From the IMG/VR virus record IMGVR_UViG_3300042541_001760, positions 53,689 to 117,688 of that record: a stretch of DNA of 64,000 nucleotides; one strand, given 5' to 3'. The notes beneath the pieces are model-generated. The model was not told the DNA's origin. It saw nothing but the letters and a program-made list of their open reading frames with translations, and did no database searches. Both the position numbers and the translations under genes were made by a program. Shown one piece after another: positions 1-64,000 of the stretch (position 1 is its first letter; every line of letters starts with the position of its first letter). This DNA is from a virus.

Positions 1-395
1 CCTGGTGTTGTTAGTAATCTTAATTTACCCATTAAAACATTACCCTCCCACCATACTTCAGTAATAAGGTGAGAAACTCTGTCTAAATCTATTAAAGAAG
101 ATTCGGGGTGATTTAATTCAGATAAAGATGTTCCTTTTTGAATTAATTTTTTATAATTCTCGGCTTCTCTTTTTAATATTTTTTCGGGGTATGATCTACC
201 ATTTCTGTTTGGCGTGTCGTATTTTTGTAATACGGCGTAGAACTCAAAAGGTTTACTATGATCTAGAAAACCTTTTGATTCTTTTAATATATCTTGGTTA
301 CCGAACTCTCTTGGTGATACATAACCTGCGTCATCCTCAATAAGAATACCTTTCTTACCTGATTCGTTACCTTTTAAAATTCTATATTCGCTCAT
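1..395 (-). CDS. Prohead core protease, T4 gp21-like (partial; runs off the window start)
   Basis: Minus-strand ORF with ATG at 393-395 (MSEYRILKGNESGKKG...) open to position 1. The translation contains RNGRSYPEKILKREAENY...SELNHPESSL...EVWWEGNVLMGKLRL. From memory this matches the conserved core of T4 gp21 (RLYPKRILEKAVKDY...GELNHP...DMWWKGNDVYGRARV). It lies downstream of the portal in transcription order, as in T4. The listed + ORF 128-343 is an antisense artefact. Confidence 0.8.
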   Translation of the reverse strand, partial: MSEYRILKGNESGKKGILIEDDAGYVSPREFGNQDILKESKGFLDHSKPFEFYAVLQKYDTPNRNGRSYPEKILKREAENYKKLIQKGTSLSELNHPESSLIDLDRVSHLITEVWWEGNVLMGKLRLLTTP

Positions 396-431
396 ATGTT
401 ATTTTAACAATAAATACCGCGAACTTTATAT

Positions 432-884
432 TTATGCCTCAACTAATTCAGATTTGTCTTTTTTACTAACGTGAAATTTAAAATACTCATTACCTTTAAA
501 CACATCATTGTGTATTGAGTTCACAATATCTTTAATGGATTTCTTAAGTTCGGGTGATTTAAAATCAATCTCATTTATTAAGAATAAATTTATCTCTAAA
601 TTCATAAAAGACCTTTTTTTGTATTGTATGCCACTTGTTCTTAGGTCTAAATCAACTATAAAATTCTCATCATATATTTCCCTGTTGATTATTTCATATA
701 TTGAGTGTTTTACCGCTCTTGACATATTTAGGACGATTCTTGTCCAATTTTCGTAATCATCACTTGGCTCAACCCAAGATTGTATATTAATGTAAAGTGA
801 TTTAAGTTCTTTTGAATCTACTGTCCCGTAATTAATTTTTGATGATTTGTAACCGACTAATTTTGAGGTTTTACCCTTCTTCAT
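432..884 (-). CDS. Hypothetical protein in the head-morphogenesis block, between portal and prohead protease
   Basis: 150-aa ORF on the same strand, tightly spaced with its neighbours. No recognisable motif. Its position corresponds to the T4 gp67/gp68 prohead-core region. Confidence 0.5.
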   Translation of the reverse strand: MKKGKTSKLVGYKSSKINYGTVDSKELKSLYINIQSWVEPSDDYENWTRIVLNMSRAVKHSIYEIINREIYDENFIVDLDLRTSGIQYKKRSFMNLEINLFLINEIDFKSPELKKSIKDIVNSIHNDVFKGNEYFKFHVSKKDKSELVEA

Positions 885-950
885 AATTCCATAATTGATA
901 TGTTTATTGTTTTAGGAATTATAGGTTAATATTATTATTTTGTCAAAAAA

Positions 951-1679
951 TTAAAGTTTATCAATTAATGAACGCAATTTAACTAATTCTAACCTATCTG
1001 GAGTTTTGATTTTAATATTGTCTATTGTTTCGTTAATGGTGGTTCTAACCGACTCATCACTCTCATTTACCGTTAATAATGCTAGTTTAACAATAGCGTC
1101 ATCTCTCAACTCGTTAAATTTCCTTTCTAATGTTGACTCATCCATTTTTAATAGACCTATAACCTCTTTTTGTTCCGATTCGGTAAGGTTACTAATATAT
1201 TCCGAATATGACTTATTCGCGATACTCAGCATTGAGTTTATTGGTATGTTAATGTTTGTATTATTTTCACAAGAAGGTTCTTTTTGTAAATTTTCTACAA
1301 CGATTTTTTTGTTTTTAATTTTATTCTCTAAATTTAAAACGTCATTTGATCTACCCAATAAATTATCAATATGTTCGTATTGATTATCTACTTTTATTTT
1401 AGACACCCACCCCATAATGGATTTAATGTCCTTGTCTTGAACTCTATTAATTATATTCTCATAAAGTGTAATGGATTCAAATACGAATTCTTTTGCGATA
1501 CTCTCATTCAAACCCTTATTAGAACTTAGTTCATCATATAGATAAAATAACTTAGAGATATTTTTATTACTAAGAACCAATTTATTGAATGTTTTTATTT
1601 CATTCTTAAATGTGTTATTACTATATGACTCCAATAATAGAGTTTCAATTTTCGTTTTTAATATACCAAATTTTACCAT
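951..1679 (-). CDS. Hypothetical protein, possible prohead core/scaffold component
   Basis: 242-aa ORF immediately downstream of the portal gene. Charged and predicted helical. A TATATAAATAT box sits 14 nt upstream of the start (plus coords 1693-1702). Confidence 0.5.
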   Translation of the reverse strand: MVKFGILKTKIETLLLESYSNNTFKNEIKTFNKLVLSNKNISKLFYLYDELSSNKGLNESIAKEFVFESITLYENIINRVQDKDIKSIMGWVSKIKVDNQYEHIDNLLGRSNDVLNLENKIKNKKIVVENLQKEPSCENNTNINIPINSMLSIANKSYSEYISNLTESEQKEVIGLLKMDESTLERKFNELRDDAIVKLALLTVNESDESVRTTINETIDNIKIKTPDRLELVKLRSLIDKL

Positions 1680-1705
1680 CTCTTTAAATGTTTTTTATAT
1701 AAATA

Positions 1706-3568
1706 TCAATCATTTAACAATCTGTTCAATTCATTCTCCATTTCACCTAAAGAATTCTTTGCCCTAGACAAATTTATATACTCACTTTCAGATACTAAAC
1801 TACTATTTTCTAATAATATATTCGCACTATCTCTATTTGAAGATTCGGGTGTTACTCCCGCTTCTCCACCCGGAGTTGGTCCTGGTGGTGGTGGTGCGAT
1901 ACCTCCACCTTCTTCTCCACCCATTGGTGGTGGTGGTTCCATTCCTCCCATATCACCACCCATATCTCCGCCAGGTGGTGGAGGTGGTACTGCGGCGGAC
2001 GCTGAGGTTGTTCCCGTTTGTTGTCCGTATAATTTATCAATATTATCAAATATACCTGTATGAACAATAATTGTTGGTGTATTTGTAAGTTCGGCCGCGA
2101 CTGCTTTCTCAATTCTTTGTTGTTGTAAATCCAATCTAATCTCTTCGTCAGAGAATCCTAAGATATGTTTCTTAGCCCAAGATTGTGATACAGGGGCGAT
2201 ACCCTCAATTCCTGCAACCGCATCCTTATATAATAATATCTTCTCTTTCCAAACATCAATTTTTAACAAATCAGCCTGTGTTGATGGATTAGATAATGCT
2301 AACGTAAAGTTAGATAACTCGTCTTCAAAACCTAAAAGAAATAAATGGATAATGGCTATTTTATTCATCTCAGCCAACATACTCTTTTGAATACGATTAA
2401 TAGTTCTCGCAAAACGAATATCCATCAATGATAGATTTTTACCATCTCCAACAACCTCCTCAAAACCTAAGAACGCTTTTGGGACTCTCAATGCGGTTAA
2501 TAGTTTCTTTTGAATATACTCAATATCGGCGATTTCCGATAAGTTAGTCGCTCCGGGAAGTGTTGTAATAGGGTCAGGAGCGGCAGCATCTCTAACAGGT
2601 ATGAAGTAATCTTGGTCAACCGCCATTTGGTTAAATCTCATATCAACATTACCTGTGTTATTATCTACAACTTGAGAACGCTTGAACTTGTTTGCCATAC
2701 GTTGTACATACGGTTCAACATCCTTATCATCCATATTACCTACGAATATCTTGAACATTCTTCTTTCGGGGGCTCTTGATGTTCTGTAAATTAACATCGC
2801 ATCCTCAGACAATAATAACTGTTTCCAAATTCTCCTCGCCTTTTCCAACATAGATGTACCATAAGGTAACTTTCTATCATCCCCCAATAATCTAAAGTGG
2901 GCAATTTCCCAAGAATTAAATTCCATATCCTTGGCTTTCCATTTAAATCTCAATCCTGTATTTCTTGGGTCTTGTTCGGTATTTGTAGTTTTTGATGCCA
3001 TACCCATCTCCAATCTTTCAATCTCAATGTTTGGTAACTGCATACAACCAACAACCCCTCTTTCAGTATCCAATTTTAGATAAACAAAATTATCACCATA
3101 TTTACAAGCATTTCTTGTCCACATTGGTAAGTTTGTATTAATATCCAAATTGTTATTAAACAAATCCGATAATATTGATTTTATTCTCTGTGATTCAGAA
3201 TAAATCTGTAACATATCACCATTTTGGTCAACCGTGGTGGATTCCTCACCATAGATATCCAACGCTGCGGATATTTCGGGTGTGTACTCCATAGATTCAA
3301 AATCATAGAATGATGCTAATCTTGTTGGTTCGTAATATGTTGCTTGGGTATATAAATTATTCTCAATCTTAGTCCATTGATTGGATAAGTAGAATGTTTG
3401 TTGAGCTTGGAGTTTTTCCTTCTCGTATTGTTGTTTACTGTTTGTTTTTAGTAATTCTGTCTTATCGTATTTGTAGGTCGGATAATCTTGACCTAATAAT
3501 GAGTAAGGACCGAAGGCTTGGGTTAATCTTTGCCAAACGGTCAAATTTTGATTATTGTTATTTTCCAT
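1706..3568 (-). CDS. Portal vertex protein, T4 gp20-like, with Pro/Gly/Met/Asp-rich C-terminal tail
   Basis: 620-aa protein. IYRTSRAPERRMFKIFVGNM and TTLPGATNLSEIADIEYIQKKLLTALRVP align with T4 gp20 segments [20 protein letters not shown] and [29 protein letters not shown]. The gene directly follows the large terminase. The C-terminal low-complexity tail (PPPPPGGDMGGDMGGMEPPPPMGGEEGGG...) is unusual. Confidence 0.9.
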   Translation of the reverse strand: MENNNNQNLTVWQRLTQAFGPYSLLGQDYPTYKYDKTELLKTNSKQQYEKEKLQAQQTFYLSNQWTKIENNLYTQATYYEPTRLASFYDFESMEYTPEISAALDIYGEESTTVDQNGDMLQIYSESQRIKSILSDLFNNNLDINTNLPMWTRNACKYGDNFVYLKLDTERGVVGCMQLPNIEIERLEMGMASKTTNTEQDPRNTGLRFKWKAKDMEFNSWEIAHFRLLGDDRKLPYGTSMLEKARRIWKQLLLSEDAMLIYRTSRAPERRMFKIFVGNMDDKDVEPYVQRMANKFKRSQVVDNNTGNVDMRFNQMAVDQDYFIPVRDAAAPDPITTLPGATNLSEIADIEYIQKKLLTALRVPKAFLGFEEVVGDGKNLSLMDIRFARTINRIQKSMLAEMNKIAIIHLFLLGFEDELSNFTLALSNPSTQADLLKIDVWKEKILLYKDAVAGIEGIAPVSQSWAKKHILGFSDEEIRLDLQQQRIEKAVAAELTNTPTIIVHTGIFDNIDKLYGQQTGTTSASAAVPPPPPGGDMGGDMGGMEPPPPMGGEEGGGIAPPPPGPTPGGEAGVTPESSNRDSANILLENSSLVSESEYINLSRAKNSLGEMENELNRLLND

Positions 3569-3631
3569 ATAATAAATTTAACTATATCCATAAATAGTTA
3601 AACACTAGTATTTTGGATATTTCGATAAATA

Positions 3632-5404
3632 TCATCGTTTGTTACCAAATAACCAACCATAGTCAATATAGTCCTGTCTTGATGCTCCTTGTTGTCTTGG
3701 GTCTTGGTATCTTTGTTGTATATTGGGCGATCCAGGATTAAACGAAATTGACTTGGCTGGAGACTCATCAACGTTAACCGTCCAAGATTCCAACATCGCT
3801 TTTGTATGTTCTGTAACCTTTCCTAATTGACTAAATGAAGATTCACCAACATAAATTGCCATCGCAATGGACATAAGTAAATCATCGTGTTGACCCTTTT
3901 GATGATCAGGTCTACCACTAATATAAACAAAAGTATTCATCTCGTTTAATAGACGATTACTATGAATAATAAAATTATGTCTTACCGCCTCCTCAAACGC
4001 CGCAATTATCTGAACTCTCTTATTATTGAAGTTAATACCCGGTATCTTCTCATTTTGCTTTGGGTCGTATTTCCATTTGTTTTGATAATCAACACCATCA
4101 ACATATAAATCCCTATAACCCAACTCCTGCATTTTTCTAGACGTAGATACTCCCATTCCTCCTGTTATATCAACAACAACAAAACAAGAATACATATTAG
4201 CCCATTTAAAGGCAATATCCGCCATAATGTCTGGTGGTACCTTACCAACATATTCGGCAACTTGTTCTCTCTCATCAAAATCTATAATTTGGAATGTTGA
4301 GTAATCCTCACTATCTCCTCTTGATACGTCAACCCCCATAATGTATTTGTGACCAATTACAGGTTCTTTCCATATCCATAAAGAGTTTGCCATCATCTTA
4401 TTTGTCGGCTCTGAAATGGTATTTTCACGAATCTTGGTAAGTGTCTTTGAATCAAACACGTTATCACCAGATCCAAGGAAGTTACACTCCAATTCCTGAG
4501 AAACTTTTCTCTTGTCGTATTTTAACTTCTTTACCATTCCCTCAAACCAAGAAGAACAAGGTTTAAATCCGTCTTTAAAATAAGGTTTTAGTTTTTCGTG
4601 GTCACCACTATTTGGGTGATAATGTTCTATTTTTACTACTGCATCTGATGGGTATTGTTCCTTATTTAACAAATAGTGAATAATATCATCCGTTTTAACC
4701 AAGAACATATCTTTGGTATATCTTGGATCTCTATACCAAAACATTTCAGATATTTTAAAATCATTAAACCCTCTTAACGCCTGGTCATAGATTTCGTAAT
4801 AAATGGGGTCATACCCGTTTGGTGTTGAAATTACAATAACTTTACCACCCGTAGATAGTGAAGCCATACAGGCTGACCAGAAATCCGCATCCGCTTCAAT
4901 GTAAGCAGCCTCATCAAATATTAGTATTGTTGGTGTATAACCACGTAAAGCATCCTTAGATGTTGCTACCGCCTTTACTTCACAACCATTTGTTAATTTG
5001 TAATGTCTTTGTGAGTTCTTTTCTTTAGCAAATCCAATATCAACCCAAGACGGCCATTGTTCAATAAACCCTCTGACTTTATTAGCCATCTCTTGGGCGG
5101 TATCCAATTTATTGGCGATAATTAGAATCTTCTCAGGTGTTTGTTTTTTCGCGAAGGCTATTTTCTTAGACGCCCAAGCGGCGGTTACGGTGGATACGCC
5201 CGCCTGTCTATACTTTAGGGCGATATTCTCGTTATTATTCTCATAATCGTCAAGTAAGGATATTTGGTCGGGAAACAATTCTAAAGGAACAAATCTAGAT
5301 ACCGTATTATCATACGTCTGTAAATACGTTTTAAGTGCATAAGGGGTATCCCTCATACACTTAACATATTCTATTAAAACTTGTTCCTTTGTTATATTTT
5401 GCAT
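3632..5404 (-). CDS. Terminase large subunit (TerL), T4 gp17-like
   Basis: 590-aa protein. N-terminal ATPase with Walker-B-like ILIFDEAAYIE and the adenine-binding/coupling region VIVISTPNG. C-terminal RNaseH-like nuclease with acidic motifs MGVDVSRGDSEDYSTFQIIDFDE. Adjacent to the portal gene. Confidence 0.9.
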   Translation of the reverse strand: MQNITKEQVLIEYVKCMRDTPYALKTYLQTYDNTVSRFVPLELFPDQISLLDDYENNNENIALKYRQAGVSTVTAAWASKKIAFAKKQTPEKILIIANKLDTAQEMANKVRGFIEQWPSWVDIGFAKEKNSQRHYKLTNGCEVKAVATSKDALRGYTPTILIFDEAAYIEADADFWSACMASLSTGGKVIVISTPNGYDPIYYEIYDQALRGFNDFKISEMFWYRDPRYTKDMFLVKTDDIIHYLLNKEQYPSDAVVKIEHYHPNSGDHEKLKPYFKDGFKPCSSWFEGMVKKLKYDKRKVSQELECNFLGSGDNVFDSKTLTKIRENTISEPTNKMMANSLWIWKEPVIGHKYIMGVDVSRGDSEDYSTFQIIDFDEREQVAEYVGKVPPDIMADIAFKWANMYSCFVVVDITGGMGVSTSRKMQELGYRDLYVDGVDYQNKWKYDPKQNEKIPGINFNNKRVQIIAAFEEAVRHNFIIHSNRLLNEMNTFVYISGRPDHQKGQHDDLLMSIAMAIYVGESSFSQLGKVTEHTKAMLESWTVNVDESPAKSISFNPGSPNIQQRYQDPRQQGASRQDYIDYGWLFGNKR

Positions 5405-5407
5405 AAA

Positions 5408-6661
5408 TTAGATTCCAAGATCACTCAAAGAAGGACCTTCGTAATCTTCATCCTCATCATTATCTCCGAATTGAGAATCAAAATCTTGTTTCTTTAATTC
5501 CTCAATTATTTCATCAACCATTCTTTGTAATACCTGTTTTCCTTTAGGATTATCAGATAAAATGAATTTAGATAATTTAAAGAATTGTTCCGGTGATAAA
5601 GATGAAAATCTCATAAACAGATAATGCTGAATATGACGTTTGTCCTCCTCAAAAATTTCATCGGGATACGCCGCCAAGAATTTCTCCCAAAAAATAGGAC
5701 CTAATCTTAAATCCCATATCTCTGCGGGTAATGTATCTTCACTCGCAATAACCATTTCGGCTTGACGAGGGTCATCAGGTAATCCGTGAGTTCCGAAAAT
5801 CTCATATACGCCTTTAACCAATTCGTGAATTAACACGGGGAAAGAAGCCCCTCTTGCGATTACTGTTGGTGGGTCTGTTTCCGTATCAACTTCTGATTGA
5901 CCTACTTGACCTTCACCCGATGCTGCCATACTTGACACCATTTGTTCAGGATAAATCCAATATAGATGGTCTAACAATGCTTGTGACATACCATAAATCC
6001 TAACAAGTTCAGGATTAATATTCTCAAGTTCATCAGCAACCAATTCAAACATATAATGTCCTTTTTTAGCCGCTCCACCAATTAATGCGTTAATAAATCT
6101 ACGCTTGGCTTTCTCTTGATTAAATTTCTCAAAAGAATCCATAAAAGCCTCCAACTCATCCTGATGTTCATCAGCTGATGCGAATGCGTCTTTTACTTCT
6201 TCTGCCGTAGGTTCTTCGGATTCACCTCTCATACCTTCAGCCGATGACATACCCCCGTGAATAAGTTTTGCGTCAAACTGCATTGCCCCTTCGGGAATTG
6301 ACATTTCTTTTTTAACTAACTCAACCGCTAAATTCTCAAGATATTCTTTGTTACGACTTTCAATCTGACCAATTTTACCGAACAACTGCATTGCCGATGA
6401 CATAAGTGACATCATAACTTGTTGAGGACCACCTTGTATCTTGGTAGTATCACCCAAATATCTTCTAACGTTATTAACAGAATTTTTAAATCTTTCAGAT
6501 GAAATAACCTCAACGAAATCTCTATCCATTTTAGGTAATCCAGGATGTTCAGCATAAGGAGTCGTTTTAGATGTAATTTTACGCTCAATACTTGGATCCA
6601 TTCTTTCAGGTCCTTCGTAATCTATTGGTGCTTCGCTGATATTTTTTCTATTCTTTGCCAT
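5408..6661 (-). CDS. Hypothetical protein immediately upstream of TerL (too large for a typical small terminase subunit)
   Basis: 417-aa ORF ending 4 nt before TerL. Acidic, with no motif I can name. Confidence 0.55.
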   Translation of the reverse strand: MAKNRKNISEAPIDYEGPERMDPSIERKITSKTTPYAEHPGLPKMDRDFVEVISSERFKNSVNNVRRYLGDTTKIQGGPQQVMMSLMSSAMQLFGKIGQIESRNKEYLENLAVELVKKEMSIPEGAMQFDAKLIHGGMSSAEGMRGESEEPTAEEVKDAFASADEHQDELEAFMDSFEKFNQEKAKRRFINALIGGAAKKGHYMFELVADELENINPELVRIYGMSQALLDHLYWIYPEQMVSSMAASGEGQVGQSEVDTETDPPTVIARGASFPVLIHELVKGVYEIFGTHGLPDDPRQAEMVIASEDTLPAEIWDLRLGPIFWEKFLAAYPDEIFEEDKRHIQHYLFMRFSSLSPEQFFKLSKFILSDNPKGKQVLQRMVDEIIEELKKQDFDSQFGDNDEDEDYEGPSLSDLGI

Positions 6662-6678
6662 TTGAAATATAATTTTAC

Positions 6679-7470
6679 TTAAATATTAATTCCTAATTCA
6701 CCCCAACTTAACCAAGATGGTACCGATTTTTTACCCGCTTTAGGTGCTGGTTTAACTCCGGGTTTAGGTTTATATGGTGTTGAAGGTGTTTTTGTTTTTT
6801 CCTTTTCTTTTGGTGGTGCGATGGTTGGACTACTTTGTTCTTTAGTTTCCACCTTAGCCTTAGGTGCGGGTTTAACTCCCGGTTTTGGACTATATGGTGT
6901 TGAAGGTTTTTTAGTTGTTTCTCCCGGCTTTACCGTAGGTACTTTTGGTTTAACTGGAGTTTGAGTTTCAGATTCTTTAATCATATCTAAAAATTCTTTT
7001 TTACTAATTTTTGGTTGAATATTTCTTTCCAACAAAGATACGATTTTATTTTCTAAAAACAACTCGGACGGGTCTCTTCCTTCTTTTACGGATTTTTTAA
7101 CATCCATAACACATCTTTCGTATTTCTTCTTGTCTTTTCTACCTACAGTGGAAGTACAAATAGCCCAAGGATTGTATTTTTTGGATTTACCCTTACCCTC
7201 TTTCATTTCACTTTCCTTTGGGGTAGCCATAACTTCCCCTGTTGTGGTTTTAGTAACATTATATCCTTTTGGGTTTGGGGGTAAAGATCCACCACCTGTT
7301 CCTATTTTAAGGGATGTTTTTGTAACGGGGGTAACTTGTTCCTTAGATTCTTCTTTACCCTCGTTCAATTTCTTATAAAGTTTAACCAATTGTGATTCAG
7401 TTAAACTTGCTAATGTTTCGGCTTTAAATCCCATATCCATTAATTTAAATGCTGCGTTATCAGTTTTCAT
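6679..7470 (-). CDS. Lys/Pro-rich repeat protein (possible basic internal/DNA-binding protein)
   Basis: 263 aa. Internal direct repeat STPYSPKPGVKPAPKAKVETKEQ / STPYKPKPGVKPAPKAGKK. Very basic. The N-terminus contains LTE. Confidence 0.55.
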   Translation of the reverse strand: MKTDNAAFKLMDMGFKAETLASLTESQLVKLYKKLNEGKEESKEQVTPVTKTSLKIGTGGGSLPPNPKGYNVTKTTTGEVMATPKESEMKEGKGKSKKYNPWAICTSTVGRKDKKKYERCVMDVKKSVKEGRDPSELFLENKIVSLLERNIQPKISKKEFLDMIKESETQTPVKPKVPTVKPGETTKKPSTPYSPKPGVKPAPKAKVETKEQSSPTIAPPKEKEKTKTPSTPYKPKPGVKPAPKAGKKSVPSWLSWGELGINI

Positions 7471-7870
7471 AAACTACTTTTTTTTCAAATTCTAAAACTA
7501 TATCTCTTTCATATAGTTTTTCTTTTATTGTTTTTTCATCCTCACCAAATCTAAAAACCAATCTTTTTTCAGTTTCAAAATTGGTATCAGAATCTTCGGA
7601 TTCCCAACCCAACGCAATTACATCATCAAGAGAATCTATCATAGAAAAAAAGTCAGAATCCTGAATTAGGGATAACTTAATATCCACACTTTTTAGAGTT
7701 CCGACTTTCTGTATAAATTCTATATCGGGAGCGGATGGATTACCGTTAGACGGTTTTGACTCCCATCCCTCTCCCCATATATCGGTTATTGTATCTGAAA
7801 AGATAAATTCATATATATTATCACCTTTATAATTAGGTCCTAAACCATTTATATAAATTAGATAACTCAT
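7460..7870 (-). CDS. Hypothetical protein
   Basis: 136-aa ORF overlapping both neighbours by 4-11 nt (translational coupling). Confidence 0.5.
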   Translation of the reverse strand: MSYLIYINGLGPNYKGDNIYEFIFSDTITDIWGEGWESKPSNGNPSAPDIEFIQKVGTLKSVDIKLSLIQDSDFFSMIDSLDDVIALGWESEDSDTNFETEKRLVFRFGEDEKTIKEKLYERDIVLEFEKKVVYEN

Positions 7871-9294
7871 AGAATCGCTCCGTCAGGTGTGATTTTAAAT
7901 TGTTTACCATTAACCTCAAAAACCAAATTTCTCTTATTAGTTTTACCGATTAATTCGGCTTTAGAATATCTTGTTATAAATTTCTCAGAAGTTACTTCTT
8001 GGTCAATTGATTCTGACAATCTCTTAACTTCTTTCATTTGTTTAACCTTATGAGTTTTTTTCTCAACAAATTTTCTAACTCCTCTTTCTTCGTTTAATCT
8101 TTTTTCGTTAGGTGATTCTTGAAAATATTTTGATAAAATCTTATCAACTTTTGATTCTGAGAAAATTTCATCAAAAATTTTACCCATTCCATCAGCGTGA
8201 TTATCTTCTAACATATCACCCATTTTACTTTTAATGAGTTCGCTATGTTTATTAGTAACTGCTTTGTTAAAGTCCATTTCCTCCATTGGGGATTTTGGGT
8301 GTCTTCTTCTTTTAGGTTCATCACTAAATCCTAAATCATAATCTCCGTCCATAGTTCCTTCCCATTCTTCGGACATTTCACCTTCAGGTAATTCTTCATC
8401 GCCCATTTCAGGTTCTTCCGGCATATCCATACCCGCATCATCCATTTCAGGTTCTTCCGGTATATCCATATCCTCATCACCCATATCTTCATTATCCTCA
8501 AATCTGGTCATAATCTCCTCAACATCCTCATCGGATAATTGACTTAAATCAAGAGCTGACAATATTGAGTTAATAACATATTTTGTGTCATCAGATGAAA
8601 TTGGTTCTTCACCTTGATTAAGTTTTCTAATTTTTTGACCTAACTTACCTGTTAGTTTTTGGATTGATTTAAAGGTAACCATACCTTCTTCACCTTCAGG
8701 TTCTCCGCCCATATCCATTCCTTCGTCACCCATATCCATACCTTCATCACCCATTTCAGGATCTTCCGGCATACCCATTCCTTCATCACCCATAGATGGG
8801 TCTTCAGGCATATCCATACCTGCGTCAGGCATAGGTGGCATATCAGTTGGTGCGGGTACGGGAGCTGGTGCGGGGGCAGGTGCTGGCATCGGCGGTGCTT
8901 CTACAGGTGCGGGTTTAGGAGTTTTTAATGTGAATTTTTTTTGTTCACCAAATAATGAAATATTTTCTTCATTACCAACCAAAGTATTAACTTCTTTTGT
9001 AATTAAGTTTAATCTCTTTAATGCTTGGGAATAAGAAGGGTAATACTTTCTATTCTGCATTGGTTCAAGATAATCCATATCGGATTCATTAATTGATTTT
9101 TTAATGACATATCCGTTCTTATCTCTTTCAATTTTGTATGTATTACCATCGGCTAACATTATTCCATATTCCGTGGATCTTACTTCATTAACAGGATTTG
9201 GAATGTTTTCCTTATAACGAGAAATTTCAATGATACGGTTTATTTTTTCCATACCTTCTAATCTTTCACTTCCTATTGGTTTTAATTTTCCCAT
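7867..9294 (-). CDS. Acidic Met/Gly/Asp/Glu repeat protein with poly(Pro-Ala) stretch
   Basis: 475 aa. Repeats PEDPEMGDEGMDMGDEGMDMGG and PMPAPAPAPAPVPAP. The same GDMGG/MGDEG repeat style occurs in the portal C-terminal tail. Confidence 0.55.
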   Translation of the reverse strand: MGKLKPIGSERLEGMEKINRIIEISRYKENIPNPVNEVRSTEYGIMLADGNTYKIERDKNGYVIKKSINESDMDYLEPMQNRKYYPSYSQALKRLNLITKEVNTLVGNEENISLFGEQKKFTLKTPKPAPVEAPPMPAPAPAPAPVPAPTDMPPMPDAGMDMPEDPSMGDEGMGMPEDPEMGDEGMDMGDEGMDMGGEPEGEEGMVTFKSIQKLTGKLGQKIRKLNQGEEPISSDDTKYVINSILSALDLSQLSDEDVEEIMTRFEDNEDMGDEDMDIPEEPEMDDAGMDMPEEPEMGDEELPEGEMSEEWEGTMDGDYDLGFSDEPKRRRHPKSPMEEMDFNKAVTNKHSELIKSKMGDMLEDNHADGMGKIFDEIFSESKVDKILSKYFQESPNEKRLNEERGVRKFVEKKTHKVKQMKEVKRLSESIDQEVTSEKFITRYSKAELIGKTNKRNLVFEVNGKQFKITPDGAIL

Positions 9295-9311
9295 TTTATT
9301 TTTTTTTATAT

Positions 9312-9500
9312 TTAATTGTTTAATCCGTTAAATCCCCCAAGAGTAACCGCACTACATTGATTAATAGTACCACCAGTAACGTTTGAGTATACGGGTGTTG
9401 GTGTACCAAAGGTAACTACAGAACCTACGGTATTTCCGGAAGCTGCAACATATCCGGTTATTCTTGTTGTGTAATATGAGGTACAGGCAGTTGTTGGCAT
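9312..9500 (-). CDS. Small Gly/Thr-rich ORF (62 aa), possibly real
   Basis: It fills the gap between two genes. A TATAAATATAT box sits 17 nt upstream of its start (plus coords 9517-9527). Low complexity makes coding uncertain. Confidence 0.3.
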   Translation of the reverse strand: MPTTACTSYYTTRITGYVAASGNTVGSVVTFGTPTPVYSNVTGGTINQCSAVTLGGFNGLNN

Positions 9501-9575
9501 ATCTTTATTTTTTCTTTATAAATATATCAATATTAATAATAGTTTATGTGTAATTAATATTATTATCAAAATGAT

Positions 9576-11903
9576 TTAGATTTTGTTAGCAAATTCCTTA
9601 TAGAAATTTTTAAATATTTCTGAGTGGTCGTAACTATCCTTATCCGTACAAATAACTTTTCCTTTGTAGTTAGAATCGTCTTTATGGGTGCAGTACCATT
9701 TTAATACCTCCCTTGGGACATACCCTGGTGGTTTATTTCCCCAATTTTTCCAATTACATGTCATGTAAGTATTACTACCAAAATCTAAATTAATATATGG
9801 TGATTCTCCTTGTCCCTGACCTTCAGGTGAAGGGTCAATTAAACCCACAAATTTCATATTACTTCTTGGACCTACATAATCCCACATTTTCATACCTCCT
9901 TTAGAAAACCCGGCAATTGAGGTTACGGTCGCATTGTAATTATCTTTCACGTGCTTTATAGCCTCTTCAACAGAGGTTCCCCAATGAGTTATCACTACCA
10001 AAACTTTACCTTTAATTGGGTCAACTCCCGATCCGTAAAAACTTTCATTTAATGAAATCTGACCATTTTGATTAGAATGTAATCCCGCAAATAAAACGTG
10101 TGCTTCACCACCCTTAAAATTATCAGGTTTATAAACTAAGTAATTCTTAGACTTTCTTTTTTCGGTTGGTTGATTTTTATCTCCGATTGTGGATTCTTTA
10201 GATTTTACAGGTTTATTTTCTATCTTATCTATGTAAGGTTCTATATCTTCTGATTGGATATTTTTTTCTTTTAATTTTCCTAATAGAACTTTAACCATTT
10301 CAGGTGTCGCAACTGAATTTACTAAATATTCACCATTATATTTACCAATATATTTTTTATCAATTATAGTTTCAGGGTCAACGGCTACCCCATTTAATAT
10401 TACCTCAAAATGTAAGTGTGGATATGTGGAATTTCCTTTTTTTGATTTTTCATCTTTCTCCCCATTACAACCCCCCTCTTTACCACCGTTACATCCACCG
10501 GTTTTACCAATAATTTGACCTTGTGTTACCGTATCACCTTTTGAAACATCTATTTCATTACAATGACAATATTTTGTTTGATAACCGTCTGAGTGTTGTA
10601 TTAAAATATAACCTCCGCATTTACCAACACCAAAGGATGACCCTACCACTTTTCCGTCGGCGGGTGATTTTATCGTAGTATTTCTATCACTACGTAAATC
10701 AACACCATTATGTGGTCTACCTCCACGAGGTCCAAACTTTGAAATCACCACTAATGTACCATCCAATGGAGGTAAAATTTTTGATTGATTGTCAGTTTCA
10801 TCAGTTGATTCAGCTTTTTCAACTGCTTCTATATTCTCCTTCTTGAATTTTTCAACTTGTCCAGAGGTTTCAGGTCCATATAAACCATCAACACCGTGAT
10901 TTGGTAACTTATAACCTAATAGTTCCAACCCTATTTGTATCGACTCAACATTTTCTTGAAATGAATACTCACCTCTTTTTTGTTGGGATACAGGTTCTTG
11001 GATTGAATCTAAAGTTTTATAGAATTCGGAAACATCGTCACTAACTATGTCTGCTTTCTTTGGGTTATCAACCTTAACTTCACCTTCTTTATTTTTTTTA
11101 CCCGAAAATAAATTAGATAAAAAATCTCTTATTTTTCCTTTATTTTTTTCTTGTTCACCAATTAATTTTTGCTCCAATGACAATTCCCTATCGACCTTTT
11201 CTTTTTCAAAGTTGAATAGTTTTTCAATATACCCATTTCGTCTAAGGTATTTAAATACCAAATTTTCGTAGGATAATTCTCCACCACCCTCTAATCCGGA
11301 TTGTCTATATTTTTTAAGTTTATCTTTGAAACCGCCTAATAACTTTAAAGCAGCCTCTAAGTCCTTACCTTTAGCCGAATCAATAACCTCATCAATTTTT
11401 TCAGTCCATTGGTCAACTTTTGACATAAGAACTTCTTTATCGGCTTTAAAATCACCTTTTTTAGGTGGTGTTAACCATTTGTTATATATAACGGAATATA
11501 CCCCTGTTGAGAAGTGGGGTTCATTACTGTCCTGTAGATATAACTCAACGTCATAACCATAAATCTTTATATTATGGTCAGAGTTAAATAATGTTTTTTT
11601 TAATTTAAAAAGTTCTTTATAAAGGTCTAATTGTTCTTTTGGGAATTGTTCAAAATCCACAATTACGTGTAAATCAAAATCAGAGTATTTTGACCAATTA
11701 TAGTTAGCCATAGAACCTGTCATATGAACATCGGACACGATAATATCAATACCTAAAAATTCTATGAATTCATAAGCAATTTCTAATAACTTTTCTCTAA
11801 TTTCAGGTTTAAGTTTTGTCGACTTATTGTCCTTAACCCACACCTTTGGATTTAGTCCTTTTTTTAAATCAAAGCTTGATAAAATTTCACTATCCTTTTT
11901 CAT
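9576..11903 (-). CDS. Multi-domain cell-wall hydrolase: N-terminal minimal nucleotidyltransferase fold, PG-binding domain, M23 peptidase, C-terminal alpha/beta-hydrolase (GXSXG)
   Basis: 775 aa. Pol-beta-type nucleotidyltransferase signature TGSMANYNWSKYSDFDLHV (GS-x10-DxD). PG_binding_1-like IQIGLELLGYKLPNHGVDGLYGPETSGQVEKFKKEN. M23 motifs HNGVDL (HxxxD) and HLHFEV (HxH). C-terminal GFSKGG nucleophile elbow. Confidence 0.85.
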   Translation of the reverse strand: MKKDSEILSSFDLKKGLNPKVWVKDNKSTKLKPEIREKLLEIAYEFIEFLGIDIIVSDVHMTGSMANYNWSKYSDFDLHVIVDFEQFPKEQLDLYKELFKLKKTLFNSDHNIKIYGYDVELYLQDSNEPHFSTGVYSVIYNKWLTPPKKGDFKADKEVLMSKVDQWTEKIDEVIDSAKGKDLEAALKLLGGFKDKLKKYRQSGLEGGGELSYENLVFKYLRRNGYIEKLFNFEKEKVDRELSLEQKLIGEQEKNKGKIRDFLSNLFSGKKNKEGEVKVDNPKKADIVSDDVSEFYKTLDSIQEPVSQQKRGEYSFQENVESIQIGLELLGYKLPNHGVDGLYGPETSGQVEKFKKENIEAVEKAESTDETDNQSKILPPLDGTLVVISKFGPRGGRPHNGVDLRSDRNTTIKSPADGKVVGSSFGVGKCGGYILIQHSDGYQTKYCHCNEIDVSKGDTVTQGQIIGKTGGCNGGKEGGCNGEKDEKSKKGNSTYPHLHFEVILNGVAVDPETIIDKKYIGKYNGEYLVNSVATPEMVKVLLGKLKEKNIQSEDIEPYIDKIENKPVKSKESTIGDKNQPTEKRKSKNYLVYKPDNFKGGEAHVLFAGLHSNQNGQISLNESFYGSGVDPIKGKVLVVITHWGTSVEEAIKHVKDNYNATVTSIAGFSKGGMKMWDYVGPRSNMKFVGLIDPSPEGQGQGESPYINLDFGSNTYMTCNWKNWGNKPPGYVPREVLKWYCTHKDDSNYKGKVICTDKDSYDHSEIFKNFYKEFANKI

Positions 11904-11935
11904 TAACTAATAAATACTACAAAACATGTATTTAG

Positions 11936-12178
11936 TTAAAGTTTTTTATATGGGTGAACTTTTGCAATTTTTGAACTGAAGAATTTACCTTGAGATTCCG
12001 ACATTCTAAATTGAGTATATAATTGATGGGGTACATCTTGATACTCATATTTTAAACCATTATTAAACTCAACTAATAGATCCTTTGTTTCGGTATCATA
12101 TTCTGTGTGTTTAATATTTGACGAAGTAATATCATTAATTATTTTTGTTCCTATAATTTCTTCTTTTGTGATTGCCAT
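11936..12178 (-). CDS. KTSC-domain protein
   Basis: 80 aa. LLVEFNNGLKYEYQDVPHQLYTQFRMSESQGKFFSSKIA matches the KTSC domain pattern (F.nG..Y.Y..VP...Y......S.G.yF...I). Confidence 0.6.
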   Translation of the reverse strand: MAITKEEIIGTKIINDITSSNIKHTEYDTETKDLLVEFNNGLKYEYQDVPHQLYTQFRMSESQGKFFSSKIAKVHPYKKL

Positions 12179-12210
12179 AATTTTTTATTTAAAAAATAAA
12201 TACTAGTATA

Positions 12211-12242
12211 AAAAAGAAAACCCCTCTTTTGGGGAGGGGTTA
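12211..12242 (-). terminator. Rho-independent terminator (minus strand)
   Basis: CCCCTC-TTTT-GGGGAGGGG hairpin. On the minus strand it is followed by TTTTCTTTTT. Lies between two minus-strand genes. Confidence 0.55.
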
Positions 12243-12269
12243 TCAATTTACTTTTAGTAACAATAAAGT

Positions 12270-12659
12270 TTAAGACCAAGAAGCGTCTCCAATATCACCT
12301 TGATACTTTCTAAATTCTCTATCGTGGTCAAATCCAGATTCACCACCACTCTTTTGTGGTCTTCTAGTTTTGATTGTTAAAGGTTTTCCTGTTTTTTCTT
12401 TATATGTGTTAAACATTGCCTTACCCATATCACCACCTAAAGCTCTTCTTTTTGGATGTTTTTCGTGAAATGATTCATAGTCATTAAATTCCTCTGAATC
12501 AAAATCATCATCATTTATATCATCGTCAGAGAATTGGTCGGTATCCATATCAACCCATTTTTCATCACCACCAAATGAACCATATCTTTCACCTTCGCTG
12601 ATTATTCTTTTTACTAACCTAACTAAATCACTTTCTGTTAATCTTACAATTTTTTTCAT
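12270..12659 (-). CDS. Hypothetical protein with leader type b (MKKIVRLTESDLVRLVKRIISEGE)
   Basis: 129 aa. The N-terminal 25 residues are near-identical in pattern to the N-terminus of ORF 51238-51753 (MKVIKLTESDIKKIVKRVISEEE). Confidence 0.5.
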   Translation of the reverse strand: MKKIVRLTESDLVRLVKRIISEGERYGSFGGDEKWVDMDTDQFSDDDINDDDFDSEEFNDYESFHEKHPKRRALGGDMGKAMFNTYKEKTGKPLTIKTRRPQKSGGESGFDHDREFRKYQGDIGDASWS

Positions 12660-12705
12660 AATATAATTTTTATTATAAATATATTACGACTTGTAAAAAA
12701 AATAT

Positions 12706-13077
12706 TTAAAGCAAAGATATCTTTTTCTTTCTCTCAATCTTTTTTTCATTAGGGATAAACACGCTTAATAACCCATCCTCAATAGTTGCTTCAAGTTTAG
12801 AGGTGTCAATATTTAATCCCAAATCATAAGAGAAGTGAACACTCTTAGTTTTATCACCACTTGATGATTTAATTACACGACTACCATCAATGGTTAAAAT
12901 TGTGTCATCAACATCAACTTTTAAATTTGACTTATTAAAGCCAGGGACGCTGAATACATAATAAGCCCCATCTTCGGTTTTATGAACATCATAGTCACTG
13001 ACATAATTTCTTCTGAATTTAGCATCAGTAAAGTCGTTTAGGATTGTGTCGAAAATTGATAAATTTCCTGTTTTCAT
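12706..13077 (-). CDS. Small heat-shock protein, Hsp20/alpha-crystallin family
   Basis: 123 aa. ACD-like core YYVFSVPGFNKSNLKVDVDDTILTIDG...ATIEDGLLSVFIPNEKK. Confidence 0.75.
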   Translation of the reverse strand: MKTGNLSIFDTILNDFTDAKFRRNYVSDYDVHKTEDGAYYVFSVPGFNKSNLKVDVDDTILTIDGSRVIKSSSGDKTKSVHFSYDLGLNIDTSKLEATIEDGLLSVFIPNEKKIERKKKISLL

Positions 13078-13206
13078 AGTTTTTTAAATTTTTATGTTTA
13101 TTATTTGATTGTGAATTATTCAACTGGTGTGCCAAATAAAATATACGACATTTTGTCAGTTAGTATATGACAATTTGTCACTATTGAACTATTGAGTATA
13201 ATTTCA

Positions 13207-13216
13207 TATATTTATT
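13207..13216 (+). promoter_or_regulatory. Putative Bacteroidetes-type -7 promoter box (TATATTTATT) for the ClpC-like gene
   Basis: TAnnTTT(A/G) motif 14 nt upstream of ATG 13231. The same box recurs before most genes in the window. Confidence 0.35.
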
Positions 13217-13230
13217 AAAAAAATAAGATT

Positions 13231-15273
13231 ATGAATGAGATAATGGACGGTGATGGACCTTCATCAAGAAAAAAAGGCGACAACGATAGTGGTACTCCTG
13301 TACTGGATAACTTCAGTAAAGATTTAAATAAATTGGCTGAGGAAGGTAAATTAGATTCAGTTATTGGTAGAGATAAAGAGATATTAAGAATTGCTCAGAT
13401 ATTATCAAGAAGAAAGAAAAATAATCCTATTATTATTGGAGAACCGGGTTGTGGTAAGACCGCAATTGTTGAGGGATTGGCAATGAAAATCCAACAAGGT
13501 GAATGTCCGAGAAATTTAGCGGATAAGAGAATTGTCCTGTTAGATATGACATCCATTGTTGCGGGAACAAAATACAGAGGTCAGTTTGAGGAAAGAATGA
13601 AAGTGATTATTGAAGAATTACAATCACATCCCAACATTATTATCTTCATAGATGAGATTCACACCATTGTAGGTGCAGGTAATTCATCAGGATCATTGGA
13701 CGCTTCAAACATATTCAAACCAGCATTGGCAAGAGGTGAGATTCAATGTATCGGAGCTACAACACTTGATGAATACCGTAAAAACTTTGAGAAAGACGGA
13801 GCGTTGGAAAGAAGATTCCAAAAAGTGGTGGTTGACCCTTCAACGAAAGAAGAAACTCTACAAATTCTAAAAAACTCAAAAGACAAATACGAGAGTTACC
13901 ATAAAGTTATTTTTAGTGACGAAGTATTAATCACTTGTGTTGATTTGGCGGACAGATATATTACCGATAGAGAGTTTCCCGATAAGGCTTTTGATATTAT
14001 AGATGAAGTTGGGGCAAGAAGTCAGGTGGATATTAAAATGCCTGAAGTTATTGAGAAATTGAAATTGGACGCAATTGATATCAAACAACAAAAGATTGAT
14101 GTTGTAAAGAAACAGAATTACGAACAAGCGGCAGAACTTAGAGATAAGGAGAAAAAAATTCTGAATAAACTTCACGTAGAAAAAATGAAGTTTGAAGAAG
14201 AAATGAATATCAATAAGAAAGAAGTTGAGATTGAATTGGTTTATGAAGTTGTATCCAATATGACAAAAATTCCTGTTGGAAAACTTAACATTGACGATTC
14301 AAAATCATTGGTTGATTTGGAGGTTAATATCGGATCGAAAGTTATTGGTCAATCTGAAGCGGTTTCAAAAATATCAAAAGCAATTAGAAGAAATAGATTA
14401 GGTATTAAAGACCCAAATAGACCCATAGGATCGTTTATCTTCTTAGGATCCACAGGTGTGGGTAAAACACACTTAGCCAAGCAATTGGCGAAAGAGATAT
14501 TCGGTAGTGAAGATTCTTTAATTAGAGTTGATATGTCCGAATATCAAGAAAAACACTCAATCTCTCGTTTAATCGGATCTCCTCCGGGATATGTTGGTTA
14601 TGATGAAGGTGGTCAATTAACTGAACAAGTTAAAAACAAACCATACTCCGTTATTTTATTTGATGAAATTGAAAAGGCAAATAAAGACATATTCTCAACT
14701 TTACTACAGGTATTGGATGATGGTCACCTTACAGATGGATTGGGAAGAAAAATCAATTTCAAAAATTGTCTTATCATTATGACATCAAATATTGGTGTTA
14801 AAAAATTACAAGATTTTGGGGCTGGTGTTGGATTCCAAACTAAGTCCTATGTTGAAGAAGAACAAAAACGAGACATCCTTAAAAAGGAACTTCAAAAATT
14901 CTTCGCACCTGAATTCCTAAACAGAATTGATGATGTGATAATCTTTAACACCCTAAAACAAGAACAAATTAACGAAATCGTTAAGATTGAACTTAATAAG
15001 TTATCATCAAGATTGACTAAAATCAAATACCAATTCAAATTTGAATCTTCGGTAACTGATATGATATCAAAAGTTGGTTTTGATGAAATGTATGGGGCTA
15101 GACCTTTAAAGAGGGCTATCCAAGATAAAATTGAGGATTATATTTCCGAGGAAGTTCTTAGAGGTGAACTTAAAACCGAAACACCTTATGTGGTTACGGC
15201 AGAGAATGACGTTATTATTATAACGGAAGAGAAAAAAGGAAAGAAGGGTAAAACAAAAAAGGAGGTTGAATAA
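13231..15273 (+). CDS. ClpC/ClpB-like double AAA+ chaperone ATPase lacking the N-domain
   Basis: 680 aa. D1 Walker A GEPGCGKTAIVEGLA and Walker B IIFIDEIHTIVGAG. Short UVR-like middle motif KQNYEQAAELRDKEKKI. D2 FLGSTGVGKTHLAKQLA...RVDMSEYQEKHSISRLIGSPPGYVGYDEGGQLTE...LFDEIEKA...LQVLDDGHLTDGLGR. Confidence 0.9.
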   Translation: MNEIMDGDGPSSRKKGDNDSGTPVLDNFSKDLNKLAEEGKLDSVIGRDKEILRIAQILSRRKKNNPIIIGEPGCGKTAIVEGLAMKIQQGECPRNLADKRIVLLDMTSIVAGTKYRGQFEERMKVIIEELQSHPNIIIFIDEIHTIVGAGNSSGSLDASNIFKPALARGEIQCIGATTLDEYRKNFEKDGALERRFQKVVVDPSTKEETLQILKNSKDKYESYHKVIFSDEVLITCVDLADRYITDREFPDKAFDIIDEVGARSQVDIKMPEVIEKLKLDAIDIKQQKIDVVKKQNYEQAAELRDKEKKILNKLHVEKMKFEEEMNINKKEVEIELVYEVVSNMTKIPVGKLNIDDSKSLVDLEVNIGSKVIGQSEAVSKISKAIRRNRLGIKDPNRPIGSFIFLGSTGVGKTHLAKQLAKEIFGSEDSLIRVDMSEYQEKHSISRLIGSPPGYVGYDEGGQLTEQVKNKPYSVILFDEIEKANKDIFSTLLQVLDDGHLTDGLGRKINFKNCLIIMTSNIGVKKLQDFGAGVGFQTKSYVEEEQKRDILKKELQKFFAPEFLNRIDDVIIFNTLKQEQINEIVKIELNKLSSRLTKIKYQFKFESSVTDMISKVGFDEMYGARPLKRAIQDKIEDYISEEVLRGELKTETPYVVTAENDVIIITEEKKGKKGKTKKEVE

Positions 15274-15287
15274 CCTCCTTTTTTTAA
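15255..15287. terminator. Bidirectional rho-independent terminator between convergent genes
   Basis: GGAGGTT-GAAT-AACCTCC hairpin flanked by an A-run upstream and TTTTTTT downstream. Confidence 0.55.
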
Positions 15288-16117
15288 AATGGACTATAAA
15301 TTTTATTAGGTTTCTCCTCTTTAAATTGGTGTTTGGTGTAACCCAATGATTCTATCATTTTTTTACCAACTTTGATACCATTGTAGACATCCTCAACCAC
15401 CACATATTCATTTGCGGTGTGGTAATCGTAGTACCCAATGGAGATATTGATACAAGAAAAATCAAAAGATTCTTTAAGAGCGTAAACATCGGTATAAGGG
15501 TGTGAGAAATATTTTAGTTTATCAGGAAAACTTTCAGTTAGAACTTTATCACATTCTTTAAAAAAGTCAGTCCGTCTGTCAAATAATGTTGTTCCCCAAC
15601 ATCTTTCAGTAACCATCCAATTTTCGGGGGCGTCGAACTGAATTGCGTAACCAACATTTGTAAAGAATGATTTGTCGGCTTTACGAGACCCGTGACATCC
15701 TGTTTCTTCAGATACAAAGAACGCCGCCTTTAAGTTGGGTAACTCTTTTAGTAATTCTAAACAAGCATAGACACCACACTTGTCATCACCTCCAATACCT
15801 GTAGGGTTTCCTTCGTTATTATACGCTTTTAGGGATAACTTAATTTCACCTTGAGCGTTTTCAAGTTGTTCTTCAACGACATTGATTGAGTCCATATTAT
15901 GAACCGTATCAGTGTGTGATACAACACAAGGGAACATAAACCCATTAGGTAAATCACCGGTTTGTTTGGTGGCATAAACATTAAGATGTTCATCCACCGT
16001 ATGGTCAATGTTGTTTTCCGTTAACCAATCAATAAGAAATTGAACCATCTGTTCTTCCTTATAAGTTTTACTTGGTACTGACAATACGTCTTTTAGTAAT
16101 TGATAATTTCTTTCCAT
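15284..16117 (-). CDS. M20/M28/M42-type metallopeptidase
   Basis: 277 aa. Metal-ligand motifs HTDTV, GGDDKCG and the catalytic Glu-Glu SEETGCHGS. Confidence 0.55.
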   Translation of the reverse strand: MERNYQLLKDVLSVPSKTYKEEQMVQFLIDWLTENNIDHTVDEHLNVYATKQTGDLPNGFMFPCVVSHTDTVHNMDSINVVEEQLENAQGEIKLSLKAYNNEGNPTGIGGDDKCGVYACLELLKELPNLKAAFFVSEETGCHGSRKADKSFFTNVGYAIQFDAPENWMVTERCWGTTLFDRRTDFFKECDKVLTESFPDKLKYFSHPYTDVYALKESFDFSCINISIGYYDYHTANEYVVVEDVYNGIKVGKKMIESLGYTKHQFKEEKPNKIYSPF

Positions 16118-16153
16118 ATGACAAATATATGAAAAAGTTTTGATATATAAAAT

Positions 16154-16600
16154 TTAATCTTTTGATTTGATTTTAAATTTTATATTTTCCACATCATTTT
16201 TACTTGAAACCCAATGAACGTCAGATGGAATTTTTTCTAAGAGATTTGAATAATTTTTTAGTAAGGTATTAAAGTGTTTTTTATTAAACCATTTAGACCT
16301 TTTAATAATTATTTTAACTACATTTTTATCCTTATCTAATAATATTGCCGATCCGGGCGCCATTATACTAACCTCATTCTTGAAAGTATCAAAGTCAAAA
16401 TGTTTTCTCATGCCGTCAAAATCGTCATCATCATCTTGCGACATTAAATTTTTACCCATGTCTTTTGTATAATCGTCACCTTGATAAAACATTGAGTCCA
16501 TAGGAGATTCTAAAATAATGGTATTATAACCTCTTTTTTTATGCATTTCTAATATTCTACCTCTCTCAGATGAATTAATATTGTTGAATAAATTTTTCAT
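16154..16600 (-). CDS. Hypothetical protein
   Basis: 148-aa ORF. A TATAAATAT box sits at 16614-16622, 14 nt upstream of its start. Confidence 0.5.
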   Translation of the reverse strand: MKNLFNNINSSERGRILEMHKKRGYNTIILESPMDSMFYQGDDYTKDMGKNLMSQDDDDDFDGMRKHFDFDTFKNEVSIMAPGSAILLDKDKNVVKIIIKRSKWFNKKHFNTLLKNYSNLLEKIPSDVHWVSSKNDVENIKFKIKSKD

Positions 16601-16621
16601 ACTGTTTTTTGTTTATAAATA

Positions 16622-17986
16622 TCACTCATCTTTAAATAACTCAGGATGATATATTAAAGTATAAAAATCTTCTAATGTCTTGTCAGTATATTTTATATTA
16701 CAACCTCCGGAAACACAACCTGTTCTAATATTTAATAAATTTGTTTTAGGATCAATTGTGACAATCTCAAACCATCTAGTTTTGTCCTTTGGAAATGCAT
16801 ATCGTTTAGTATAAACATATTTCTTATTTATCTCACGAACTATTTCCTTAAATTCCACCATATTTAAAAAATTATCCGAGTCCTCCAATTCGTCAATTAT
16901 TTTATCTAAGGAATAACTAACTAACCTGTTAAAACTTTCACCATCAAAATGTTCATAACCCTCAACTTCATACGCATACTCATAAAAATCCTGAACCTCA
17001 ATTGAGTGACCAAGTTCCTTTAAGACCTCCTCCAATGTCATATTGGTTCCATATCTTTCAAATAACTTAATTAATATTCTAACTGTGGTTATGTATTTAT
17101 AAAAACAACTTAATTTCATTAAACCATAAGGTCTAAAAATATCACATAATTCATCTTTTATTTCCTCCCTTTGAGCGGCGTTTTTGCCGTTATTTGTTTC
17201 AGAGTTATATTCGTTATATATATCTTGAGATATTTTTGGGAAAAATTCATCCATTGCTACTGCAATTTTGGCATTTGTCTCACTCTCACCATCCATAGTT
17301 AAATTAGGTGCGATATATTTTAAAATATCATTAACTTTTTGTTTGTTTTCATCATTAAAGTCATATAACACATATCCCTCCTTCCATTGATAATCATCAT
17401 CCCAATCAACAAAATCATATCCATTACCGTAATGGTCAAAAATCGCATTTACATACCATTTACCTTGGTCACCCAAATCAAATAATTCAAAATACTCAGA
17501 ATCATTTCTAAACGTTAATGTTATCTTAGATTTTTCAGGTTTGTTTTTATCAAAAAATAATTTATATATCATAGGATCTAACTGACCCAAAACATAATCA
17601 TCTTTCGGTTCAATACCCATAGCAATTGCCTTTAATGCTCTATATGTGCTAGTACCAAACGGGTTAATAATCGTCATTAATTTACTCTCCAATGAGGGAA
17701 ACATCTCAACTAAACTTTCAAACTCTAAATAATTTTGGTCATTATCCATTATTGACATAGACCCATAATTAGGATTGAATAGACTAGCTGAATTTTCCCT
17801 GTTTTCTTTATCTATAATAAAATATAAATCACCATTTCTATAAACACTACCCCAATTACTACCGGCAAATCTATCACCACCAAAATACTTAGCGGAAATA
17901 GGACCATTTGCCATTACTATAAGATACTTTGAATTCTCAAGAATGATTTCCGATTCGGTGTAAGCGTCATTTTCTAATTCGTCCAT
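16622..17986 (-). CDS. Hypothetical protein
   Basis: 454-aa ORF. Acidic and Tyr/Phe-rich. No motif recognised. Confidence 0.55.
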   Translation of the reverse strand: MDELENDAYTESEIILENSKYLIVMANGPISAKYFGGDRFAGSNWGSVYRNGDLYFIIDKENRENSASLFNPNYGSMSIMDNDQNYLEFESLVEMFPSLESKLMTIINPFGTSTYRALKAIAMGIEPKDDYVLGQLDPMIYKLFFDKNKPEKSKITLTFRNDSEYFELFDLGDQGKWYVNAIFDHYGNGYDFVDWDDDYQWKEGYVLYDFNDENKQKVNDILKYIAPNLTMDGESETNAKIAVAMDEFFPKISQDIYNEYNSETNNGKNAAQREEIKDELCDIFRPYGLMKLSCFYKYITTVRILIKLFERYGTNMTLEEVLKELGHSIEVQDFYEYAYEVEGYEHFDGESFNRLVSYSLDKIIDELEDSDNFLNMVEFKEIVREINKKYVYTKRYAFPKDKTRWFEIVTIDPKTNLLNIRTGCVSGGCNIKYTDKTLEDFYTLIYHPELFKDE

Positions 17987-18075
17987 ATAACTTTTTTACA
18001 TAAATATCCGATTTATTTTGTTTTTTCAAATATCTATTGTATATTTGTAATCAGAGACAAGTTCTTTAAAATATT

Positions 18076-18468
18076 GGGTCCAAAATTGGTATCGACTGGC
18101 ATAGTTGGATATTAAGAGCATACCGAGGCTGAGTTAACCTTGTAAAACTGACTTAAACCGATATACGGCAACGTAATCAACAAACTTTCGGCAGTCGGAC
18201 TTGTTCGCACTTCTGAAACCGTAGCAGTAGCCTAAGGCGAATCTACAACGGGTCGGCGTACATACAACCTAGGAACAGAAGTACTTGCAAAAGGTGTGGT
18301 TTCTATCTAAAAAGAAACATGTGGAGGATTAGTTCTCAGTAAACCGAACCACTTTAAAAATAAGGGAATTGTGAAGTTTCGGATTGGTTAGAAAACCAAT
18401 GTCCTATGTATGTAGAACTTAGTAATCAATATGAACAACACGAGGGTTCGAATCCCTCTGGATCCACC
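18076..18468 (+). ncRNA. ssrA: tmRNA (transfer-messenger RNA)
   Basis: The 5' end GGGTCCAAAATTGGTATCGACTGG resembles the E. coli tmRNA 5' end GGGGCUGAUUCUGGAUUCGACGGG. GCATACCGAGG matches the conserved GCAUGCCGAGG. The 3' end carries the T-arm GAGGGTTCGAATCCCTC and the acceptor strand TGGATCC-A-CC, which pairs with the 5' GGGTCCA. That pairing includes a G3:U70 wobble, the alanine identity element. An internal tag frame ends ...SETVAVA-TAA at 18233-18235. The element lies in a 500-nt ORF-free gap and is followed by a T-run. Confidence 0.7.
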
Positions 18469-18503
18469 TCTAAACCTCATCAGAAATGGTGGGGTTTTTT
18501 TAT

Positions 18504-18845
18504 TTAATAAAGATTAGTTATCCAGTTATATCTTGACTCAATCTTAGGTAAGTATCTATCTAATAAAAAATTATATATTTCATCAGACGGAAATTCGTCT
18601 TGACCCCAATTTGATAAATCTCCGTGATACTCGTCAATAATACCATTTATTATACGTCTTTTAAAATCATCAAATTCCATCCTATTACCATCTCTAAGTT
18701 CTCTTAAAAAAATATCAGTAACGTAATTTAAATTATCTAGTATGTCACTATCTAATGAACTAATATCAACTCTTCTACGTAGAAAAGAAGATTCATTAAT
18801 CCCCATCACTTCCTGTATCCTCTGTATATTTTCTTGTAGATTCAT
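18504..18845 (-). CDS. Leader-family protein (MNLQENIQRIQEVMG N-terminus)
   Basis: 113 aa. Conserved N-terminal 15-mer shared with 20289, 20605, 21462 and 22235. A TATAAATAT box abuts the start codon. Confidence 0.6.
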   Translation of the reverse strand: MNLQENIQRIQEVMGINESSFLRRRVDISSLDSDILDNLNYVTDIFLRELRDGNRMEFDDFKRRIINGIIDEYHGDLSNWGQDEFPSDEIYNFLLDRYLPKIESRYNWITNLY

Positions 18846-18860
18846 AACATATAAATATTA

Positions 18861-19580
18861 TCACACATTGATAATTTTCCATTTCCCTTTGAAGTCCTCA
18901 ACCAAACAAGTTGAATTCTCGCAAAAGTCGCCTGAGTTCATATAATCATCGGTTAATTTTGGGTAATGGATATGTCCACATACGGTAACATCATACCCCT
19001 TTTCTTTTGTTAGTGATTTTGCGTTATCTTCAAAATCAGATACAAAATTAATTACACCTTTAACGCTTTGTTTTACCACATTAGCCAATGAATGGTATGG
19101 TAAATTAAACCATCTCCTTATGTAGTTATATAGGGTGTTGAATCTAATAACAAAATCATACGACCACCCACCGATAACCGCCAACCATCTGGCTTCCATA
19201 ATAACAAAATCCAATACATCCCCGTGATAACAATAATAACTACGACCATCGGCTCCGATATGGACATATTTTCTTACAATCTCTATATTATTTAATGTGA
19301 ATGGTATGAACTCCTTTAGAAAGTCATCGTGATTTCCTCTAATATAAATTACCTTAGTTCCCTTCTCACTTCTTTTCATAAACTTACGAAATATCTTGGA
19401 GCAGTTGTTATTCCATTTTCCCCCACTTTTTAACGCCCATCCATCAATAATATCACCATTTAAAATTAATGTTTCAGATTCGTTCTCTTCCAAAAACTTT
19501 ATAATTTTATTGGTTTGTGATTGTCTTGAACCAAGATGTAGATCACTCATTATTATCGTTCTCCACTTTTTCATTTCCAA
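18861..19580 (-). CDS. Calcineurin-like metallophosphoesterase, LpxH-like (UDP-2,3-diacylglucosamine diphosphatase family)
   Basis: 239 aa. Motifs SDLHLG, LNGDIIDGW, IRGNHDDFL and YHGDVLDF parallel the LpxH motifs DLHL / GDLFEAWIGDD / HGNRDFL / HGDTLCTDD. Confidence 0.65.
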   Translation of the reverse strand: MEMKKWRTIIMSDLHLGSRQSQTNKIIKFLEENESETLILNGDIIDGWALKSGGKWNNNCSKIFRKFMKRSEKGTKVIYIRGNHDDFLKEFIPFTLNNIEIVRKYVHIGADGRSYYCYHGDVLDFVIMEARWLAVIGGWSYDFVIRFNTLYNYIRRWFNLPYHSLANVVKQSVKGVINFVSDFEDNAKSLTKEKGYDVTVCGHIHYPKLTDDYMNSGDFCENSTCLVEDFKGKWKIINV

Positions 19581-20317
19581 TATCCTTTATCGTTTTTGAA
19601 GTATGATTTGTTATTGTGGTTGAAGAATGAGTTAATCATTAATTTTATCATATACATAACACCTTTATTTTTAAATCTTCTTGGTGGTGTATATACTATA
19701 TTATTTATTCTACCGAACTTATTAGGTTTAATTTGTTTTGATAAAATATAATCCTCGGCGACTTTTACGTCCTCATCAAACCCCCCTATTAACTTAAATG
19801 TTTCGGATCTAATCAACATAAAACCACCAAGACAAAATGGTGTAATCCATTTTGAAAGTGATTGTATTACATCAAATGACTTGTATATGTAATTGTATTC
19901 ACCATTGTCAGTCCTGAACTTCGTGGTTACCAAATCTAAGTTATTTTTATGTATTTTTTTTATTGATTGTGTTAGTATTTTTGCATCCAATAGAAACACA
20001 TCAGAATCCATAAATAATACATAGGGGGTTTTTACTATTTTGAATCCTTTATTTCTGGCTATCCCCGGTAATCCACCATCAATTATTATTAAATCAAATA
20101 GGTCTTTATTATGTGTTAATCTATTAATTAATGATTCATAGGTAACCGAATCGTTTGATGAATCACAAACTATAACATTTACTCCGGTTACGTTCCTCTG
20201 ATAATTTAATAAATCTAATGTTTTTAAAATAACATCTTTTTCATTTTTACAAGGAATTACTATTGTGATTAAATTTTTTAAATCCATATTAATCAATTCC
20301 CAATTTTTCCTTAACAT
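19571..20317 (-). CDS. Glycosyltransferase family 2
   Basis: 248 aa. ITIVIPCKNE...VIVCDSSNDS...IIIDGGLPGIARNKG...LFMDSDVFL (GT-A fold with DXD). Overlaps the downstream gene by 10 nt. Confidence 0.75.
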   Translation of the reverse strand: MLRKNWELINMDLKNLITIVIPCKNEKDVILKTLDLLNYQRNVTGVNVIVCDSSNDSVTYESLINRLTHNKDLFDLIIIDGGLPGIARNKGFKIVKTPYVLFMDSDVFLLDAKILTQSIKKIHKNNLDLVTTKFRTDNGEYNYIYKSFDVIQSLSKWITPFCLGGFMLIRSETFKLIGGFDEDVKVAEDYILSKQIKPNKFGRINNIVYTPPRRFKNKGVMYMIKLMINSFFNHNNKSYFKNDKGYWK

Positions 20318-20594
20318 ATTTAATCATAGGTTTTTCATACATTAAATATGAATCCCAATATTGTTGTTCCGTTCCTGTATCATTAATATCGCTAAAATTT
20401 TTTGTGGCTATGAATTGTCTTACCGTATCATAAATTGCGGTGCTCAAACTTTCACCCTCCTCTATTTGGTCTTTAATATCTTTAATCAGGTCATCTAGTT
20501 CGTCAATATCAAATCTCCTCTTGAACCACGGACTAAGATTTTCATTAAGACCCATCATTTCCTGTATCCTTTGTATGTTTTCTTGTAGATTCAT
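20289..20594 (-). CDS. Leader-family protein (MNLQENIQRIQEMMG)
   Basis: 101 aa. Conserved leader followed by an acidic body. Confidence 0.55.
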   Translation of the reverse strand: MNLQENIQRIQEMMGLNENLSPWFKRRFDIDELDDLIKDIKDQIEEGESLSTAIYDTVRQFIATKNFSDINDTGTEQQYWDSYLMYEKPMIKYVKEKLGID

Positions 20595-20604
20595 ACGTTA
20601 TAAC

Positions 20605-21459
20605 CTAAGCAAAATTATTTAATGATGAAGAATCATTATTTTTATTCATAGCAACAGTATTCATTAAATCAATAAAATTATTCATCTTTTCTTGGTTAGT
20701 TCCTTTTAAAGATTTAAAAATGTCTTGATAATGTACGTTTTTTAATATAGTTGGATTTTTAATCATTTTATTATAATCATCTTTAGTAAATTGTTTTTTC
20801 CCCGCATCGTATATACCTTGTTGATTTAGTAAATACCTAATTGGTTGGATTCTATTAATAAATTCACTTGGGGTTGATTCATAATCAAAAACCTTATCAC
20901 CGATTTTATAATTGGGGTATTTTTTATCACCTCCTTGGGTATACTTATAAATTTTTTCTTTTGTTGATTGTGGTATTCTTGAACCTCCGTCATCAACCAG
21001 GTGACCAAATTCATGAGCCGGTATAGTTTCATATCCGGTAACTGGATTCCAATTTTTTGGATTATACTCTTTTTCAAAATACACATGACCTTTCTTATCA
21101 TAACCTTTTGCATCAGGAGTCCATTTATTTTTTTTCCATTTTTTATCTAAATAATCATAATACTCACCCTCATAATTTTTAGGTATCATTAACCCTGATA
21201 CATATCCCGGTTCTTTTGAGATAGCTCTTACGAAGTGTGTTTGGTCTTTAACATTATCCAAATTTTTTAATCTCTCTTTTCTTTCTTTTTCTATAAAATC
21301 TTGAGGTTTATTAGGAAATTCTTTTTTTAATCTTTCTAAGTACATTGTCGAATTTAAATATGATTTCCACCACTGTAGTTGTTTGTCGAATTCACTGGTG
21401 GTTTGCTCATTTAAGCCCATTACTTCTTTAATTCTTTGTATGTTTTCTTGTAGGTTCAT
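20605..21459 (-). CDS. Leader-family protein with HExxH zinc-metallopeptidase motif
   Basis: 284 aa. MNLQENIQRIKEVMG leader. C-terminal AHEFGHLVDDGG (HExxH). Confidence 0.6.
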   Translation of the reverse strand: MNLQENIQRIKEVMGLNEQTTSEFDKQLQWWKSYLNSTMYLERLKKEFPNKPQDFIEKERKERLKNLDNVKDQTHFVRAISKEPGYVSGLMIPKNYEGEYYDYLDKKWKKNKWTPDAKGYDKKGHVYFEKEYNPKNWNPVTGYETIPAHEFGHLVDDGGSRIPQSTKEKIYKYTQGGDKKYPNYKIGDKVFDYESTPSEFINRIQPIRYLLNQQGIYDAGKKQFTKDDYNKMIKNPTILKNVHYQDIFKSLKGTNQEKMNNFIDLMNTVAMNKNNDSSSLNNFA

Positions 21460-21461
21460 AA

Positions 21462-22238
21462 CTATTTTTTAGGAGTTGGGATTTTAGTGTCTTTTATAAA
21501 TTTTCCATACGCATTTTTATATGACTTTTGCGTTTCATCATTTACGTTTTTGGTGTATTGCCAATTCCAATATAAATCTTTGTTTGGTTTGAATCCATAA
21601 AATTTATGAACTTCCTTTTGGGTTGCAGTTACATTCTCACCATTCCAATTCTGACCGACACAAATAAAACCTGTCTCAATATCTTTAATAATGTTTGATT
21701 CACCCAATGTTGTATGTCTATTTTCTAACCAATTCAATCTCTCAATTAAGTTTTGGTAATACATATTGGTCTGACCCCATCTTATAGAACTGAAAAATAA
21801 AACAACATCCGATTCAAATAACTCTTTGGATATCTTCCATAATTCGTCTGAGGGTTCATTTATATTAACCCAACATCTATGATCACCTGACGGGTTTTTA
21901 TCTTTGTCTTTAAGTTTGGCTTTTAATAATCCACAAGAGTTTCCGTCTTTTCTTGATACATTACCTTCACAGGGTAAAATTTTAAGTTCTGGTACATCTA
22001 TCAATACTGACTTATCACCTAATTGGTCTTTTAAATACATCGCAATCATTTTTGATTTTGGTATATCAATATTCTTATCATCCCAATTATATCTGTTTGA
22101 GCAACTTAATAATAAAACTTTTTTTTTCTTTTTTAGAATATCTAATGTTTTCTCAATTGATTTCCATGCGTCCGATTGAACCATTTCTTCCGAAATCATC
22201 ATCTCTCTTATTCTATCTATATTTTCTTGTAGGTTCAT
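21462..22238 (-). CDS. Leader-family protein (MNLQENIDRIREMM), possibly flavodoxin-like body
   Basis: 258 aa. Leader present. The body (VLLLSCSNRYNWDD...DVVLFFSSIRWGQTN) is of unknown fold. Confidence 0.55.
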   Translation of the reverse strand: MNLQENIDRIREMMISEEMVQSDAWKSIEKTLDILKKKKKVLLLSCSNRYNWDDKNIDIPKSKMIAMYLKDQLGDKSVLIDVPELKILPCEGNVSRKDGNSCGLLKAKLKDKDKNPSGDHRCWVNINEPSDELWKISKELFESDVVLFFSSIRWGQTNMYYQNLIERLNWLENRHTTLGESNIIKDIETGFICVGQNWNGENVTATQKEVHKFYGFKPNKDLYWNWQYTKNVNDETQKSYKNAYGKFIKDTKIPTPKK

Positions 22239-22756
22239 TTCTTTGTCTTTTTTACGCAGTTAGGGTATCTTTTACCAAACATTGTCTTCATTCCTTTTTG
22301 GGTGTATCCTGCCCAACATTTCTCTGTGAGTTCCCCTTCTTTCATTTCAGACATTTCATCAATTTCCTCCGAATAATCCTCATTCTTTAAACAATGATAT
22401 TCGTCACCAACATTTTGGAATAATTTACCTTTAAATTTGTCCGCATATTTCTCATTTAGATATTCTATTAGTAAATTATTAAATTCATCCAAATTTAATA
22501 ATACCGAATCTGAGTAAGCCCTAAGTTTCCTATAAGGACCGCACTCTGTTACCCATAAAACACCCCAATCATTTCTATGGAATACGTCTTTATCTTTTTT
22601 ATTATACCATTTACCATATACGTAATTCTTATCACCATATTCAACTTTTAAATCTAATTCGTTAAATACTCTATCAAAGCGACTAAACAGAAAACTTCTA
22701 ATTTTTTCTTCTTTGGTTTCCCTCAATACTCTTCTTATGGTTTCTTGTAGATTCAT
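22235..22756 (-). CDS. Leader-family protein (start moved to internal Met giving MNLQETIRRVLRE)
   Basis: The track ORF starts at 22780 (MFMLYLLHM...). The conserved leader and the nucleotide repeat begin at the Met at 22756. Overlaps the upstream gene by 4 nt. Confidence 0.5.
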   Translation of the reverse strand: MNLQETIRRVLRETKEEKIRSFLFSRFDRVFNELDLKVEYGDKNYVYGKWYNKKDKDVFHRNDWGVLWVTECGPYRKLRAYSDSVLLNLDEFNNLLIEYLNEKYADKFKGKLFQNVGDEYHCLKNEDYSEEIDEMSEMKEGELTEKCWAGYTQKGMKTMFGKRYPNCVKKTKK

Positions 22757-22779
22757 ATGTAATAAATATAACATAAACA

Positions 22780-22840
22780 AAAAAAGGTCGTCACAGGGAC
22801 AACCTTTAAGGGTATTGGTTTTGGTGAATTGGATTTTTTT
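22780..22840. repeat. Conserved intergenic stem-loop element, copy A
   Basis: AAAAAAGGTCGTCACAGGGACAACCTTTAAGGGTATTGGTTTTGGTGAATTGGATTTTTTT. Near-identical in layout to copy B at 24330-24390, with compensatory changes in the stem. Confidence 0.5.
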
Positions 22841-22850
22841 GTTTTCTATT

Positions 22851-22862
22851 AGTATTTATATG
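22851..22862 (+). promoter_or_regulatory. Putative -7 promoter box (AGTATTTATATG)
   Basis: 15 nt upstream of ATG 22877. Confidence 0.35.
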
Positions 22863-22876
22863 TTATATTTAATTTT

Positions 22877-24331
22877 ATGAAAATATTAGTATCGGAAAGT
22901 CAATACAAAAGATTAGTTGAGAGTTTATTAGATGAATCCATTTTAATTATAGGTGATAGTCATAGCGTAGATGCAGGATTCACTTACTCAAGTTTATTAA
23001 AGAAAAAATTTTCGGATGTAAAAATATCAGCATCGGTTGGCCAAGGAACATCTTGGATGAAATCAGAATTAGCTAGAGAGTTAACCAAAAAACATTACGA
23101 TAAAGTTATAATTTGGGGTGGGAACAACGATATTGGTTCAACCTCCTCTATATCTGGAGCAATATCAAACATACAACAAATGGTTAATATGGTTAACTCA
23201 CAAGACGGTCAATCATATGTAATCATTGGTTTTGACCAAGAAGTTTTTACCAAAAAAGTAAAAAATAAAATGAGAGAAAGATATATAGATTTGCAAAAAC
23301 AGTTATCTAGTGAGATAAGTAATGCCGTAATAATTCCTGCCTTTGATATTGATAACTCTTACACATCAGATAATGTACACGGAAATAAGAGTGCTCACGA
23401 AAAAGTTTTTAGAACCGTTACGGAGTATCTACAAAAAACAACACAAAAAGAAAAACAAAAAGATGAAAGTAAAAATTCTGAAACGTTAATGTCAAGATTA
23501 GAAGATTATTTGGATTCTGGTTTAGAATTAGTTGCAAGAAAACGAGGTTCAATGGTTTATGAAAAAGAAGTTGAGGATATACAAACCGCTCTCCAATTTT
23601 TAGGGTTTTCTTTACCTAAGTGGGGTGTAGATGGAAAATTTGGGCCAGAAACAAAAAAAGCAACTGAAAACTTCCAAGAAGAAAATGATTTGGAAGTGAC
23701 AGGAATTTTTTCAATCAAAGATTTTGAAAAACTTATTGATGTTTTGGAATCAAAGGGTGTTACTGATGAAGATTTCATGAATGTTCAGAAAAACAAAACA
23801 GAAGAGTTATCATCAGATTTTGAATCGACGGATTTTGAAACAATTGAAAATTCTGGAATTCAAGTTAGTAAATACCCAAATGATATCGAAAATAGATTAC
23901 AGGATATTTTAGGTAAAGAAAAATTCAATATATTTGTTTCCAAGTGTCGAGGAATTGGGTTAGACCCTTTGATTGCAATTAGACAACTTTATACAGAATC
24001 TGTCGGTTTTAGTCCTGACGTTTTGACTTGTAAAAGAAAATCACCTGCGGGAGCCATGGGAATTGCTCAATTTATGCCGGGTACTTGGCCAAGTTATGGT
24101 AAAGGTAGTCCATGCAATGTCGATGACGCATTGGACGCTTATATTAGGTTTATGGATTATTTACTAAAAAGATATGAAGGTCGAGTAGATCTGGCAGTTG
24201 CGTCATATAATAGTGGTCCAAACTTAAATATATATAAGAAAACATATAACTCAAATACACCTTTCGCATCACTTAAAGGTAAAATACCAGGAGAAACATA
24301 TAAATACGCATCCACAATTCTACAAGCATAA
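22877..24331 (+). CDS. Three-domain lysin: SGNH/GDSL esterase, PG-binding domain, lytic transglycosylase (SLT)
   Basis: 484 aa. SGNH blocks IIGDSHS (I), IIWGGNNDIG (III) and DNVHGN (V). PG_binding_1-like IQTALQFLGFSLPKWGVDGKFGPETKKATENFQEEN. SLT motifs LYTESVGF (catalytic Glu), AMGIAQFMPGTW and VASYNSGP. The N-terminus MKILVSESQYKRLVESLLDES is leader type b. Confidence 0.85.
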   Translation: MKILVSESQYKRLVESLLDESILIIGDSHSVDAGFTYSSLLKKKFSDVKISASVGQGTSWMKSELARELTKKHYDKVIIWGGNNDIGSTSSISGAISNIQQMVNMVNSQDGQSYVIIGFDQEVFTKKVKNKMRERYIDLQKQLSSEISNAVIIPAFDIDNSYTSDNVHGNKSAHEKVFRTVTEYLQKTTQKEKQKDESKNSETLMSRLEDYLDSGLELVARKRGSMVYEKEVEDIQTALQFLGFSLPKWGVDGKFGPETKKATENFQEENDLEVTGIFSIKDFEKLIDVLESKGVTDEDFMNVQKNKTEELSSDFESTDFETIENSGIQVSKYPNDIENRLQDILGKEKFNIFVSKCRGIGLDPLIAIRQLYTESVGFSPDVLTCKRKSPAGAMGIAQFMPGTWPSYGKGSPCNVDDALDAYIRFMDYLLKRYEGRVDLAVASYNSGPNLNIYKKTYNSNTPFASLKGKIPGETYKYASTILQA

Positions 24332-24390
24332 AAAAAGGGTTATCACCGAAGTAACAACCCTTTAAGGCTATTGGTTTTGGTGGATGGGTT
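24330..24390. repeat. Conserved intergenic stem-loop element, copy B (probable bidirectional terminator)
   Basis: AAAAAAGGGTTATCACCGAAGTAACAACCCTTTAAGGCTATTGGTTTTGGTGGATGGGTTT. The stem AAGGGTT/AACCCTT replaces AAAGGT/ACCTTT of copy A. Lies directly after the lysin stop codon. Confidence 0.5.
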
Positions 24391-24702
24391 TCCAATAAAC
24401 CCAAGTGTAATGTTAGTGACACATCACTCTCGATACGTTCGACCACGAGACGGATATTTTAATCGGTTAACTAAAACCAATGATTCTGTCCTTTTTGTTA
24501 ACTCTAAAGGACAACGTGAGTAACATATCATCTCACGTATTAAAGAGTAACGATTTTTTTGTTTTACGGGTATGGGGTGTAAAACTATTTAAACCATCGA
24601 AAAAAATAAAAGACCCCACAGAATAAATTTATTTAATCTTTTAATTTAACCTCCTAAAGAGACGGCTTTATTCTATATTCCGTCAAAAAAACGAGTCACT
24701 TG

Positions 24703-24777
24703 TTGCGGGAGCAGGAATCGAACCTGCGTGGTTGAGCTTATGAGACTCAGCTGGATCCGTCTCCAGTCTACCCCGCC
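24703..24777 (-). tRNA. tRNA-Met (CAT), initiator-like acceptor stem
   Basis: Reverse complement GGCGGGG-TA...CTCATAA...GCAGG-TTCGATT-CCTGC-TCCCGCA-A. The acceptor closely resembles E. coli tRNA-fMet (CGCGGGG/CCCCGCAA), including a 1:72 mismatch. Anticodon loop CTCATAA. The D-arm is irregular, so the call needs tRNAscan. Confidence 0.55.
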
Positions 24778-25794
24778 TTGGCTTACGTTGAGATTACACG
24801 TTTTAGTAGAAATCTTTGATGGGATTATTGTTTCCCCACGTATCCACCATCTTTTGAATGGTAATTTCCAGTGATGGTCTTTTAGGTGTACCACTCCTTG
24901 AATTTCTAACTACTCTCCTACTAATCCGTTCTCTTCAAACTTGCGGTCTGATTAGGTCTTCGACAACCTAGAGATTTTTCATAAGAATACATTCTGACTT
25001 GCGGTCTTCGTGTGCAATGGACATCCCATTACTATGTAATCACCTTTCGTTAGAAACTGATAGACACTTTTGCTTTCTTTTTAAATTTTTAGTAAAAAAA
25101 TCGAGTTATGTGTTGTGGATGTATCAAAGTAGTGGTCTACCGTAAGCTTCGTCGTCTTTTGAACAACAAAATACTAAACTACTTCGTGAAGTGTCCCCAC
25201 CTCCATACTTTAAGATAACTTCGTAACAAGATTTTGGTAAATCTTTGATAAGGACAGTAGCGACACCACTCGTTCTCTATCTTACCTTTCGGTTTTAAGT
25301 TATCTTTCATATTGGAACACGCAATTGTATCGTTGGAGCGATAGTTCTCGCAATATTCCTATGGGTTATTCTTATTGGTGTTCCCACCTCAACTTGACAA
25401 TCCACATTGCCTTGTCACCCAACCACTTTCTCTAAAGCGTCGCCCTCAATACTGAAGGTCAGGTGATATCCCACTTGTGTACTCAAGTTCAGTTACCTGA
25501 ACCGCAAACTCACTTACACTTGTGAATCCACTTTATCCTACTTTCGTAGTTTATTTAACGACCATACACGGCCGACTATCTTTATGTTTTACCGAAATAA
25601 AACAATGGATAATATTTTTTATGTCAAAGAACAATAATCATTTTTACTAATTAGAACTATGCTACTGACGGCTTAATTAGGGGTTCTCACCGCTCTAAAA
25701 TGTCAGGTTCACACCAGACCTCCTTTTCTAATTGTTTGACAAAGGTAGTAAATAAATTTCATTTGTCAAGCAATTTTTTAATTTTTTTTCGTCA

Positions 25795-25845
25795 CCCCCA
25801 CCCTATTAAACCTAAACTTTATAACTTAAATACTGATAGGGTGGG
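25795..25845. other. Perfect 11-bp stem-loop (CCCCACCCTAT ... ATAGGGTGGGG) with 29-nt loop
   Basis: Seen directly in the sequence at the edge of the ORF-free region. Preceded by a T-run. Confidence 0.5.
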
Positions 25846-26087
25846 GTAACTCTCAAATCTTTTACAAATGTAGGAAGAATTTTCGTTACTTCCAAATTTA
25901 TTTTATGATTTTTTATGATATTTTTAAAGAACTGATTTGAATCAAATGTCTGTCTCAAATCCTCTACAAATGTAGTAATAAGTTTTTGAATTACCAAACC
26001 ATAACCGGAAATTATTTTTAGAATTGACTTTATGGTTTATTACATCTATATTCTGGTACGTTAATAAACCATTAAAACTAATTAAAA

Positions 26088-26270
26088 ATGAAAAATGTAT
26101 TTTATGTATTTGCTTTAGCATCTTCTCTATTCTTCTCTTCTTGTGGTGGATCCACAGAAGAACAACCTGTAGCATCTGATTCAACGATGGTTGATTCTTG
26201 CTCAGTTGACACTTGTAAAGTTGATACTTGTAAGGTAGGTAGTGTTAAAGTGGATACTATTAAAAAGTAA
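26088..26270 (+). CDS. Small putative lipoprotein with VDTCK tandem repeats
   Basis: 60 aa. Signal peptide with Cys (LFFSSCGG). Repeats VDSCSVDTCKVDTCKV. Confidence 0.35.
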   Translation: MKNVFYVFALASSLFFSSCGGSTEEQPVASDSTMVDSCSVDTCKVDTCKVGSVKVDTIKK

Positions 26271-26358
26271 CCATATACTATCTAAGAGATTAGCCCTGTT
26301 CTTTTTAAGGATGGGGTTTTTTATTTACATAATGTAGTATTTATTTAAAACACGAATT

Positions 26359-27102
26359 ATGAATTTAATAAGAATAGCGCAAAAACTAAGTAGGTTCTTT
26401 ACTCGCCAAAACAGAGCGAGTGATGTTTTAAGTGAATTAATAAGAGACAAAAAACATAGGGAATTTTTTAATGCGGTAAAACCTTTAGATGGGATTAAAT
26501 TAGCATTCCTTATAAATGGTGTTAATAAGGGGTTAGATTTAGAATCAATGTTAGTAGAGATTGAAAATAACCTAATTTCATTCACAGTAGTGGAGTTTGA
26601 AGATGTCGCATCAATGGTTACTTGTAATGAGTGTAATGGTAATGAGACGATTAGTTGCGATTATTGTGGTGGTGATGGTTATATTAGCAGTGATGATGAT
26701 GATGAAGACGATGAAGAGTGTGACCATTGTGGTGGTGACGGATATGAACTATGTGACCATTGCGATGGAAACGGAGAAATTGAGGATGATACAACAACCG
26801 ATTATACAATTTCAACTTATGTCACTTTTGATAGTAAATTAAGTGAGGACGCTGAATTACTTTATAGTGATGATATGGAAGTAACTAAAGACACGTTAAA
26901 CCTTAATTTTATGAACCCAAAATTAATTTATTTGGGTATGGAGCGACGTAGTGGTGAAAACGATAATATAGATGAAGATTATTGGGGTAATTCTTATGTC
27001 AATGACATTGACCGTGAAAACGACCCCAATACCTATTTTAGATCTAACTCAATAACAATTAATAGAAATATTTCTAATTTATCTCACACATTTAGAGGTT
27101 AG
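26359..27102 (+). CDS. DnaJ-type zinc-finger (4x CxxCxGxG) acidic protein
   Basis: 247 aa. Repeats CNECNGNE, CDYCGGDG, CDHCGGDG and CDHCDGNG separated by acidic runs. A GTATTTATTT box sits 13 nt upstream of the start. Confidence 0.55.
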   Translation: MNLIRIAQKLSRFFTRQNRASDVLSELIRDKKHREFFNAVKPLDGIKLAFLINGVNKGLDLESMLVEIENNLISFTVVEFEDVASMVTCNECNGNETISCDYCGGDGYISSDDDDEDDEECDHCGGDGYELCDHCDGNGEIEDDTTTDYTISTYVTFDSKLSEDAELLYSDDMEVTKDTLNLNFMNPKLIYLGMERRSGENDNIDEDYWGNSYVNDIDRENDPNTYFRSNSITINRNISNLSHTFRG

Positions 27103-27431
27103 AATTTATTTCTATGAATATCATTCTCAAGTCTAAGTCGGTCATTTTCTTTCTGAAGATAATCAACTTGGATGTGTAGTTTAGCAACCTCAGCGGTTAG
27201 TTCCGTAATTGTAATTCTCATTAACTCCTTATCTTTTGAGGACTCCTCCAACAAAGTTTCTAACTTAACAACTCTTTCTCTAAGATCGTCGCGATACATC
27301 ATATCATCTCTATGACCTATCATTTCCTTCTTAGTTTGTATTGCTAATTTTCTCTCCCAGAATTTCCATGCCGCGGTAGAGGTTAGTACAGTGATAAGTG
27401 TTATTACGATTGTATATACCTGTTGTTCCAT
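27099..27431 (-). CDS. N-terminal TM helix plus coiled-coil protein (i-spanin-like topology)
   Basis: 110 aa. The TM segment VYTIVITLITVLTSTAAW is followed by a heptad-rich coiled coil. Confidence 0.4.
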   Translation of the reverse strand: MEQQVYTIVITLITVLTSTAAWKFWERKLAIQTKKEMIGHRDDMMYRDDLRERVVKLETLLEESSKDKELMRITITELTAEVAKLHIQVDYLQKENDRLRLENDIHRNKF

Positions 27432-27489
27432 AGCTATTTACTTTTACAAATAAATATCTACAATTACTCGTTTTTTTTAGTTTTGTAAG

Positions 27490-27810
27490 TTATTGTTTAA
27501 ATATGTTTACAAAACCTGTGATGGTTAGTGTTACACCAGCAACAAACATAATATTATTTGGTGTATTTAAAAAAATGTTAGGTTTAACGTAGGTTGAAGT
27601 GTATGAATTTTTAAAAGATGAGTAACTACTTACCCACTCTCCATCCGCCCTATTTTGGAGAATGGCGGCAGTTAATAAACTACCACCACTAACCGTTAGT
27701 ACCAAAGACACATTTTTGTTTTTTGAAACAGTCATATGTTGAGCCTCTGTGTTACCACAAAGACCCAACACTAACAACAAGACAAAAATAACTATTTTAA
27801 AGTTTTTCAT
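27490..27810 (-). CDS. Signal-peptide protein (possible lipoprotein/o-spanin-like)
   Basis: 106 aa. N-terminus MKNFKIVIFVLLLVLGLCGN with a Cys after the hydrophobic core. Confidence 0.4.
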   Translation of the reverse strand: MKNFKIVIFVLLLVLGLCGNTEAQHMTVSKNKNVSLVLTVSGGSLLTAAILQNRADGEWVSSYSSFKNSYTSTYVKPNIFLNTPNNIMFVAGVTLTITGFVNIFKQ

Positions 27811-28858
27811 ATTTCGGTTTGATTAATTTCCATATTATGGATGAATAATCTTTCTTGTCCCACATTGAGAACATAACCGAATGTAGTTCTTTCTTTATAT
27901 ATTTTTGAACGAACTCAGCAAATTCTTTCTTTGTGGGTTCAGGATAAACATCACCATACTTACCATATCTAAATCCGTCGTGATTTTTACCGCAATACTC
28001 AGATATTTGGAAATGATTGTATTTCAAATCTCTAGCATACACTTTTATCTTATGGAAAAACTCATCAGGGACATCTTTAAGTATTTCATTTATGTCATCA
28101 CCTGAACTCAATACATCCCAAACAGATGTGGTGGATACATTGGTCATTATTTTATGTAAACGAAGATACTCAGCACCTTTTATCTTCATTCGGTTACCAT
28201 TAGAGAATTTAACAACGAATCCCTCCTCATTACTATTTATCAAATCCTTCAAAGTGGAGTAATCACTGATGCCGTCATATTTTTTAACCAGTTTGAAACC
28301 TATATTGGATATTAGATTTTTATGTCTTATATCCTCGTCATCACCATCGTGTAATTTAACCTCATACCCTGTCTTGGTATTTATCATACCCAATAACACC
28401 AAATCTTCAAATGGGTATTTTACCACTATACGATTCTGGTTATATATGATTTCAAAAAGGTAAGTATAATCTTTATGAAGTTTATCAAAATCGTAGTTAA
28501 ACATCATCTCATACCCTTTAACCGCTTGATCGGAAGTAAATGACCCACGAGTTGCCATTATCCAACCACCTTCATAATAGAAGAATATACCCAAAGACCC
28601 ATCCATCTTTTCATAAACATCAAAATCTGAAGTTGGGGTATGTTTACCCTCATCCATATTAAAGAATTTCTTGAATGGTCTGGCAACGATATTTCCCTTA
28701 TCGTCAGTAACAAGACCGCGAGTTTGTAGGGTAACATCATTCCATAAACCTTCATATTGGACTTTCTCAGAATAGTTCCATATAGTCAAAGGGAGGGTTG
28801 GATGTACTTGTTTGTACACCAACCCGTCATCATAATATGTGTTAAGTTTATTCACCAT
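27797..28858 (-). CDS. ATP-dependent RNA ligase, T4 Rnl1-like
   Basis: 353 aa. Nucleotidyltransferase motif I EKMDGSLGIFF (KxDGS). Motif IV EEGFVVKF. Motif V lysines KIKGAEY. Confidence 0.75.
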   Translation of the reverse strand: MVNKLNTYYDDGLVYKQVHPTLPLTIWNYSEKVQYEGLWNDVTLQTRGLVTDDKGNIVARPFKKFFNMDEGKHTPTSDFDVYEKMDGSLGIFFYYEGGWIMATRGSFTSDQAVKGYEMMFNYDFDKLHKDYTYLFEIIYNQNRIVVKYPFEDLVLLGMINTKTGYEVKLHDGDDEDIRHKNLISNIGFKLVKKYDGISDYSTLKDLINSNEEGFVVKFSNGNRMKIKGAEYLRLHKIMTNVSTTSVWDVLSSGDDINEILKDVPDEFFHKIKVYARDLKYNHFQISEYCGKNHDGFRYGKYGDVYPEPTKKEFAEFVQKYIKKELHSVMFSMWDKKDYSSIIWKLIKPKYEKL

Positions 28859-29057
28859 CTGATTCTTTATTTTTAATTGCCTCGTCTAATGTGTTATTAA
28901 TATGTCGGTATAAAACAACCAAGGTGTTAATTATAATTAATCCAATCCACCAATCAATATCATTAACACCATCAGGAAAAAAATTAGTCAAAATAAGACC
29001 TAAAGTCGCCCCGAAAGCAAAATTAAACGCAAATCTAACGAACGACGGATTATTCAT
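28848..29057 (-). CDS. Small two-TM membrane protein (holin-like topology)
   Basis: 69 aa with two hydrophobic segments. Overlaps the ligase gene by 11 nt. Confidence 0.4.
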   Translation of the reverse strand: MNNPSFVRFAFNFAFGATLGLILTNFFPDGVNDIDWWIGLIIINTLVVLYRHINNTLDEAIKNKESDGE

Positions 29058-29070
29058 ATTTTTTATTTAG

Positions 29071-29144
29071 TGGGCCATCTTGGACTCGAACCAAGGACTT
29101 GCGGATTATGAGTCCGATACTCTAACCAACTGAGTTAAAAGCCC
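29071..29144 (-). tRNA. tRNA-Met (CAT) (elongator or Ile-lysidine type not distinguishable by eye)
   Basis: Reverse complement GGGCTTT-TA-ACTC-AGTTGGTTA-GAGT-A-TCGGA-CTCATAA-TCCGC-AAGTC-CTTGG-TTCGAGT-CCAAG-ATGGCCC-A. Good cloverleaf. One mismatch in the acceptor stem and one in the anticodon stem. Confidence 0.7.
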
Positions 29145-29323
29145 TAATTATTTTACAAATATACAATTTTATTTTTAATCCTCCAAATCCAAATCGTCAA
29201 ATCTATTATTTTTTTGTGGTTTAGATTTGGAGGTTTTAACCTTTTTACTTTGATTGTTACTTTTTGACTTAGGTTGGTCGTTCTTCTGACTACGATATGT
29301 CTTGCCCATTTTTAATTTAATTA

Positions 29324-29998
29324 TTATCCTACGATTCCTTTAATATCATCTGTGTGGTGGTCAAATCCCATTTCAGAACTGATTGGTTGTTTATCCAACA
29401 TAGGAACAACCTCAGTCATTAGGTTATATGGTCTGAATTCAGGGTGACCATCCATTCCAACATCCATTCTCTTACCATTACCAAATCGTTTATCTGTCGG
29501 CAAGTGACAATGCCCGTGAAGGTGACCAATACCCTTGTTTAATCCATCCCAAGATGAAATTGGGTAGTGCATAATGACAAATTTATTTGAACCCATTATT
29601 AGTTCAGTATATTGGTCAACACTTTTAAATAGACCCCTAACTCCGTCTTTATTGTTACTGATATGGTGGTCGTGATTACCAAGAGTTAGGTGAATGTTTT
29701 TACACACAAGTCGATCCCAAAATTTACGAATGTTCTCAAAACCACCAAAACTCCAATCACCAAGGTGAATTAGAATATCATCCTGACCCACAACCTCATT
29801 GATATTACGAACAATAGTGTCATTCATTTCATCAAGAGATGAAAAATCACGAGTTTGGTCAACAGGAATAGTTCCATCAGCCAATCTCCAATCTGTAACA
29901 CCCCTACAAATATTTTTATGACCGAAGTGAGTGTCGGAAGTAATCCAAACATTTGGAAAACGACCTTTACTATCTGCGGTTATTTTAATTGGTTTCAT
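29324..29998 (-). CDS. Calcineurin-like metallophosphoesterase (candidate 2',3'-phosphatase of an RNA-repair set)
   Basis: 224 aa. Full motif set SDTHFGH, HLGDWSFGG, LGNHDHH, HGHCHLP. Confidence 0.75.
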   Translation of the reverse strand: MKPIKITADSKGRFPNVWITSDTHFGHKNICRGVTDWRLADGTIPVDQTRDFSSLDEMNDTIVRNINEVVGQDDILIHLGDWSFGGFENIRKFWDRLVCKNIHLTLGNHDHHISNNKDGVRGLFKSVDQYTELIMGSNKFVIMHYPISSWDGLNKGIGHLHGHCHLPTDKRFGNGKRMDVGMDGHPEFRPYNLMTEVVPMLDKQPISSEMGFDHHTDDIKGIVG

Positions 29999-30276
29999 AG
30001 TTTTGTTTTTTCGTGTGATATGTACTTGTATTTCTTAACACTTTTTGAAATTAATGTTCCATTCTTCCTAACAAGATCCCAATCTTCATTTATATAAATG
30101 TAATCATAATAGACGACATTTATGGTATCTCTTTTTTTATCTAAATGGATTATTTCAAGTTTATCCGAATAAATGGCTTTATTACCTGTCATATTAGGAT
30201 TACAGGTTTGTATTGTTATGAAGAATGTCAATAACAATCCTGTTAAGAAAATGTATTTTAAAAATTTAGAAGACAT
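29995..30276 (-). CDS. Putative lipoprotein
   Basis: 93 aa. Signal peptide ending FFITIQTCN. Confidence 0.4.
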   Translation of the reverse strand: MSSKFLKYIFLTGLLLTFFITIQTCNPNMTGNKAIYSDKLEIIHLDKKRDTINVVYYDYIYINEDWDLVRKNGTLISKSVKKYKYISHEKTKL

Positions 30277-30478
30277 ATGCGATTAATTGGAATACTGCGA
30301 TTATGGTTAATAGTAATGAAGTGCCAAATAAAAACATTTGAATTAGAATTGACATTGATGAGTATTTACCGTTTCTTGGGGATATGAAGTTTCTTAGCAT
30401 TTTTAGTTTATTTTAGTTTGTCAAAGGTAATATAAATAATCGGTTAAAACAAATTTTTTGTGGATGGAGTAGGAAACA

Positions 30479-30781
30479 TTATCCCCATCCCCTATTAAAA
30501 CCAACCTTTTCTTCATCACGACCAATTGACTGAGTAATTAACATATGTTTTGTAACATCTTCAGGACTCAACCAACCAACAACATCGTTATTATCTGAAG
30601 TCCATATCTCAAAGGTATTGACACCATCACCATATAAACCCTGAGACCCACCAACAACGGATATTGAATGTCCGTTTGGAAAATCCAATGTCGCTTGAAC
30701 TCCACCCCTACTATTTGGGTGGGGATTAAAGACCAAATCATCAAATGTTTTTACTTTAAATTTTTCAAAAAAATCTTTCAT
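30479..30781 (-). CDS. Hypothetical protein
   Basis: 100-aa ORF. Confidence 0.45.
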   Translation of the reverse strand: MKDFFEKFKVKTFDDLVFNPHPNSRGGVQATLDFPNGHSISVVGGSQGLYGDGVNTFEIWTSDNNDVVGWLSPEDVTKHMLITQSIGRDEEKVGFNRGWG

Positions 30782-30957
30782 AATATAGTTTTTAAATTGT
30801 TAGTATCCCTTTATTTGTTGGATTTTAGTACCAACACCCAATCTCGTAACTACTGATGCGGATAATTCACCCGTTACCGTTTGATTGGACTGAGTGGCTT
30901 CACTAGTAACGTCAACCAAATTATCTGTTGTTAACGTTTAACCCCCACTCTTGTTGT

Positions 30958-31037
30958 GATCAGGACAGGATTCGAACCTGCTTTAGGGCTTACGACCTAT
31001 GATAATCTATTTACGACAACAACCATGTCGCCACCTG
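30958..31037 (-). tRNA. Aberrant tRNA-like element / possible tRNA pseudogene
   Basis: The reverse complement has acceptor GGTCAGG...CCTGATC-A and a canonical T-arm GCAGG-TTCGAAT-CCTGT. I could not fold a canonical anticodon arm from the intervening 31 nt. Confidence 0.3.
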
Positions 31038-31260
31038 ACCATTTCCCCACCTTGAGATTATTGGTGAGTAGTTATTTCGGTTTTTTCTTCTGTTCCAAAA
31101 CCTGTGAGGCGTCCCTCGTGAAAACAGTCAATCCTTACTTGGAAGCTAGCGGATAAGCTAACTTTGACTCCAATGAGTAGTCAATTAAAGCTGATACTAC
31201 CAAACACTTACCTATTGTTTAAGTCTTAAGTTAAAGACTCTGAGTATCTCTTACTCATTG

Positions 31261-31348
31261 TGGGTAGAGAGGGACTCGAACCCCCGATGTTTTGTCATAT
31301 GACCTTTGATCTACAATCAAAGCCGTTCGCCGCTACGGTAACCTACCC
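31261..31348 (-). tRNA. tRNA-Tyr (GTA), type II with long variable arm
   Basis: Reverse complement GGGTAGG...TTTGA-TTGTAGA-TCAAA-(variable arm GGTCATATGAC...)-GGGGG-TTCGAGT-CCCTC-TCTACCC-A. Anticodon loop TTGTAGA. Confidence 0.65.
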
Positions 31349-31460
31349 GACGTTAAAAAATAGGAAAATAGAAGATGGGCGAGTGGACATCTATTTTTAT
31401 GATTAGCATTACTTGGATTCACCTCCACCAATAATGGTATTCCCTAATCAACCTATCAAG

Positions 31461-31532
31461 AGGGTGGTGAGGGATTCAAACCCCCGTTGTTCTCCTTTGC
31501 AGGGAGATGCCTAATCGCTCGACCAACCACCC
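31461..31532 (-). tRNA. tRNA-Cys (GCA)
   Basis: Reverse complement GGGTGGT-TG-GTCGAGCGATTAGGCA-TCTCC-CTGCAAA-GGAGA-ACAAC-GGGGG-TTTGAAT-CCCTC-ACCACCC-T. Perfect 7-bp acceptor stem. Confidence 0.7.
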
Positions 31533-31573
31533 TTTTAAACACCCCCAACATTAAGTCAGGGGTGTTGATTTTT

Positions 31574-32401
31574 TTAATTAATGTTATACATCATATTTGA
31601 CCCATTACCTGTCATTACACTTGGTAATGTTCCGTTCCACTTATCAAGATACATTTTCTTAAGTAGTTCAGGTGTCAAGTTACGTTGTTGTAGTTCATAA
31701 GCCTTAGCCTCTGATTGCGCCCGAATTACCATTTGTGCGGAGTCACCTCTTGCCACTGCGATTTTTTGGTTAGCCTGAGCAACTGAGATTTTAACCTTAT
31801 TTTCCTCAGTTTGTGCGTTCTGAACCGCCCGATTCTTTAGAGTAATTGACTCAACCAATGCCGGTGGTGGTGTCAGATTACTTGTTAATTGAGCCAATAG
31901 GAATCCTTTTGGTTTAACTTGAGCAATGAATCTCTGTCGTACTGTATTCTCAAAAAGTTGTCGATTCATTAGTAAACTATCGGGAGTAAAATCCCCCGCA
32001 GTTGAACGAAACGCTTCTAACATACAGGTCTTTAAGAATCCATCCTCAATTTCGGGTAGGTCTCGTCGGAACGTCTCAAAGATAGAACTTACCGAATCTG
32101 AAATTACACTATAGTTGATGGCGGGAATTGCAGTAAAGATAGTTCCACCCTTCATAGTTACCTCAATGGTGTCATACTCCTTGTGTTGTACATAAGTCGG
32201 CCACTCATATACTTGACTCATCCACGGAATATAGAATTGCCATCCCGTTACTAATTCTGTTTTACTAACACCTTTTTCAGATGCGGTGTTGTTTACTTTA
32301 ATACCTACGTGACCTGCGTCAATTCGCTCACAAGAAGCGGGAATAAACATTAAAAAGGATCCGAGGACTACGAACAATGCAATTATTTTAATTTTTGACA
32401 T
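31574..32401 (-). CDS. SPFH/band-7 (HflC/prohibitin-like) membrane protein
   Basis: 275 aa. N-terminal TM segment followed by ERIDAGHVGIKV...LVTGWQFYIPW... A C-terminal Ala/Gln-rich helix ISVAQANQKIAVARGDSAQMVIRAQSEAKAYELQ is typical of HflC/HflK. Confidence 0.8.
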   Translation of the reverse strand: MSKIKIIALFVVLGSFLMFIPASCERIDAGHVGIKVNNTASEKGVSKTELVTGWQFYIPWMSQVYEWPTYVQHKEYDTIEVTMKGGTIFTAIPAINYSVISDSVSSIFETFRRDLPEIEDGFLKTCMLEAFRSTAGDFTPDSLLMNRQLFENTVRQRFIAQVKPKGFLLAQLTSNLTPPPALVESITLKNRAVQNAQTEENKVKISVAQANQKIAVARGDSAQMVIRAQSEAKAYELQQRNLTPELLKKMYLDKWNGTLPSVMTGNGSNMMYNIN

Positions 32402-32627
32402 TTTGGTTTGGTTTGTTTTTATTGATTAGTGAAGTTAGAAAATTTACTGTTTGATAAAATGCGAATCCGATTATACATAACCCTATGATTACTGTGGGGG
32501 TATCAGGTTGGGTACATAGGTATACTCCCGATATGGCAATCAAACCTAATAGGATTAATTTTGAAATTGTGTCCCATAAGGGATCATTAATTAGTTTCAT
32601 ATAAATTGGTTTTAGATTGTTTGACAA
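32388..32627 (-). CDS. Small two-TM membrane protein, translationally coupled to the SPFH gene (possible holin or NfeD-like partner)
   Basis: 79 aa with two hydrophobic helices. 14-nt overlap with the SPFH gene. Confidence 0.45.
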   Translation of the reverse strand: MSNNLKPIYMKLINDPLWDTISKLILLGLIAISGVYLCTQPDTPTVIIGLCIIGFAFYQTVNFLTSLINKNKPNQNVKN

Positions 32628-32661
32628 AGATACAAAATTAATTCAATAAACCAAAATTATT

Positions 32662-32895
32662 TTAATAATCCTTATCGTCGTCGTATGATTTAATATTTGC
32701 GAGTTCAATATTTAACCTCTTAACCTCATCGTTTAATAGTTTAATATCTTCCAATCTTTCTTTCAAAACAGAAAATGAATAATTAATTATTTCTTTTTCT
32801 GAATCTGTTAAATCTTCTTTTTTTATTAAGAGATAATTTAACACACCGTCAGTATATTCTTCTTTGGGGGTTTTGAATAAACTATCTTTCATCAT
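32662..32895 (-). CDS. Hypothetical protein
   Basis: 77-aa ORF, coiled-coil-like. Confidence 0.4.
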   Translation of the reverse strand: MMKDSLFKTPKEEYTDGVLNYLLIKKEDLTDSEKEIINYSFSVLKERLEDIKLLNDEVKRLNIELANIKSYDDDKDY

Positions 32896-32898
32896 ATT

Positions 32899-33132
32899 TT
32901 AAAAAATTGAATGGTCTCCGTGACTATTATCCCATTCATCAGGAATATAAGGATTGGTGTTAATAGGTTCGGGTTGGATTGTGTCAGAAATAACACATAA
33001 TAGATCCAATCCCTCTGACTGAGCGGAATCCGATTGGTAAATACTTTCACCATATGGATATTTGCTAAAGTAAGCATCAAGAAGATTTACAACTTCCGTT
33101 ATTTTTTGGTTGTTCCAATTAATATTATACAT
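32899..33132 (-). CDS. Hypothetical protein
   Basis: 77-aa ORF. The overlapping 62-aa ORF 32892-33080 in another frame is probably spurious. Confidence 0.4.
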   Translation of the reverse strand: MYNINWNNQKITEVVNLLDAYFSKYPYGESIYQSDSAQSEGLDLLCVISDTIQPEPINTNPYIPDEWDNSHGDHSIF

Positions 33133-33151
33133 TGTTATGGGGTTTTTTAAG

Positions 33152-33235
33152 AGCCGAGGGCCGGATTCGAACCGGCGAGGACTTAATGTCTCCTGATTAC
33201 AAATCAGGTGTAATCAACCACTATACGACCTCGGC
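33152..33235 (-). tRNA. Type II tRNA (long variable arm) with anomalous anticodon loop TTTGTAA
   Basis: Reverse complement GCCGAGG-TC-GTA-TAGTGGTTGAT-TAC-A-CCTGA-TTTGTAA-TCAGG-(AGACATTAAGTCCTC)-GCCGG-TTCGAAT-CCGGC-CCTCGGC-T. Perfect acceptor stem and a type II D-arm. Standard numbering gives anticodon UGU (Thr), which does not fit a Leu/Ser/Tyr-type body. Confidence 0.55.
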
Positions 33236-33245
33236 TTATTTTTAG

Positions 33246-33319
33246 TGATCCCGATTGGATTCGAACCAATGACCTACGCATTAGAAGTGCGTTGCTCTAT
33301 CCTGCTGAGCTACGGAACC
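33246..33319 (-). tRNA. tRNA-Arg (TCT)
   Basis: Reverse complement GGTTCCG-TA-GCTC-AGCAGGATA-GAGC-A-ACGCA-CTTCTAA-TGCGT-AGGTC-ATTGG-TTCGAAT-CCAAT-CGGGATC-A. Confidence 0.7.
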
Positions 33320-33326
33320 ATATTAT

Positions 33327-33494
33327 TTAAATCTTTCTCACTTCATACTTATAACCACTATCAGAATTTTTCTCCATAATATCTCTCATCTTATCCGCTT
33401 CCTCAAAAGTATCAAATTCTAAGACCTCATTATGGGTATCAATTATAATAACCGGCATTTCAACACCTTTATTGTTTTTAATGAATTTTAAAAT
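33327..33494 (-). CDS. Small ORF (55 aa) between tRNA genes, not in the supplied track
   Basis: ATG at 33492-33494 (MYVILKFIKNNKGVEMPVIIIDTHNEVLEFDTFEEADKMRDIMEKNSDSGYKYEVRKI). Below the 60-aa threshold of the track. Confidence 0.3.
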   Translation of the reverse strand: MLKFIKNNKGVEMPVIIIDTHNEVLEFDTFEEADKMRDIMEKNSDSGYKYEVRKI

Positions 33495-33587
33495 TACGTA
33501 CATACTCCACTATTAATTATCGTTTTATTTTGTTTTACAAAGGTAATATAAATTTATCAAAACTACAACATCTTTATATTTTTTTTG

Positions 33588-33662
33588 TACTCCCGACGGG
33601 GGTCGAACCCGCAATTTCCACCTTGAAAGAGTGGCGGCTTAAACCAATTCGCCTACAGGAGC
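33588..33662 (-). tRNA. tRNA-Glu (TTC)
   Basis: Reverse complement GCTCCTG-TA-...-CCACT-CTTTCAA-GGTGG-AAATT-GCGGG-TTCGACC-CCCGT-CGGGAGT-A. Anticodon loop CTTTCAA as in E. coli tRNA-Glu. The acceptor has G:U pairs. Confidence 0.6.
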
Positions 33663-33895
33663 ATTTGTGAGTACAAAGATACAAAAACATTTCAAAGAAC
33701 AAAACTTATTTAAAACAAAAAACCCACCTCTTTTTGGGAGATGGGTTTGAATATTTTGATTTACCACAATATTACAACATCTCCCTTCGGCTTAATCTCT
33801 CCTCCGTTCTATACGTTGTATTATATGTTTGGTTTAAATTTTTCATATGACAAATGTAGTAATAATAATATATAAGTATATAAGTTTTTAAAAAA

Positions 33896-34414
33896 TTATT
33901 TTAACATCTTAAAAACCTTGATGAAGTATAAAGGATCCTTCATTTCATACCTATATACGTTATCCGTAACCAAGTTCTCAATTACTATTGTCTTAGTGGG
34001 ATATGTAGATATCAGTTTAGTTTGGTATGGTGTTAACCTAAACCAAGCATCAATTTTACAACTCATTCTATTACGAATATTGTAAGTTGAGAATGAGTCA
34101 ACAGAGGTAACAAATGTAAGCTTACCAGAGTCACTACAATAGTGCTTATCTTTGTAAGTAACCTTAAATTCTTGAATAAACTGATACTCTTTACTCATAT
34201 CAGCATTATCAATAACAGGTTGTACGACAATTAACGAATCCTTATGAATATAAGGAGCAGGTTGCTCACCATATGGTTTAATGTCCTTATTCTCATATGT
34301 TTTTATAAATTCACAATGAGAGCAAGGTTCATTTTGACCAATTGGAGCAAAGGACAGAAAAAGCATAAGAATCAACGAGGTAATTATGGATAGTTTCATA
34401 ACAATAAATATCAA
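33896..34414 (-). CDS. Secreted hypothetical protein
   Basis: 172 aa with an N-terminal signal peptide (MIFIVMKLSIITSLILMLFLSFA). Confidence 0.5.
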   Translation of the reverse strand: MIFIVMKLSIITSLILMLFLSFAPIGQNEPCSHCEFIKTYENKDIKPYGEQPAPYIHKDSLIVVQPVIDNADMSKEYQFIQEFKVTYKDKHYCSDSGKLTFVTSVDSFSTYNIRNRMSCKIDAWFRLTPYQTKLISTYPTKTIVIENLVTDNVYRYEMKDPLYFIKVFKMLK

Positions 34415-34547
34415 GAAAACTTGATTATTTAAAAAAAAATATTAAATAATCTTTACATTTATTACACTACTCGTATTATATTAGATAATTTAATTTTAAG
34501 TAAACCCTTATTTTTAGTTATGGTTAGGATATTACTAAATTGTTTAC

Positions 34548-34555
34548 TATATTTG
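34548..34555 (+). promoter_or_regulatory. Bacteroidetes -7 promoter consensus TATATTTG
   Basis: Exact TAnnTTTG, 38 nt upstream of ATG 34593. Confidence 0.4.
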
Positions 34556-34592
34556 CGTTAATTAATATAAAATAAAAACATAATAGAATGAA

Positions 34593-35090
34593 ATGGAAAG
34601 GGTTTTAGTATTAAATTCGGATTATACCCCTCTGAACGTAACTACTATGATCAGAGGATTCAATTTGGTTAATAAAGGTAAGGCGGAGATTCTAAAGGCA
34701 GGAGATAAACCCATATTAACAGGAGAACAAACATTTACAAGACCCTTAATTATAAGGTTATTTACTTATATTAAATACAGAGTTAAAAATCTTAAAGTTA
34801 GTAGAAGTCGTTTATATAAAAGAGATGGTCATAAATGTTCATACTGTGGGTCACCAAAGAATTTAACAATAGACCACGTAATACCAAAATCTAAAGGCGG
34901 AACAAATAGATGGACTAATTTAATTACCTGTTGCGGGTCTTGTAACAGGAAAAAAGGTAACAAAACACCCGAAGAAGCGGGAATGACATTAAACATAATA
35001 CCATATGAGCCTTCATTATTTTCGGAGGTGTTTCACAATTCAATTGAAGCGGTATGGAACGAATTTCAAAAAACAATGGGTTTCAAATGA
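34593..35090 (+). CDS. HNH endonuclease
   Basis: 165 aa. CSYCGSPKNLTIDHVIPKSKGGTNRWTNLITCCGSCNRKKGN (HNH with zinc-binding Cys pairs). Confidence 0.85.
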   Translation: MERVLVLNSDYTPLNVTTMIRGFNLVNKGKAEILKAGDKPILTGEQTFTRPLIIRLFTYIKYRVKNLKVSRSRLYKRDGHKCSYCGSPKNLTIDHVIPKSKGGTNRWTNLITCCGSCNRKKGNKTPEEAGMTLNIIPYEPSLFSEVFHNSIEAVWNEFQKTMGFK

Positions 35091-37630
35091 AAAAACTACT
35101 TATATCACTTAATTTAATATTACTTTCGTTTGTTGGGTTCTCCCAAAATGATTGTATGGGATTTCAAAGTTCGATTGTTAATCCCTTACCTGTTGGTGGG
35201 GGTTATGCTCCCGGAACTGTGGTTCAATATTGTGTTACATACAATAATTGGAATACTAATTTAGGTGCTAATTGGTGTGAAGGATTTAACATTACAATCG
35301 GACCTGGTTGGGTACCGGGTTCAATAACTTCAGTAACCCTACCAAATAACTTAAATGGTGGAAATGGTCAATGGTTGTGGGTTCCGGGGACATTTAATGG
35401 AGATCCAGGTTCATCAGGTGGTGCGGGAAATAACTTTGGACCGGGGTTCTTTTTTGATGAAGATAGTGATGGTATAACTAATAATGATTGGGGTGATTTT
35501 GGAACAGGTCCTTGGACTTTTTGTTTTAGTGTTACGGCAGGCGCGGTGGCAGGAACATCATTATCTTTACAGGTCTCACCCGTTAGTGATGGGTATGCCG
35601 GAAGTTGGGGTAACGCAGGGTGTAACGGAGAATATCAATATCAATTATCACCCGGTAGTACGGTATTAGGTTGTATTGTTCCACCTCTTGTAACACAATC
35701 ATCAGTTACCGACGCTACTTGTAGTGGATTCGCTGATGGATCCTTTAATGTTGTGGGGTCAAATGGGGTCTCTCCTTACACTTATTATGTAAATGGTGTC
35801 GTAACACCAATGCCTGTAAATAATGTCCTTGCGGGGGTTTATGTGGTGTCTTGTGAAGATGATAATGGGTGTGTTAGTTTACCAATCAATGTTACCGTGG
35901 GTGAAAACACAACGGTGGTTAATAATACCTCACAATTACAAGATAATGTTTGTTTTGGGGAATCCAATGGTAGTTTTACAATAAGTTCTGTTAATGGTTT
36001 ATTACCTTACACATATACCTTAAACGGTGGTTCAAATAACACGGGAACATTCACGAACTTAACCGCAGGAAATTATGTTGTAAATGTTTCGGATGATAAT
36101 GGTTGTAATACCAATCACAATGTAACTATAACCGAACCAACCCAACTAACAAACACGATACCCGTTATAACTGACATTGATTGTTTCGGAAATACTAATG
36201 GAACAATATCGGTTACCGCAAATAACGGAACACCACCTTATATATACACCTTAAATGGGGTAACAAATAACACAGGTAGTTTTACAAACTTGGGTGCGGG
36301 TACTTACTCTATGGATATCACCGACGATAACGGTTGTCAGATAATCATCCCAAGTATTGTTGTGTCAGGTCCGGCTCAACCATTACAAGGTAATCTATCT
36401 ACGGTACAACCAACTTGTTTTGGGTATTCAGATGGGTCAATATCGTCAGTTGTTATTGGTGGAACTCCTCCATATACTTATCTTTGGAATAACTTACAAA
36501 TAACGTCACTAATAACCAATTTATCTTCGGGGTGGTACCAAGTTGTGGTAACTGACGATAATCTTTGTCAGACAACATTAACTCATCAATTGGGTCAGCC
36601 TATGAGGATTGATTTAACTGGTATTAATTCAGAGGTTATTTGTTTTGGTGAGGATGTTTACATATCGGTTAGTCAGATAAATGCCGTTACACCATATAAT
36701 ATTGTTTGGGCTAATTCAGTAAACGCAACAACTAACAATAATGATATTTGGGTTGTTCCCCCATCCGATGTAACTTATACATCAACACTAACTGATAATA
36801 ATGGTTGTATGGCAACACATAATTTTAATGTTACTGTAAATCCATTACCTGACCCATCCTTCACCCAAAGTGATATAACAGGATGTAATCCCAAGTGTAT
36901 TGATTTCTCAATTATAAACCCTAACCCTAATTATATTTACGATTGGACTATGGGTACTGGATCTGATCGTAGTGGTGACATCATTAAATATTGTTATCCT
37001 ATGGATGGTACCTATGATGTCAGAGTAATTGCCACCACAAATTTGGGATGTAAGGATACCTTATTTAAACCTAATCATATTATAATTAATCTGTCACCTG
37101 TTGCTCAATTTTCAATATCACCTGAGAGTGTAACTGACATTATGTCACCTTATTTTGAATTTGGTAACCTATCTAAGGACGCGATGTCATATTTTTGGAG
37201 TTTTGACGATTCTCAGACATCAATAGATGAAAATACCGAACATACTTATATTTCTCCTGGTGAGTATTGCGTTAAATTAATTGCCACCACAACTTTTAGT
37301 TCGGGAATACCAACTTGTGTTGATTCTATTATTAATTGTGTCACCATTAATCCATTATCAGTTTTATATATACCAAATGCGTTTACACCAAATGGTGATA
37401 ATACCAATGATTACTTTTATGTTAGTTCGTCAAGGATATATGATTATCATTTAACAATTTATAATAAGTGGGGTACTAAAATATTCCAAACATACGATTT
37501 GGATGCCACTTGGGACGGTACTTATGGTACAAGTATTGTAGAGGATGGTGTGTATTCTTATTTTGTGAGTTATAGGGATGTGGAAATGAGAAAATACGCA
37601 AAAAACGGTACGTTAACTGTATTAAAATAA
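35087..37630 (+). CDS. Secreted cell-surface adhesin-like protein: signal peptide, 4x SprB-type repeats, 2x PKD domains, type-B T9SS C-terminal domain (CHU_C)
   Basis: Start placed at MKKLLISLNLILLSFVGFSQ (signal peptide). The track ORF begins 11 codons earlier. Four repeats of the form NG..PYTYTLNG...TGTFTNL.AGNY...DDNGC. PKD-like segments YDWTMGTGSDRSGDIIKYCYPMDGTYDVRVIATT and FWSFDDSQTS...HTYISPGEYCVKLIATT. The C-terminus IPNAFTPNGDNTNDYFYV is the gliding-motility-associated/T9SS type-B CTD signature. Confidence 0.8.
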   Translation: MKKLLISLNLILLSFVGFSQNDCMGFQSSIVNPLPVGGGYAPGTVVQYCVTYNNWNTNLGANWCEGFNITIGPGWVPGSITSVTLPNNLNGGNGQWLWVPGTFNGDPGSSGGAGNNFGPGFFFDEDSDGITNNDWGDFGTGPWTFCFSVTAGAVAGTSLSLQVSPVSDGYAGSWGNAGCNGEYQYQLSPGSTVLGCIVPPLVTQSSVTDATCSGFADGSFNVVGSNGVSPYTYYVNGVVTPMPVNNVLAGVYVVSCEDDNGCVSLPINVTVGENTTVVNNTSQLQDNVCFGESNGSFTISSVNGLLPYTYTLNGGSNNTGTFTNLTAGNYVVNVSDDNGCNTNHNVTITEPTQLTNTIPVITDIDCFGNTNGTISVTANNGTPPYIYTLNGVTNNTGSFTNLGAGTYSMDITDDNGCQIIIPSIVVSGPAQPLQGNLSTVQPTCFGYSDGSISSVVIGGTPPYTYLWNNLQITSLITNLSSGWYQVVVTDDNLCQTTLTHQLGQPMRIDLTGINSEVICFGEDVYISVSQINAVTPYNIVWANSVNATTNNNDIWVVPPSDVTYTSTLTDNNGCMATHNFNVTVNPLPDPSFTQSDITGCNPKCIDFSIINPNPNYIYDWTMGTGSDRSGDIIKYCYPMDGTYDVRVIATTNLGCKDTLFKPNHIIINLSPVAQFSISPESVTDIMSPYFEFGNLSKDAMSYFWSFDDSQTSIDENTEHTYISPGEYCVKLIATTTFSSGIPTCVDSIINCVTINPLSVLYIPNAFTPNGDNTNDYFYVSSSRIYDYHLTIYNKWGTKIFQTYDLDATWDGTYGTSIVEDGVYSYFVSYRDVEMRKYAKNGTLTVLK

Positions 37631-37723
37631 AAGGGTATCTCTCGATACCCTTTTATTAGATTTGGAACACCCCCCTTTCTTAGATGTTTATACTAAACAG
37701 ACCTCAAGTCCGAAAAGTCACAT

Positions 37724-38329
37724 TTACGATAAAGCCTTTGACTTCATCTCGGAAAATTTCTTCTCCATTTTTGATCCGATTTTGTCCAATAAAGGACAAA
37801 TCATTGTTTTTAAATCTGATTTAAAAGACCTTTCAAAATTATTTATATAAATCTCATCTGATAGCCCCATATTACTAATAACTTGTTTTGATAAAACTTC
37901 ACAGAAATGATTACAATCTGAAAATAATTTTGCAGTTTCTTCAGGACTTACTTCGTCTGTAATTTTTTTAATTGAACTACTTAAAATTGAATCCGATTTT
38001 AATTTTAATTTCTCAATCAAGAAATCCGCTGAAGCCGTTCTAAAAGCGTTTGTTATTTGAGTTCCTCCACCATCTTTAAATAAAGTATTAAAAAGGTCTA
38101 ATAGACTCTCATTAATTAATTCATTATTGTGGTTTAAAGTTCTTAATTTAACAGATTCTTTAATCACGCTAGAATATAATTTAATCATTTCATTTTTAGT
38201 TTTAACGTTAGACGACTCCAATATAATGTTAAATCTATTTTTGATTATATTAGACTCTTGTATTAAACTACTTTTAGTTTCTTTAACCTCTAAAAGATTT
38301 TTTCTTATTGTCTTACTTAAATTTCTCAT
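37724..38329 (-). CDS. Hypothetical protein
   Basis: 201-aa ORF. A TATATAAATAC box lies just upstream of the start. Confidence 0.5.
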   Translation of the reverse strand: MRNLSKTIRKNLLEVKETKSSLIQESNIIKNRFNIILESSNVKTKNEMIKLYSSVIKESVKLRTLNHNNELINESLLDLFNTLFKDGGGTQITNAFRTASADFLIEKLKLKSDSILSSSIKKITDEVSPEETAKLFSDCNHFCEVLSKQVISNMGLSDEIYINNFERSFKSDLKTMICPLLDKIGSKMEKKFSEMKSKALS

Positions 38330-38350
38330 ATCTTTATATAAATACTTTTA

Positions 38351-40126
38351 TTAATCTCTAAATCCGTATATACCCACACGTTTTTTTCTTGATGCCCATA
38401 TATTGTCAAGACTATTATCGGTTGCGAAATGGAATTTATGTTGGGTTTTACAACGAGTTATGTATTGCTTAGCAATATCTATCGACACTTCACTTTGAAC
38501 AGGATATTTTTTATCTGAAGCGTTTTTATACATATTAATTAATTCTCTACAAGTTTTCTTAACCGTAATTGGATTTTTAAGTTCATTGTAATTTTTCTCT
38601 ATATAACTGTTAAACTCCTGTGCCGTGCCGGTGAAGGTTGCCTTAACCGACATACAATAAGGTGTTGTAAATATGGTTGAGTGTTTTTCGTGAAGTTTTA
38701 CAAAAAATAAAATATCATTGGTTTGTGATGTATTACACGGAACTGCGATATATCCTTTATCGGTATATTGTGTAATTATTTGTTTTTGTTGTGGTTTTTC
38801 AATAGTCACTTCACTTGTTTGCTTATAAACAAAGTCTTTTTTAGGTTCAGTAAATAAGGAAGGATTACCATATATTTTATCACTATTTAAATCTATAACG
38901 TCATATTTACCTAGATTCACCTCAATAGTATCTGCGGTTAAAGAAAGACCGTGAGTAGTTACTAATTTATCTTTATATTCTGTTTTTTTAGTATCCAATT
39001 CAGAGTCTTGTATCTTTTTTAACTCGGCATCCTTAGTTTGTATAGCCGTAAGGTACGGTTCTCTAGTTTTAACAATTTGTTCTTTAATTGACGGTCTACC
39101 CGTTTTATTCATTATATCTAACCATCTCTTAATTGATTCATTTAATGAATCTTCAATATTTAATGAATACTCCCCTTTAAACTCAGGGGTACTAAAAGTA
39201 CCATCTGTATATTCTAAATACATAGGTTCATTACCATTTTTAGGTGGGAAAAATCTAAATCCTCGTCCGTCTATTATTTTTTCATAAACTGTTAATGGAA
39301 ATCCACCAATCGGATATTCTTTCATTTCACCTTCACTAAAAGATGCTTTATTTTTGTCCATCCAATTATTTCTTTCCTCATTTGGATTTTTTTCTTGAAC
39401 GATTACCTCACCACTTATAAATAAATTTATTAACTTTTTACCATTGATTTTGTGTTCTGCTGCGGTTTTTATATGAACACTATTACATTTACCTTTTGTA
39501 CTCAATTTTTTGTCGTCTATGTCAACAGGTAAACCTGGTATGTTCGCGGCTATTTCAGGATAATTCTCATTAACCCAAAGTCTGAATTCGTTAGCCTGTT
39601 TTTTATCTTTGAATGGTTTACAATCTACGGGAGTTGGGTTATCTAAATCTACCCATTTTTCAGTATCACTTCTCCATTCTTCATTATCACTAACCGTATG
39701 ACACACCAAAACACCACCTTCACAACGCCAAGTACCAATAAAATCTGTATTACCACTAATTTCATAATAAACGAATCTACCAGTAGGTTGGAAATAATAC
39801 TCTGACTCAACAGGGGTTTCCATATAAAATTTAACTTGGTATTCCTCCGACCCTGTAGAATTTGATAAAGTTTTACCTTTATCCTTTACGTATTTATTTA
39901 AACATGAAGCACCATCTGCGGTTAACCATTCCGGTAAACTCGTTGATGGTGTCGGTGCGGTTTTTCTTTTTTTATAGAACTTATCATCATCACATTTTTT
40001 TACAATCCAAGTTTTACCTCCTTGGGTATATTCTTCTCCGTCTGTTTTTTTGGTAGGTGGAGCTAGTATCCAACCCTCAGATTTTGGGCAATTAGTTGAG
40101 TCTTCCAACAATAATTTATTTCTCAT
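38351..40126 (-). CDS. Hypothetical protein
   Basis: 591-aa ORF. Cys/Trp-containing, no known motif. A TATATATAAATATC box lies upstream. Confidence 0.55.
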   Translation of the reverse strand: MRNKLLLEDSTNCPKSEGWILAPPTKKTDGEEYTQGGKTWIVKKCDDDKFYKKRKTAPTPSTSLPEWLTADGASCLNKYVKDKGKTLSNSTGSEEYQVKFYMETPVESEYYFQPTGRFVYYEISGNTDFIGTWRCEGGVLVCHTVSDNEEWRSDTEKWVDLDNPTPVDCKPFKDKKQANEFRLWVNENYPEIAANIPGLPVDIDDKKLSTKGKCNSVHIKTAAEHKINGKKLINLFISGEVIVQEKNPNEERNNWMDKNKASFSEGEMKEYPIGGFPLTVYEKIIDGRGFRFFPPKNGNEPMYLEYTDGTFSTPEFKGEYSLNIEDSLNESIKRWLDIMNKTGRPSIKEQIVKTREPYLTAIQTKDAELKKIQDSELDTKKTEYKDKLVTTHGLSLTADTIEVNLGKYDVIDLNSDKIYGNPSLFTEPKKDFVYKQTSEVTIEKPQQKQIITQYTDKGYIAVPCNTSQTNDILFFVKLHEKHSTIFTTPYCMSVKATFTGTAQEFNSYIEKNYNELKNPITVKKTCRELINMYKNASDKKYPVQSEVSIDIAKQYITRCKTQHKFHFATDNSLDNIWASRKKRVGIYGFRD

Positions 40127-40160
40127 ATTTCTTATATATAAATATCACTAATTAATTTTA

Positions 40161-42350
40161 TTATTTCATTATATCCCATATATTATCTTTATATTGATAA
40201 CCATGACCATCAGAATCCTCACCATATGGTATATTGTCATAAACCTGATGAGTCCCCTCCTCATATGTTTTACCTATAGTTGATAAATATGATTTGAAAT
40301 CGTCTACGTCACCTGGTTTTTTAGGAATTGTAGGTGTTGTTTGATTATTCGATTCTTCCTCTTTTTTCACCCACCTAAGATTCTCATATTTATATACAAC
40401 TCCTTCACTATCCATCGCGTAAGGGGGATTGCCATTCATCATTGGGAAATATGAGTCTTCTCCATAACTTCTTGGAGGATCCATACTTGCTAAGTAATCA
40501 AAGAATTCTTTTAATATCTTTTCGTTAACCTTCATTTCAGCTTCGGTCCAATTTTCACTCCAAGATTTTCTCATTGATTCGTTAGCCTTTGAAAGTTTTT
40601 CAGCGGCCTCTTTTAATTTCTCCTCTCCCTGAGCAATCATCTCGTCAATTTGTTTTTCAAAAGTGGATTTTTTATTCAAATCTAGATTATCTATTACTCC
40701 CACAACTAAATTTGAAATATCACCTATCATACCTGGGCTTAATTTCCAAATTTCCGTTGCGTTCTTTGCCTTTGTATTTTCGTCAGACACATCAGGTAAG
40801 TTTTCTGACCCAAACGGATTAATTTGTCTCCACCAACCACCGAAAAAACCGCCAGTTTCTTGAGGTATATTTGATGGAGAATAATCCATTGAGTAATCCG
40901 CAACAAGTCTGTATAATCTACTATTATTAATTTTTTTACAAGCTTCTGAATTAGTATCATTCGATTTAATACACGCTTGAACATCAGGATTCATCCACAC
41001 ATAAGCGGCTGCATTTTTTACCGTTATAAGAAAACCTACATAAACGTGCCACTTAAAGAAATTCGTAATTAAATCTCTATAATATACTGTTTTAGCTCCC
41101 CTTAATCCATATTTAATAATAATATCTTTATAATATTCATTTGTCATAGTTGGAAATCCACGTCTACTACCCGTTTGAATATTCTTCAAAAAACTTGTTT
41201 TTGCTTCTGGAACCGTTAATATTTTTTTTCGCGAAACCCAATTAACGATTTTATAACTTCGTATAATATCTGATTCAAACATGAGTTTCAGATCTGTTGT
41301 TAAAGATCCCCAAAATCTTTTAAAGACTGGCATGTACTCAGCGACTTTACCAAAAGTTTTATAAAATTCCCATTCACTATCACCTGATTTAATTGATTGC
41401 CAAGCATCCCTCCAATCTTTATTGACTTTTGCAACATCATCAAAATATTTTCTGATATAAACAAAATAATTGGTGCTATTTCTATATAACCATTCCAATT
41501 CTTTCTTTAATCTATCTTCTAGTTTGGCTTGAAGTTCTACTTCTTTACCTTCTTTTTTATATGACTCTAATTGTTTGGCTATTCGTTGTATTTTTTGAAT
41601 TTTAGATTTTTTTGGCGCCCACATGTTCTTTAATTTATCAAAAAAATCATCTAAAAAGTTAGGGTCTAATAATTTGGGTAAATTACTTGGTAAAGGAACA
41701 CTATCCCAATTCGAAATATCCCAAATTTTCTTATACTCCGTTTCGGGTATATTATCAACAACATCATCAATAACCGTTTCAGGTACCACATCATCTACCA
41801 CATCATCCGCAGGTTTTGGTTTAGGTTCTATAACATCATCTGCATCTTTTCTTATTTTATCTAATTTAGTACGTAAAGAATCTCTCAATTTTTTTTTAGC
41901 TAATTCATCCATAATATCATCGCCTGTGTTTGGTGGAAAATCATCCGCCATCATTTTCAATATCGATTCATCATCGGATCCTCTATCAATAGCAGCTCTC
42001 ATAAAATCATCTGTATCCTTAGCCACCGCAATATCATCAATTTGTTTTCGTACTTGGTCTGTGAATTTACTACGCATCAGAATATCTATCTCATTTCTCA
42101 TTAAAACATCCGACTTTTTCCAAAAATCGTCTATTATCTCCGCTTTCGCTTTTGGGGTACTAGCATTTTCTAATTTATTAACAAATTCTTCTGCGGCTTG
42201 TTTTACACCCCTTTTTTCTCCCGCTACGATTATCCCTTGTATAAAATCATCTATAAAACTTTGTTCCATCAATAGGTTTTTTTTCACACCCATAATTTCC
42301 CTTATTCTATTTAATTCCTCATTTAGATATTTTTTTTGATTTTTCATCAT
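40161..42350 (-). CDS. Large leader-family protein (N-terminus ...YLNEELNRIREIMG)
   Basis: 729 aa. The N-terminal segment matches the MNLQENIQRIQEVMG leader pattern. The body is acidic and helical. The antisense ORF 41623-42339 is a low-complexity artefact. Confidence 0.55.
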   Translation of the reverse strand: MMKNQKKYLNEELNRIREIMGVKKNLLMEQSFIDDFIQGIIVAGEKRGVKQAAEEFVNKLENASTPKAKAEIIDDFWKKSDVLMRNEIDILMRSKFTDQVRKQIDDIAVAKDTDDFMRAAIDRGSDDESILKMMADDFPPNTGDDIMDELAKKKLRDSLRTKLDKIRKDADDVIEPKPKPADDVVDDVVPETVIDDVVDNIPETEYKKIWDISNWDSVPLPSNLPKLLDPNFLDDFFDKLKNMWAPKKSKIQKIQRIAKQLESYKKEGKEVELQAKLEDRLKKELEWLYRNSTNYFVYIRKYFDDVAKVNKDWRDAWQSIKSGDSEWEFYKTFGKVAEYMPVFKRFWGSLTTDLKLMFESDIIRSYKIVNWVSRKKILTVPEAKTSFLKNIQTGSRRGFPTMTNEYYKDIIIKYGLRGAKTVYYRDLITNFFKWHVYVGFLITVKNAAAYVWMNPDVQACIKSNDTNSEACKKINNSRLYRLVADYSMDYSPSNIPQETGGFFGGWWRQINPFGSENLPDVSDENTKAKNATEIWKLSPGMIGDISNLVVGVIDNLDLNKKSTFEKQIDEMIAQGEEKLKEAAEKLSKANESMRKSWSENWTEAEMKVNEKILKEFFDYLASMDPPRSYGEDSYFPMMNGNPPYAMDSEGVVYKYENLRWVKKEEESNNQTTPTIPKKPGDVDDFKSYLSTIGKTYEEGTHQVYDNIPYGEDSDGHGYQYKDNIWDIMK

Positions 42351-43767
42351 ATAGTTTTTTTAATTTTTTAATTGTTTCGGAACCCACAATTCCGTCAAAT
42401 TTTATTAAATCATTATCCACTTGGAAATCTATTACGGCATCAAACGTGGATTGACCGAAATCTCCGTCTACGCCATCGCTGTTTTTTCCTGAAGTCCCTA
42501 AATTATAATCTAACGCCACTAACATTTTTTGTATTTCTTTAACAAGATTATTTTTTTGATTTTTTTGTAAAGTATATTTTCCGTCAATTATCCCTTGTAA
42601 TGTCATAGGTTCTGATTTTTTTAAATCAGTGCCAGAAACTCCAAATTTACTCTCCAATCTTTTCAAATACTCAGAATAATCACTTTTTATTTCTAAATCA
42701 AAACCTTTCTCTTCCGCATGTGCGAATAATTCTTCATCAGTCATGTTTTCTTTTAGAAGATACTCTTTGATTTCTTTTTGTCCTTCCTCATTAACATTAC
42801 CATCTTTATCAAATAATTTTTGATATATTGCCCATAAACCCTCTTTAAGTTGGTCGTCCAATGTTCCCGCATATAACGAATCCATTATTTTGGAAAAGGA
42901 TGCCTTATCTCTCATTTTTTTTCTGTAGGATTCTGGCGTTGTGTATAATGTCCAAAATTTGTCAACTGTAATTGTGACACCCAAAACTTTTATGACAGTA
43001 GAACCTGTCCATTTAAATAATTTCATTAAAAATCCTAAAATGGAGCTCAAACTCAATCCCATAAGTTTAGCTCTAAATACAATAAGAGCATTTTTAGTGA
43101 ATTTTTTTAATAAAGTAGGTGCCATTTCCTCAACACCATCCCTAAATGCTAAAAGTAATCTTTCTTGTGCCTCAGTTAAACCTTGTTTCCCTGACTTGTA
43201 TGATTTTATCCATTTAGTTAAAGTTTCTGGGGAGGCCTTCTCAAGTAATTTAATAACATCATCACCGTACTTCAAAAACTTAGGTGATTTTTTTAGAATT
43301 GTTACTAATTCACCTCCAGGTATTAATTGTAAAGCCAACATCATAGTTCCCATGTAAGGGTCCTTCTCCCCGAAGTAAACAATAGCATCCGCAACCCCTA
43401 CGGCCAATGATGCCGAAATCATAACACCACCAATAACTTGTGTAAACCCTAATGGAATTAGACTTATCAAACCCCCACCAACAAGTAAACCTAATTCTAT
43501 GTACGAAGAAGTTTCATGATCCCAACCTTGTGCCGTTGTTGGATCTGAATAATTACCTTTTTTTCCTCTTTCTTGTGTCTGAATAACATATTGACTATTT
43601 GGACCAACCCAATCTGATTTTGATCCACAACATTTTTCAGAATATTTACCATCAGGACACTTACAACCTAATTCACTATCCTCACTTATATAGTTCTCCA
43701 AAAGTGTTTTATTTGAGTTATACCCAATTAGGAATTTTATTCTATTAAAATTTTCTTGATCTTCCAT
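42319..43767 (-). CDS. Leader-family membrane protein with C-terminal PG-binding domain
   Basis: 482 aa. N-terminus MEDQENFNRIKFLIG. Hydrophobic segments LGLLVGGGLISLIPLGFTQVIGGVMISASLAVGVADAIVYF. C-terminal PG_binding_1-like IQKMLVALDYNLGTSGKNSDGVDGDFGQSTFDAVIDFQ. Confidence 0.6.
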   Translation of the reverse strand: MEDQENFNRIKFLIGYNSNKTLLENYISEDSELGCKCPDGKYSEKCCGSKSDWVGPNSQYVIQTQERGKKGNYSDPTTAQGWDHETSSYIELGLLVGGGLISLIPLGFTQVIGGVMISASLAVGVADAIVYFGEKDPYMGTMMLALQLIPGGELVTILKKSPKFLKYGDDVIKLLEKASPETLTKWIKSYKSGKQGLTEAQERLLLAFRDGVEEMAPTLLKKFTKNALIVFRAKLMGLSLSSILGFLMKLFKWTGSTVIKVLGVTITVDKFWTLYTTPESYRKKMRDKASFSKIMDSLYAGTLDDQLKEGLWAIYQKLFDKDGNVNEEGQKEIKEYLLKENMTDEELFAHAEEKGFDLEIKSDYSEYLKRLESKFGVSGTDLKKSEPMTLQGIIDGKYTLQKNQKNNLVKEIQKMLVALDYNLGTSGKNSDGVDGDFGQSTFDAVIDFQVDNDLIKFDGIVGSETIKKLKKLYDEKSKKISK

Positions 43768-43835
43768 ATTTTTAAAAAAAATATTATTTAAATAAATAGT
43801 TTAATAAAGTAAAAAACATTACCTTTGTAAAAAAA

Positions 43836-44159
43836 ATGAAAGATATGTTGGACAATTTAGTTATCATAAATAGCGATAAATCGATTAAGCAAATTTGCGA
43901 GTCTGAAAAAGTATCAGATGTTGAGATTTTCTACATGACCGATAACACATCATTTGTGTCATCAGAGTTTGAGACTTTTGATTCGTACCTCAAAAGAAAT
44001 GCTGATGTTTATTTTAATATGAATATCAATCTCAAAGAAAATTATTTGGTTTTTTTAGGGGAACAGAGAAAAAAATATTTAATGGACGTAAAAAGTAAAT
44101 CGAAAACTAAATCGGTCAATATTTTTGGTTGGACTATATCGTTCTCTAAATCAAAGTAA
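43836..44159 (+). CDS. Hypothetical protein
   Basis: 107-aa ORF. Confidence 0.4.
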   Translation: MKDMLDNLVIINSDKSIKQICESEKVSDVEIFYMTDNTSFVSSEFETFDSYLKRNADVYFNMNINLKENYLVFLGEQRKKYLMDVKSKSKTKSVNIFGWTISFSKSK

Positions 44160-44456
44160 CGTATTCCCCTTCCCCCTCTTTATTGTGTAAAGAGTTGACC
44201 ATTTTGATTTAGGATCAATCGTATTTGCTACACCCCTTGTTAATCCTGTCTCCCACTTTGTAACGGCAGGATATCCTTTACCTCCTCCACCACCTGCGTC
44301 ACCACCTGCGGCTTCCTGTTCACCCAATTCTGAATCTACCCCATCATTGGTGTTACTTCTCATTAGAGAGATTAATTCGTCAATGTCAAATGTCATATGA
44401 ATAAATATTAGGATAATTGAAATAGTTATTATATATTTGTAATTATGAAAACTCAT
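44151..44456 (-). CDS. Hypothetical Gly-rich protein
   Basis: 101-aa ORF. The coding status of this locus is uncertain because the + ORFs 43836 and 44445 flank it. Confidence 0.35.
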   Translation of the reverse strand: MSFHNYKYIITISIILIFIHMTFDIDELISLMRSNTNDGVDSELGEQEAAGGDAGGGGGKGYPAVTKWETGLTRGVANTIDPKSKWSTLYTIKRGKGNTLL

Positions 44457-44720
44457 CCACTATATCAAAGTCCAAGATACGATGATAATGAAAATATCCG
44501 TAAAAAAGGATATAATGAGCGTTGTATTAGTTGTAATAAACCAATGAGACAACAAGATATTAAGTATTATGTTCATATGACAACTGATTGGGTTGCCATT
44601 GATAGTGAGAACTTATCTTTGATATCTAAATTGGGTTATTCCTCACAGGGGTATTTCCCAATCGGGGGAGAATGTCGTAAGAATATGCCACCAGAATTTA
44701 TATTCAAGAGAATGAAATGA
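44445..44720 (+). CDS. Hypothetical protein
   Basis: 91-aa ORF preceded by TATATTTG (44432-44439). Confidence 0.45.
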   Translation: MKTHPLYQSPRYDDNENIRKKGYNERCISCNKPMRQQDIKYYVHMTTDWVAIDSENLSLISKLGYSSQGYFPIGGECRKNMPPEFIFKRMK

Positions 44721-44923
44721 AAAAATATAGATTCTTTTTTCATTATAGACACCAAACAAAGTCAATGTCAATACATTATAGGGGTAAGTGTGTTCCTGTT
44801 AAAGAAGTTATCTGTAATGCTCCGTGTGAGACCAAATGGAATAAGACACAACCTGTGTTGGTAATGCAGGGTTACTCGTCTAATGTTGAATTTATTGAGG
44901 ATAAAGTAATAATTAACGAATAA
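44717..44923 (+). CDS. Hypothetical protein
   Basis: 68-aa ORF overlapping the upstream gene by 4 nt. Confidence 0.35.
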   Translation: MKKYRFFFHYRHQTKSMSIHYRGKCVPVKEVICNAPCETKWNKTQPVLVMQGYSSNVEFIEDKVIINE

Positions 44924-44927
44924 AACT

Positions 44928-45434
44928 ATGAAAAATATAATATTACCCCTATTTTGTTGTCTATTATTATGTTCTTGTTTAGAATATGGTCAACCCCCAT
45001 CTCTTAATCTCCAAGGAGAATATGTTATTGATATGATAACAGTTTCAAAGATAGATAATACTGTTGAGTTAGGTGATTCTGTGTATTATCCTGGTACAAC
45101 ATACATTAACCCCAACGATACATACCCAATGGACACAATTCGTTTGGGTATTACCAAGTGGCATTTTGATTACAATGTGTTGTCTATGTCACCCATTGAA
45201 AATGGTACAGGTGGATATACTTGGCAAAGACAATATTATTATGATGTGATTAACTATAACTCTGATTGGGATATGGGTAACATATCATTCAATTGTGAGG
45301 GATCAAGACGAGTATTTAAAATTGTTAATAAGGCGACAGAGAGTTTGACATTACGATCTTCGGGTCAATGGATTTATGGTAATCACGGACCTAATGTGTC
45401 GATTACTTTAAAATTTACAAGAATAGGTCCTTGA
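44928..45434 (+). CDS. Putative lipoprotein
   Basis: 168 aa. The signal peptide ends LFCCLLLCSCLEYG. Confidence 0.5.
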   Translation: MKNIILPLFCCLLLCSCLEYGQPPSLNLQGEYVIDMITVSKIDNTVELGDSVYYPGTTYINPNDTYPMDTIRLGITKWHFDYNVLSMSPIENGTGGYTWQRQYYYDVINYNSDWDMGNISFNCEGSRRVFKIVNKATESLTLRSSGQWIYGNHGPNVSITLKFTRIGP

Positions 45435-45500
45435 TTTTTTAAAAAAGTTTTGCCATTTAAAAACTAATTTGTATATTTGTAAATATAAAAACTAAACACT

Positions 45501-46013
45501 ATGAAAACTCTATTATCATTCATTTTTATTTTTTTTGTTGGTATTTCTTTCTCACAAGATGTTAAACTTATTGAGTTGGAGGTTAATAAATTGTACGAAC
45601 AATATTCTAAAAAGAGAAATCACGTAATTAAAACGAGATTGGAACTTGATACTCTTGCTTTTTGCCAGTTAAGGTATTTAGAAACATTAACTGATGTAAA
45701 TGATATAACTCACAAAAATCCTGACCCTAAATTTAAAACTTTTAATACGAGAGTTAATAATTATTTCATAAATCTTATGGGTGAATATTTTGCTGAAGTT
45801 ATCTCAGGGTCTTGGAAAAGTAACGGTAATTATATTGACGAAAAAAGTGTCGCTCAAGTGTTATTTAACGCCTTACTTGGATCTCCCGCACATAAAAAAA
45901 TATTGGATAGTAGAAAATTTATAAATTACACATTTAAATCATGTAGACTTGAGAATGGTGGTTTTATTTTAATTGGTGTTTTCTCAAGTAATGAACTATT
46001 CTTTTGGAGATAA
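45501..46013 (+). CDS. Secreted hypothetical protein
   Basis: 170 aa. Signal peptide MKTLLSFIFIFFVGISFSQ. TATATTTG box at 45473-45480. Confidence 0.5.
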   Translation: MKTLLSFIFIFFVGISFSQDVKLIELEVNKLYEQYSKKRNHVIKTRLELDTLAFCQLRYLETLTDVNDITHKNPDPKFKTFNTRVNNYFINLMGEYFAEVISGSWKSNGNYIDEKSVAQVLFNALLGSPAHKKILDSRKFINYTFKSCRLENGGFILIGVFSSNELFFWR

Positions 46014-46023
46014 CATTATTTTA

Positions 46024-47202
46024 CTATCGTAGACCCCCCTCTTTATTGACACGGAATACAGGACATGACATCATAATGTTTTTAGCTTCACCCCTAATTG
46101 GTTTATGTACAGTTGTGCTTGACCCACCACCTCTTTTATTTTTTCCATTAGGAACATATTCTCCAACATTACCTTTAAATTCGGCAATATATCTTGTAGT
46201 AACATTAGTATTTGGAACTGCCGGAACTTTTTCTTCCGATGGTTGAGTAATTTCATTAAATCCAACCCTCACTCTTGGTATTGAGTATTTGTATTTATCG
46301 TAATCTTCAGGTCTTGGGTGTGGTTCACCGCATTGATTTCTTTGTTTTTCATCACTTGATGGTGGTTCCATCTTTTCTTGACCTTTAAGGATGAAAGCCG
46401 TCCCAATGGGTGGATTAGGTCCTGATGTTCCATCATCATGATCACCTTTAGGGTTCTGAATTATGTTCTCGGATCCTTTACACCATTTATTAAACCCATT
46501 GGCGTTAAGTTGTTCTAATATATATGTTTTAACGGCATTGTTCCTTTCGGTGGATAATTGTAAAAATGATTTATCTTTCGCGGATTCCGTATTTCTATAT
46601 CTACTTGCGGAACTATCAACCTGTAATAAGTCAATACAAGCATCTCTATTACCTTTTCCTTCTACAAAAGGTTGTATCATATTAATTGTTATATCTCTTT
46701 TACCTGGTTCGGTTAACTCAGACAAATTATTTACAAAATAGAAATTAGTTAGATTCTCTTTTTTAAAGGTAATTTCCATCCCAGGATTTAATTCTTCAAG
46801 AGGTTTATCTTTATCCTCATCAGAATCTATTTTATCTCTAAAAGTTATAACCTCTATCCATGTATTCTTTCTAGTATACTCAATAGTGTTAGCGGCGAAT
46901 ATCTGTTCCTTTTGACAAATTATTTCCCAAGTCTCCCTAGATGAAGTGTCTTCTTTTGGTATTTTACCATCCACTAATTTTTTATTCGCTAGTGTTTCTT
47001 TATAAAACTCACCTCCAACGTAGTTTGTATTATTTTTCGCCCTCTCATTTGTTGTGAAAAAATTAAAACCGACCGATCGATCATCTGATTTATGAGTTGT
47101 GTTATAAGCAATCTTTGTATTTTGCTCAATAATTAACCTTTTTTCTTTATATAGGTTTAATATTTGATGTCTTTCCTGTTCTGTTACTATAAATTTTTTC
47201 AT
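46024..47202 (-). CDS. Hypothetical protein
   Basis: 392-aa ORF. The overlapping small ORFs 46004-46246 (+) and 46071-46265 (-) are treated as spurious. Confidence 0.55.
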   Translation of the reverse strand: MKKFIVTEQERHQILNLYKEKRLIIEQNTKIAYNTTHKSDDRSVGFNFFTTNERAKNNTNYVGGEFYKETLANKKLVDGKIPKEDTSSRETWEIICQKEQIFAANTIEYTRKNTWIEVITFRDKIDSDEDKDKPLEELNPGMEITFKKENLTNFYFVNNLSELTEPGKRDITINMIQPFVEGKGNRDACIDLLQVDSSASRYRNTESAKDKSFLQLSTERNNAVKTYILEQLNANGFNKWCKGSENIIQNPKGDHDDGTSGPNPPIGTAFILKGQEKMEPPSSDEKQRNQCGEPHPRPEDYDKYKYSIPRVRVGFNEITQPSEEKVPAVPNTNVTTRYIAEFKGNVGEYVPNGKNKRGGGSSTTVHKPIRGEAKNIMMSCPVFRVNKEGGLR

Positions 47203-47522
47203 TAGAATAATTCGCTTTTTGGTAATTTATCTTGGTATATTGTATAATACTCATTTAAAAATGATAACAATTCTTGATGATCAATATAATCAATATCGTC
47301 AGATAGGAAACTCTCAAAGAAGTCATCATCATTGTCATCACTAAATTCATCCAAGAACTCTGAATCGGATTTTATTATATCATAACCAAATGCGGAAATC
47401 TCAACAATGGGAATCTCGTCATTTCTAAGTTGATTATCCTCATCGTCTAATGTCCTAAAACTAACTTCTAATGTTTCCGCCGCATTATTAACGTAGTACG
47501 ACACAATTTCCCTAATCTCCAT
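47202..47522 (-). CDS. Small acidic protein
   Basis: 106-aa ORF, strongly acidic. Confidence 0.45.
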   Translation of the reverse strand: MEIREIVSYYVNNAAETLEVSFRTLDDEDNQLRNDEIPIVEISAFGYDIIKSDSEFLDEFSDDNDDDFFESFLSDDIDYIDHQELLSFLNEYYTIYQDKLPKSELF

Positions 47523-47523
47523 A

Positions 47524-48060
47524 TTAATTGTATTTATTAACCCTTCTGAACCAATCTAATGACTCATTTACGTTATCTTTAATGTCCCCAACGGAATCTT
47601 CATCCTCAACATCATCAAGGAATTTAACATCAATCTCAAATTTTGGATCTTCGTCACCTTCATCTTCAAATGACTCATCATCTTCATATAAATCATAAGA
47701 ACCGCCACACCATTCACACTGTTCGTCGGTAAATTCATCATATCCAAGACCATTACAATGAGTGCATAAATCTTCACCATCTTCGTCACCCATTGTTCCG
47801 TATTCTAAATCATCCTCACCATCACCAATCATATCTAATGGTAGATCCATACTTTCGTTGATGCCCATATTTGTGTATTTCTTGACCTCACCCCTATTAT
47901 TAACGGTAATACCATTTTTATCGTTGGCTAAATCCTGAACATACAAAGGTTGTTCCTTATTAGTTCCGTAATTGGTAACATAACCATCATAAAGGTGTTT
48001 ATGTTTGTCAAGGATGTTGTTTCTTTCTTCCTCTGTAATGTTAAAAAAGTATGCTGCCAT
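47524..48060 (-). CDS. DnaJ-type zinc-finger (2x CxxCxGxG) acidic protein, paralogue of 26359-27102
   Basis: 178 aa. CTHCNGLGYDEFTDEQCEWCGGSYD. TATAAATATAT box at 48077-48087. Confidence 0.5.
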   Translation of the reverse strand: MAAYFFNITEEERNNILDKHKHLYDGYVTNYGTNKEQPLYVQDLANDKNGITVNNRGEVKKYTNMGINESMDLPLDMIGDGEDDLEYGTMGDEDGEDLCTHCNGLGYDEFTDEQCEWCGGSYDLYEDDESFEDEGDEDPKFEIDVKFLDDVEDEDSVGDIKDNVNESLDWFRRVNKYN

Positions 48061-48121
48061 ATCGTTATATTTTACTTATAAATATATTGATTAGTTAAAA
48101 TAATAGTTATATGATTAAAAT

Positions 48122-48373
48122 ATGAAATTTAATTTTGAAGACTTCCCAGAAGATGCCATCGTATTGGACGGATTGGATGAAGCAATAATAGGTATCACCG
48201 AGGAATTCGGAGGTAATGGTAGAGTATTATATTCAAGAGAAAAAATACTTGATATACTACAAAAGAGGGATGGTATGACGGAAGAAGAATCCGTTGAGTT
48301 TTACTATTTTAATATAGTTGGGTTATATGCCTCTGAAAGTAATCCTATTTTTTTGGTTACAGATAAATTTTAA
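48122..48373 (+). CDS. Hypothetical protein
   Basis: 83-aa ORF. Confidence 0.4.
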   Translation: MKFNFEDFPEDAIVLDGLDEAIIGITEEFGGNGRVLYSREKILDILQKRDGMTEEESVEFYYFNIVGLYASESNPIFLVTDKF

Positions 48374-48953
48374 CAATTAAACTAACTATTTTTGATGAGT
48401 ATCGGTTAACCATACTTGATATTCTACTGATGTCGTAATCACCATTTTTCTTATCCATTATTTTCATTACCCCACTTATCAAATTGTTTTTAACCTCATC
48501 AGCCATTTCCAAAACATCGTCAAAATGTTCATTGGTTTCTTTGTAATGGAATTCGTGTGCGATTCTTTCTTTACCCAGATAAAAATATTGTGAGGACTGT
48601 AACATATTTGTAATCCCCGATTTTTGTAATGCCTTATAATACTTCCATAATAGGTTCATATTAAAATTCTCAAATATCTCCCTATTGTCGTGTATTACCT
48701 TAGCATCCATCTCAGTGATATTACCTCTTTTTTTAGCCTTTCTATCTTCAAGGTCTTTTAATAACATATACTTATCTTCGTTGGCTAACAGGGCTAATTT
48801 GGATCCGTTATCCCAATCCATACTATATTGTATTTGGTCAATCACAAAACTTTTTCTTGTAACCGTTCCTTTTATACCGGCAATTAAATCTTCACCGGAC
48901 ATTGCCAATAACACGATTCTATCACCAACTTCTAACTCAGGGTTCATTTTCAT
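48357..48953 (-). CDS. Hypothetical protein
   Basis: 198-aa ORF. AATAAATATAAG box at 48969-48980. Confidence 0.5.
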   Translation of the reverse strand: MKMNPELEVGDRIVLLAMSGEDLIAGIKGTVTRKSFVIDQIQYSMDWDNGSKLALLANEDKYMLLKDLEDRKAKKRGNITEMDAKVIHDNREIFENFNMNLLWKYYKALQKSGITNMLQSSQYFYLGKERIAHEFHYKETNEHFDDVLEMADEVKNNLISGVMKIMDKKNGDYDISRISSMVNRYSSKIVSLIVKIYL

Positions 48954-48997
48954 AATATTTTTTTTAACAATAAATATAAGCGTAGTATTTATATATT

Positions 48998-49627
48998 ATG
49001 AATTTTAACATTTTAATTAGCGAAAGTCAAAGAAAAAAGCTTATTATTGAAAGTGTTGGTGATAATTTAGGTAAAGACACCAAAAAATTATTTGACCTAA
49101 CCAAGAACGTAATAAATCAATCTTCAGAACAACTGGGGATGAATTTACAATTTATGTTAACTTGGGGAGCGTCAATTGGGGGTCTAATGGGGCCTTTAAG
49201 TGATTACATTGAGGGTAGGTCCCCTTCCATTACTGATATGGATAAAAGTTTGATTTTAGTTGGTGTCATATCTGTTTTATATTATGACAACAAAGAAGCA
49301 ATTGAAAAAATTCTAAGAAAGATTAAAGAAAATGGGTTATCTGATGATTTTTTGGATACTCTAAGAAAAGGTAAGGAAATTAAAAAGACGTTCTTGGATT
49401 TCTTATCGTCATTGAATATATCGGCTCATAAGATGACAAACATTATGAGTTATACTTTCATAATACCACTATTACCGATGTTATATACCATTTCACAATC
49501 GGGAGATGTATCACCTGAAGATATTGAAAGTATTGTAAGGAGAATTGCCGGATTCGGTATGTTAACCATTTCAGGTATTACCTTGAAGGAGTTAATCAGT
49601 AAGGTTATTCGGAGGTTTAGTGATTAA
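48998..49627 (+). CDS. Hypothetical membrane-associated protein with leader type b (MNFNILISESQRKKLIIESVGD)
   Basis: 209 aa. Its N-terminus parallels MKILVSESQYKRLVESLLDES of the lysin at 22877. Confidence 0.5.
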   Translation: MNFNILISESQRKKLIIESVGDNLGKDTKKLFDLTKNVINQSSEQLGMNLQFMLTWGASIGGLMGPLSDYIEGRSPSITDMDKSLILVGVISVLYYDNKEAIEKILRKIKENGLSDDFLDTLRKGKEIKKTFLDFLSSLNISAHKMTNIMSYTFIIPLLPMLYTISQSGDVSPEDIESIVRRIAGFGMLTISGITLKELISKVIRRFSD

Positions 49628-50027
49628 TATTATTTATGGTTTCATAAATATATGAAACATTAATTTTCAGTTCATCGTTAGCGGCACTAAAATTTAGATA
49701 AGGTACCATTGGACCCATTAAAGTATAATCTCTAGGACCAGGATTACCAACAAAATTATATTCATTATTGAGACCTAACTTATCAAAAAAACTTTCCACT
49801 TTATAGGTAAGTTGACGTGATGTACTACATATATCATCCAAGTCCCCCTCAGAATAAACAGATAAATAAAAATCAAAATTAATCTCCTCAACAGAACCTT
49901 TAAGGATAAAAGGAGTGATATCAATTTTTAATTCATCCCCCTCATATCCGAGTTCGTTTAACAACATATATTTTATATTCTGAGTTCTTTTTTTTATGAA
50001 CTCCGGATTAGACACATCATTTTTCAT
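49617..50027 (-). CDS. Hypothetical protein
   Basis: 136-aa ORF. Confidence 0.45.
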   Translation of the reverse strand: MKNDVSNPEFIKKRTQNIKYMLLNELGYEGDELKIDITPFILKGSVEEINFDFYLSVYSEGDLDDICSTSRQLTYKVESFFDKLGLNNEYNFVGNPGPRDYTLMGPMVPYLNFSAANDELKINVSYIYETINNINH

Positions 50028-50030
50028 TAT

Positions 50031-50372
50031 CTATATATTAATTTGATTTAGTTTTGCTCTATGCCCTAAATTTAACATTTCAAAAAATTCATCAACTTTA
50101 TTGGTTATTCCACGCTCAAATAAGTAAGTTTTGTCATATAATTTGTTAAATATTGGTGCTAACATGCCGCTATACGACAAAACATCAATATCAAATACAA
50201 TATAATCAGTCCAAGTACCAACTAATATCATTTCTTTAGTTCCAACAATTCTTAGTTTAAATTTTATTTCAATCTCAATCTCATCAAAATTGACAACAGG
50301 TCCGGCATAAGTAAGAACTTTCTTATCTAACCTATCATTTATTTTTTGTATGAATTCCTCAGATATCTTCAT
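50031..50372 (-). CDS. Hypothetical protein
   Basis: 113-aa ORF. Confidence 0.45.
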   Translation of the reverse strand: MKISEEFIQKINDRLDKKVLTYAGPVVNFDEIEIEIKFKLRIVGTKEMILVGTWTDYIVFDIDVLSYSGMLAPIFNKLYDKTYLFERGITNKVDEFFEMLNLGHRAKLNQINI

Positions 50373-50797
50373 CCCTTATTAATTTTTTTTGTGGAGATTA
50401 TCTCAACACCCTTACCTTTATTTTTAAGAGTTATCTCTTTTTCATTTGGATATAAGATATTATTTTCAAGGGTTTCCATAACATCCACCATTGATTTTTT
50501 TGCCTTTACCGTAACCAAATAATATTCCTCTCCACTTCCTGTAACATAATCGTGGGACGATAATAGGTTTTTCCTGTCGGTAGAGTAGTGGGATCCTAAT
50601 TCCTCTTTATTGATATCGTCTTTTGAGTCAACGGATAATATGCGATATAGTTTTAGTTCTTCGGGTAACTCTTTAACATAACTAACAATATCCCCCAATT
50701 CAGATTTAGCATCCTCACCGGTAATGTCCATTGTTTTAAGCAACGACATTAAACGCTTCTTATTTATTGTTTCATTTAGTAACCCTAATAACTTCAT
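50369..50797 (-). CDS. Hypothetical protein
   Basis: 142-aa ORF overlapping the downstream gene by 4 nt. Confidence 0.45.
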   Translation of the reverse strand: MKLLGLLNETINKKRLMSLLKTMDITGEDAKSELGDIVSYVKELPEELKLYRILSVDSKDDINKEELGSHYSTDRKNLLSSHDYVTGSGEEYYLVTVKAKKSMVDVMETLENNILYPNEKEITLKNKGKGVEIISTKKINKG

Positions 50798-51150
50798 ACT
50801 AATAAATACATACTATGTCTTCTTCGTGAATAATTTCTCTTCAAAAATCTCAAAATAAAACTCATCCATACAAAAATAGAGTCGTTTTGCTTTTTTGTCT
50901 TTAACTAAATTACCCATCTCAACTAGTTTAGGTTGATTGGAAAGTGGAACTGATATCGTCTTGCTTTTTGCCATAATAGCAAAGATACGAAAAATTATCT
51001 TCCCTGCCCTTTATATTTTTTAGGTTTTTCCGCTTTAGGTCCAAATTTCTTTTTGAATTTACCTGTTCTTTTTCTTCCGAAAGAAACTTTAGTGGAAGAT
51101 GATGATGTTTTTGATGCCATATGATATAAGTTTATAGTAAATAAATATAC

Positions 51151-51188
51151 CAAAAACAAAAAGGGGCCGTAGCGAATGGCCCCTTTTA
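51151..51188 (-). terminator. Rho-independent terminator (minus strand)
   Basis: GGGGCC-GTAGCGAAT-GGCCCC hairpin. On the minus strand it is followed by TTTTTGTTTTTGG. Confidence 0.5.
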
Positions 51189-51237
51189 ACTTTCCGTCAC
51201 TACAACGGTCCTAAAGTCCCCACAAGTAATCGGGGAG

Positions 51238-51753
51238 TTATTTTCCTTTGATTAGCATTAAACAACGCTTCAAATATTCCTTCGTTCTTGGTGATGGAGT
51301 GTAATCATCATTCTTAGTTTGTAATGATAATACTTTCTCAATGTCTTTTACTAGTTCATCCCCGTGTTCATTCTCTTTATACAACTCAATAATCTTCTCC
51401 ATCGCTTGATTACACTCACCTGAAGTTTCATCAAAATAATTTCTTGTTTTGAATTTGTTCAAATGGTGAAGTAGGTCGTAAGATAAATGTTCACCCTTAT
51501 CTTTGATGTCATTATTCAATCTAATAGTTTTAAGAAGGTCTAGTGTATCAACAATACCATTTATACCACCAGATCTCTTGGTAATTGATGGTGCGTATGT
51601 CTTGAAACTATCAGAGTCACCAACAATCTCATCCAAAGACGCAGTATTTGTTGTTAAACATCTTTGTTTTTTCTCCTCAACTTGTTCTTCTTCGGAGATT
51701 ACTCTCTTAACTATTTTTTTAATATCGCTTTCAGTTAATTTTATAACTTTCAT
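51238..51753 (-). CDS. Hypothetical protein with leader type b (MKVIKLTESDIKKIVKRVISEEE)
   Basis: 171 aa. Its N-terminus parallels the N-terminus of 12270-12659. Confidence 0.5.
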   Translation of the reverse strand: MKVIKLTESDIKKIVKRVISEEEQVEEKKQRCLTTNTASLDEIVGDSDSFKTYAPSITKRSGGINGIVDTLDLLKTIRLNNDIKDKGEHLSYDLLHHLNKFKTRNYFDETSGECNQAMEKIIELYKENEHGDELVKDIEKVLSLQTKNDDYTPSPRTKEYLKRCLMLIKGK

Positions 51754-51794
51754 AATTTATCCTTTTAGAATAAATACTTCAAAAGCAATAAAAA

Positions 51795-52013
51795 TTATTT
51801 ATTATCATCGTTTTCTTCCACGACAAGTTTATCCGAGTGAATATGAACCCAGATATCCCAAATAAAGAAATAAAGGAACCATTGAATTTTTGATAATTCA
51901 AATTCGGTTGGGTTACTTAAATTCATAAATAAATAATATAAAACGTACCCACCCGCAACTATTTTTGATAATCCTAATATTATCCCAAATATTTTTTTTA
52001 GAATCTCGTTCAT
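51795..52013 (-). CDS. Small two-TM membrane protein
   Basis: 72 aa with two hydrophobic segments. Confidence 0.35.
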   Translation of the reverse strand: MNEILKKIFGIILGLSKIVAGGYVLYYLFMNLSNPTEFELSKIQWFLYFFIWDIWVHIHSDKLVVEENDDNK

Positions 52014-52438
52014 AATTTTACTGTAAATCTATTTTTCATCATTTCTAATTTATCATCAGGAACTCCGTGTTCGTTTTTACCTCCGTGACGATTTTCTGTA
52101 ATAATGGAAGTCACGCGATAACCTAGTTCTTCTGCCATCTTATAATAATCGTCCATCTCCCATTCTTGTGTAAATGTGTTGGATACCACAACAGGTGAAT
52201 GTTCGTATTTCATAAGATGCGCAACTTCTGCCTTACACCAAGAGTGAGCGTCTTTTATTTTTGAGGGGTCAAAATTATAGTTACCCTCTCTATCAACAAA
52301 AAACATATCAGCTTCCTTATGACAATAATCCTTATCAACCAATAATTTAGCCAATGTTGATTTACCTGACCCAGGTAGTCCACGAAGTAATATCAGATTT
52401 TTTTCCATATCACAAATGTAGTGTTTTTTTAAACACAA
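52010..52438 (-). CDS. P-loop kinase, polynucleotide-kinase-like (kinase domain only)
   Basis: 142 aa. Walker A LRGLPGSGKSTLAKLL resembles the T4 Pnk N-terminal GCPGSGKST. No phosphatase domain is attached. Confidence 0.6.
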   Translation of the reverse strand: MCLKKHYICDMEKNLILLRGLPGSGKSTLAKLLVDKDYCHKEADMFFVDREGNYNFDPSKIKDAHSWCKAEVAHLMKYEHSPVVVSNTFTQEWEMDDYYKMAEELGYRVTSIITENRHGGKNEHGVPDDKLEMMKNRFTVKL

Positions 52439-52444
52439 AACAAA

Positions 52445-52454
52445 GTATATTTAT
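52445..52454 (+). promoter_or_regulatory. Putative -7 promoter box (GTATATTTAT)
   Basis: 7 nt upstream of ATG 52461. Confidence 0.3.
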
Positions 52455-52460
52455 AAAAAT

Positions 52461-53450
52461 ATGTTAATACGACTATTGTTTTTATTTTTGTTATTTTCAG
52501 GAACATTACTTGGTCAATGTATACCAATAGACGCCGGTTCTGATTTTGTTTTAAATTGTAGTAACCCTTGTACGACTTTGGTTGGTAATTACACTCAAAC
52601 ATTAGAAACAACATCTTATTTAATTTCATCAATCCCATATAACCCTAATCCTTATACTGTTGGGACTTTATATACAATACCAATTGACGATAGATGGTCT
52701 GGCGTGATAAACCTACCGTTCCCTTTTTGTTTTTTTGGTAATACATATAACCAATTTGTTTTGGGAACAAATGGTATCATCTCGTTTAATCTATCATACG
52801 CAAATCTATATTGCCCTTGGCCGTTCACTAACACCATCCCAACGAATTGGGCGACCCCCGCACCAGGTTTTCCAAGATCAATGATTGGTCTGTATCACGA
52901 TATTGACCCATCAGTTGCGTCAGACCCAACCGAACCTTGTCAACCAAATTGCGGTGAAGTTAGATATGGAGTTTATGGGAATTATCCTTGTAGAAAATTC
53001 ATAATATCATTTAATAATATACCACATTATAATTGTAATTTAAACCGATCTAAATTCCAATTAGTATTGTGTGAACTGACCAATGTTATTGAAATTCATG
53101 TAGAAAAAAAGCAAACCTGTGGGTCTTGGAATGGGGGTAGGGCATGTTTGGGAATTCAAAATGGACTTGGTACAATAGGATACGCCCCACCAGGGAGAAA
53201 TACAGGAAATTACACCATATTTATACCTGAGGCGTGGAGATTTAGTCCTAACGGATCGGTATCGTCATTTCCTAAATGGGTAGACCCAAATGGATTAGTT
53301 GTCTCAAATACTAACACATTAACCGATTGTTTTAATTCGGGTCAATATTCATTTATGGTTAATTACAATTGCCCACAAAATCTAACATTGGTTGATAATG
53401 TTAATGTGAATATTATTAATAACATAAATGTGGAATTATATACTGACTGA
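52461..53450 (+). CDS. Secreted hypothetical protein
   Basis: 329 aa. Signal peptide MLIRLLFLFLLFSGTLLGQ. Cys-rich. Confidence 0.5.
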   Translation: MLIRLLFLFLLFSGTLLGQCIPIDAGSDFVLNCSNPCTTLVGNYTQTLETTSYLISSIPYNPNPYTVGTLYTIPIDDRWSGVINLPFPFCFFGNTYNQFVLGTNGIISFNLSYANLYCPWPFTNTIPTNWATPAPGFPRSMIGLYHDIDPSVASDPTEPCQPNCGEVRYGVYGNYPCRKFIISFNNIPHYNCNLNRSKFQLVLCELTNVIEIHVEKKQTCGSWNGGRACLGIQNGLGTIGYAPPGRNTGNYTIFIPEAWRFSPNGSVSSFPKWVDPNGLVVSNTNTLTDCFNSGQYSFMVNYNCPQNLTLVDNVNVNIINNINVELYTD

Positions 53451-53473
53451 TATTTATTATAAAAATTAAAAAT

Positions 53474-53845
53474 ATGAATTTAGATAATCTAATACGAAGA
53501 ATTCTTAAGGAAGAATTTGAAAGTGATTACTTACCGAACTTAACCGGTGTTGTAATTGAAGAGGATGAGTATGGTTCTGTGGAGTTAATTATGATTAATG
53601 AAGCCAAATACCATAATAAGACGGTAACCTTAAATAAACCTTTCTACACCCCTGGCGGACCTAAAAAGCGTTCAGTTTATGTTAAAAACGCAAAGGGTAA
53701 TGTGGTTAAAGTTAATTTTGGGGATCCGAATATGAGAATAAAAAAATCAAGTCCGTCACATCGTAAATCATTCAGGGCTAGACATAATTGTCAAAATCCC
53801 GGACCAAAGACTTCTGCCAAATACTGGAGCTGCAGGGCTTGGTAA
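53474..53845 (+). CDS. Hypothetical protein with leader-like N-terminus (MNLDNLIRRILKEEF)
   Basis: 123 aa. Basic, Cys-containing C-terminus. Confidence 0.5.
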   Translation: MNLDNLIRRILKEEFESDYLPNLTGVVIEEDEYGSVELIMINEAKYHNKTVTLNKPFYTPGGPKKRSVYVKNAKGNVVKVNFGDPNMRIKKSSPSHRKSFRARHNCQNPGPKTSAKYWSCRAW

Positions 53846-53876
53846 ACAAAAAAGGGACTTAATGTCCCTTTTTAAT
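53846..53876. terminator. Bidirectional rho-independent terminator
   Basis: AAGGGAC-TTAAT-GTCCCTT hairpin flanked by A and T runs, between convergent genes. Confidence 0.55.
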
Positions 53877-54967
53877 TAATATCCACCGTCTTGTCTTGGG
53901 TCTTCACTTAATGTCCGAACCCAATCACTAATCTCGGCCGTAATAGTTGTTGTGATATCACCTGTTGTAGTAATAGTCACATTTGGATTATCATTAATCA
54001 AAGTAAGTCCTTGACCCTGACCTACAATTCTATTATTCTCATACTCTCTTTCGTCATACACAGGAATAAGTTCATTTTCATAACGATTAGCTCTAATTAC
54101 ATCTGAGTATTTATCTTCTTCCGCCTTTCTTGTTTCGGGATCCAAATATTCTAAATTATCCTTGGTGTCTTTTATCTCCTCTCTAATAACATCCAAAATT
54201 TCACTGGTTAATTCAGTCATCAAAGAATCAATACGACTATCCTTTTCATTCCAAAAAGTTATTTCTTTCTCATAGATATAATAATGTATTGCTACCTTAT
54301 AACCCGTGTTTTTATTAATTGCGTAAATTAGAATAGACCCCTTAGCATACTTAAAGAAATATTGTGGGTCATTTTCCATTGTCGTACACCACTTTGTCCC
54401 CGCTCCGTATTTTCTTGATGAACTAAAAGTTAAAGGTCTAATTATCAACCATCCGCTCTCATCGTTATCATATACCACCTTAACTTGTTTTTCCAAATTT
54501 TTATCCATAACCTTAAGTTCCGATACTGAAACCTCTCTCATTAACTCAGAAAAAGTTTTATAGGTTGTGATATCTTTATTAACAATTAAATTTCTTTCAT
54601 TATACTCAATAAAAGTTTTAAGTGTTTGGATATCGCTAGAAGATAACAATCTATCCATAAAAGATGAAACCACACTTAATTCTATCTTAGTTAAACTATA
54701 TACTTTTTTGGCGTCAAGACCGTAACCAACTAAACCTGTTCTAATATCCTCATAATAGTAATCAGAATATCTTTCCGTGTCGTTATTCTCATTCTTTAAA
54801 ATGTTCGTGAGTAACTCAATATATTTACTTTTTTCGTTGGGTAGTATAAAAGTGAAGACATCATAAACACTTAGGTTTAGGAATTTATTTTGTTTTTTTA
54901 GTTCGTCTATTTTTGACATATCGTTATTTGTTAAATCTGTTAAGAGCGTTTTCAGTAATGAATACAA
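53876..54967 (-). CDS. Hypothetical protein
   Basis: 363-aa ORF. Overlaps the upstream gene by 44 nt. Confidence 0.5.
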   Translation of the reverse strand: MYSLLKTLLTDLTNNDMSKIDELKKQNKFLNLSVYDVFTFILPNEKSKYIELLTNILKNENNDTERYSDYYYEDIRTGLVGYGLDAKKVYSLTKIELSVVSSFMDRLLSSSDIQTLKTFIEYNERNLIVNKDITTYKTFSELMREVSVSELKVMDKNLEKQVKVVYDNDESGWLIIRPLTFSSSRKYGAGTKWCTTMENDPQYFFKYAKGSILIYAINKNTGYKVAIHYYIYEKEITFWNEKDSRIDSLMTELTSEILDVIREEIKDTKDNLEYLDPETRKAEEDKYSDVIRANRYENELIPVYDEREYENNRIVGQGQGLTLINDNPNVTITTTGDITTTITAEISDWVRTLSEDPRQDGGY

Positions 54968-55970
54968 ATTTTGATTCTTTAAAGTTTTCTAAATTTATTG
55001 AATTGGTGTAGGACATTGCCGAACTAAGGTAATCATTGAAATTAATCACCCACTGACTCACGGAATATTCTACTTTATTAAATTTAGTAATTCCTTCTGA
55101 GGTTTTCAATACCTTACGACCCCATTTTTTCTGAACATCTTTTGTACTCATACCTCTGAATGATTTATAGAGATGTTTTTTTAGAAATGGAACATTTTTC
55201 CAAATATATTCAGCATTTTTTTGCGAAATTTTAATCTTCTTAAATAATAGATTATCTCCGCAAGAATCCAACGACTTATTTAATATTCCACCCAACATAA
55301 CATAGTCAGCACCCAAGGCTAACGCCTTAATGATATCATCATAGTTTCTAAAACCACCATCGGCGACGATTTTACTTTTATACTTACCTCTTTTTTTAAT
55401 TTCATAACATTCGTTAATTAACGATGCCATAGGGTAATGAACTCCGGTATTTGCTGAGGTTAAACAACCCGATCCACCACCAATTCCGACACGAATAAAA
55501 TCAACACCAAGTTCGGCGTATTGTCTATAAGTTTCAGGGTTGGCAATATTACCTACCATTAATTTATGACCTAACCAATGCTTTTTTATTGACATAAATT
55601 TATCAACAAGATGGTATAGTTTTTTCATATGACCATTGGCAATATCTATTAAGATATTTAAATCAGGCATATTACCCATATAGTAATCTGTGGTATAATC
55701 ATCAATAAAGTTCTCAAAATCATCCAAAGACATTGATATGAAATGATTATTATTATGTTCATCAGGTTCAATACCTCTTGGAAAGCATGTTACCATACCA
55801 CAATTAGAAAAAACCTTACTATTTTCTAAACTAACCACGGTATCCATTGGTGATACCATAATCGGTAAGAAATGTTCGTCATTAAAGGTATCAACATCTC
55901 TTCTACTATCAATATCAGTTAATGTTTCGGGCACAAGGACAATATCCTTAAAATCAAATTTATTTATCAT
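54924..55970 (-). CDS. GMP reductase / IMP dehydrogenase family protein (no CBS insert)
   Basis: 348 aa. N-terminal FDFKDIVLVPE. Catalytic-loop region VGIGGGSGCLTSANTGV. Phosphate-binding IVADGGFRNYDDIIKALALGADYVMLGGIL. Confidence 0.85.
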   Translation of the reverse strand: MINKFDFKDIVLVPETLTDIDSRRDVDTFNDEHFLPIMVSPMDTVVSLENSKVFSNCGMVTCFPRGIEPDEHNNNHFISMSLDDFENFIDDYTTDYYMGNMPDLNILIDIANGHMKKLYHLVDKFMSIKKHWLGHKLMVGNIANPETYRQYAELGVDFIRVGIGGGSGCLTSANTGVHYPMASLINECYEIKKRGKYKSKIVADGGFRNYDDIIKALALGADYVMLGGILNKSLDSCGDNLLFKKIKISQKNAEYIWKNVPFLKKHLYKSFRGMSTKDVQKKWGRKVLKTSEGITKFNKVEYSVSQWVINFNDYLSSAMSYTNSINLENFKESKFVFITENALNRFNK

Positions 55971-55971
55971 A

Positions 55972-56430
55972 TTAGTTAGTTTTCAAATTTTCTTTTTCCT
56001 CAAAACTCAATAATCCTTTACCATATTTTTCAACCCTTTCTTGATATCGGGTTTTAATTCTGTTGGATATTGGTATTGGATTACCCTCATCATCAATTCT
56101 GACGAATTTAATGTGGGTATGGGTTACAACATCTTGTTCACCTGTATAAACATTGTGTTTTCTAACCTCAATATATAAAGTTACTGATGTTCTACCGAAT
56201 TCTTTAACGCTAGCATACGCTTTTAATAAGTTACCAATCTTAACAGGTTTCTTGAATAACAATTCATCTATTTTGATTGTGACCATTCTTGGGGTGTCAC
56301 ATATTTGACAAGCATAAACTGCGCCGGCTTCATCAATTAATGACATCATATCACCACCGAACATATTTCCGTGGATGCCGATCTCATTGGACATACAAAT
56401 TTTTGTGGTTATCAGTTCCATTTCCATCAA
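55972..56430 (-). CDS. Acyl-CoA thioesterase, hotdog fold (YciA-like)
   Basis: 152 aa. GNMFGGDMMSLIDEAGAVYA...VTIKIDELLFKKPVKIGNLL...RTSVTLYIEV. Confidence 0.65.
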   Translation of the reverse strand: MMEMELITTKICMSNEIGIHGNMFGGDMMSLIDEAGAVYACQICDTPRMVTIKIDELLFKKPVKIGNLLKAYASVKEFGRTSVTLYIEVRKHNVYTGEQDVVTHTHIKFVRIDDEGNPIPISNRIKTRYQERVEKYGKGLLSFEEKENLKTN

Positions 56431-56459
56431 ATTATACCATAAAAAATCATAAATATCAA

Positions 56460-57074
56460 TTAGGAGTTACCAAAAATGTTGGATGATAAATAACCATTTT
56501 TAATTAAGTGTTTATATATATCACCAACACCATAACTCTCAAGCGATCCGGCAATAATCCAACTGGTAACATCATTTATATTTGATTTATCTTTGGTGTT
56601 ATATATACGACAGAATTTGGATATACCATCGTGGGTAAATTCAATATTCCATTCAACTTCCGAATTAATTCTCTGAACCGTATCCGGCTCACCAAAAGTA
56701 TTCACTAAATCCTCAAAATTAATATCATCAATTGTGTTAATTTTGTGTGTCATACCCCAAGTACGAACTCCACACCTAAAATCATATAAGACATCAAAAA
56801 AACTATGGAACATTTCTAATGTGGGTTCTTTTGATTCGTTATAACAAGTCCAAAGGCAATCCTTAACACCATCAAAGATTATATCAGCATTCATTTCATT
56901 GAATACAAAAATATCACAATAGTGTTGTGTTTGTTTTCTTATATGGTAGGGGTTAAAATCCGCAACATCACAAGATTTAATTATGGACATAACACAGGTA
57001 TCTAATCTTGATTTTCTAGGCTTCCCCATAACTCTATTGAAATCATCTATTGATTCGTAAATATTCATACCCAT
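56460..57074 (-). CDS. Hypothetical protein
   Basis: 204-aa ORF. A TATAAATAC box abuts the start codon. Confidence 0.5.
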   Translation of the reverse strand: MGMNIYESIDDFNRVMGKPRKSRLDTCVMSIIKSCDVADFNPYHIRKQTQHYCDIFVFNEMNADIIFDGVKDCLWTCYNESKEPTLEMFHSFFDVLYDFRCGVRTWGMTHKINTIDDINFEDLVNTFGEPDTVQRINSEVEWNIEFTHDGISKFCRIYNTKDKSNINDVTSWIIAGSLESYGVGDIYKHLIKNGYLSSNIFGNS

Positions 57075-57100
57075 ATAAATACTATATAAAACAAAGTTAT

Positions 57101-57112
57101 TAATATTTATTT
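57101..57112 (+). promoter_or_regulatory. Putative -7 promoter box (TAATATTTATTT)
   Basis: 15 nt upstream of ATG 57127. Confidence 0.3.
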
Positions 57113-57126
57113 ATAAAATATAAATT

Positions 57127-57861
57127 ATGAGAAAAATATTTATTTCTGCGGGTCACTCCAACAAATCCGGAAAAGACCAAGGAGCTCAAGGTAATGGTTA
57201 TATTGAAGGTCAATTAGCCGTTGAGTTAAGAAACTTATTGGTTTCTGAATTAAAAAGTTTAGGTATTACCCCGGTTGGGGATGCTGATTCAAATGTCCTT
57301 AAAGATAGTATAACATTCTTTAAAAACCTTACGGCTAAAGATAGTATTGTCTTAGACATACATTGGAATGCAGGTCCACCATCAGCAACAGGTGTTGAGG
57401 TATTAATACCATCCGAAAATAGTTCTGTTGAACGGAATTTGGCAAAGGATTTAGCGGATGAGATATCAAACACATTATCAATCCCTTTAAGAGGATCTCA
57501 CGCAGGACTTGCCGGTGTTAAAACTGAAGCCGAATCACATCACGGAAGATTGGGATGGATGAGATTAACGGGTGAAAATGTATTACTTGAAATGTGTTTT
57601 ATATCAAGTAAATCTGATATGGAATCATATCAGAAGAACAAATCAACTATTGCTAAAAAGATTGCGAAAGTATTGTATGATTATGCTAATGATAATGGAA
57701 TACCACAAATCATAGGAACGACCAAAACTTATAAAGTTAAGAGTGGTGATACCTTATCAAAAATCGCAGTTGATAATAAGACATCGGTTAGTGAGATAAA
57801 GAGATTAAACAATTTAACATCAGACACTATAAAGATTAACCAAGTATTAATAGTTAACTAA
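57127..57861 (+). CDS. N-acetylmuramoyl-L-alanine amidase (Amidase_3-type) with C-terminal LysM: endolysin candidate
   Basis: 244 aa. FISAGHSNKSGKDQGAQG...DSIVLDIHWNAG...GVEVLI matches the AmiC-type zinc amidase layout. C-terminal LysM YKVKSGDTLSKIAVDNKTSVSEIKRLNNL. Confidence 0.85.
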   Translation: MRKIFISAGHSNKSGKDQGAQGNGYIEGQLAVELRNLLVSELKSLGITPVGDADSNVLKDSITFFKNLTAKDSIVLDIHWNAGPPSATGVEVLIPSENSSVERNLAKDLADEISNTLSIPLRGSHAGLAGVKTEAESHHGRLGWMRLTGENVLLEMCFISSKSDMESYQKNKSTIAKKIAKVLYDYANDNGIPQIIGTTKTYKVKSGDTLSKIAVDNKTSVSEIKRLNNLTSDTIKINQVLIVN

Positions 57862-57892
57862 CAAAAAACCCCCAATTAAGGGGGTTTTTTTA
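57862..57892. terminator. Bidirectional rho-independent terminator
   Basis: AACCCCC-AATTAA-GGGGGTTTTTTT between convergent genes. Confidence 0.6.
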
Positions 57893-58429
57893 TTTTCTAA
57901 CAAATTTTCTCATTATTTCCTCTTTCGTTAAGAAAGGTTTCGGAACTTCCTTCTCTATAATAGGTTGAGGTTGTTTTCTAACAGGTTGGGGTCTTGACTC
58001 ACTTACAACTCTAACAGGTTCAGTAGTCCTTTTTGTCTCAACAACCTTTTTAGGTTCTTCAACTCTCGTTAAAGTAATTTCATTCATAACAATTCTTGGT
58101 TTCTCAGAAACCTGTTGTTCTTGAACAACCACATTAACTTTCTTATCCGCTTGAACTGAGAATTCAGAATTCCAAGGTTCAAAATGAACATCATCAGCAA
58201 TTATTTCCAATTTCAATAATCCAATTGTTCCTTCACTTAAAATACCTTTCAATTTAGGTAATTCAAATTCACAAACACCATTATCAAATATTTTACCCTT
58301 AAAAAGATAAGACATTTGGTCATTCGTTTCCAAAATCACTCTCGCTTGTGATTTTTCTAATGAAGTTCCTTCAACTTGTATTGAACATTGGAACTTATTT
58401 AACTTGTCGGTATATAATTTGTAACTCAT
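57890..58429 (-). CDS. Hypothetical protein
   Basis: 179-aa ORF with a Pro/Gln-rich C-terminus. Confidence 0.45.
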   Translation of the reverse strand: MSYKLYTDKLNKFQCSIQVEGTSLEKSQARVILETNDQMSYLFKGKIFDNGVCEFELPKLKGILSEGTIGLLKLEIIADDVHFEPWNSEFSVQADKKVNVVVQEQQVSEKPRIVMNEITLTRVEEPKKVVETKRTTEPVRVVSESRPQPVRKQPQPIIEKEVPKPFLTKEEIMRKFVRK

Positions 58430-58430
58430 A

Positions 58431-58742
58431 TTAAAATATAATCTTAACTTTTATTTCTCTTAATTCTTTAATAAATAGTTCCATATCTTTAATTTTCACT
58501 TTGGTCTTTTGATTTTTTACTTTGTTACTTCTGATGGTCAATTCTTCACCAGATTCTTTTTCTAATTTAACCATTAGTCCGATAAGGATTTTTTTCTCAT
58601 CCTCGGACATTTTCTTACGTATTTTTCTTGGGCTTCCGATAGCACCTTGAATTTCAGCAATTAAACATCCTTCAACCCAAGTTATATTCGCATTGTCCCA
58701 ACTAAAATCTGCGTCATCCCACGCATAACATATTGTTGCCAT
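58431..58742 (-). CDS. Hypothetical protein
   Basis: 103-aa ORF. Confidence 0.45.
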   Translation of the reverse strand: MATICYAWDDADFSWDNANITWVEGCLIAEIQGAIGSPRKIRKKMSEDEKKILIGLMVKLEKESGEELTIRSNKVKNQKTKVKIKDMELFIKELREIKVKIIF

Positions 58743-58796
58743 ATCTATAATTATAAGTATTTATAAAGGGAACAAAATAGTTATAATTTTTAGTGT

Positions 58797-61700
58797 ATGC
58801 CAGATATCAAAGGTCAGTTAATAAAGGACTCATATAATTACGTATTACAATCTGACTTAATTTCAGGAATAATTTATAGAATTGGTGGCGATGCCCCCAA
58901 TAATCCTAAATTCATTTCGGGACTAACTGTTAATGCTAATTTTACCTATTCCGACGGATCTGAATTCCCTGGATATGTATTGACATGCGACTCCGCAGGA
59001 AATGCGGTTTGGGGTCCTGTATCGGGAGCAACATCAGGTGTTGTGGTAACGGGAGGAACATTTGATTATTCCGCAGGAACTTTAACACTTGGATTATCAA
59101 ATGGTGTTAACGTACCTATATCAGGTTTAGAAGATATATATGTCACAGGTGGTGTTGTTTCAGGAAATTCTATAGTTTTTAGTTATAATGACACCAATAC
59201 TTTTGAAGTAAGTGGGATAACGTCTTTTGATACCTTTACTTCCTATACCGCTAGTACGGAACAGATTTTAAATTCAAAAGTTGATATTAATCTTTTCAAT
59301 AGTGAAGTAGAAACTCTTGAGATTGAGATAGAAAATAGAGTTCAGATACCTACATTTACCGCTTATACCGCAACTACACAACCATTAATATTAAATTCGG
59401 TAACAGGTGGAACATATTCAGGTGGAACACTTTATTTAGTTAATAATTCAGGTACAACAATACCGATTAGTGGGTTTACAACAGGTGGAACATCAACAAC
59501 TGACACTTTTGTAACAGGATTTAGTCTAAACAATGAAATAATAACATTATCTCAAAATAGGATTGACCAATATTCTGCATTTAATATAAGTTTATCGGGT
59601 TATGTAACTAATAATATATTTAGTTCCTATACCGCATCCACACAATCCACTATAAATAATAAATTAGACATTAGTGGATTTACCGCTTATACCGCAACCA
59701 CTGAAACAACTATAAACAATAAATTAGATACAAGTGGATTTACCGCTTATACCGCAACTACACAACCATTAATATTAAATTCGGTAACGGGCGGTACATT
59801 TAGTGGGGGTACATTATATCTAATAAATAATTCAGGTACAACAATACCTATTAGTGGATTTACAACAGGCGGAACATCAACTACTGACACTTTTGTAACA
59901 GGATTCACATTAAGTGCTAATACAATAACTTTATCACAAAATAGAACTGATAGTTATTCGTCATTTACAATAAGTTTATCGGCATATACAGGTAGTTCGG
60001 TTTCAGGTGAATATCTTCCTTTAAGTGGGGGGACAGTAACAGGTCCAACTATATTCCAATCAGGATTAACTGCTAATACGATATCGGCAACAACCTATTA
60101 TAATTTACCAACTGATGTATTTGTTACAGGAGGAACTTACGCTAGTGGTAACGCAATATTCACAAATAACACCGGAGGGACATTTACCGTATCAGGATTT
60201 GCTATCGGTGGTGGTGGGGGTCAAACATTCTATTTAAATATTTCACAAGCAAAAGGTAGTAATAGATATCTAAGCATAACTGCTAGTACCGCCGCGGAAC
60301 AATCAACAGGTGTAACAATTGCTGATGGAGTAACAGGAACAATAGCCTCATTCCAAACAGACGAATTAGGAGTTACACTTATACCTGATGGTGTTTGGGC
60401 ATTTTATTTACACTCATATAAAAGTAATTCTAACGCATCTTTTAATATATTCGTTGAGGTATATAAGAGGACAAGTGGGGGAACTCAAACATTACTATTT
60501 ACGACTGACCCAGCACCTGTAACAACTAACTCACCTAACCCCTCAATGCAGTTAAGTGATAGTTATTTTAGTGGATGTCCATTAGTTGTTACAGATAGTA
60601 TAGTTGCGACTGTTAGAGCAACTAATACGAGTAATCAGTCACACGTAATAACATTATTTAGTGAGGGCTCACAACATTATTCATACGGAGTATCAAGCAT
60701 ACCAACACAACAAGGTTTAACTTGTGATACTTTAAGTGGATGTAGTATTATTCAAACCATTCAAGGGGAAATAACAACTATAAATGGTGATGTAGAAACT
60801 ATTTTTTCAAGTATAACCGGCACCCCACAACAAATAGCGTATTATAATGTTGATGGTAATTTAACGGGTGATACTAACTTTACAAGATTAGATGAAAGTG
60901 GTAATTATCAAACTATTATAGGAACTATTAATTCTTTAAACGTAAATGAATATCAACAAAGTAGTTATAATTATGATAGAGTAAGAAGTAGGATATATAA
61001 TGACGATATATCGTTAGTAGGTGTAACTAGATTAGAAAGTCAATCATTTCTTAGTAAAGTAGAAAACACGTCAGGTGGTACTATATCAAGTTTAGAAATT
61101 TTAGAGTCGTCAGGTAGTTTTACATATCAAGATAGTGGTGGAACGTATTGTGGATTTTTCTATAACTCAACTAATCCTGGTTGGAGTGTTGTTAGAACTG
61201 AAACGCAATATGATTACAATTTACCTCAATCGGCCTATGTTGCAGGTTCAGTTTTAACAGATGTTAGTGGAGATGGAAATTTAACTTGGGTTGTTCCGAC
61301 CAATACTTCATTTACAGGTGGTACCGTAAGTGGCGCAACTAGATTTACTAATGGATTAACGGCTAACACAATATCGGCAACGACATATCAAAATTTACCA
61401 GCAACCTTACCATTAACAGGGGGAACTATAACGGGTAATGTTGTTGTTGATAGTCCAACTACGGCTAATCAAAAAGCATTAACCGTATTTTCTGAAAATA
61501 CATCGGAGTCAATTGCGTTTTACGGTATTGCCGGACAAGGAACAAATGCTTACGGTGTTTATTGTGAAGTTTCACCGTCCCAAGAATTTTTTACAATTAC
61601 AAACGGTATCGGAGGTTATTTTAATGTAGGTAATTTGTTTGGTGAGGGAGAACCAACCAATAAATATTCTTTACAATTAATAGATGGAACTGAAGGTCTT

Positions 61701-62123
61701 AATAAAGTTTTAACCTCAGTTACAAGTGATGGTAAATCGAATTGGGCTGATACTTTAAATGTATCCGCAGTTACCGCCACAACAATTACTTCAAATTCGG
61801 TAAAAGTATTACCCGTCGCACTTACAGTAATATCAAATACCGCATCAACCGACGCATCTCTATCAAGTTTATTCACATTAACATTAACAGGTAATACAAC
61901 ACTCGCAACACCAACAAATGGTTTTTCAGGTCAGAGAATTGTGTATAGATTAAGACAAGATGGTACAGGAAGTAAACTTTTAACACTATCAAGTGGATTT
62001 AGAAGTGGTCCTGTAACCGTAACACTATCAACCGCCGCCAACACAACAGATTATTTGGGTGTTATTTATAATGAATTTGATAATGTGTGGGATGTGTTAG
62101 CATTAAACAAAGGATATAGTTAA
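58797..62123 (+). CDS. Tail fibre / receptor-binding structural protein with internal tandem duplications
   Basis: 1108 aa, Thr/Ser/Gly-rich. A ~75-aa unit (FTAYTATTQPLILNSVTGGT.SGGTLYL.NNSGTTIPISGFTTGGTSTTDTFVTGF...) is duplicated at about 59340-59560 and 59690-59920. A further repeat LSGGTVTGPT.F.SGLTANTISATTY.NLP occurs at about 60010 and 61310. Confidence 0.7.
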   Translation: MPDIKGQLIKDSYNYVLQSDLISGIIYRIGGDAPNNPKFISGLTVNANFTYSDGSEFPGYVLTCDSAGNAVWGPVSGATSGVVVTGGTFDYSAGTLTLGLSNGVNVPISGLEDIYVTGGVVSGNSIVFSYNDTNTFEVSGITSFDTFTSYTASTEQILNSKVDINLFNSEVETLEIEIENRVQIPTFTAYTATTQPLILNSVTGGTYSGGTLYLVNNSGTTIPISGFTTGGTSTTDTFVTGFSLNNEIITLSQNRIDQYSAFNISLSGYVTNNIFSSYTASTQSTINNKLDISGFTAYTATTETTINNKLDTSGFTAYTATTQPLILNSVTGGTFSGGTLYLINNSGTTIPISGFTTGGTSTTDTFVTGFTLSANTITLSQNRTDSYSSFTISLSAYTGSSVSGEYLPLSGGTVTGPTIFQSGLTANTISATTYYNLPTDVFVTGGTYASGNAIFTNNTGGTFTVSGFAIGGGGGQTFYLNISQAKGSNRYLSITASTAAEQSTGVTIADGVTGTIASFQTDELGVTLIPDGVWAFYLHSYKSNSNASFNIFVEVYKRTSGGTQTLLFTTDPAPVTTNSPNPSMQLSDSYFSGCPLVVTDSIVATVRATNTSNQSHVITLFSEGSQHYSYGVSSIPTQQGLTCDTLSGCSIIQTIQGEITTINGDVETIFSSITGTPQQIAYYNVDGNLTGDTNFTRLDESGNYQTIIGTINSLNVNEYQQSSYNYDRVRSRIYNDDISLVGVTRLESQSFLSKVENTSGGTISSLEILESSGSFTYQDSGGTYCGFFYNSTNPGWSVVRTETQYDYNLPQSAYVAGSVLTDVSGDGNLTWVVPTNTSFTGGTVSGATRFTNGLTANTISATTYQNLPATLPLTGGTITGNVVVDSPTTANQKALTVFSENTSESIAFYGIAGQGTNAYGVYCEVSPSQEFFTITNGIGGYFNVGNLFGEGEPTNKYSLQLIDGTEGLNKVLTSVTSDGKSNWADTLNVSAVTATTITSNSVKVLPVALTVISNTASTDASLSSLFTLTLTGNTTLATPTNGFSGQRIVYRLRQDGTGSKLLTLSSGFRSGPVTVTLSTAANTTDYLGVIYNEFDNVWDVLALNKGYS

Positions 62124-62125
62124 TT

Positions 62126-62371
62126 ATGACAGGATTTACATACGAATATACAAATGGTTATATAAATAGTAATACCGAAATTAGATTAATTAAAATCTAT
62201 AATGACGGAGTTTACTATTTTAAGGATTGGGTTGAATTGGATGGTTCATCATCAGAATTAGATTGGGAAAATAGAGCAAGTGAGATTATGGTACAAGTAG
62301 AACTATCTATGGATAATAATGTTCCGACACAAGACCAAATATACGATAGTCAGGAAGGAGAATTAGAGTAA
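62126..62371 (+). CDS. Small hypothetical protein (tail-fibre-associated, possible assembly chaperone)
   Basis: 81-aa ORF between two fibre genes. Its stop overlaps the next start (TAATG). Confidence 0.4.
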   Translation: MTGFTYEYTNGYINSNTEIRLIKIYNDGVYYFKDWVELDGSSSELDWENRASEIMVQVELSMDNNVPTQDQIYDSQEGELE

Positions 62372-64000
62372 TGGCAAAATTAGCGTCAATAACAAGTGGA
62401 AACTTTACAAGTTCCTCAACGTGGGGGGTGATTAATGAACAATCATTTCAATCGGGAACTAATACCTTTACCAGTTATTCAGTTACAACAACACCAACTT
62501 CTCTTGGTACTTTTTCACCGGCATCAACAGTTACCGCAACACATATTGGTTTTAGACTTGTAGGTACGGGTATTATAGGCACACTAACATTTGATATTTT
62601 TAATGTTACGTTAGGTGCTCAAGTTGCGGGAACGTCAGTTACTATTAATAAAAGTGCTTTAAATTTTAATTTGGGGTCCTTATCCAGTACTTGGTATTTG
62701 GTAAAAATTCCAACACCACCCTCTTTAGTATCAGGAACTAATTACGCGATTAGGGTGTCCCATACTGCGGGTTCAACAACATCAATAATGGCGTCAACTG
62801 CCACTGCCACCAATACATTTAGATTTATAGTAACATCAACAACACAAGCACCGGCATCGGCCGATGATTTATGGGTTGTTTCAGAATGGACTACAGGGTC
62901 AACGGTAAATGAGTTTACCGTAACTATGGATAACACAACATCCGCAACAACATTTGGTTCGGCAAACGCAAGTTACGGAGGTGTTAGTCTTAATACAAAC
63001 GCTTATTTGAATTACGGTACATCGGCATCCACAAATTATTACTTAAGATTAAATGGTTTTGTATGGTTATCCGCCGGTGCTAGTTTAAATATTGGAACAT
63101 CAGCAACTACCATACCGTCAACATCAACCGCAGTTTTAGAATTCAGTGGATCATCCCAAGGATTTGTTCAAAATAGTAACGCCGCTTCGGTTTCTTTCGG
63201 AACGTATATATCATCTATTGTAATAAGAGGAGACAACCCAACTAACCCTTACGCTCTTTTAGGTGCTGATGCCGCGGTTTCCGCAACTTCAATAACCACT
63301 AATATATCAACAGGGTGGAAAAGTGGTGACCAAATTGTTTTAGCGGGAACAGGTGCGGTAGCAACAGGTCAAGATTTGAGAACATTATCAACAGATGCCG
63401 TAGGAACTACACTTACCGTAACTTCGGGATTAACAAATGCACATGGAGGTTCAGGTGATGTTATTGGGGAGGTTATAAACCTTACTAGAAATGTAAAAAT
63501 TAGAAATTCAAACGCAAGTCAAGGCAGTTTGGCGGGTTTTTCTAGTAATTTAGTTGACATTCAAGGAACTGAAATTAGAAATATGGGGATTTTAACTTTG
63601 AGTGGAGCCGCAAGAAAAACATTTAAATATAATAGTTTTTATAATTCCACTCAAATGTCAGTAACTGCAACGGGTCCAATAAACATAGATTACAATTGTT
63701 TTTATAATTGCTCATATTTTCTGAGAGGTCCGGTAGGTTCTACGACAACTGCAAGTACCGTAAATTTCAATTATTTTATTTTAGCAACAGGAGGATCTTC
63801 AGGGTTAGAAGGTAATATTAATATTAACCCAAGATTTACAGATTTCATAGGTAATGTCGCTTCAGGATTGGCGGCTACAGTTAGTAGTGCTTTTGGTTCA
63901 ATCGTATTTTATAATCCAGGAACAACATTCTTGGATAAGTTATCTAACGGAGTAGTATCGGCATGTACGGTGCATTCCTCAAATGCCGGATTCGGAACAT
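62371..64000 (+). CDS. Second large Thr/Ser-rich structural (fibre/beta-helix-like) protein, partial at window end
   Basis: Frame 1 is open from ATG 62371 to the end of the window (about 543 codons, no stop). Composition is like the preceding fibre, with repeated ...NxS/T... beta-strand-like segments. The antisense ORF 62742-62936 is spurious. Confidence 0.6.
   Translation, partial: MAKLASITSGNFTSSSTWGVINEQSFQSGTNTFTSYSVTTTPTSLGTFSPASTVTATHIGFRLVGTGIIGTLTFDIFNVTLGAQVAGTSVTINKSALNFNLGSLSSTWYLVKIPTPPSLVSGTNYAIRVSHTAGSTTSIMASTATATNTFRFIVTSTTQAPASADDLWVVSEWTTGSTVNEFTVTMDNTTSATTFGSANASYGGVSLNTNAYLNYGTSASTNYYLRLNGFVWLSAGASLNIGTSATTIPSTSTAVLEFSGSSQGFVQNSNAASVSFGTYISSIVIRGDNPTNPYALLGADAAVSATSITTNISTGWKSGDQIVLAGTGAVATGQDLRTLSTDAVGTTLTVTSGLTNAHGGSGDVIGEVINLTRNVKIRNSNASQGSLAGFSSNLVDIQGTEIRNMGILTLSGAARKTFKYNSFYNSTQMSVTATGPINIDYNCFYNCSYFLRGPVGSTTTASTVNFNYFILATGGSSGLEGNININPRFTDFIGNVASGLAATVSSAFGSIVFYNPGTTFLDKLSNGVVSACTVHSSNAGFGT

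Follow-up and report, generated by a model that had tools for sequence, protein, structure and literature searches.

A predicted phage cell wall enzyme joining an SGNH esterase to a lytic transglycosylase, with a possible built-in peptidoglycan de-O-acetylase

Peptidoglycan O-acetylation is a widespread bacterial defense against lysozymes and lytic transglycosylases and a virulence factor in Neisseria, Campylobacter, Helicobacter, Staphylococcus, and others. For a lytic transglycosylase to act, the C6 hydroxyl of N-acetylmuramic acid must be free; 6-O-acetylation blocks these enzymes, and bacteria with O-acetylated peptidoglycan need Ape esterases to act ahead of their lytic transglycosylases (PMC1199599). 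In Neisseria, the esterase Ape1 and the Slt70-type transglycosylase LtgA bind and stimulate each other (PMC7083599). The block and its relief by an Ape esterase, on which the original prediction for the locus described here drew, are therefore documented chemistry (PMC1199599, PMC7083599). Bacteroidetes carry gene clusters for the modification, which reaches 69% in Bacteroides fragilis and 27% in Bacteroides thetaiotaomicron (PMC1199599). On the phage side, modular endolysins, SGNH domains in virion lysins, and Lipase_GDSL_2 domains in metagenomic endolysin candidates are already known as separate pieces, and all two-domain virion lysins known at the time of one review came from phages of Gram-positive hosts (PMC5380687). 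In phage T4, short N-terminal propeptides ending in L/I-x-E load diverse proteins into the capsid, and the gp21 protease cleaves after that motif (PMC9026906).

The gene analyzed here lies in a window of 64,000 nucleotides, by which we mean the whole stretch of DNA studied, and the portal and large terminase genes of this window mark it as phage. The ORF is intact, as originally proposed, running from an ATG start to a TAA stop, and the features of the gene and its flanks are as follows.

22877..24331, + strand: whole ORF, encoding leader, SGNH esterase, peptidoglycan-binding domain, and lytic transglycosylase (484 aa plus stop)
22877..22927, + strand: N-terminal leader MKILVSESQYKRLVESL, aa 1-17, with V5-S6-E7 and L13-V14-E15
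22937..23434, + strand: SGNH (GDSL-type) serine esterase domain, aa 21-186
22958-22960, + strand: Ser28, SGNH block I, in G26-D27-S28
23039-23041, + strand: Gly55, SGNH block II
23126-23128, + strand: Asn84, SGNH block III, in G81-G82-N83-N84-D85
23369-23371, + strand: Asp165, SGNH block V, in D165-N-V-H168
23378-23380, + strand: His168, SGNH block V
23552..23752, + strand: PG_binding_1 peptidoglycan-binding module, aa ~226-292
23885..24328, + strand: family-1 (Slt70-like) lytic transglycosylase domain, aa 337-484
23996-23998, + strand: catalytic Glu374, in LYTE374-S375
22853..22860, + strand: candidate phage promoter element TATTTATA, 17-24 nt 5′ of the ATG
22781..22830, no strand assigned: upstream copy of a ~50-nt direct repeat (hairpin plus CCTTTAAGGGTATTGGTTTTGGTG)
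24332..24385, no strand assigned: downstream copy of the repeat, with a hairpin at 24334-24363

By its sequence, the product is a three-module phage enzyme predicted to attack the host cell wall. Two of the modules score above their curated Pfam cut-offs, PG_binding_1 at aa 230-278 (E 7e-11, 42.6 bits against a cut-off of 23) and SLT at aa 388-460 (E 2e-8), and the third, Lipase_GDSL_2 at aa 25-174, falls below it when the single sequence is used (E 4.6e-6, 27.7 bits, cut-off 32.9). An NCBIfam scan of the protein returned only weak, subthreshold matches, to the binding and SLT parts. The AlphaFold model built from the alignment (mean pLDDT 82.9) has confident domains at 21-186 (esterase), ~230-292 (binding module), and 337-484 (transglycosylase), with low confidence at 188-201 and 312-322, and the three modules are accordingly modeled as joined by flexible linkers. 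The assignment of the binding module to the PG_binding_1 family is in keeping with its modeled helices at 230-241, 257-269, and 280-292. In the catalytic C-terminal part, a 24-sequence alignment shows no variation in the motifs E374-S375, AGAxGIAQF, and YNSGP, and the QLxxES and YNSGP motifs occur in 114 of 120 fused proteins. The protein thus has the goose-lysozyme-like fold and the E-S, G-[LI]-x-Q, and A-Y-N-x-G motifs of family 1 (Slt70-like) lytic transglycosylases, and the binding module and SLT domain described earlier, with GIAQFMPGTW at 395-404 and YNSGP at 444-448, are confirmed. When a profile of the C-terminal two-thirds was searched, the binding domain matched phiKZ gp144 (3bkh, E 3e-6) and CtpB, and the catalytic part matched the SLT domain of a phage tape-measure protein (9b45) and Slt/Slt70-type enzymes.

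All of the SGNH blocks named in the original prediction (GDS, G, GxND, and DxxH) were found in the N-terminal domain, and they are strongly conserved. An alignment of 127 fused relatives to a domain profile retains Ser28, Asp165, and His168 without exception (127/127), Asn84 in 126, and Gly55 in 124; G26-D27-S28, G81-G82-x-N84, and D165-x-x-H168 are invariant in the 24-sequence alignment, which extends to ~40% identity, and G55 and D85 are kept in at least 90% of its members. Loss of the catalytic Ser or His on proper alignment, which the prediction had named as fatal to it, was not seen, as every catalytic residue is retained. The domain shares the four blocks and the alpha/beta/alpha fold of the SGNH/GDSL hydrolase superfamily, and the assignment is secure, because a 14-sequence esterase profile matches SGNH proteins of solved structure across the entire domain (E 2.6e-8) and the block residues are so widely kept among the fused relatives. 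On these sequence grounds the domain is an SGNH esterase that retains the whole Ser-Asp-His triad and the oxyanion-hole residues, and it is predicted to be catalytically intact.

The kind of ester that such a domain might cleave is suggested by its relatives. The best matches to the esterase profile are uncharacterized Bacteroides GDSL-like proteins and a pneumococcal PAF-acetylhydrolase-like protein, followed more weakly by PAF acetylhydrolase Ib, TesA, and sialate O-acetylesterases; the nearest characterized sequence relatives, PAF acetylhydrolase Ib and the sialate O-acetylesterases, are acetyl-specific, and carbohydrate acetylesterases rank high when the folds are compared. A reading as an O-acetyltransferase (PatB/OatA-like) was rejected, the fold similarity being no better than to esterases and the periplasm offering a phage lytic enzyme no acetyl donor. 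Ape1 structures carry a carbohydrate-binding beta-domain inserted within the SGNH fold, and no such insertion is present in the compact model. Nor is there a specific sequence relationship through the family motifs I-VII, as the Ape1 sequence meets the esterase profile in block I only (E 0.03). Since neither of these two defining features is found, the esterase appears from sequence and model to be a generic, minimal SGNH fold and not a member of the Ape1 family; it may nonetheless work like Ape1. The proposal of a phage wall enzyme uniting an intact SGNH esterase with peptidoglycan-binding and SLT domains stands on motifs and alignment, and it is kinship of its esterase with Ape1 that finds no support.

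The architecture is not an accident of one genome. Database searching yielded more than 300 homologs, with identity down to ~36% and the layout kept, which argues against a chance arrangement. The best 120 of these share the three Pfam domains almost without exception and span ~480-550 aa; one homolog, on a 261-kb contig, is 100% identical, and others lie on contigs of 128-292 kb. The architecture recurs in over 100 relatives, in large T4-like phages of Bacteroidota; all of them lie on phage or metagenome contigs, and 10 full-length three-domain loci were found on IMG/VR viral contigs. The fusion was not found in 185,579 species-representative bacterial and archaeal genomes (one per species), where the SLT part alone does find relatives. 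This absence, together with the occurrence in IMG/VR, suggests that the fusion is a phage invention, as it appears to be from these sequence searches. A tblastn search of 50,697 phage records gave matches to the SLT domain only (coverage 23-25%) and no cultured relative, and the viral proteins closest in structure over the full length are unnamed ones from uncultured Caudovirales (BFVD). Variation within the family includes a 699-aa variant (P0030) with an inserted HCxxGxxR phosphatase-like segment and a phage (L092) with three tandem paralogs of the fusion.

The esterase subfamily is wider than the fusion. When 1.84 billion representative proteins were searched with the esterase profile, 1015 esterase relatives were recovered, and 271 proteins were classified: 112 combine esterase, binding module, and transglycosylase (leader in 108, membrane segment in none), 8 have esterase and transglycosylase but lack the binding module, and 135 are stand-alone esterases, with a signal peptide or membrane anchor at the N terminus in 72. 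Because the stand-alone relatives are mostly so equipped, the subfamily would work outside the cytoplasm. The neighbors of the stand-alone, membrane-anchored relatives are unannotated phage-like genes, and a PHROG scan of ten of these neighbors was uninformative. Across the subfamily the esterase adjoins wall-directed modules (SLT, PG_binding_1, Phage_lysozyme2, and VanY), and by these sequence criteria it is an extracytoplasmic, wall-associated module that phages have used repeatedly.

The terminase of this phage is T4-like, its best cultured match being a Flavobacterium myovirus at 27% identity. One phage protein has SprB repeats, PKD domains, and a CHU_C type IX secretion C-terminal domain, and Gln follows the predicted signal peptides of the phage, as in the Q-rule that is typical of Bacteroidetes (PMC5837995). 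The SprB/CHU_C protein and the Gln residues point to the host, which is very probably a member of the Bacteroidota, and we regard the phage as a distant T4-like virus of such a host. O-acetylation is documented for Bacteroides and Porphyromonas rather than for the host of this phage, probably a freshwater bacterium, a point to be entered against a de-O-acetylase.

Collectively, the simplest reading of an intact esterase that is always fused to a transglycosylase, usually with an anchor, in phages of Bacteroidota is a built-in peptidoglycan de-O-acetylase. In such an enzyme the binding module would tether the protein to the sacculus, the esterase would remove 6-O-acetyl groups from N-acetylmuramic acid, and the freed C6 hydroxyl would let the transglycosylase form its 1,6-anhydro product, so that the enzyme could cut O-acetylated peptidoglycan that is otherwise resistant. 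The fusion would in that case unite covalently what bacteria assemble as the LtgA-Ape1 complex. This is the most economical reading and is chemically sound, with the substrate being what we infer; weighing sequence and analogy, we give it an even chance of being right. One relative argues against it, as the same esterase subfamily is there fused to a VanY peptidase. VanY peptidases are not blocked by O-acetylation, and the esterase may therefore have a more general envelope role, its link to glycan cutters not being absolute.

Two routes to the wall come into question for the enzyme, passage through holin lesions at lysis and delivery as virion cargo at entry, and we consider them about equally likely. 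The second is raised by the leader. Its V5-S6-E7 and L13-V14-E15 are both of the form (L/I/V)-x-E; the type-b leader MKILVSESQYKRLVES noted at the outset is borne out, M1, E7, and Q9 being invariant in the 24-sequence alignment; E15 is invariant too. The consensus reads MK(I/L)(I/V)(I/L)(S/T)E.Q..., followed by a second (L/I)-x-E. In all of 116 relatives residues 5-7 are (I/L/V)-x-E, and in all 116 a second (L/I)-x-E ends at residues 12-24, against a background of 0.004 per position. The leader comprises the first 15-20 residues; ~97% of the fusion proteins have it, and in every case its last residues are (L/I)-x-E. It is predicted at low confidence to form a helix at aa 7-15 (AlphaFold). Related leaders start at least 12 ORFs that are otherwise unrelated, in this window as well as in relatives, and commonly beside the fusion gene; one such leader protein (51238-51753) had no match in the 50,697 phage records.

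The same window encodes a gp21-like protease: a partial ORF at 3-395 on the minus strand, downstream of the portal gene, matches T4 gp21 (5JBL, E 7.5e-8). Another candidate for the prohead protease, the ORF at 951-1679, was set aside, having no PDB or PHROG match. A propeptide ending in L/I-x-E that is shared by unrelated proteins and a gp21-type prohead protease in the same genome are two marks of T4-type capsid-targeting (CTS) cargo, and both are present; their co-occurrence makes the leader a good candidate, by analogy, for a T4-style capsid-targeting propeptide cut by the gp21-like protease. If so, the fusion enzyme may be packaged in the capsid as cargo rather than serve as a lysis endolysin. 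T4-type cargo goes to the cytoplasm, which makes such a destination awkward for a wall enzyme, and we know of no wall enzyme among the T4 internal proteins. The full combination, in which a natural single-chain Ape plus lytic transglycosylase directed against Bacteroidota O-acetylation is also CTS cargo packed by the gp21/core system and delivered at infection, strikes us as unlikely.

The DNA around the gene bears on its expression. Exact copies of TATTTAT(A), the motif of the element upstream of the ATG, also lie ~12-39 nt 5′ of ~12 other predicted starts, and relaxed copies precede ~15 further ones, suggesting a candidate promoter element. Since it precedes genes of all kinds, the motif does not date their expression. 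The T4 late promoter TATAAATA was considered as the upstream signal and rejected, as it is not enriched in gene orientation and TATTTAT(A) is the motif that recurs. The direct repeat brackets the fusion gene and has exactly two copies in the window (chance expectation 0), and the hairpin in its downstream copy is, by its sequence, a predicted minus-strand intrinsic terminator.

The strongest alternative concerns the role of the protein only: it may be a plain holin-dependent endolysin whose leader has no targeting function, a reading to which we assign slightly less than an even chance. Its binding-module-plus-transglycosylase layout is like that of the phiKZ gp144 endolysin, its top PHROG match is "endolysin," and a hydropathy scan of the fusion protein found neither a membrane nor a signal segment (19-residue maximum 1.1), so that it resembles a holin-dependent endolysin in being a soluble muralytic protein without an export signal. 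Its location does not fit the canonical form, which is a lysis cassette with holin or spanin genes alongside. No holin was found adjoining the gene; around it are a tRNA, a GOLLD RNA, and genes that bear the leader and have no known function. A comparison of gene neighborhoods among the relatives found no conserved lysis or tail module, the sole consistent trait being the presence of other leader-bearing genes. Nor is the fusion the only lysis candidate, because the phage has other wall-directed proteins, namely an Amidase_3+LysM protein with a typical endolysin layout (57127-57861), a large M23 peptidase with a peptidoglycan-binding domain (9576-11903), and a further PG_binding_1 protein (42319-43767), and because in one relative a PG_binding_1+GH19 gene adjoins a holin-like gene 7 kb from the fusion copy. 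The separate amidase and this holin-like/GH19 pair both count against a plain endolysin, as does a leader that is conserved as strongly as the active sites and is common to unrelated proteins, which in several relatives cluster around the fusion gene.

Less probable, and in our judgment rather unlikely, is that the esterase is directed at lipid or lipoprotein and damages the outer membrane or its anchors, so that one protein would perform two lysis steps or act from outside. Precedents of a kind are mycobacteriophage LysB and the GDSL "lysis-associated" proteins of some Pseudomonas phages. The Pfam name of the domain is GDSL lipase/acylhydrolase, weak matches by sequence and fold extend to TesA and lysophospholipases, and the VanY fusion indicates an esterase not tied to glycan cutters. 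Moreover, a synthetic chimera of a KZ144-like endolysin and a GDSL lipase taken from a phage lysis cassette kills from outside only with both active sites intact (PMC12173070). Set against these points, the esterase is a minimal SGNH core of ~165 residues with no lid or hydrophobic insertion in the model or alignment, its best characterized relatives act on acetyl esters, and the tether beside it binds peptidoglycan, not membrane.

That the esterase instead deacetylates a surface polysaccharide (capsule, O-antigen, or exopolysaccharide) at entry, as part of a virion-associated enzyme, seems to us more doubtful still. Phages G7C and Vi have SGNH deacetylase tailspikes, the BFVD structural matches include SGNH-bearing tail spikes and tail fibers, and among the PHROG families that the SLT part matches are "lytic tail protein" and "internal virion protein with endolysin domain." The model, by contrast, contains no beta-helix and no module for trimerization or tail attachment, every part of the protein is assigned to the leader, the esterase, the binding module, or the SLT domain, and the membrane-anchored stand-alone relatives would face the periplasm and not the cell surface. 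Finally, the low single-sequence Pfam score might suggest that the SGNH domain is a degenerate, noncatalytic spacer, but that reading is effectively refuted by the conservation of its catalytic and oxyanion residues down to ~36% identity and disfavored by the confident fold model.

If the enzyme is a built-in de-O-acetylase, phages have evolved a direct counter to peptidoglycan O-acetylation, and the fusion would offer a modular template for enzyme antibacterials against O-acetylated walls. Were the de-O-acetylase and the capsid-cargo proposals both true, this would be the first phage-encoded peptidoglycan de-O-acetylase and the first wall-degrading enzyme known as CTS cargo. The family of more than 100 members offers natural variation, with forms lacking the binding module, tandem paralogs, and the phosphatase-like insert, and the leader together with the gp21-like protease may help to find which proteins an uncultured group of T4-like phages packages.

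A full-text literature search found no paper on a phage enzyme with SGNH and lytic transglycosylase domains or on a phage peptidoglycan de-O-acetylase; the architecture, its conservation, and the idea of a phage de-O-acetylase all appeared undescribed. Fernandez-Ruiz et al. (2018) found Lipase_GDSL_2 in predicted endolysins of uncultured phages, describing it as "with no obvious role" and giving no architecture, residue analysis, or mechanism (PMC5968864). The Staphylococcus phage phi11 protein Gp44, an endopeptidase plus SGNH hydrolase, likewise places an SGNH domain in one protein with a wall-degrading domain, but proteins of its type are tail proteins of phages with Gram-positive hosts and the partner is an endopeptidase (PMC5380687). 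The engineered ELP-E10, a KZ144-like endolysin joined to a phage GDSL lipase, has the same three kinds of module and needs both active sites; it differs in being artificial, in carrying its lipase at the C terminus, and in its proposed target, an ester of the outer surface and not peptidoglycan acetate (PMC12173070). In phiKZ gp144 and EL gp188, also from large phages of Gram-negative hosts, a PG_binding_1-type module precedes a transglycosylase, to which the fusion adds the N-terminal esterase and the leader; its catalytic domain, moreover, matches Slt70 and tape-measure SLT domains and not the catalytic domain of gp144. The T4 CTS internal proteins resemble the leader-bearing proteins in that unrelated proteins share a short N-terminal propeptide ending in L/I-x-E and a gp21-type protease is present, but the leader here is longer (15-22 aa), has another sequence, and is a putative propeptide. 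The Neisseria LtgA-Ape1 pair likewise matches an SGNH esterase with a family-1 lytic transglycosylase (PMC7083599). Here, in contrast, both predicted activities reside in one phage-encoded polypeptide with PG_binding_1 between them, and the esterase lacks the inserted domain of Ape1 and is no closer to Ape1 than it is to other SGNH enzymes.

Two families of conserved N-terminal leaders head otherwise unrelated proteins in the window, one with the consensus MNLQENIQRI.E.MG..E (type a) and the other with MK.I.LTESDL.RIVKRVISE (type b, the leader carried by the lysin), and both terminate in (L/I)-x-E, the site cut by the T4 prohead protease, gp21. A tandem array of five type-a genes adjoins the lysin gene, and the same leaders head other genes in relatives. 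The window also contains part of a gp21-like gene, located at its edge and downstream of the portal gene.

Leader-bearing ORFs and the gp21-like ORF
3-395, minus: T4 gp21-like prohead core protease, partial ORF (match to PDB 5JBL, E 7.5e-8)
12270-12659, minus: leader-bearing ORF
18504-18845, minus: leader-bearing ORF
20289-20594, minus: leader-bearing ORF
20605-21459, minus: leader-bearing ORF, type a
21462-22238, minus: leader-bearing ORF
22235-22756, minus: leader-bearing ORF
40161-42350, minus: leader-bearing ORF
42319-43767, minus: leader-bearing ORF
46024-47202, minus: leader-bearing ORF
48998-49627, plus: leader-bearing ORF
51238-51753, minus: leader-bearing ORF
53474-53845, plus: leader-bearing ORF

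A weak hit (E 2e-7) links the product of 20605-21459 to the C-terminal portion of a PHROG "tail protein"; this product also bears a zinc-protease-like HEFGH (HExxH) motif.

Besides the lysin, three wall-directed proteins are encoded within the window, and a pair of small ORFs about 3 kb from the lysin gene, the lipoprotein-like member of which is conserved in the relative L085, could represent a spanin-like pair. The CHU_C domain at the C terminus of an 858-residue protein is a type IX secretion domain, that is, a Bacteroidota-specific secretion signal on a phage protein. The phage further encodes a two-ring AAA+ protein, and a ClpP protease is encoded on a related phage contig (L003, 98-826).

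Wall-directed, putative lysis, secretion-signal and AAA+ proteins
9576-11903, minus: 775 aa, nucleotidyltransferase-like, PG_binding_1 and M23 peptidase
42319-43767, minus: 482 aa, type-a-like leader and C-terminal PG_binding_1
57127-57861, plus: 244 aa, Amidase_3 and LysM
27490-27810, minus: small lipoprotein-like ORF (LGLC lipobox)
27099-27431, minus: adjacent small ORF, N-terminal membrane helix
35054-37630, plus: 858 aa, signal peptide, SprB repeats, PKD domains and CHU_C
13231-15273, plus: ClpC/ClpB-like protein (AAA, AAA_lid_9, UVR, AAA_2 and ClpB_D2-small)

The lysin family itself varies in architecture. In a 699-residue relative, P0030, the esterase is separated from the binding module by an inserted segment with a phosphatase-like HCAHGADRTG loop. 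One phage (L092, 7122-10660) carries three tandem paralogues, one of which is esterase-only while two combine esterase and transglycosylase without the binding module.

Structured RNAs are also encoded in the window, with a full-length GOLLD RNA lying about 450 nt downstream of it and immediately adjoining a tRNA-Met gene. ARAGORN made no call for the phage-encoded tmRNA. Small ORFs are interspersed among the genes of a tRNA cluster.

Structured RNAs and tRNAs
18076-18469, plus: tmRNA (Rfam RF00023, 83 bits)
24702-24777, minus: tRNA-Met
24785-25186, minus: GOLLD RNA (Rfam RF02032, 305.9 bits against a gathering score of 150)
29070-33662, minus: six tRNA genes (Met, Tyr, Cys, Thr, Arg and Glu)

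A candidate promoter element of the phage, the motif (G)TATTTAT(A), recurs in gene orientation before many start codons, at a distance of about 12-39 nt (for example, at 22853-22860, 1698-1705, 12674-12681, 16614-16621, 38337-38344, 40137-40144 and 57108-57115); the exact form precedes about 12 genes and a relaxed form about 15 more. Its reverse complement is the T4 late-promoter consensus TATAAATA. The lysin gene is itself flanked by two copies of a ~50-nt direct repeat (22781-22830 and 24332-24385), the only two within the window, where none is expected. Each consists of a hairpin, the stem sequence of which differs between the copies, followed by CCTTTAAGG(G/C)TATTGGTTTTGGTG, and both hairpins look like terminators on the minus strand. 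The sole matches to the core TATTGGTTTTGGTG are the two loci encoding the identical lysin protein. Stem-loop elements flank mobile genes in T4-type phages, and, by analogy with these elements, the repeat pair may mark the boundary of a cassette.

Follow-up and report, generated by a model that had tools for sequence, protein, structure and literature searches.

Organization of the HNH–adhesin locus

The window analyzed here (the whole stretch of DNA, 64 kb) contains an adhesin-like gene for a type IX secretion system (T9SS) cargo protein, class type B, which follows an HNH endonuclease gene. Both genes lie on the plus strand, opposite to the flanking minus-strand genes. The features of this unit and the domains of the encoded protein are as follows.

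34548..34555, plus strand: putative promoter TATATTTG, located 38 nt upstream of the HNH start and matching the −7 consensus of Bacteroidota (TAnnTTTG)
34593..35090, plus strand: HNH endonuclease gene (165 aa), first gene of a two-gene unit
35087..37630, plus strand: adhesin-like T9SS type-B cargo gene (847 aa plus stop; from the ORF list, Pfam, and NCBIfam)
35087..35143, plus strand: Sec (SPI-type) signal peptide, residues 1-19, predicted cleavage GFS|Q
35144..35686, plus strand: N-terminal "head" domain, residues 20-200, an all-beta sandwich without a Pfam family
35687..36613, plus strand: four tandem SprB repeats, residues 201-277, 278-354, 355-432, and 433-509
36614..36856, plus strand: further Ig-like beta-sandwich module, residues 510-590, without a confident Pfam call
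36857..37351, plus strand: two PKD domains, residues about 591-668 and 669-755
37352..37627, plus strand: type-B T9SS C-terminal sorting domain (CTD), residues 756-847, including FTPNGDNTNDYF
37626..37657, plus strand: intrinsic terminator hairpin with a 14-bp stem and a UCUC loop, beginning at the adhesin stop codon

The window belongs to a large, probably huge, phage of Bacteroidota. A portal gene (1706-3568) and a T4-like TerL gene (3632-5404) were identified by the PHROG search, and the window also has seven tRNAs, a tmRNA, a GOLLD RNA, and an RNA ligase. The adhesin gene is located in a tRNA/auxiliary region, about 30 kb from the portal and terminase genes. No match was retrieved when 12 kb around the gene was compared with 50,697 phage records by megablast, and thus the phage is new at the nucleotide level. 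The PHROG search with the adhesin protein also returned no match.

The HNH gene was assigned by Pfam (PF14279, E 1.2e-16; PF01844, E 4e-15). Its product was 73-85% identical to those in four phage-like contigs (L003, L005, L006, and L011), in which the adhesin gene was always found directly downstream. A functional partnership of the HNH endonuclease with the adhesin was considered but is unsupported: HNH proteins of this family are common in phages (cyanophage HNH genes are about 40-44% identical), and L001 and L008 show the adhesin without this gene. The adhesin ATG (35087) overlaps the HNH TGA (35088-35090) in an ATGA junction (context caaATGAaaa). A possible in-frame alternative start at 35054 (MERIS...) would add 11 residues to the n-region of the signal peptide; in homologues with 55-60% identity, the start equivalent to 35054 is the only ATG, and residue 12 is I, V, or L.

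The HNH and adhesin genes would be transcribed together, forming a short plus-strand unit that ends at a terminator of its own. The TATATTTG element could be the promoter of this unit; L011, the 84% relative, has exactly this element, whereas L003 and L006 do not, and TAnnTTTG was matched 126 times in the window against an expectation of 97 ± 8.5. A scan for sigma-70-type promoters did not exceed the shuffled expectation. The terminator hairpin (−18 kcal/mol, z = −5.9) is bidirectional, also serving the convergent minus-strand gene, and hairpins with different stem sequences occupy the same position in L003, L006, and L011. With its own terminator and an orientation opposite to its neighbors, the layout of the unit is moron-like: the terminator is strong and conserved, the promoter is a consensus match only, and the unit is conserved rather than sporadic in syntenic relatives.

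Domain architecture of the adhesin

A first-pass annotation had placed a cleavable signal peptide, four SprB-like repeats, two PKD domains, a C-terminal type-B signature, and a 5′ overlap with the HNH stop codon at 35087-37630, and every one of these elements was present there. In the N-terminus (MKKLLISLNLILLSFVGFS|QND), a charged n-region and a hydrophobic core of 15 residues are seen; the residues at −3 and −1 are small, and Gln occupies +1. The signal peptide was called by sequence inspection, our own heuristic, and conservation among homologues, in which the junction with Gln was retained. Under the Q-rule of Bacteroidetes, Gln directly follows the signal peptidase I (SPI) cleavage site (PMC5837995). 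The adhesin agrees with this rule at its predicted SPI site (S19|Q20), and all full-length family members have Gln after S, A, T, or G; three entries truncated at the N-terminus were left out of the count.

The head domain (180 aa), an unclassified region that was absent from the first-pass annotation, is the best-conserved part of the protein, and structure comparison related its fold to adhesin/pilin beta-sandwiches. Each of the SprB repeats has a conserved Cys pair and a CxGxxDG/NG motif (at residues 212, 289, 366, and 444), and PF13573 was matched in four stretches (E 1.6e-27, 95 bits versus a cut-off of 28). The module at residues 510-590 is a fifth Ig-like module that had likewise not been annotated; it is all-beta with a pLDDT of about 85-90 in the AF2 model and contains conserved C519 and C574. 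The PKD region matched PKD_4 (PF18911) in two stretches (E 2.1e-16, 60.2 bits) and PKD (PF00801; E 7e-12, 45.6 bits), above the cut-off, and gave PDB sequence matches to ColH PKD domains.

At the extreme C-terminus, CHU_C (PF13585) was matched at residues 762-844 of 847 (E 4.7e-17, 62.3 bits versus a cut-off of 27), and the NCBIfam model TIGR04131 ("T9SS type B sorting domain") scored 43.3 bits against a cut-off of 35, both above the curated thresholds. The signature TPNGDNTNDYFYV is located at residues 767-779. The protein contains 24 cysteines, 21 of which are invariant across 33 family members, and this fits an exported protein or an oxidizing compartment. As a whole, the protein would be a chain of about eight beta-sandwich beads, some 800 residues long. 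Its top solved structural analogue was GhpA of Aureispira (Foldseek E 6e-23).

When our own CTD HMM was applied to the six-frame ORFs of the window, only the adhesin gene was retrieved and no second type-B CTD was found. Other ORFs of the window also look like Q-rule secreted proteins, as judged by a heuristic. Among 40 ORFs of the window (those of about 150 aa or longer, in 64 kb of a probably much larger genome), Pfam detected neither a PorP/SprF shuttle nor a type-A CTD protein. Downstream of the adhesin, the stop codon is followed by the terminator and the next gene is convergent and unrelated; the adhesin is thus an "orphan" type-B substrate with no adjoining sprF-like gene.

Phage family, selection, and cellular relatives

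Homologues with 48-88% identity were found on phage-like contigs, including one of 479,895 bp and one with an IF3 gene. The contigs syntenic with the window share the RNA ligase, a metallophosphatase, the HNH gene, and the adhesin, and the unit of HNH gene, adhesin gene, and terminator recurs in five phage-like contigs (the gene pair in at least five diverged contigs). The dN/dS against the 84% relative was 0.15 overall, 0.15 for the N-domain, and 0.19 for the CTD. The CTD (omega of 0.19 against L010) is under purifying selection within the phage lineage. The adhesin is therefore an old, conserved, and maintained phage gene family, rather than a stray host fragment or a recent host capture.

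A complete CTD was kept in 30 of the 33 aligned family members. Lesions of the CTD region were observed in two relatives: the 480-kb contig L001 has a frameshift there, and L014 has a deletion; in both, the damage is limited to that region and about 745 codons are intact. Unless the assemblies are at fault, some lineages can therefore do without the CTD. Faulty assembly or recent decay may account for the lesions, and copies closely related to the damaged ones are intact (e.g., P0025). Programmed frameshifting at the CTD junction of L001 was considered and rejected, as no canonical slippery site was found and the L014 lesion is a deletion.

Beyond this family, IMG/VR contigs yielded 353 type-B CTD stretches, and many small type-B CTD proteins are encoded on phage contigs; one of 112 aa, on a 476-kb viral contig, consists of a signal peptide and a CTD only. 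Among the sampled IMG/VR type-B CTD ORFs, about 17 of 20 had a signal peptide followed by Gln, two were 5′-truncated, and one had none. In UniProt, viral entries already bear the automatic names "SprB repeat" and "gliding motility-associated C-terminal domain".

The closest cellular relatives are orphan type-B proteins of 1,470 aa from metagenome-assembled genomes of freshwater Bacteroidota (loci L020, L021, and L022; P0034-P0054). They follow the same plan of signal peptide, head, SprB, PKD, and type-B CTD, and are likewise orphans, but their neighborhoods are cellular (BatD, TPR/SH3, and NADH dehydrogenase). They are about 620 residues longer, mostly owing to extra SprB-type repeats; 11 SprB stretches were found in P0131 and P0135, the two relatives of ~1,470-1,590 aa that were scanned with Pfam. 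The phage and cellular heads are 55-59% identical, compared with 33-41% outside the head, and the phage protein thus resembles a host adhesin in shortened form. The best local segment of the best cellular relative reached an identity of no more than 44%, versus 48-88% within the phage group, and between the phage CTD and those of the nearest cellular relatives found, the identity is only 30-41%.

Predicted export, alternative explanations, and significance

T9SS cargo has been described in phages before. Cryophage carries type-A sorting domains on an endoglucanase, a GH39 protein, and a PA14 protein in hypervariable islands, for which cell-surface alteration or superinfection-related competition was proposed (Bellas et al. 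2020, PMC7468147), and crAss-like cluster 2 phages encode proteins with T9SS sorting domains (de Jonge et al. 2019, PMC6949934). Like the adhesin, these are phage genes with a T9SS sorting domain and a presumed hijack of host secretion. Compared with Cryophage, the CTD of the adhesin is type B, shuttle-anchored rather than PorV-handled, and its passenger is a non-enzymatic Ig-like adhesin under purifying selection in a probably huge phage. Our literature searches retrieved no report dedicated to phage proteins of the type-B, SprB, or "gliding motility-associated C-terminal domain" kind. As phage cargo with type-A CTDs is already known, the type-B adhesin extends an existing idea.

In F. johnsoniae, nine of 12 type-B substrates have a cognate PorP/SprF-like shuttle gene directly downstream (PMC12618676), and orphan type-B substrates share an orphan shuttle, consistent with the described mechanism of type-B sorting and anchoring (PMC12618676, PMC9143113). 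[quoted passage not shown] They resemble the adhesin in having a type-B CTD without a directly downstream sprF-like gene and a shuttle encoded elsewhere; for the phage protein, the shuttle would be in another genome, that of the host, and the likeness is one of gene layout rather than sequence comparison. Since no shuttle gene was found in the window, a host shuttle would have to serve the adhesin. Type-B CTDs are recognized rather specifically by cognate shuttles, which are limiting (PMC12618676), and this specificity, together with a CTD only 30-41% identical to the nearest cellular ones found, is a point against the export model.

The grappling-hook protein GhpA of Aureispira, a predatory member of Bacteroidota (PDB 9flp, 9fly), is likewise a chain of Ig-like beads forming a surface filament. 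GhpA exceeds 5,000 aa and assembles into heptameric hooks, and at an identity of 15-19% and a TM of 0.36-0.56 on fragments, the similarity is a repeat resemblance only. SprB is far larger than the adhesin, with thousands of residues. The adhesin was rejected as an SprB orthologue on account of its 847 aa, its four repeats in place of a giant array, the HNH gene upstream, and the lack of sprF or an sprCDBF operon; only the repeat and CTD types are shared, and nothing indicates that it is propelled along a gliding track. The SprB-type repeats and type-B CTD are shared with the SprB/SprF system, and PorP-like anchoring is expected (PMC9143113).

The proposal that the gene encodes a phage-borne type-B T9SS cargo of host type was supported by the HMM matches, the phage context, the omega of the CTD, the Q-rule, and the cysteines. 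We consider it probable that this host-style protein is exported by Sec and T9SS and displayed on the infected cell, altering its display and adhesion. From the sequence, we infer the export route, surface anchoring, and biological role as follows. Sec would take the product to the periplasm, where signal peptidase I would cut before Gln20, Gln20 would be cyclized to pyroglutamate, as in Bacteroidota, and the many cysteines would form disulfides. The 92-residue type-B CTD would then deliver the protein to the T9SS translocon of the host, and a host shuttle would collect it and hold it on the outer membrane, in the manner of SprF with SprB and PorP with PG1035. The bead string would project the conserved head from the infected cell surface. 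The phage could change the display and adhesion of the cell in one of two ways: an adhesin is added, or host type-B adhesins face competition for their shuttle, in which case fewer further phages would adsorb to the infected cell and its debris. The T9SS-delivered surface is known to bear on phage adsorption in Bacteroidota (10.1101/2020.10.02.323337; PMC9804748).

Surface remodelling is favored over virion decoration, because a predicted Sec/T9SS cargo would leave the cytoplasm, where heads assemble, the gene is distant from the portal and terminase genes, and the protein has no PHROG match. As a decoration protein, the Ig-like/PKD array would sit on the capsid or tail, in the style of T4 Hoc or crAss-like BACON-repeat proteins, and let virions stick to surfaces or mucus, with the signal peptide and CTD vestigial or otherwise used. 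Such arrays are common on phage particles, the BFVD fold matches included a "highly immunogenic outer capsid protein" and a "virion structural protein", and the large uncharacterized minus-strand neighbors could be structural. However, the BFVD matches were generic Ig arrays with a TM of 0.2 or less, purifying selection has kept the Q-rule signal peptide as well as the CTD, the 21 invariant cysteines suggest an oxidizing compartment, and the gene is found among tRNAs, with predicted co-transcription with the HNH gene. The neighboring ORFs (591 and 729 aa) had no match in Pfam, PHROG, or phage tblastn searches, and thus do not help in deciding whether the region is structural. T4 Hoc is likewise phage-encoded with tandem Ig-like/PKD-type domains, but it is not known to have a signal peptide or secretion tag and its C-terminal domain binds the capsid, whereas the adhesin carries export signals at both ends. 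The Hoc-like role, offered as an alternative in the first-pass annotation, therefore appears highly unlikely.

A periplasmic or T9SS-independent role, in which the protein would act after Sec export (e.g., binding the envelope from inside) with a dispensable CTD, fits the lesions of L001 and L014, but these may be errors or decay, their relatives are intact, and the retention of the CTD in most of the family together with its low omega makes this role very unlikely. The CTD might instead occupy a PorP/SprF-like shuttle of the host and displace receptors or gliding adhesins, leading to superinfection exclusion or motility arrest with the passenger secondary. Such interference is consistent with the reliance of type-B substrates on limiting, specific shuttles (PMC12618676), the abundance of small type-B CTD phage proteins, including that of 112 aa, and the mapping of Flavobacterium phage resistance to gliding/T9SS genes (10.1101/2020.10.02.323337; PMC9804748); we rate it as unlikely, as the head, not the CTD, is best conserved, which suggests that the passenger matters. 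That the locus is host DNA or a recently captured functionless passenger is hardly credible: all the domains are typical of cellular Bacteroidota and the 1,470-aa relatives exist, but phage hallmark genes flank the adhesin on the same contig, the HNH–adhesin pair is conserved in diverged phage-like contigs, the identity to cellular proteins is below that within the phage group, and an omega of 0.15 excludes neutral decay.

Alongside the favored display of a phage-borne adhesin on the infected cell, we put forward a broader proposal, speculative and on balance unlikely, that large and huge Bacteroidota phages carry a repertoire of orphan type-B CTD proteins, each tuned to a particular host shuttle, that together hijack, jam, or re-equip the T9SS and the gliding surface. 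The repertoire may extend from minis of about 110-200 aa, made up of a signal peptide and a CTD only, to shortened copies of host adhesins such as the present one. If so, the outcome would be receptor displacement, superinfection exclusion, or altered adhesion or motility, and the CTD sequence would be a host-range marker.

Bacteroidota are major degraders in lakes, oceans, and guts, and their adhesion, gliding, and polymer degradation, as well as the adsorption of phages to them, depend on surface proteins delivered by T9SS. Little would follow if the adhesin were merely an inert passenger. Hundreds of type-B CTD genes were seen in viral contigs, which points to a class of phage accessory genes that has been overlooked. 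If the display of the adhesin on infected cells is real, phages would re-dress the infected cell with the type-B machine of the host itself, raising the question of specificity as to which host shuttle accepts the phage CTD, and the CTD and head could help predict the hosts of uncultured huge phages.

Domain structure and export signals of the adhesin

The adhesin is encoded on the plus strand by an ORF running from 35054 or 35087 to 37630, and its 847 residues are counted from the ATG at 35087. The first-pass annotation had proposed a phage-encoded type-B T9SS cargo with four SprB-like repeats and two PKD domains, whose 5′ end overlapped the stop codon of an HNH endonuclease gene. This observation was confirmed, and the protein passed both of the profile searches proposed there.

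34593-35090, +, HNH endonuclease ORF (PF14279, E 1.2e-16; PF01844, E 4e-15)
Adhesin residues 1-19, signal peptide
Adhesin residues 20-200, unclassified N-terminal domain (head)
Adhesin residues 201-509, four SprB repeats, each with a CxGxxD/NG motif (Pfam PF13573, E 1.6e-27)
Adhesin residues 510-590, one further Ig-like module
Adhesin residues 591-755, two PKD domains (Pfam PF18911, E 2.1e-16; PF00801, E 7e-12)
Adhesin residues 756-847, C-terminal sorting domain (CTD)

The CTD scored 62.3 bits against the Pfam CHU_C type IX secretion signal domain (PF13585, cut-off of 27, residues 762-844) and 43.3 bits against the NCBIfam 'T9SS type B sorting domain' (TIGR04131, cut-off of 35). The AlphaFold2 model was an all-beta string of beads (mean pLDDT of 82.7). 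At the 5′ end, the ATG at 35087 overlaps the TGA of the HNH ORF (caaATGAaaa). In the relatives with 55-60% identity, I, V, or L stands at the position of Met1, and the sole ATG lies 11 codons upstream (MERIS...); as the same upstream ATG is present in the window at 35054, either start is possible, and both could yield a workable predicted signal peptide.

Every full-length family member carried a hydrophobic leader ending in S/A/T/G-Q, followed by (N/Q)DCMG, when three N-terminally truncated entries were left out of the scoring. Gln at position +1 of signal peptidase I substrates is the 'Q-rule' of Bacteroidetes (PMC5837995), has a stabilizing role (PMC10653852), and was previously noted in Porphyromonas phage proteins (PMC10367356). 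Judged by these sequence features, the export signals of the adhesin are adapted to a Bacteroidota host. The mature protein contains 24 cysteines, 21 of which were invariant among 33 sequences, and this fits extracytoplasmic folding.

Using a simple heuristic of our own on the other ORFs of the window, a leader followed by Gln was also found in ORFs 27490-27810, 33896-34399, and 45501-46013. The divergent neighbor of the adhesin gene (33896-34414, minus strand, 167-172 aa) has a signal peptide and then Gln (…SFAPIG/QNEPC), is conserved with a length of 166 aa in the syntenic contigs L003, L006, and L007 of phages, and gave no family match; its product is a candidate for a second exported protein from this region. 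Leader peptides were observed in the small ORFs 27490-27810 (−), 45501-46013 (+), and 44928-45434 (+), two with Gln at +1 and one with a lipobox-like LLLCSC; a small group of proteins directed to the envelope may therefore be encoded by the phage.

Phage context and conservation of the adhesin gene

Judged by its gene content, the window is phage DNA. It encodes an Rnl-type RNA ligase and seven dispersed tRNA genes in addition to the following features.

1.7-3.6 kb, portal gene (phrog_213, E 1e-62)
3.6-5.4 kb, T4-type large terminase (phrog_2, E 4e-39)
9576-11903, −, M23 peptidase with PG_binding_1
13231-15273, +, Lon-like ATP-dependent protease (phrog_4871, E 1e-239)
18076-18469, +, tmRNA (RF00023, 83 bits, full model length; not reported by ARAGORN)
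19571-20317, −, family-2 glycosyltransferase
22877-24331, +, GDSL with PG_binding_1 and SLT
24785-25186, −, full-length GOLLD RNA (RF02032, 305.9 bits, model positions 1-416 of 416)
31574-32401, −, SPFH/Band-7 protein
42319-43767, −, PG_binding_1 alone
57127-57861, +, Amidase_3 with LysM

The best database relatives of the terminase, from a Flavobacterium myophage and a 484-kb uncultured phage, were only 27-29% identical, no nucleotide match to the 12 kb around the adhesin gene was found among 50,697 phage records, and most of the remaining ORFs had no family. The GOLLD RNA directly adjoins tRNA-Met (24702-24777, −). The Lon-like protease, the glycosyltransferase, and the SPFH/Band-7 protein are accessory genes typical of large phages, and the peptidoglycan-binding or -hydrolase domains in four separate genes make up an unusually rich cell-wall set for 64 kb.

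A search of 5.8 billion proteins retrieved a tight group of proteins of approximately 850 aa, with full query coverage and 50-88% identity, and a next tier of cellular Bacteroidia proteins of approximately 1,470 aa, with 33-37% identity across three quarters of the query. All seven tight-group members whose contexts were fetched lay in phage-like DNA. P0004 and P0013 (55-60% identity) were found on contigs of 22-54 kb syntenic with the window, in the order of 353-aa RNA ligase, metallophosphatase, 166-aa ORF, 165-aa HNH, adhesin, and large minus-strand ORFs. P0001 (88%) and P0002 (84%) likewise lie downstream of an HNH gene with a 4-nt overlap, and P0003 (79%) lies on a 479,895-bp contig. P0058 is near a gene for IF3, a hallmark of huge phages, and P0029 adjoins further small CHU_C and PKD genes. 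Among 185,579 species-representative genomes, the best relative, beside exonuclease VII in a Chitinophaga-labelled MAG, was 44% identical in its best local segment, and the others were 28-37% identical.

The dN/dS ratio against the 84% relative, calculated by the Nei-Gojobori method, was 0.15 for the whole gene, 0.15 for the N-domain, 0.10 for the SprB region, 0.18 for the PKD region, and 0.19 for the CTD, indicating that the CTD is under selection within the phage lineage. By these measures, the gene was not captured recently and is not in decay, and it is a member of a conserved phage gene family. CTD lesions were detected in two copies: a frame disruption at an A-run homopolymer in the 480-kb contig (L001:12100-12300), which splits the gene into 748 aa and a 120-aa CHU_C ORF, and a deletion of approximately 45 codons with a frameshift in a 128-kb IMG/VR contig (L014:12000-12400), which removes the first half of the CTD. 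Both lesions are confined to the CTD junction, with approximately 745 codons intact in each copy, and close relatives of both are intact. Misassembly or recent decay may account for both lesions, but they would also be compatible with a function that does not need the CTD.

The HNH and adhesin genes are the sole plus-strand genes between approximately 27 and 44 kb. A 14-bp hairpin with a U-tract begins at the adhesin stop codon (−18 kcal/mol, z of −5.9); it occupies the same place in the relatives with different stem sequences, and thus its structure rather than its sequence is conserved. Upstream of the unit, TATATTTG (34548-34555) fits the −7 element of Bacteroidota, TAnnTTTG; the 84% relative has the identical sequence, whereas the 55-60% relatives do not. 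This motif is mildly enriched in the window (126 matches versus 97 ± 8.5 expected), and TATATTTG is a putative, unproven promoter. Just 3′ of the terminator, an intergenic block, TAGATTTGGAACACCCCC...TTAGATGTTTATAC (37657-37700, +), is conserved almost to identity between the window, L003, and L006, whereas the genes on either side share only 55-60% identity. It is present in a single copy in the window, starts with TAnnTTTG, and could act as a promoter or a 3′ UTR element or encode a small RNA.

Head domain and cellular relatives

No Pfam family matched the head, which was modeled confidently on its own by AF2 (pLDDT of 83, pTM of 0.82). An exhaustive HMMER search of 1.84 billion representatives matched 272 clusters; seven of the 10 scanned contained a CHU_C or Por_Secre_tail CTD, an eighth a T9SS-associated GBD domain, one CUB domains only, and one no Pfam match. 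The head is the best conserved part of the adhesin, with 83% identity to the L003 relative (approximately 50% for the rest) and 55-59% identity to the 1,470-aa cellular proteins of freshwater Bacteroidota MAGs (33-41% for the rest). The latter are encoded in cellular neighborhoods (BatD, TPR/SH3, and NADH dehydrogenase), and no sprF-like gene was found directly after them. The adhesin thus resembles an abridged version of an orphan type-B adhesin of the host in which the head was retained. Between the phage CTD and the CTDs found in cellular proteins, identity is only 30-41%, too low to point to a cognate shuttle or host.

Proposed export route and role, and known phage T9SS cargo

Type-B CTD proteins cross the outer membrane via the T9SS and are picked up by specific shuttles of the PorP/SprF-like type, whose genes usually lie immediately downstream; their secretion requires conserved motifs in the CTD, and in F. 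johnsoniae one orphan shuttle is common to three 'orphans' (PMC12618676). They remain on the surface, bound to the PorP-like partner (PMC9143113). As no shuttle gene was found next to the adhesin gene or among the 40 window ORFs scanned, a host shuttle must be used. The adhesin would be exported by Sec, cleaved before Gln20, transported by the host T9SS, and retained on the outer membrane of the infected cell, from which the head would project by approximately eight beads.

The first-pass annotation had left two roles side by side, a protein of the infected-cell surface and a virion decoration protein. Decoration is unlikely, as export would remove the protein from the place where heads assemble, the gene lies well away from the structural genes, and no phage structural family matched it. 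The surface route is favored. Phage resistance in this phylum maps to gliding and T9SS genes (10.1101/2020.10.02.323337; PMC9804748), which points to the T9SS-delivered surface as the site of phage adsorption. On this basis, we favor one of two roles: the adhesin may make the infected cell more adhesive, or it may compete with host adhesins for the shuttle and thereby reduce subsequent adsorption.

T9SS sorting-domain proteins were noted in some crAss-like phages (PMC6949934), and the 'Cryophage' carries three hypervariable type-A sorting-domain enzymes, an occurrence that its authors termed unique (PMC7468147). In contrast to the Cryophage cargo, the protein described here is conserved and adhesin-like, with a type-B domain and a predicted dependence on a shuttle. 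Literature searches turned up no publication that describes type-B or SprB-repeat proteins of phages; in BFVD/UniProt, proteins of uncultured Caudovirales are automatically named 'SprB repeat' and 'Gliding motility-associated, C-terminal domain'. A detectable relative of the CTD was present in only three of the 50,697 GenBank phage records, two of which are megaphages of 635-642 kb with three places each. A single peptide pattern retrieved 353 type-B CTD stretches from IMG/VR contigs; approximately 17 of 20 sampled ORFs had a leader and Gln (two were 5′-truncated and one lacked them), and all eight ORFs tested passed PF13585. The best solved structural analogue of the whole adhesin was GhpA, the grappling-hook protein of Aureispira (E 6e-23).

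Proteins of approximately 190-200 aa, with a signal peptide, a small domain, and a CTD, recur in several viral contigs (L032, L033, L036, L040, L043, L072, and L104). In a 476,236-bp IMG/VR contig, a 112-aa ORF (L101:2932-3267) consists only of a signal peptide (…NLGRS/Q) and a type-B CTD (PF13585, E 2.4e-14, residues 27-110), and this bare tag could be a decoy for the host shuttle.

The CTD profile scores, the phage context, and the selection on the CTD support the main point of the first-pass annotation: a probably huge phage of Bacteroidota carries a conserved, adhesin-like T9SS cargo of type B that is predicted to depend on a shuttle. That phages can encode T9SS cargo was already known, and a cargo of this type is what would be new.
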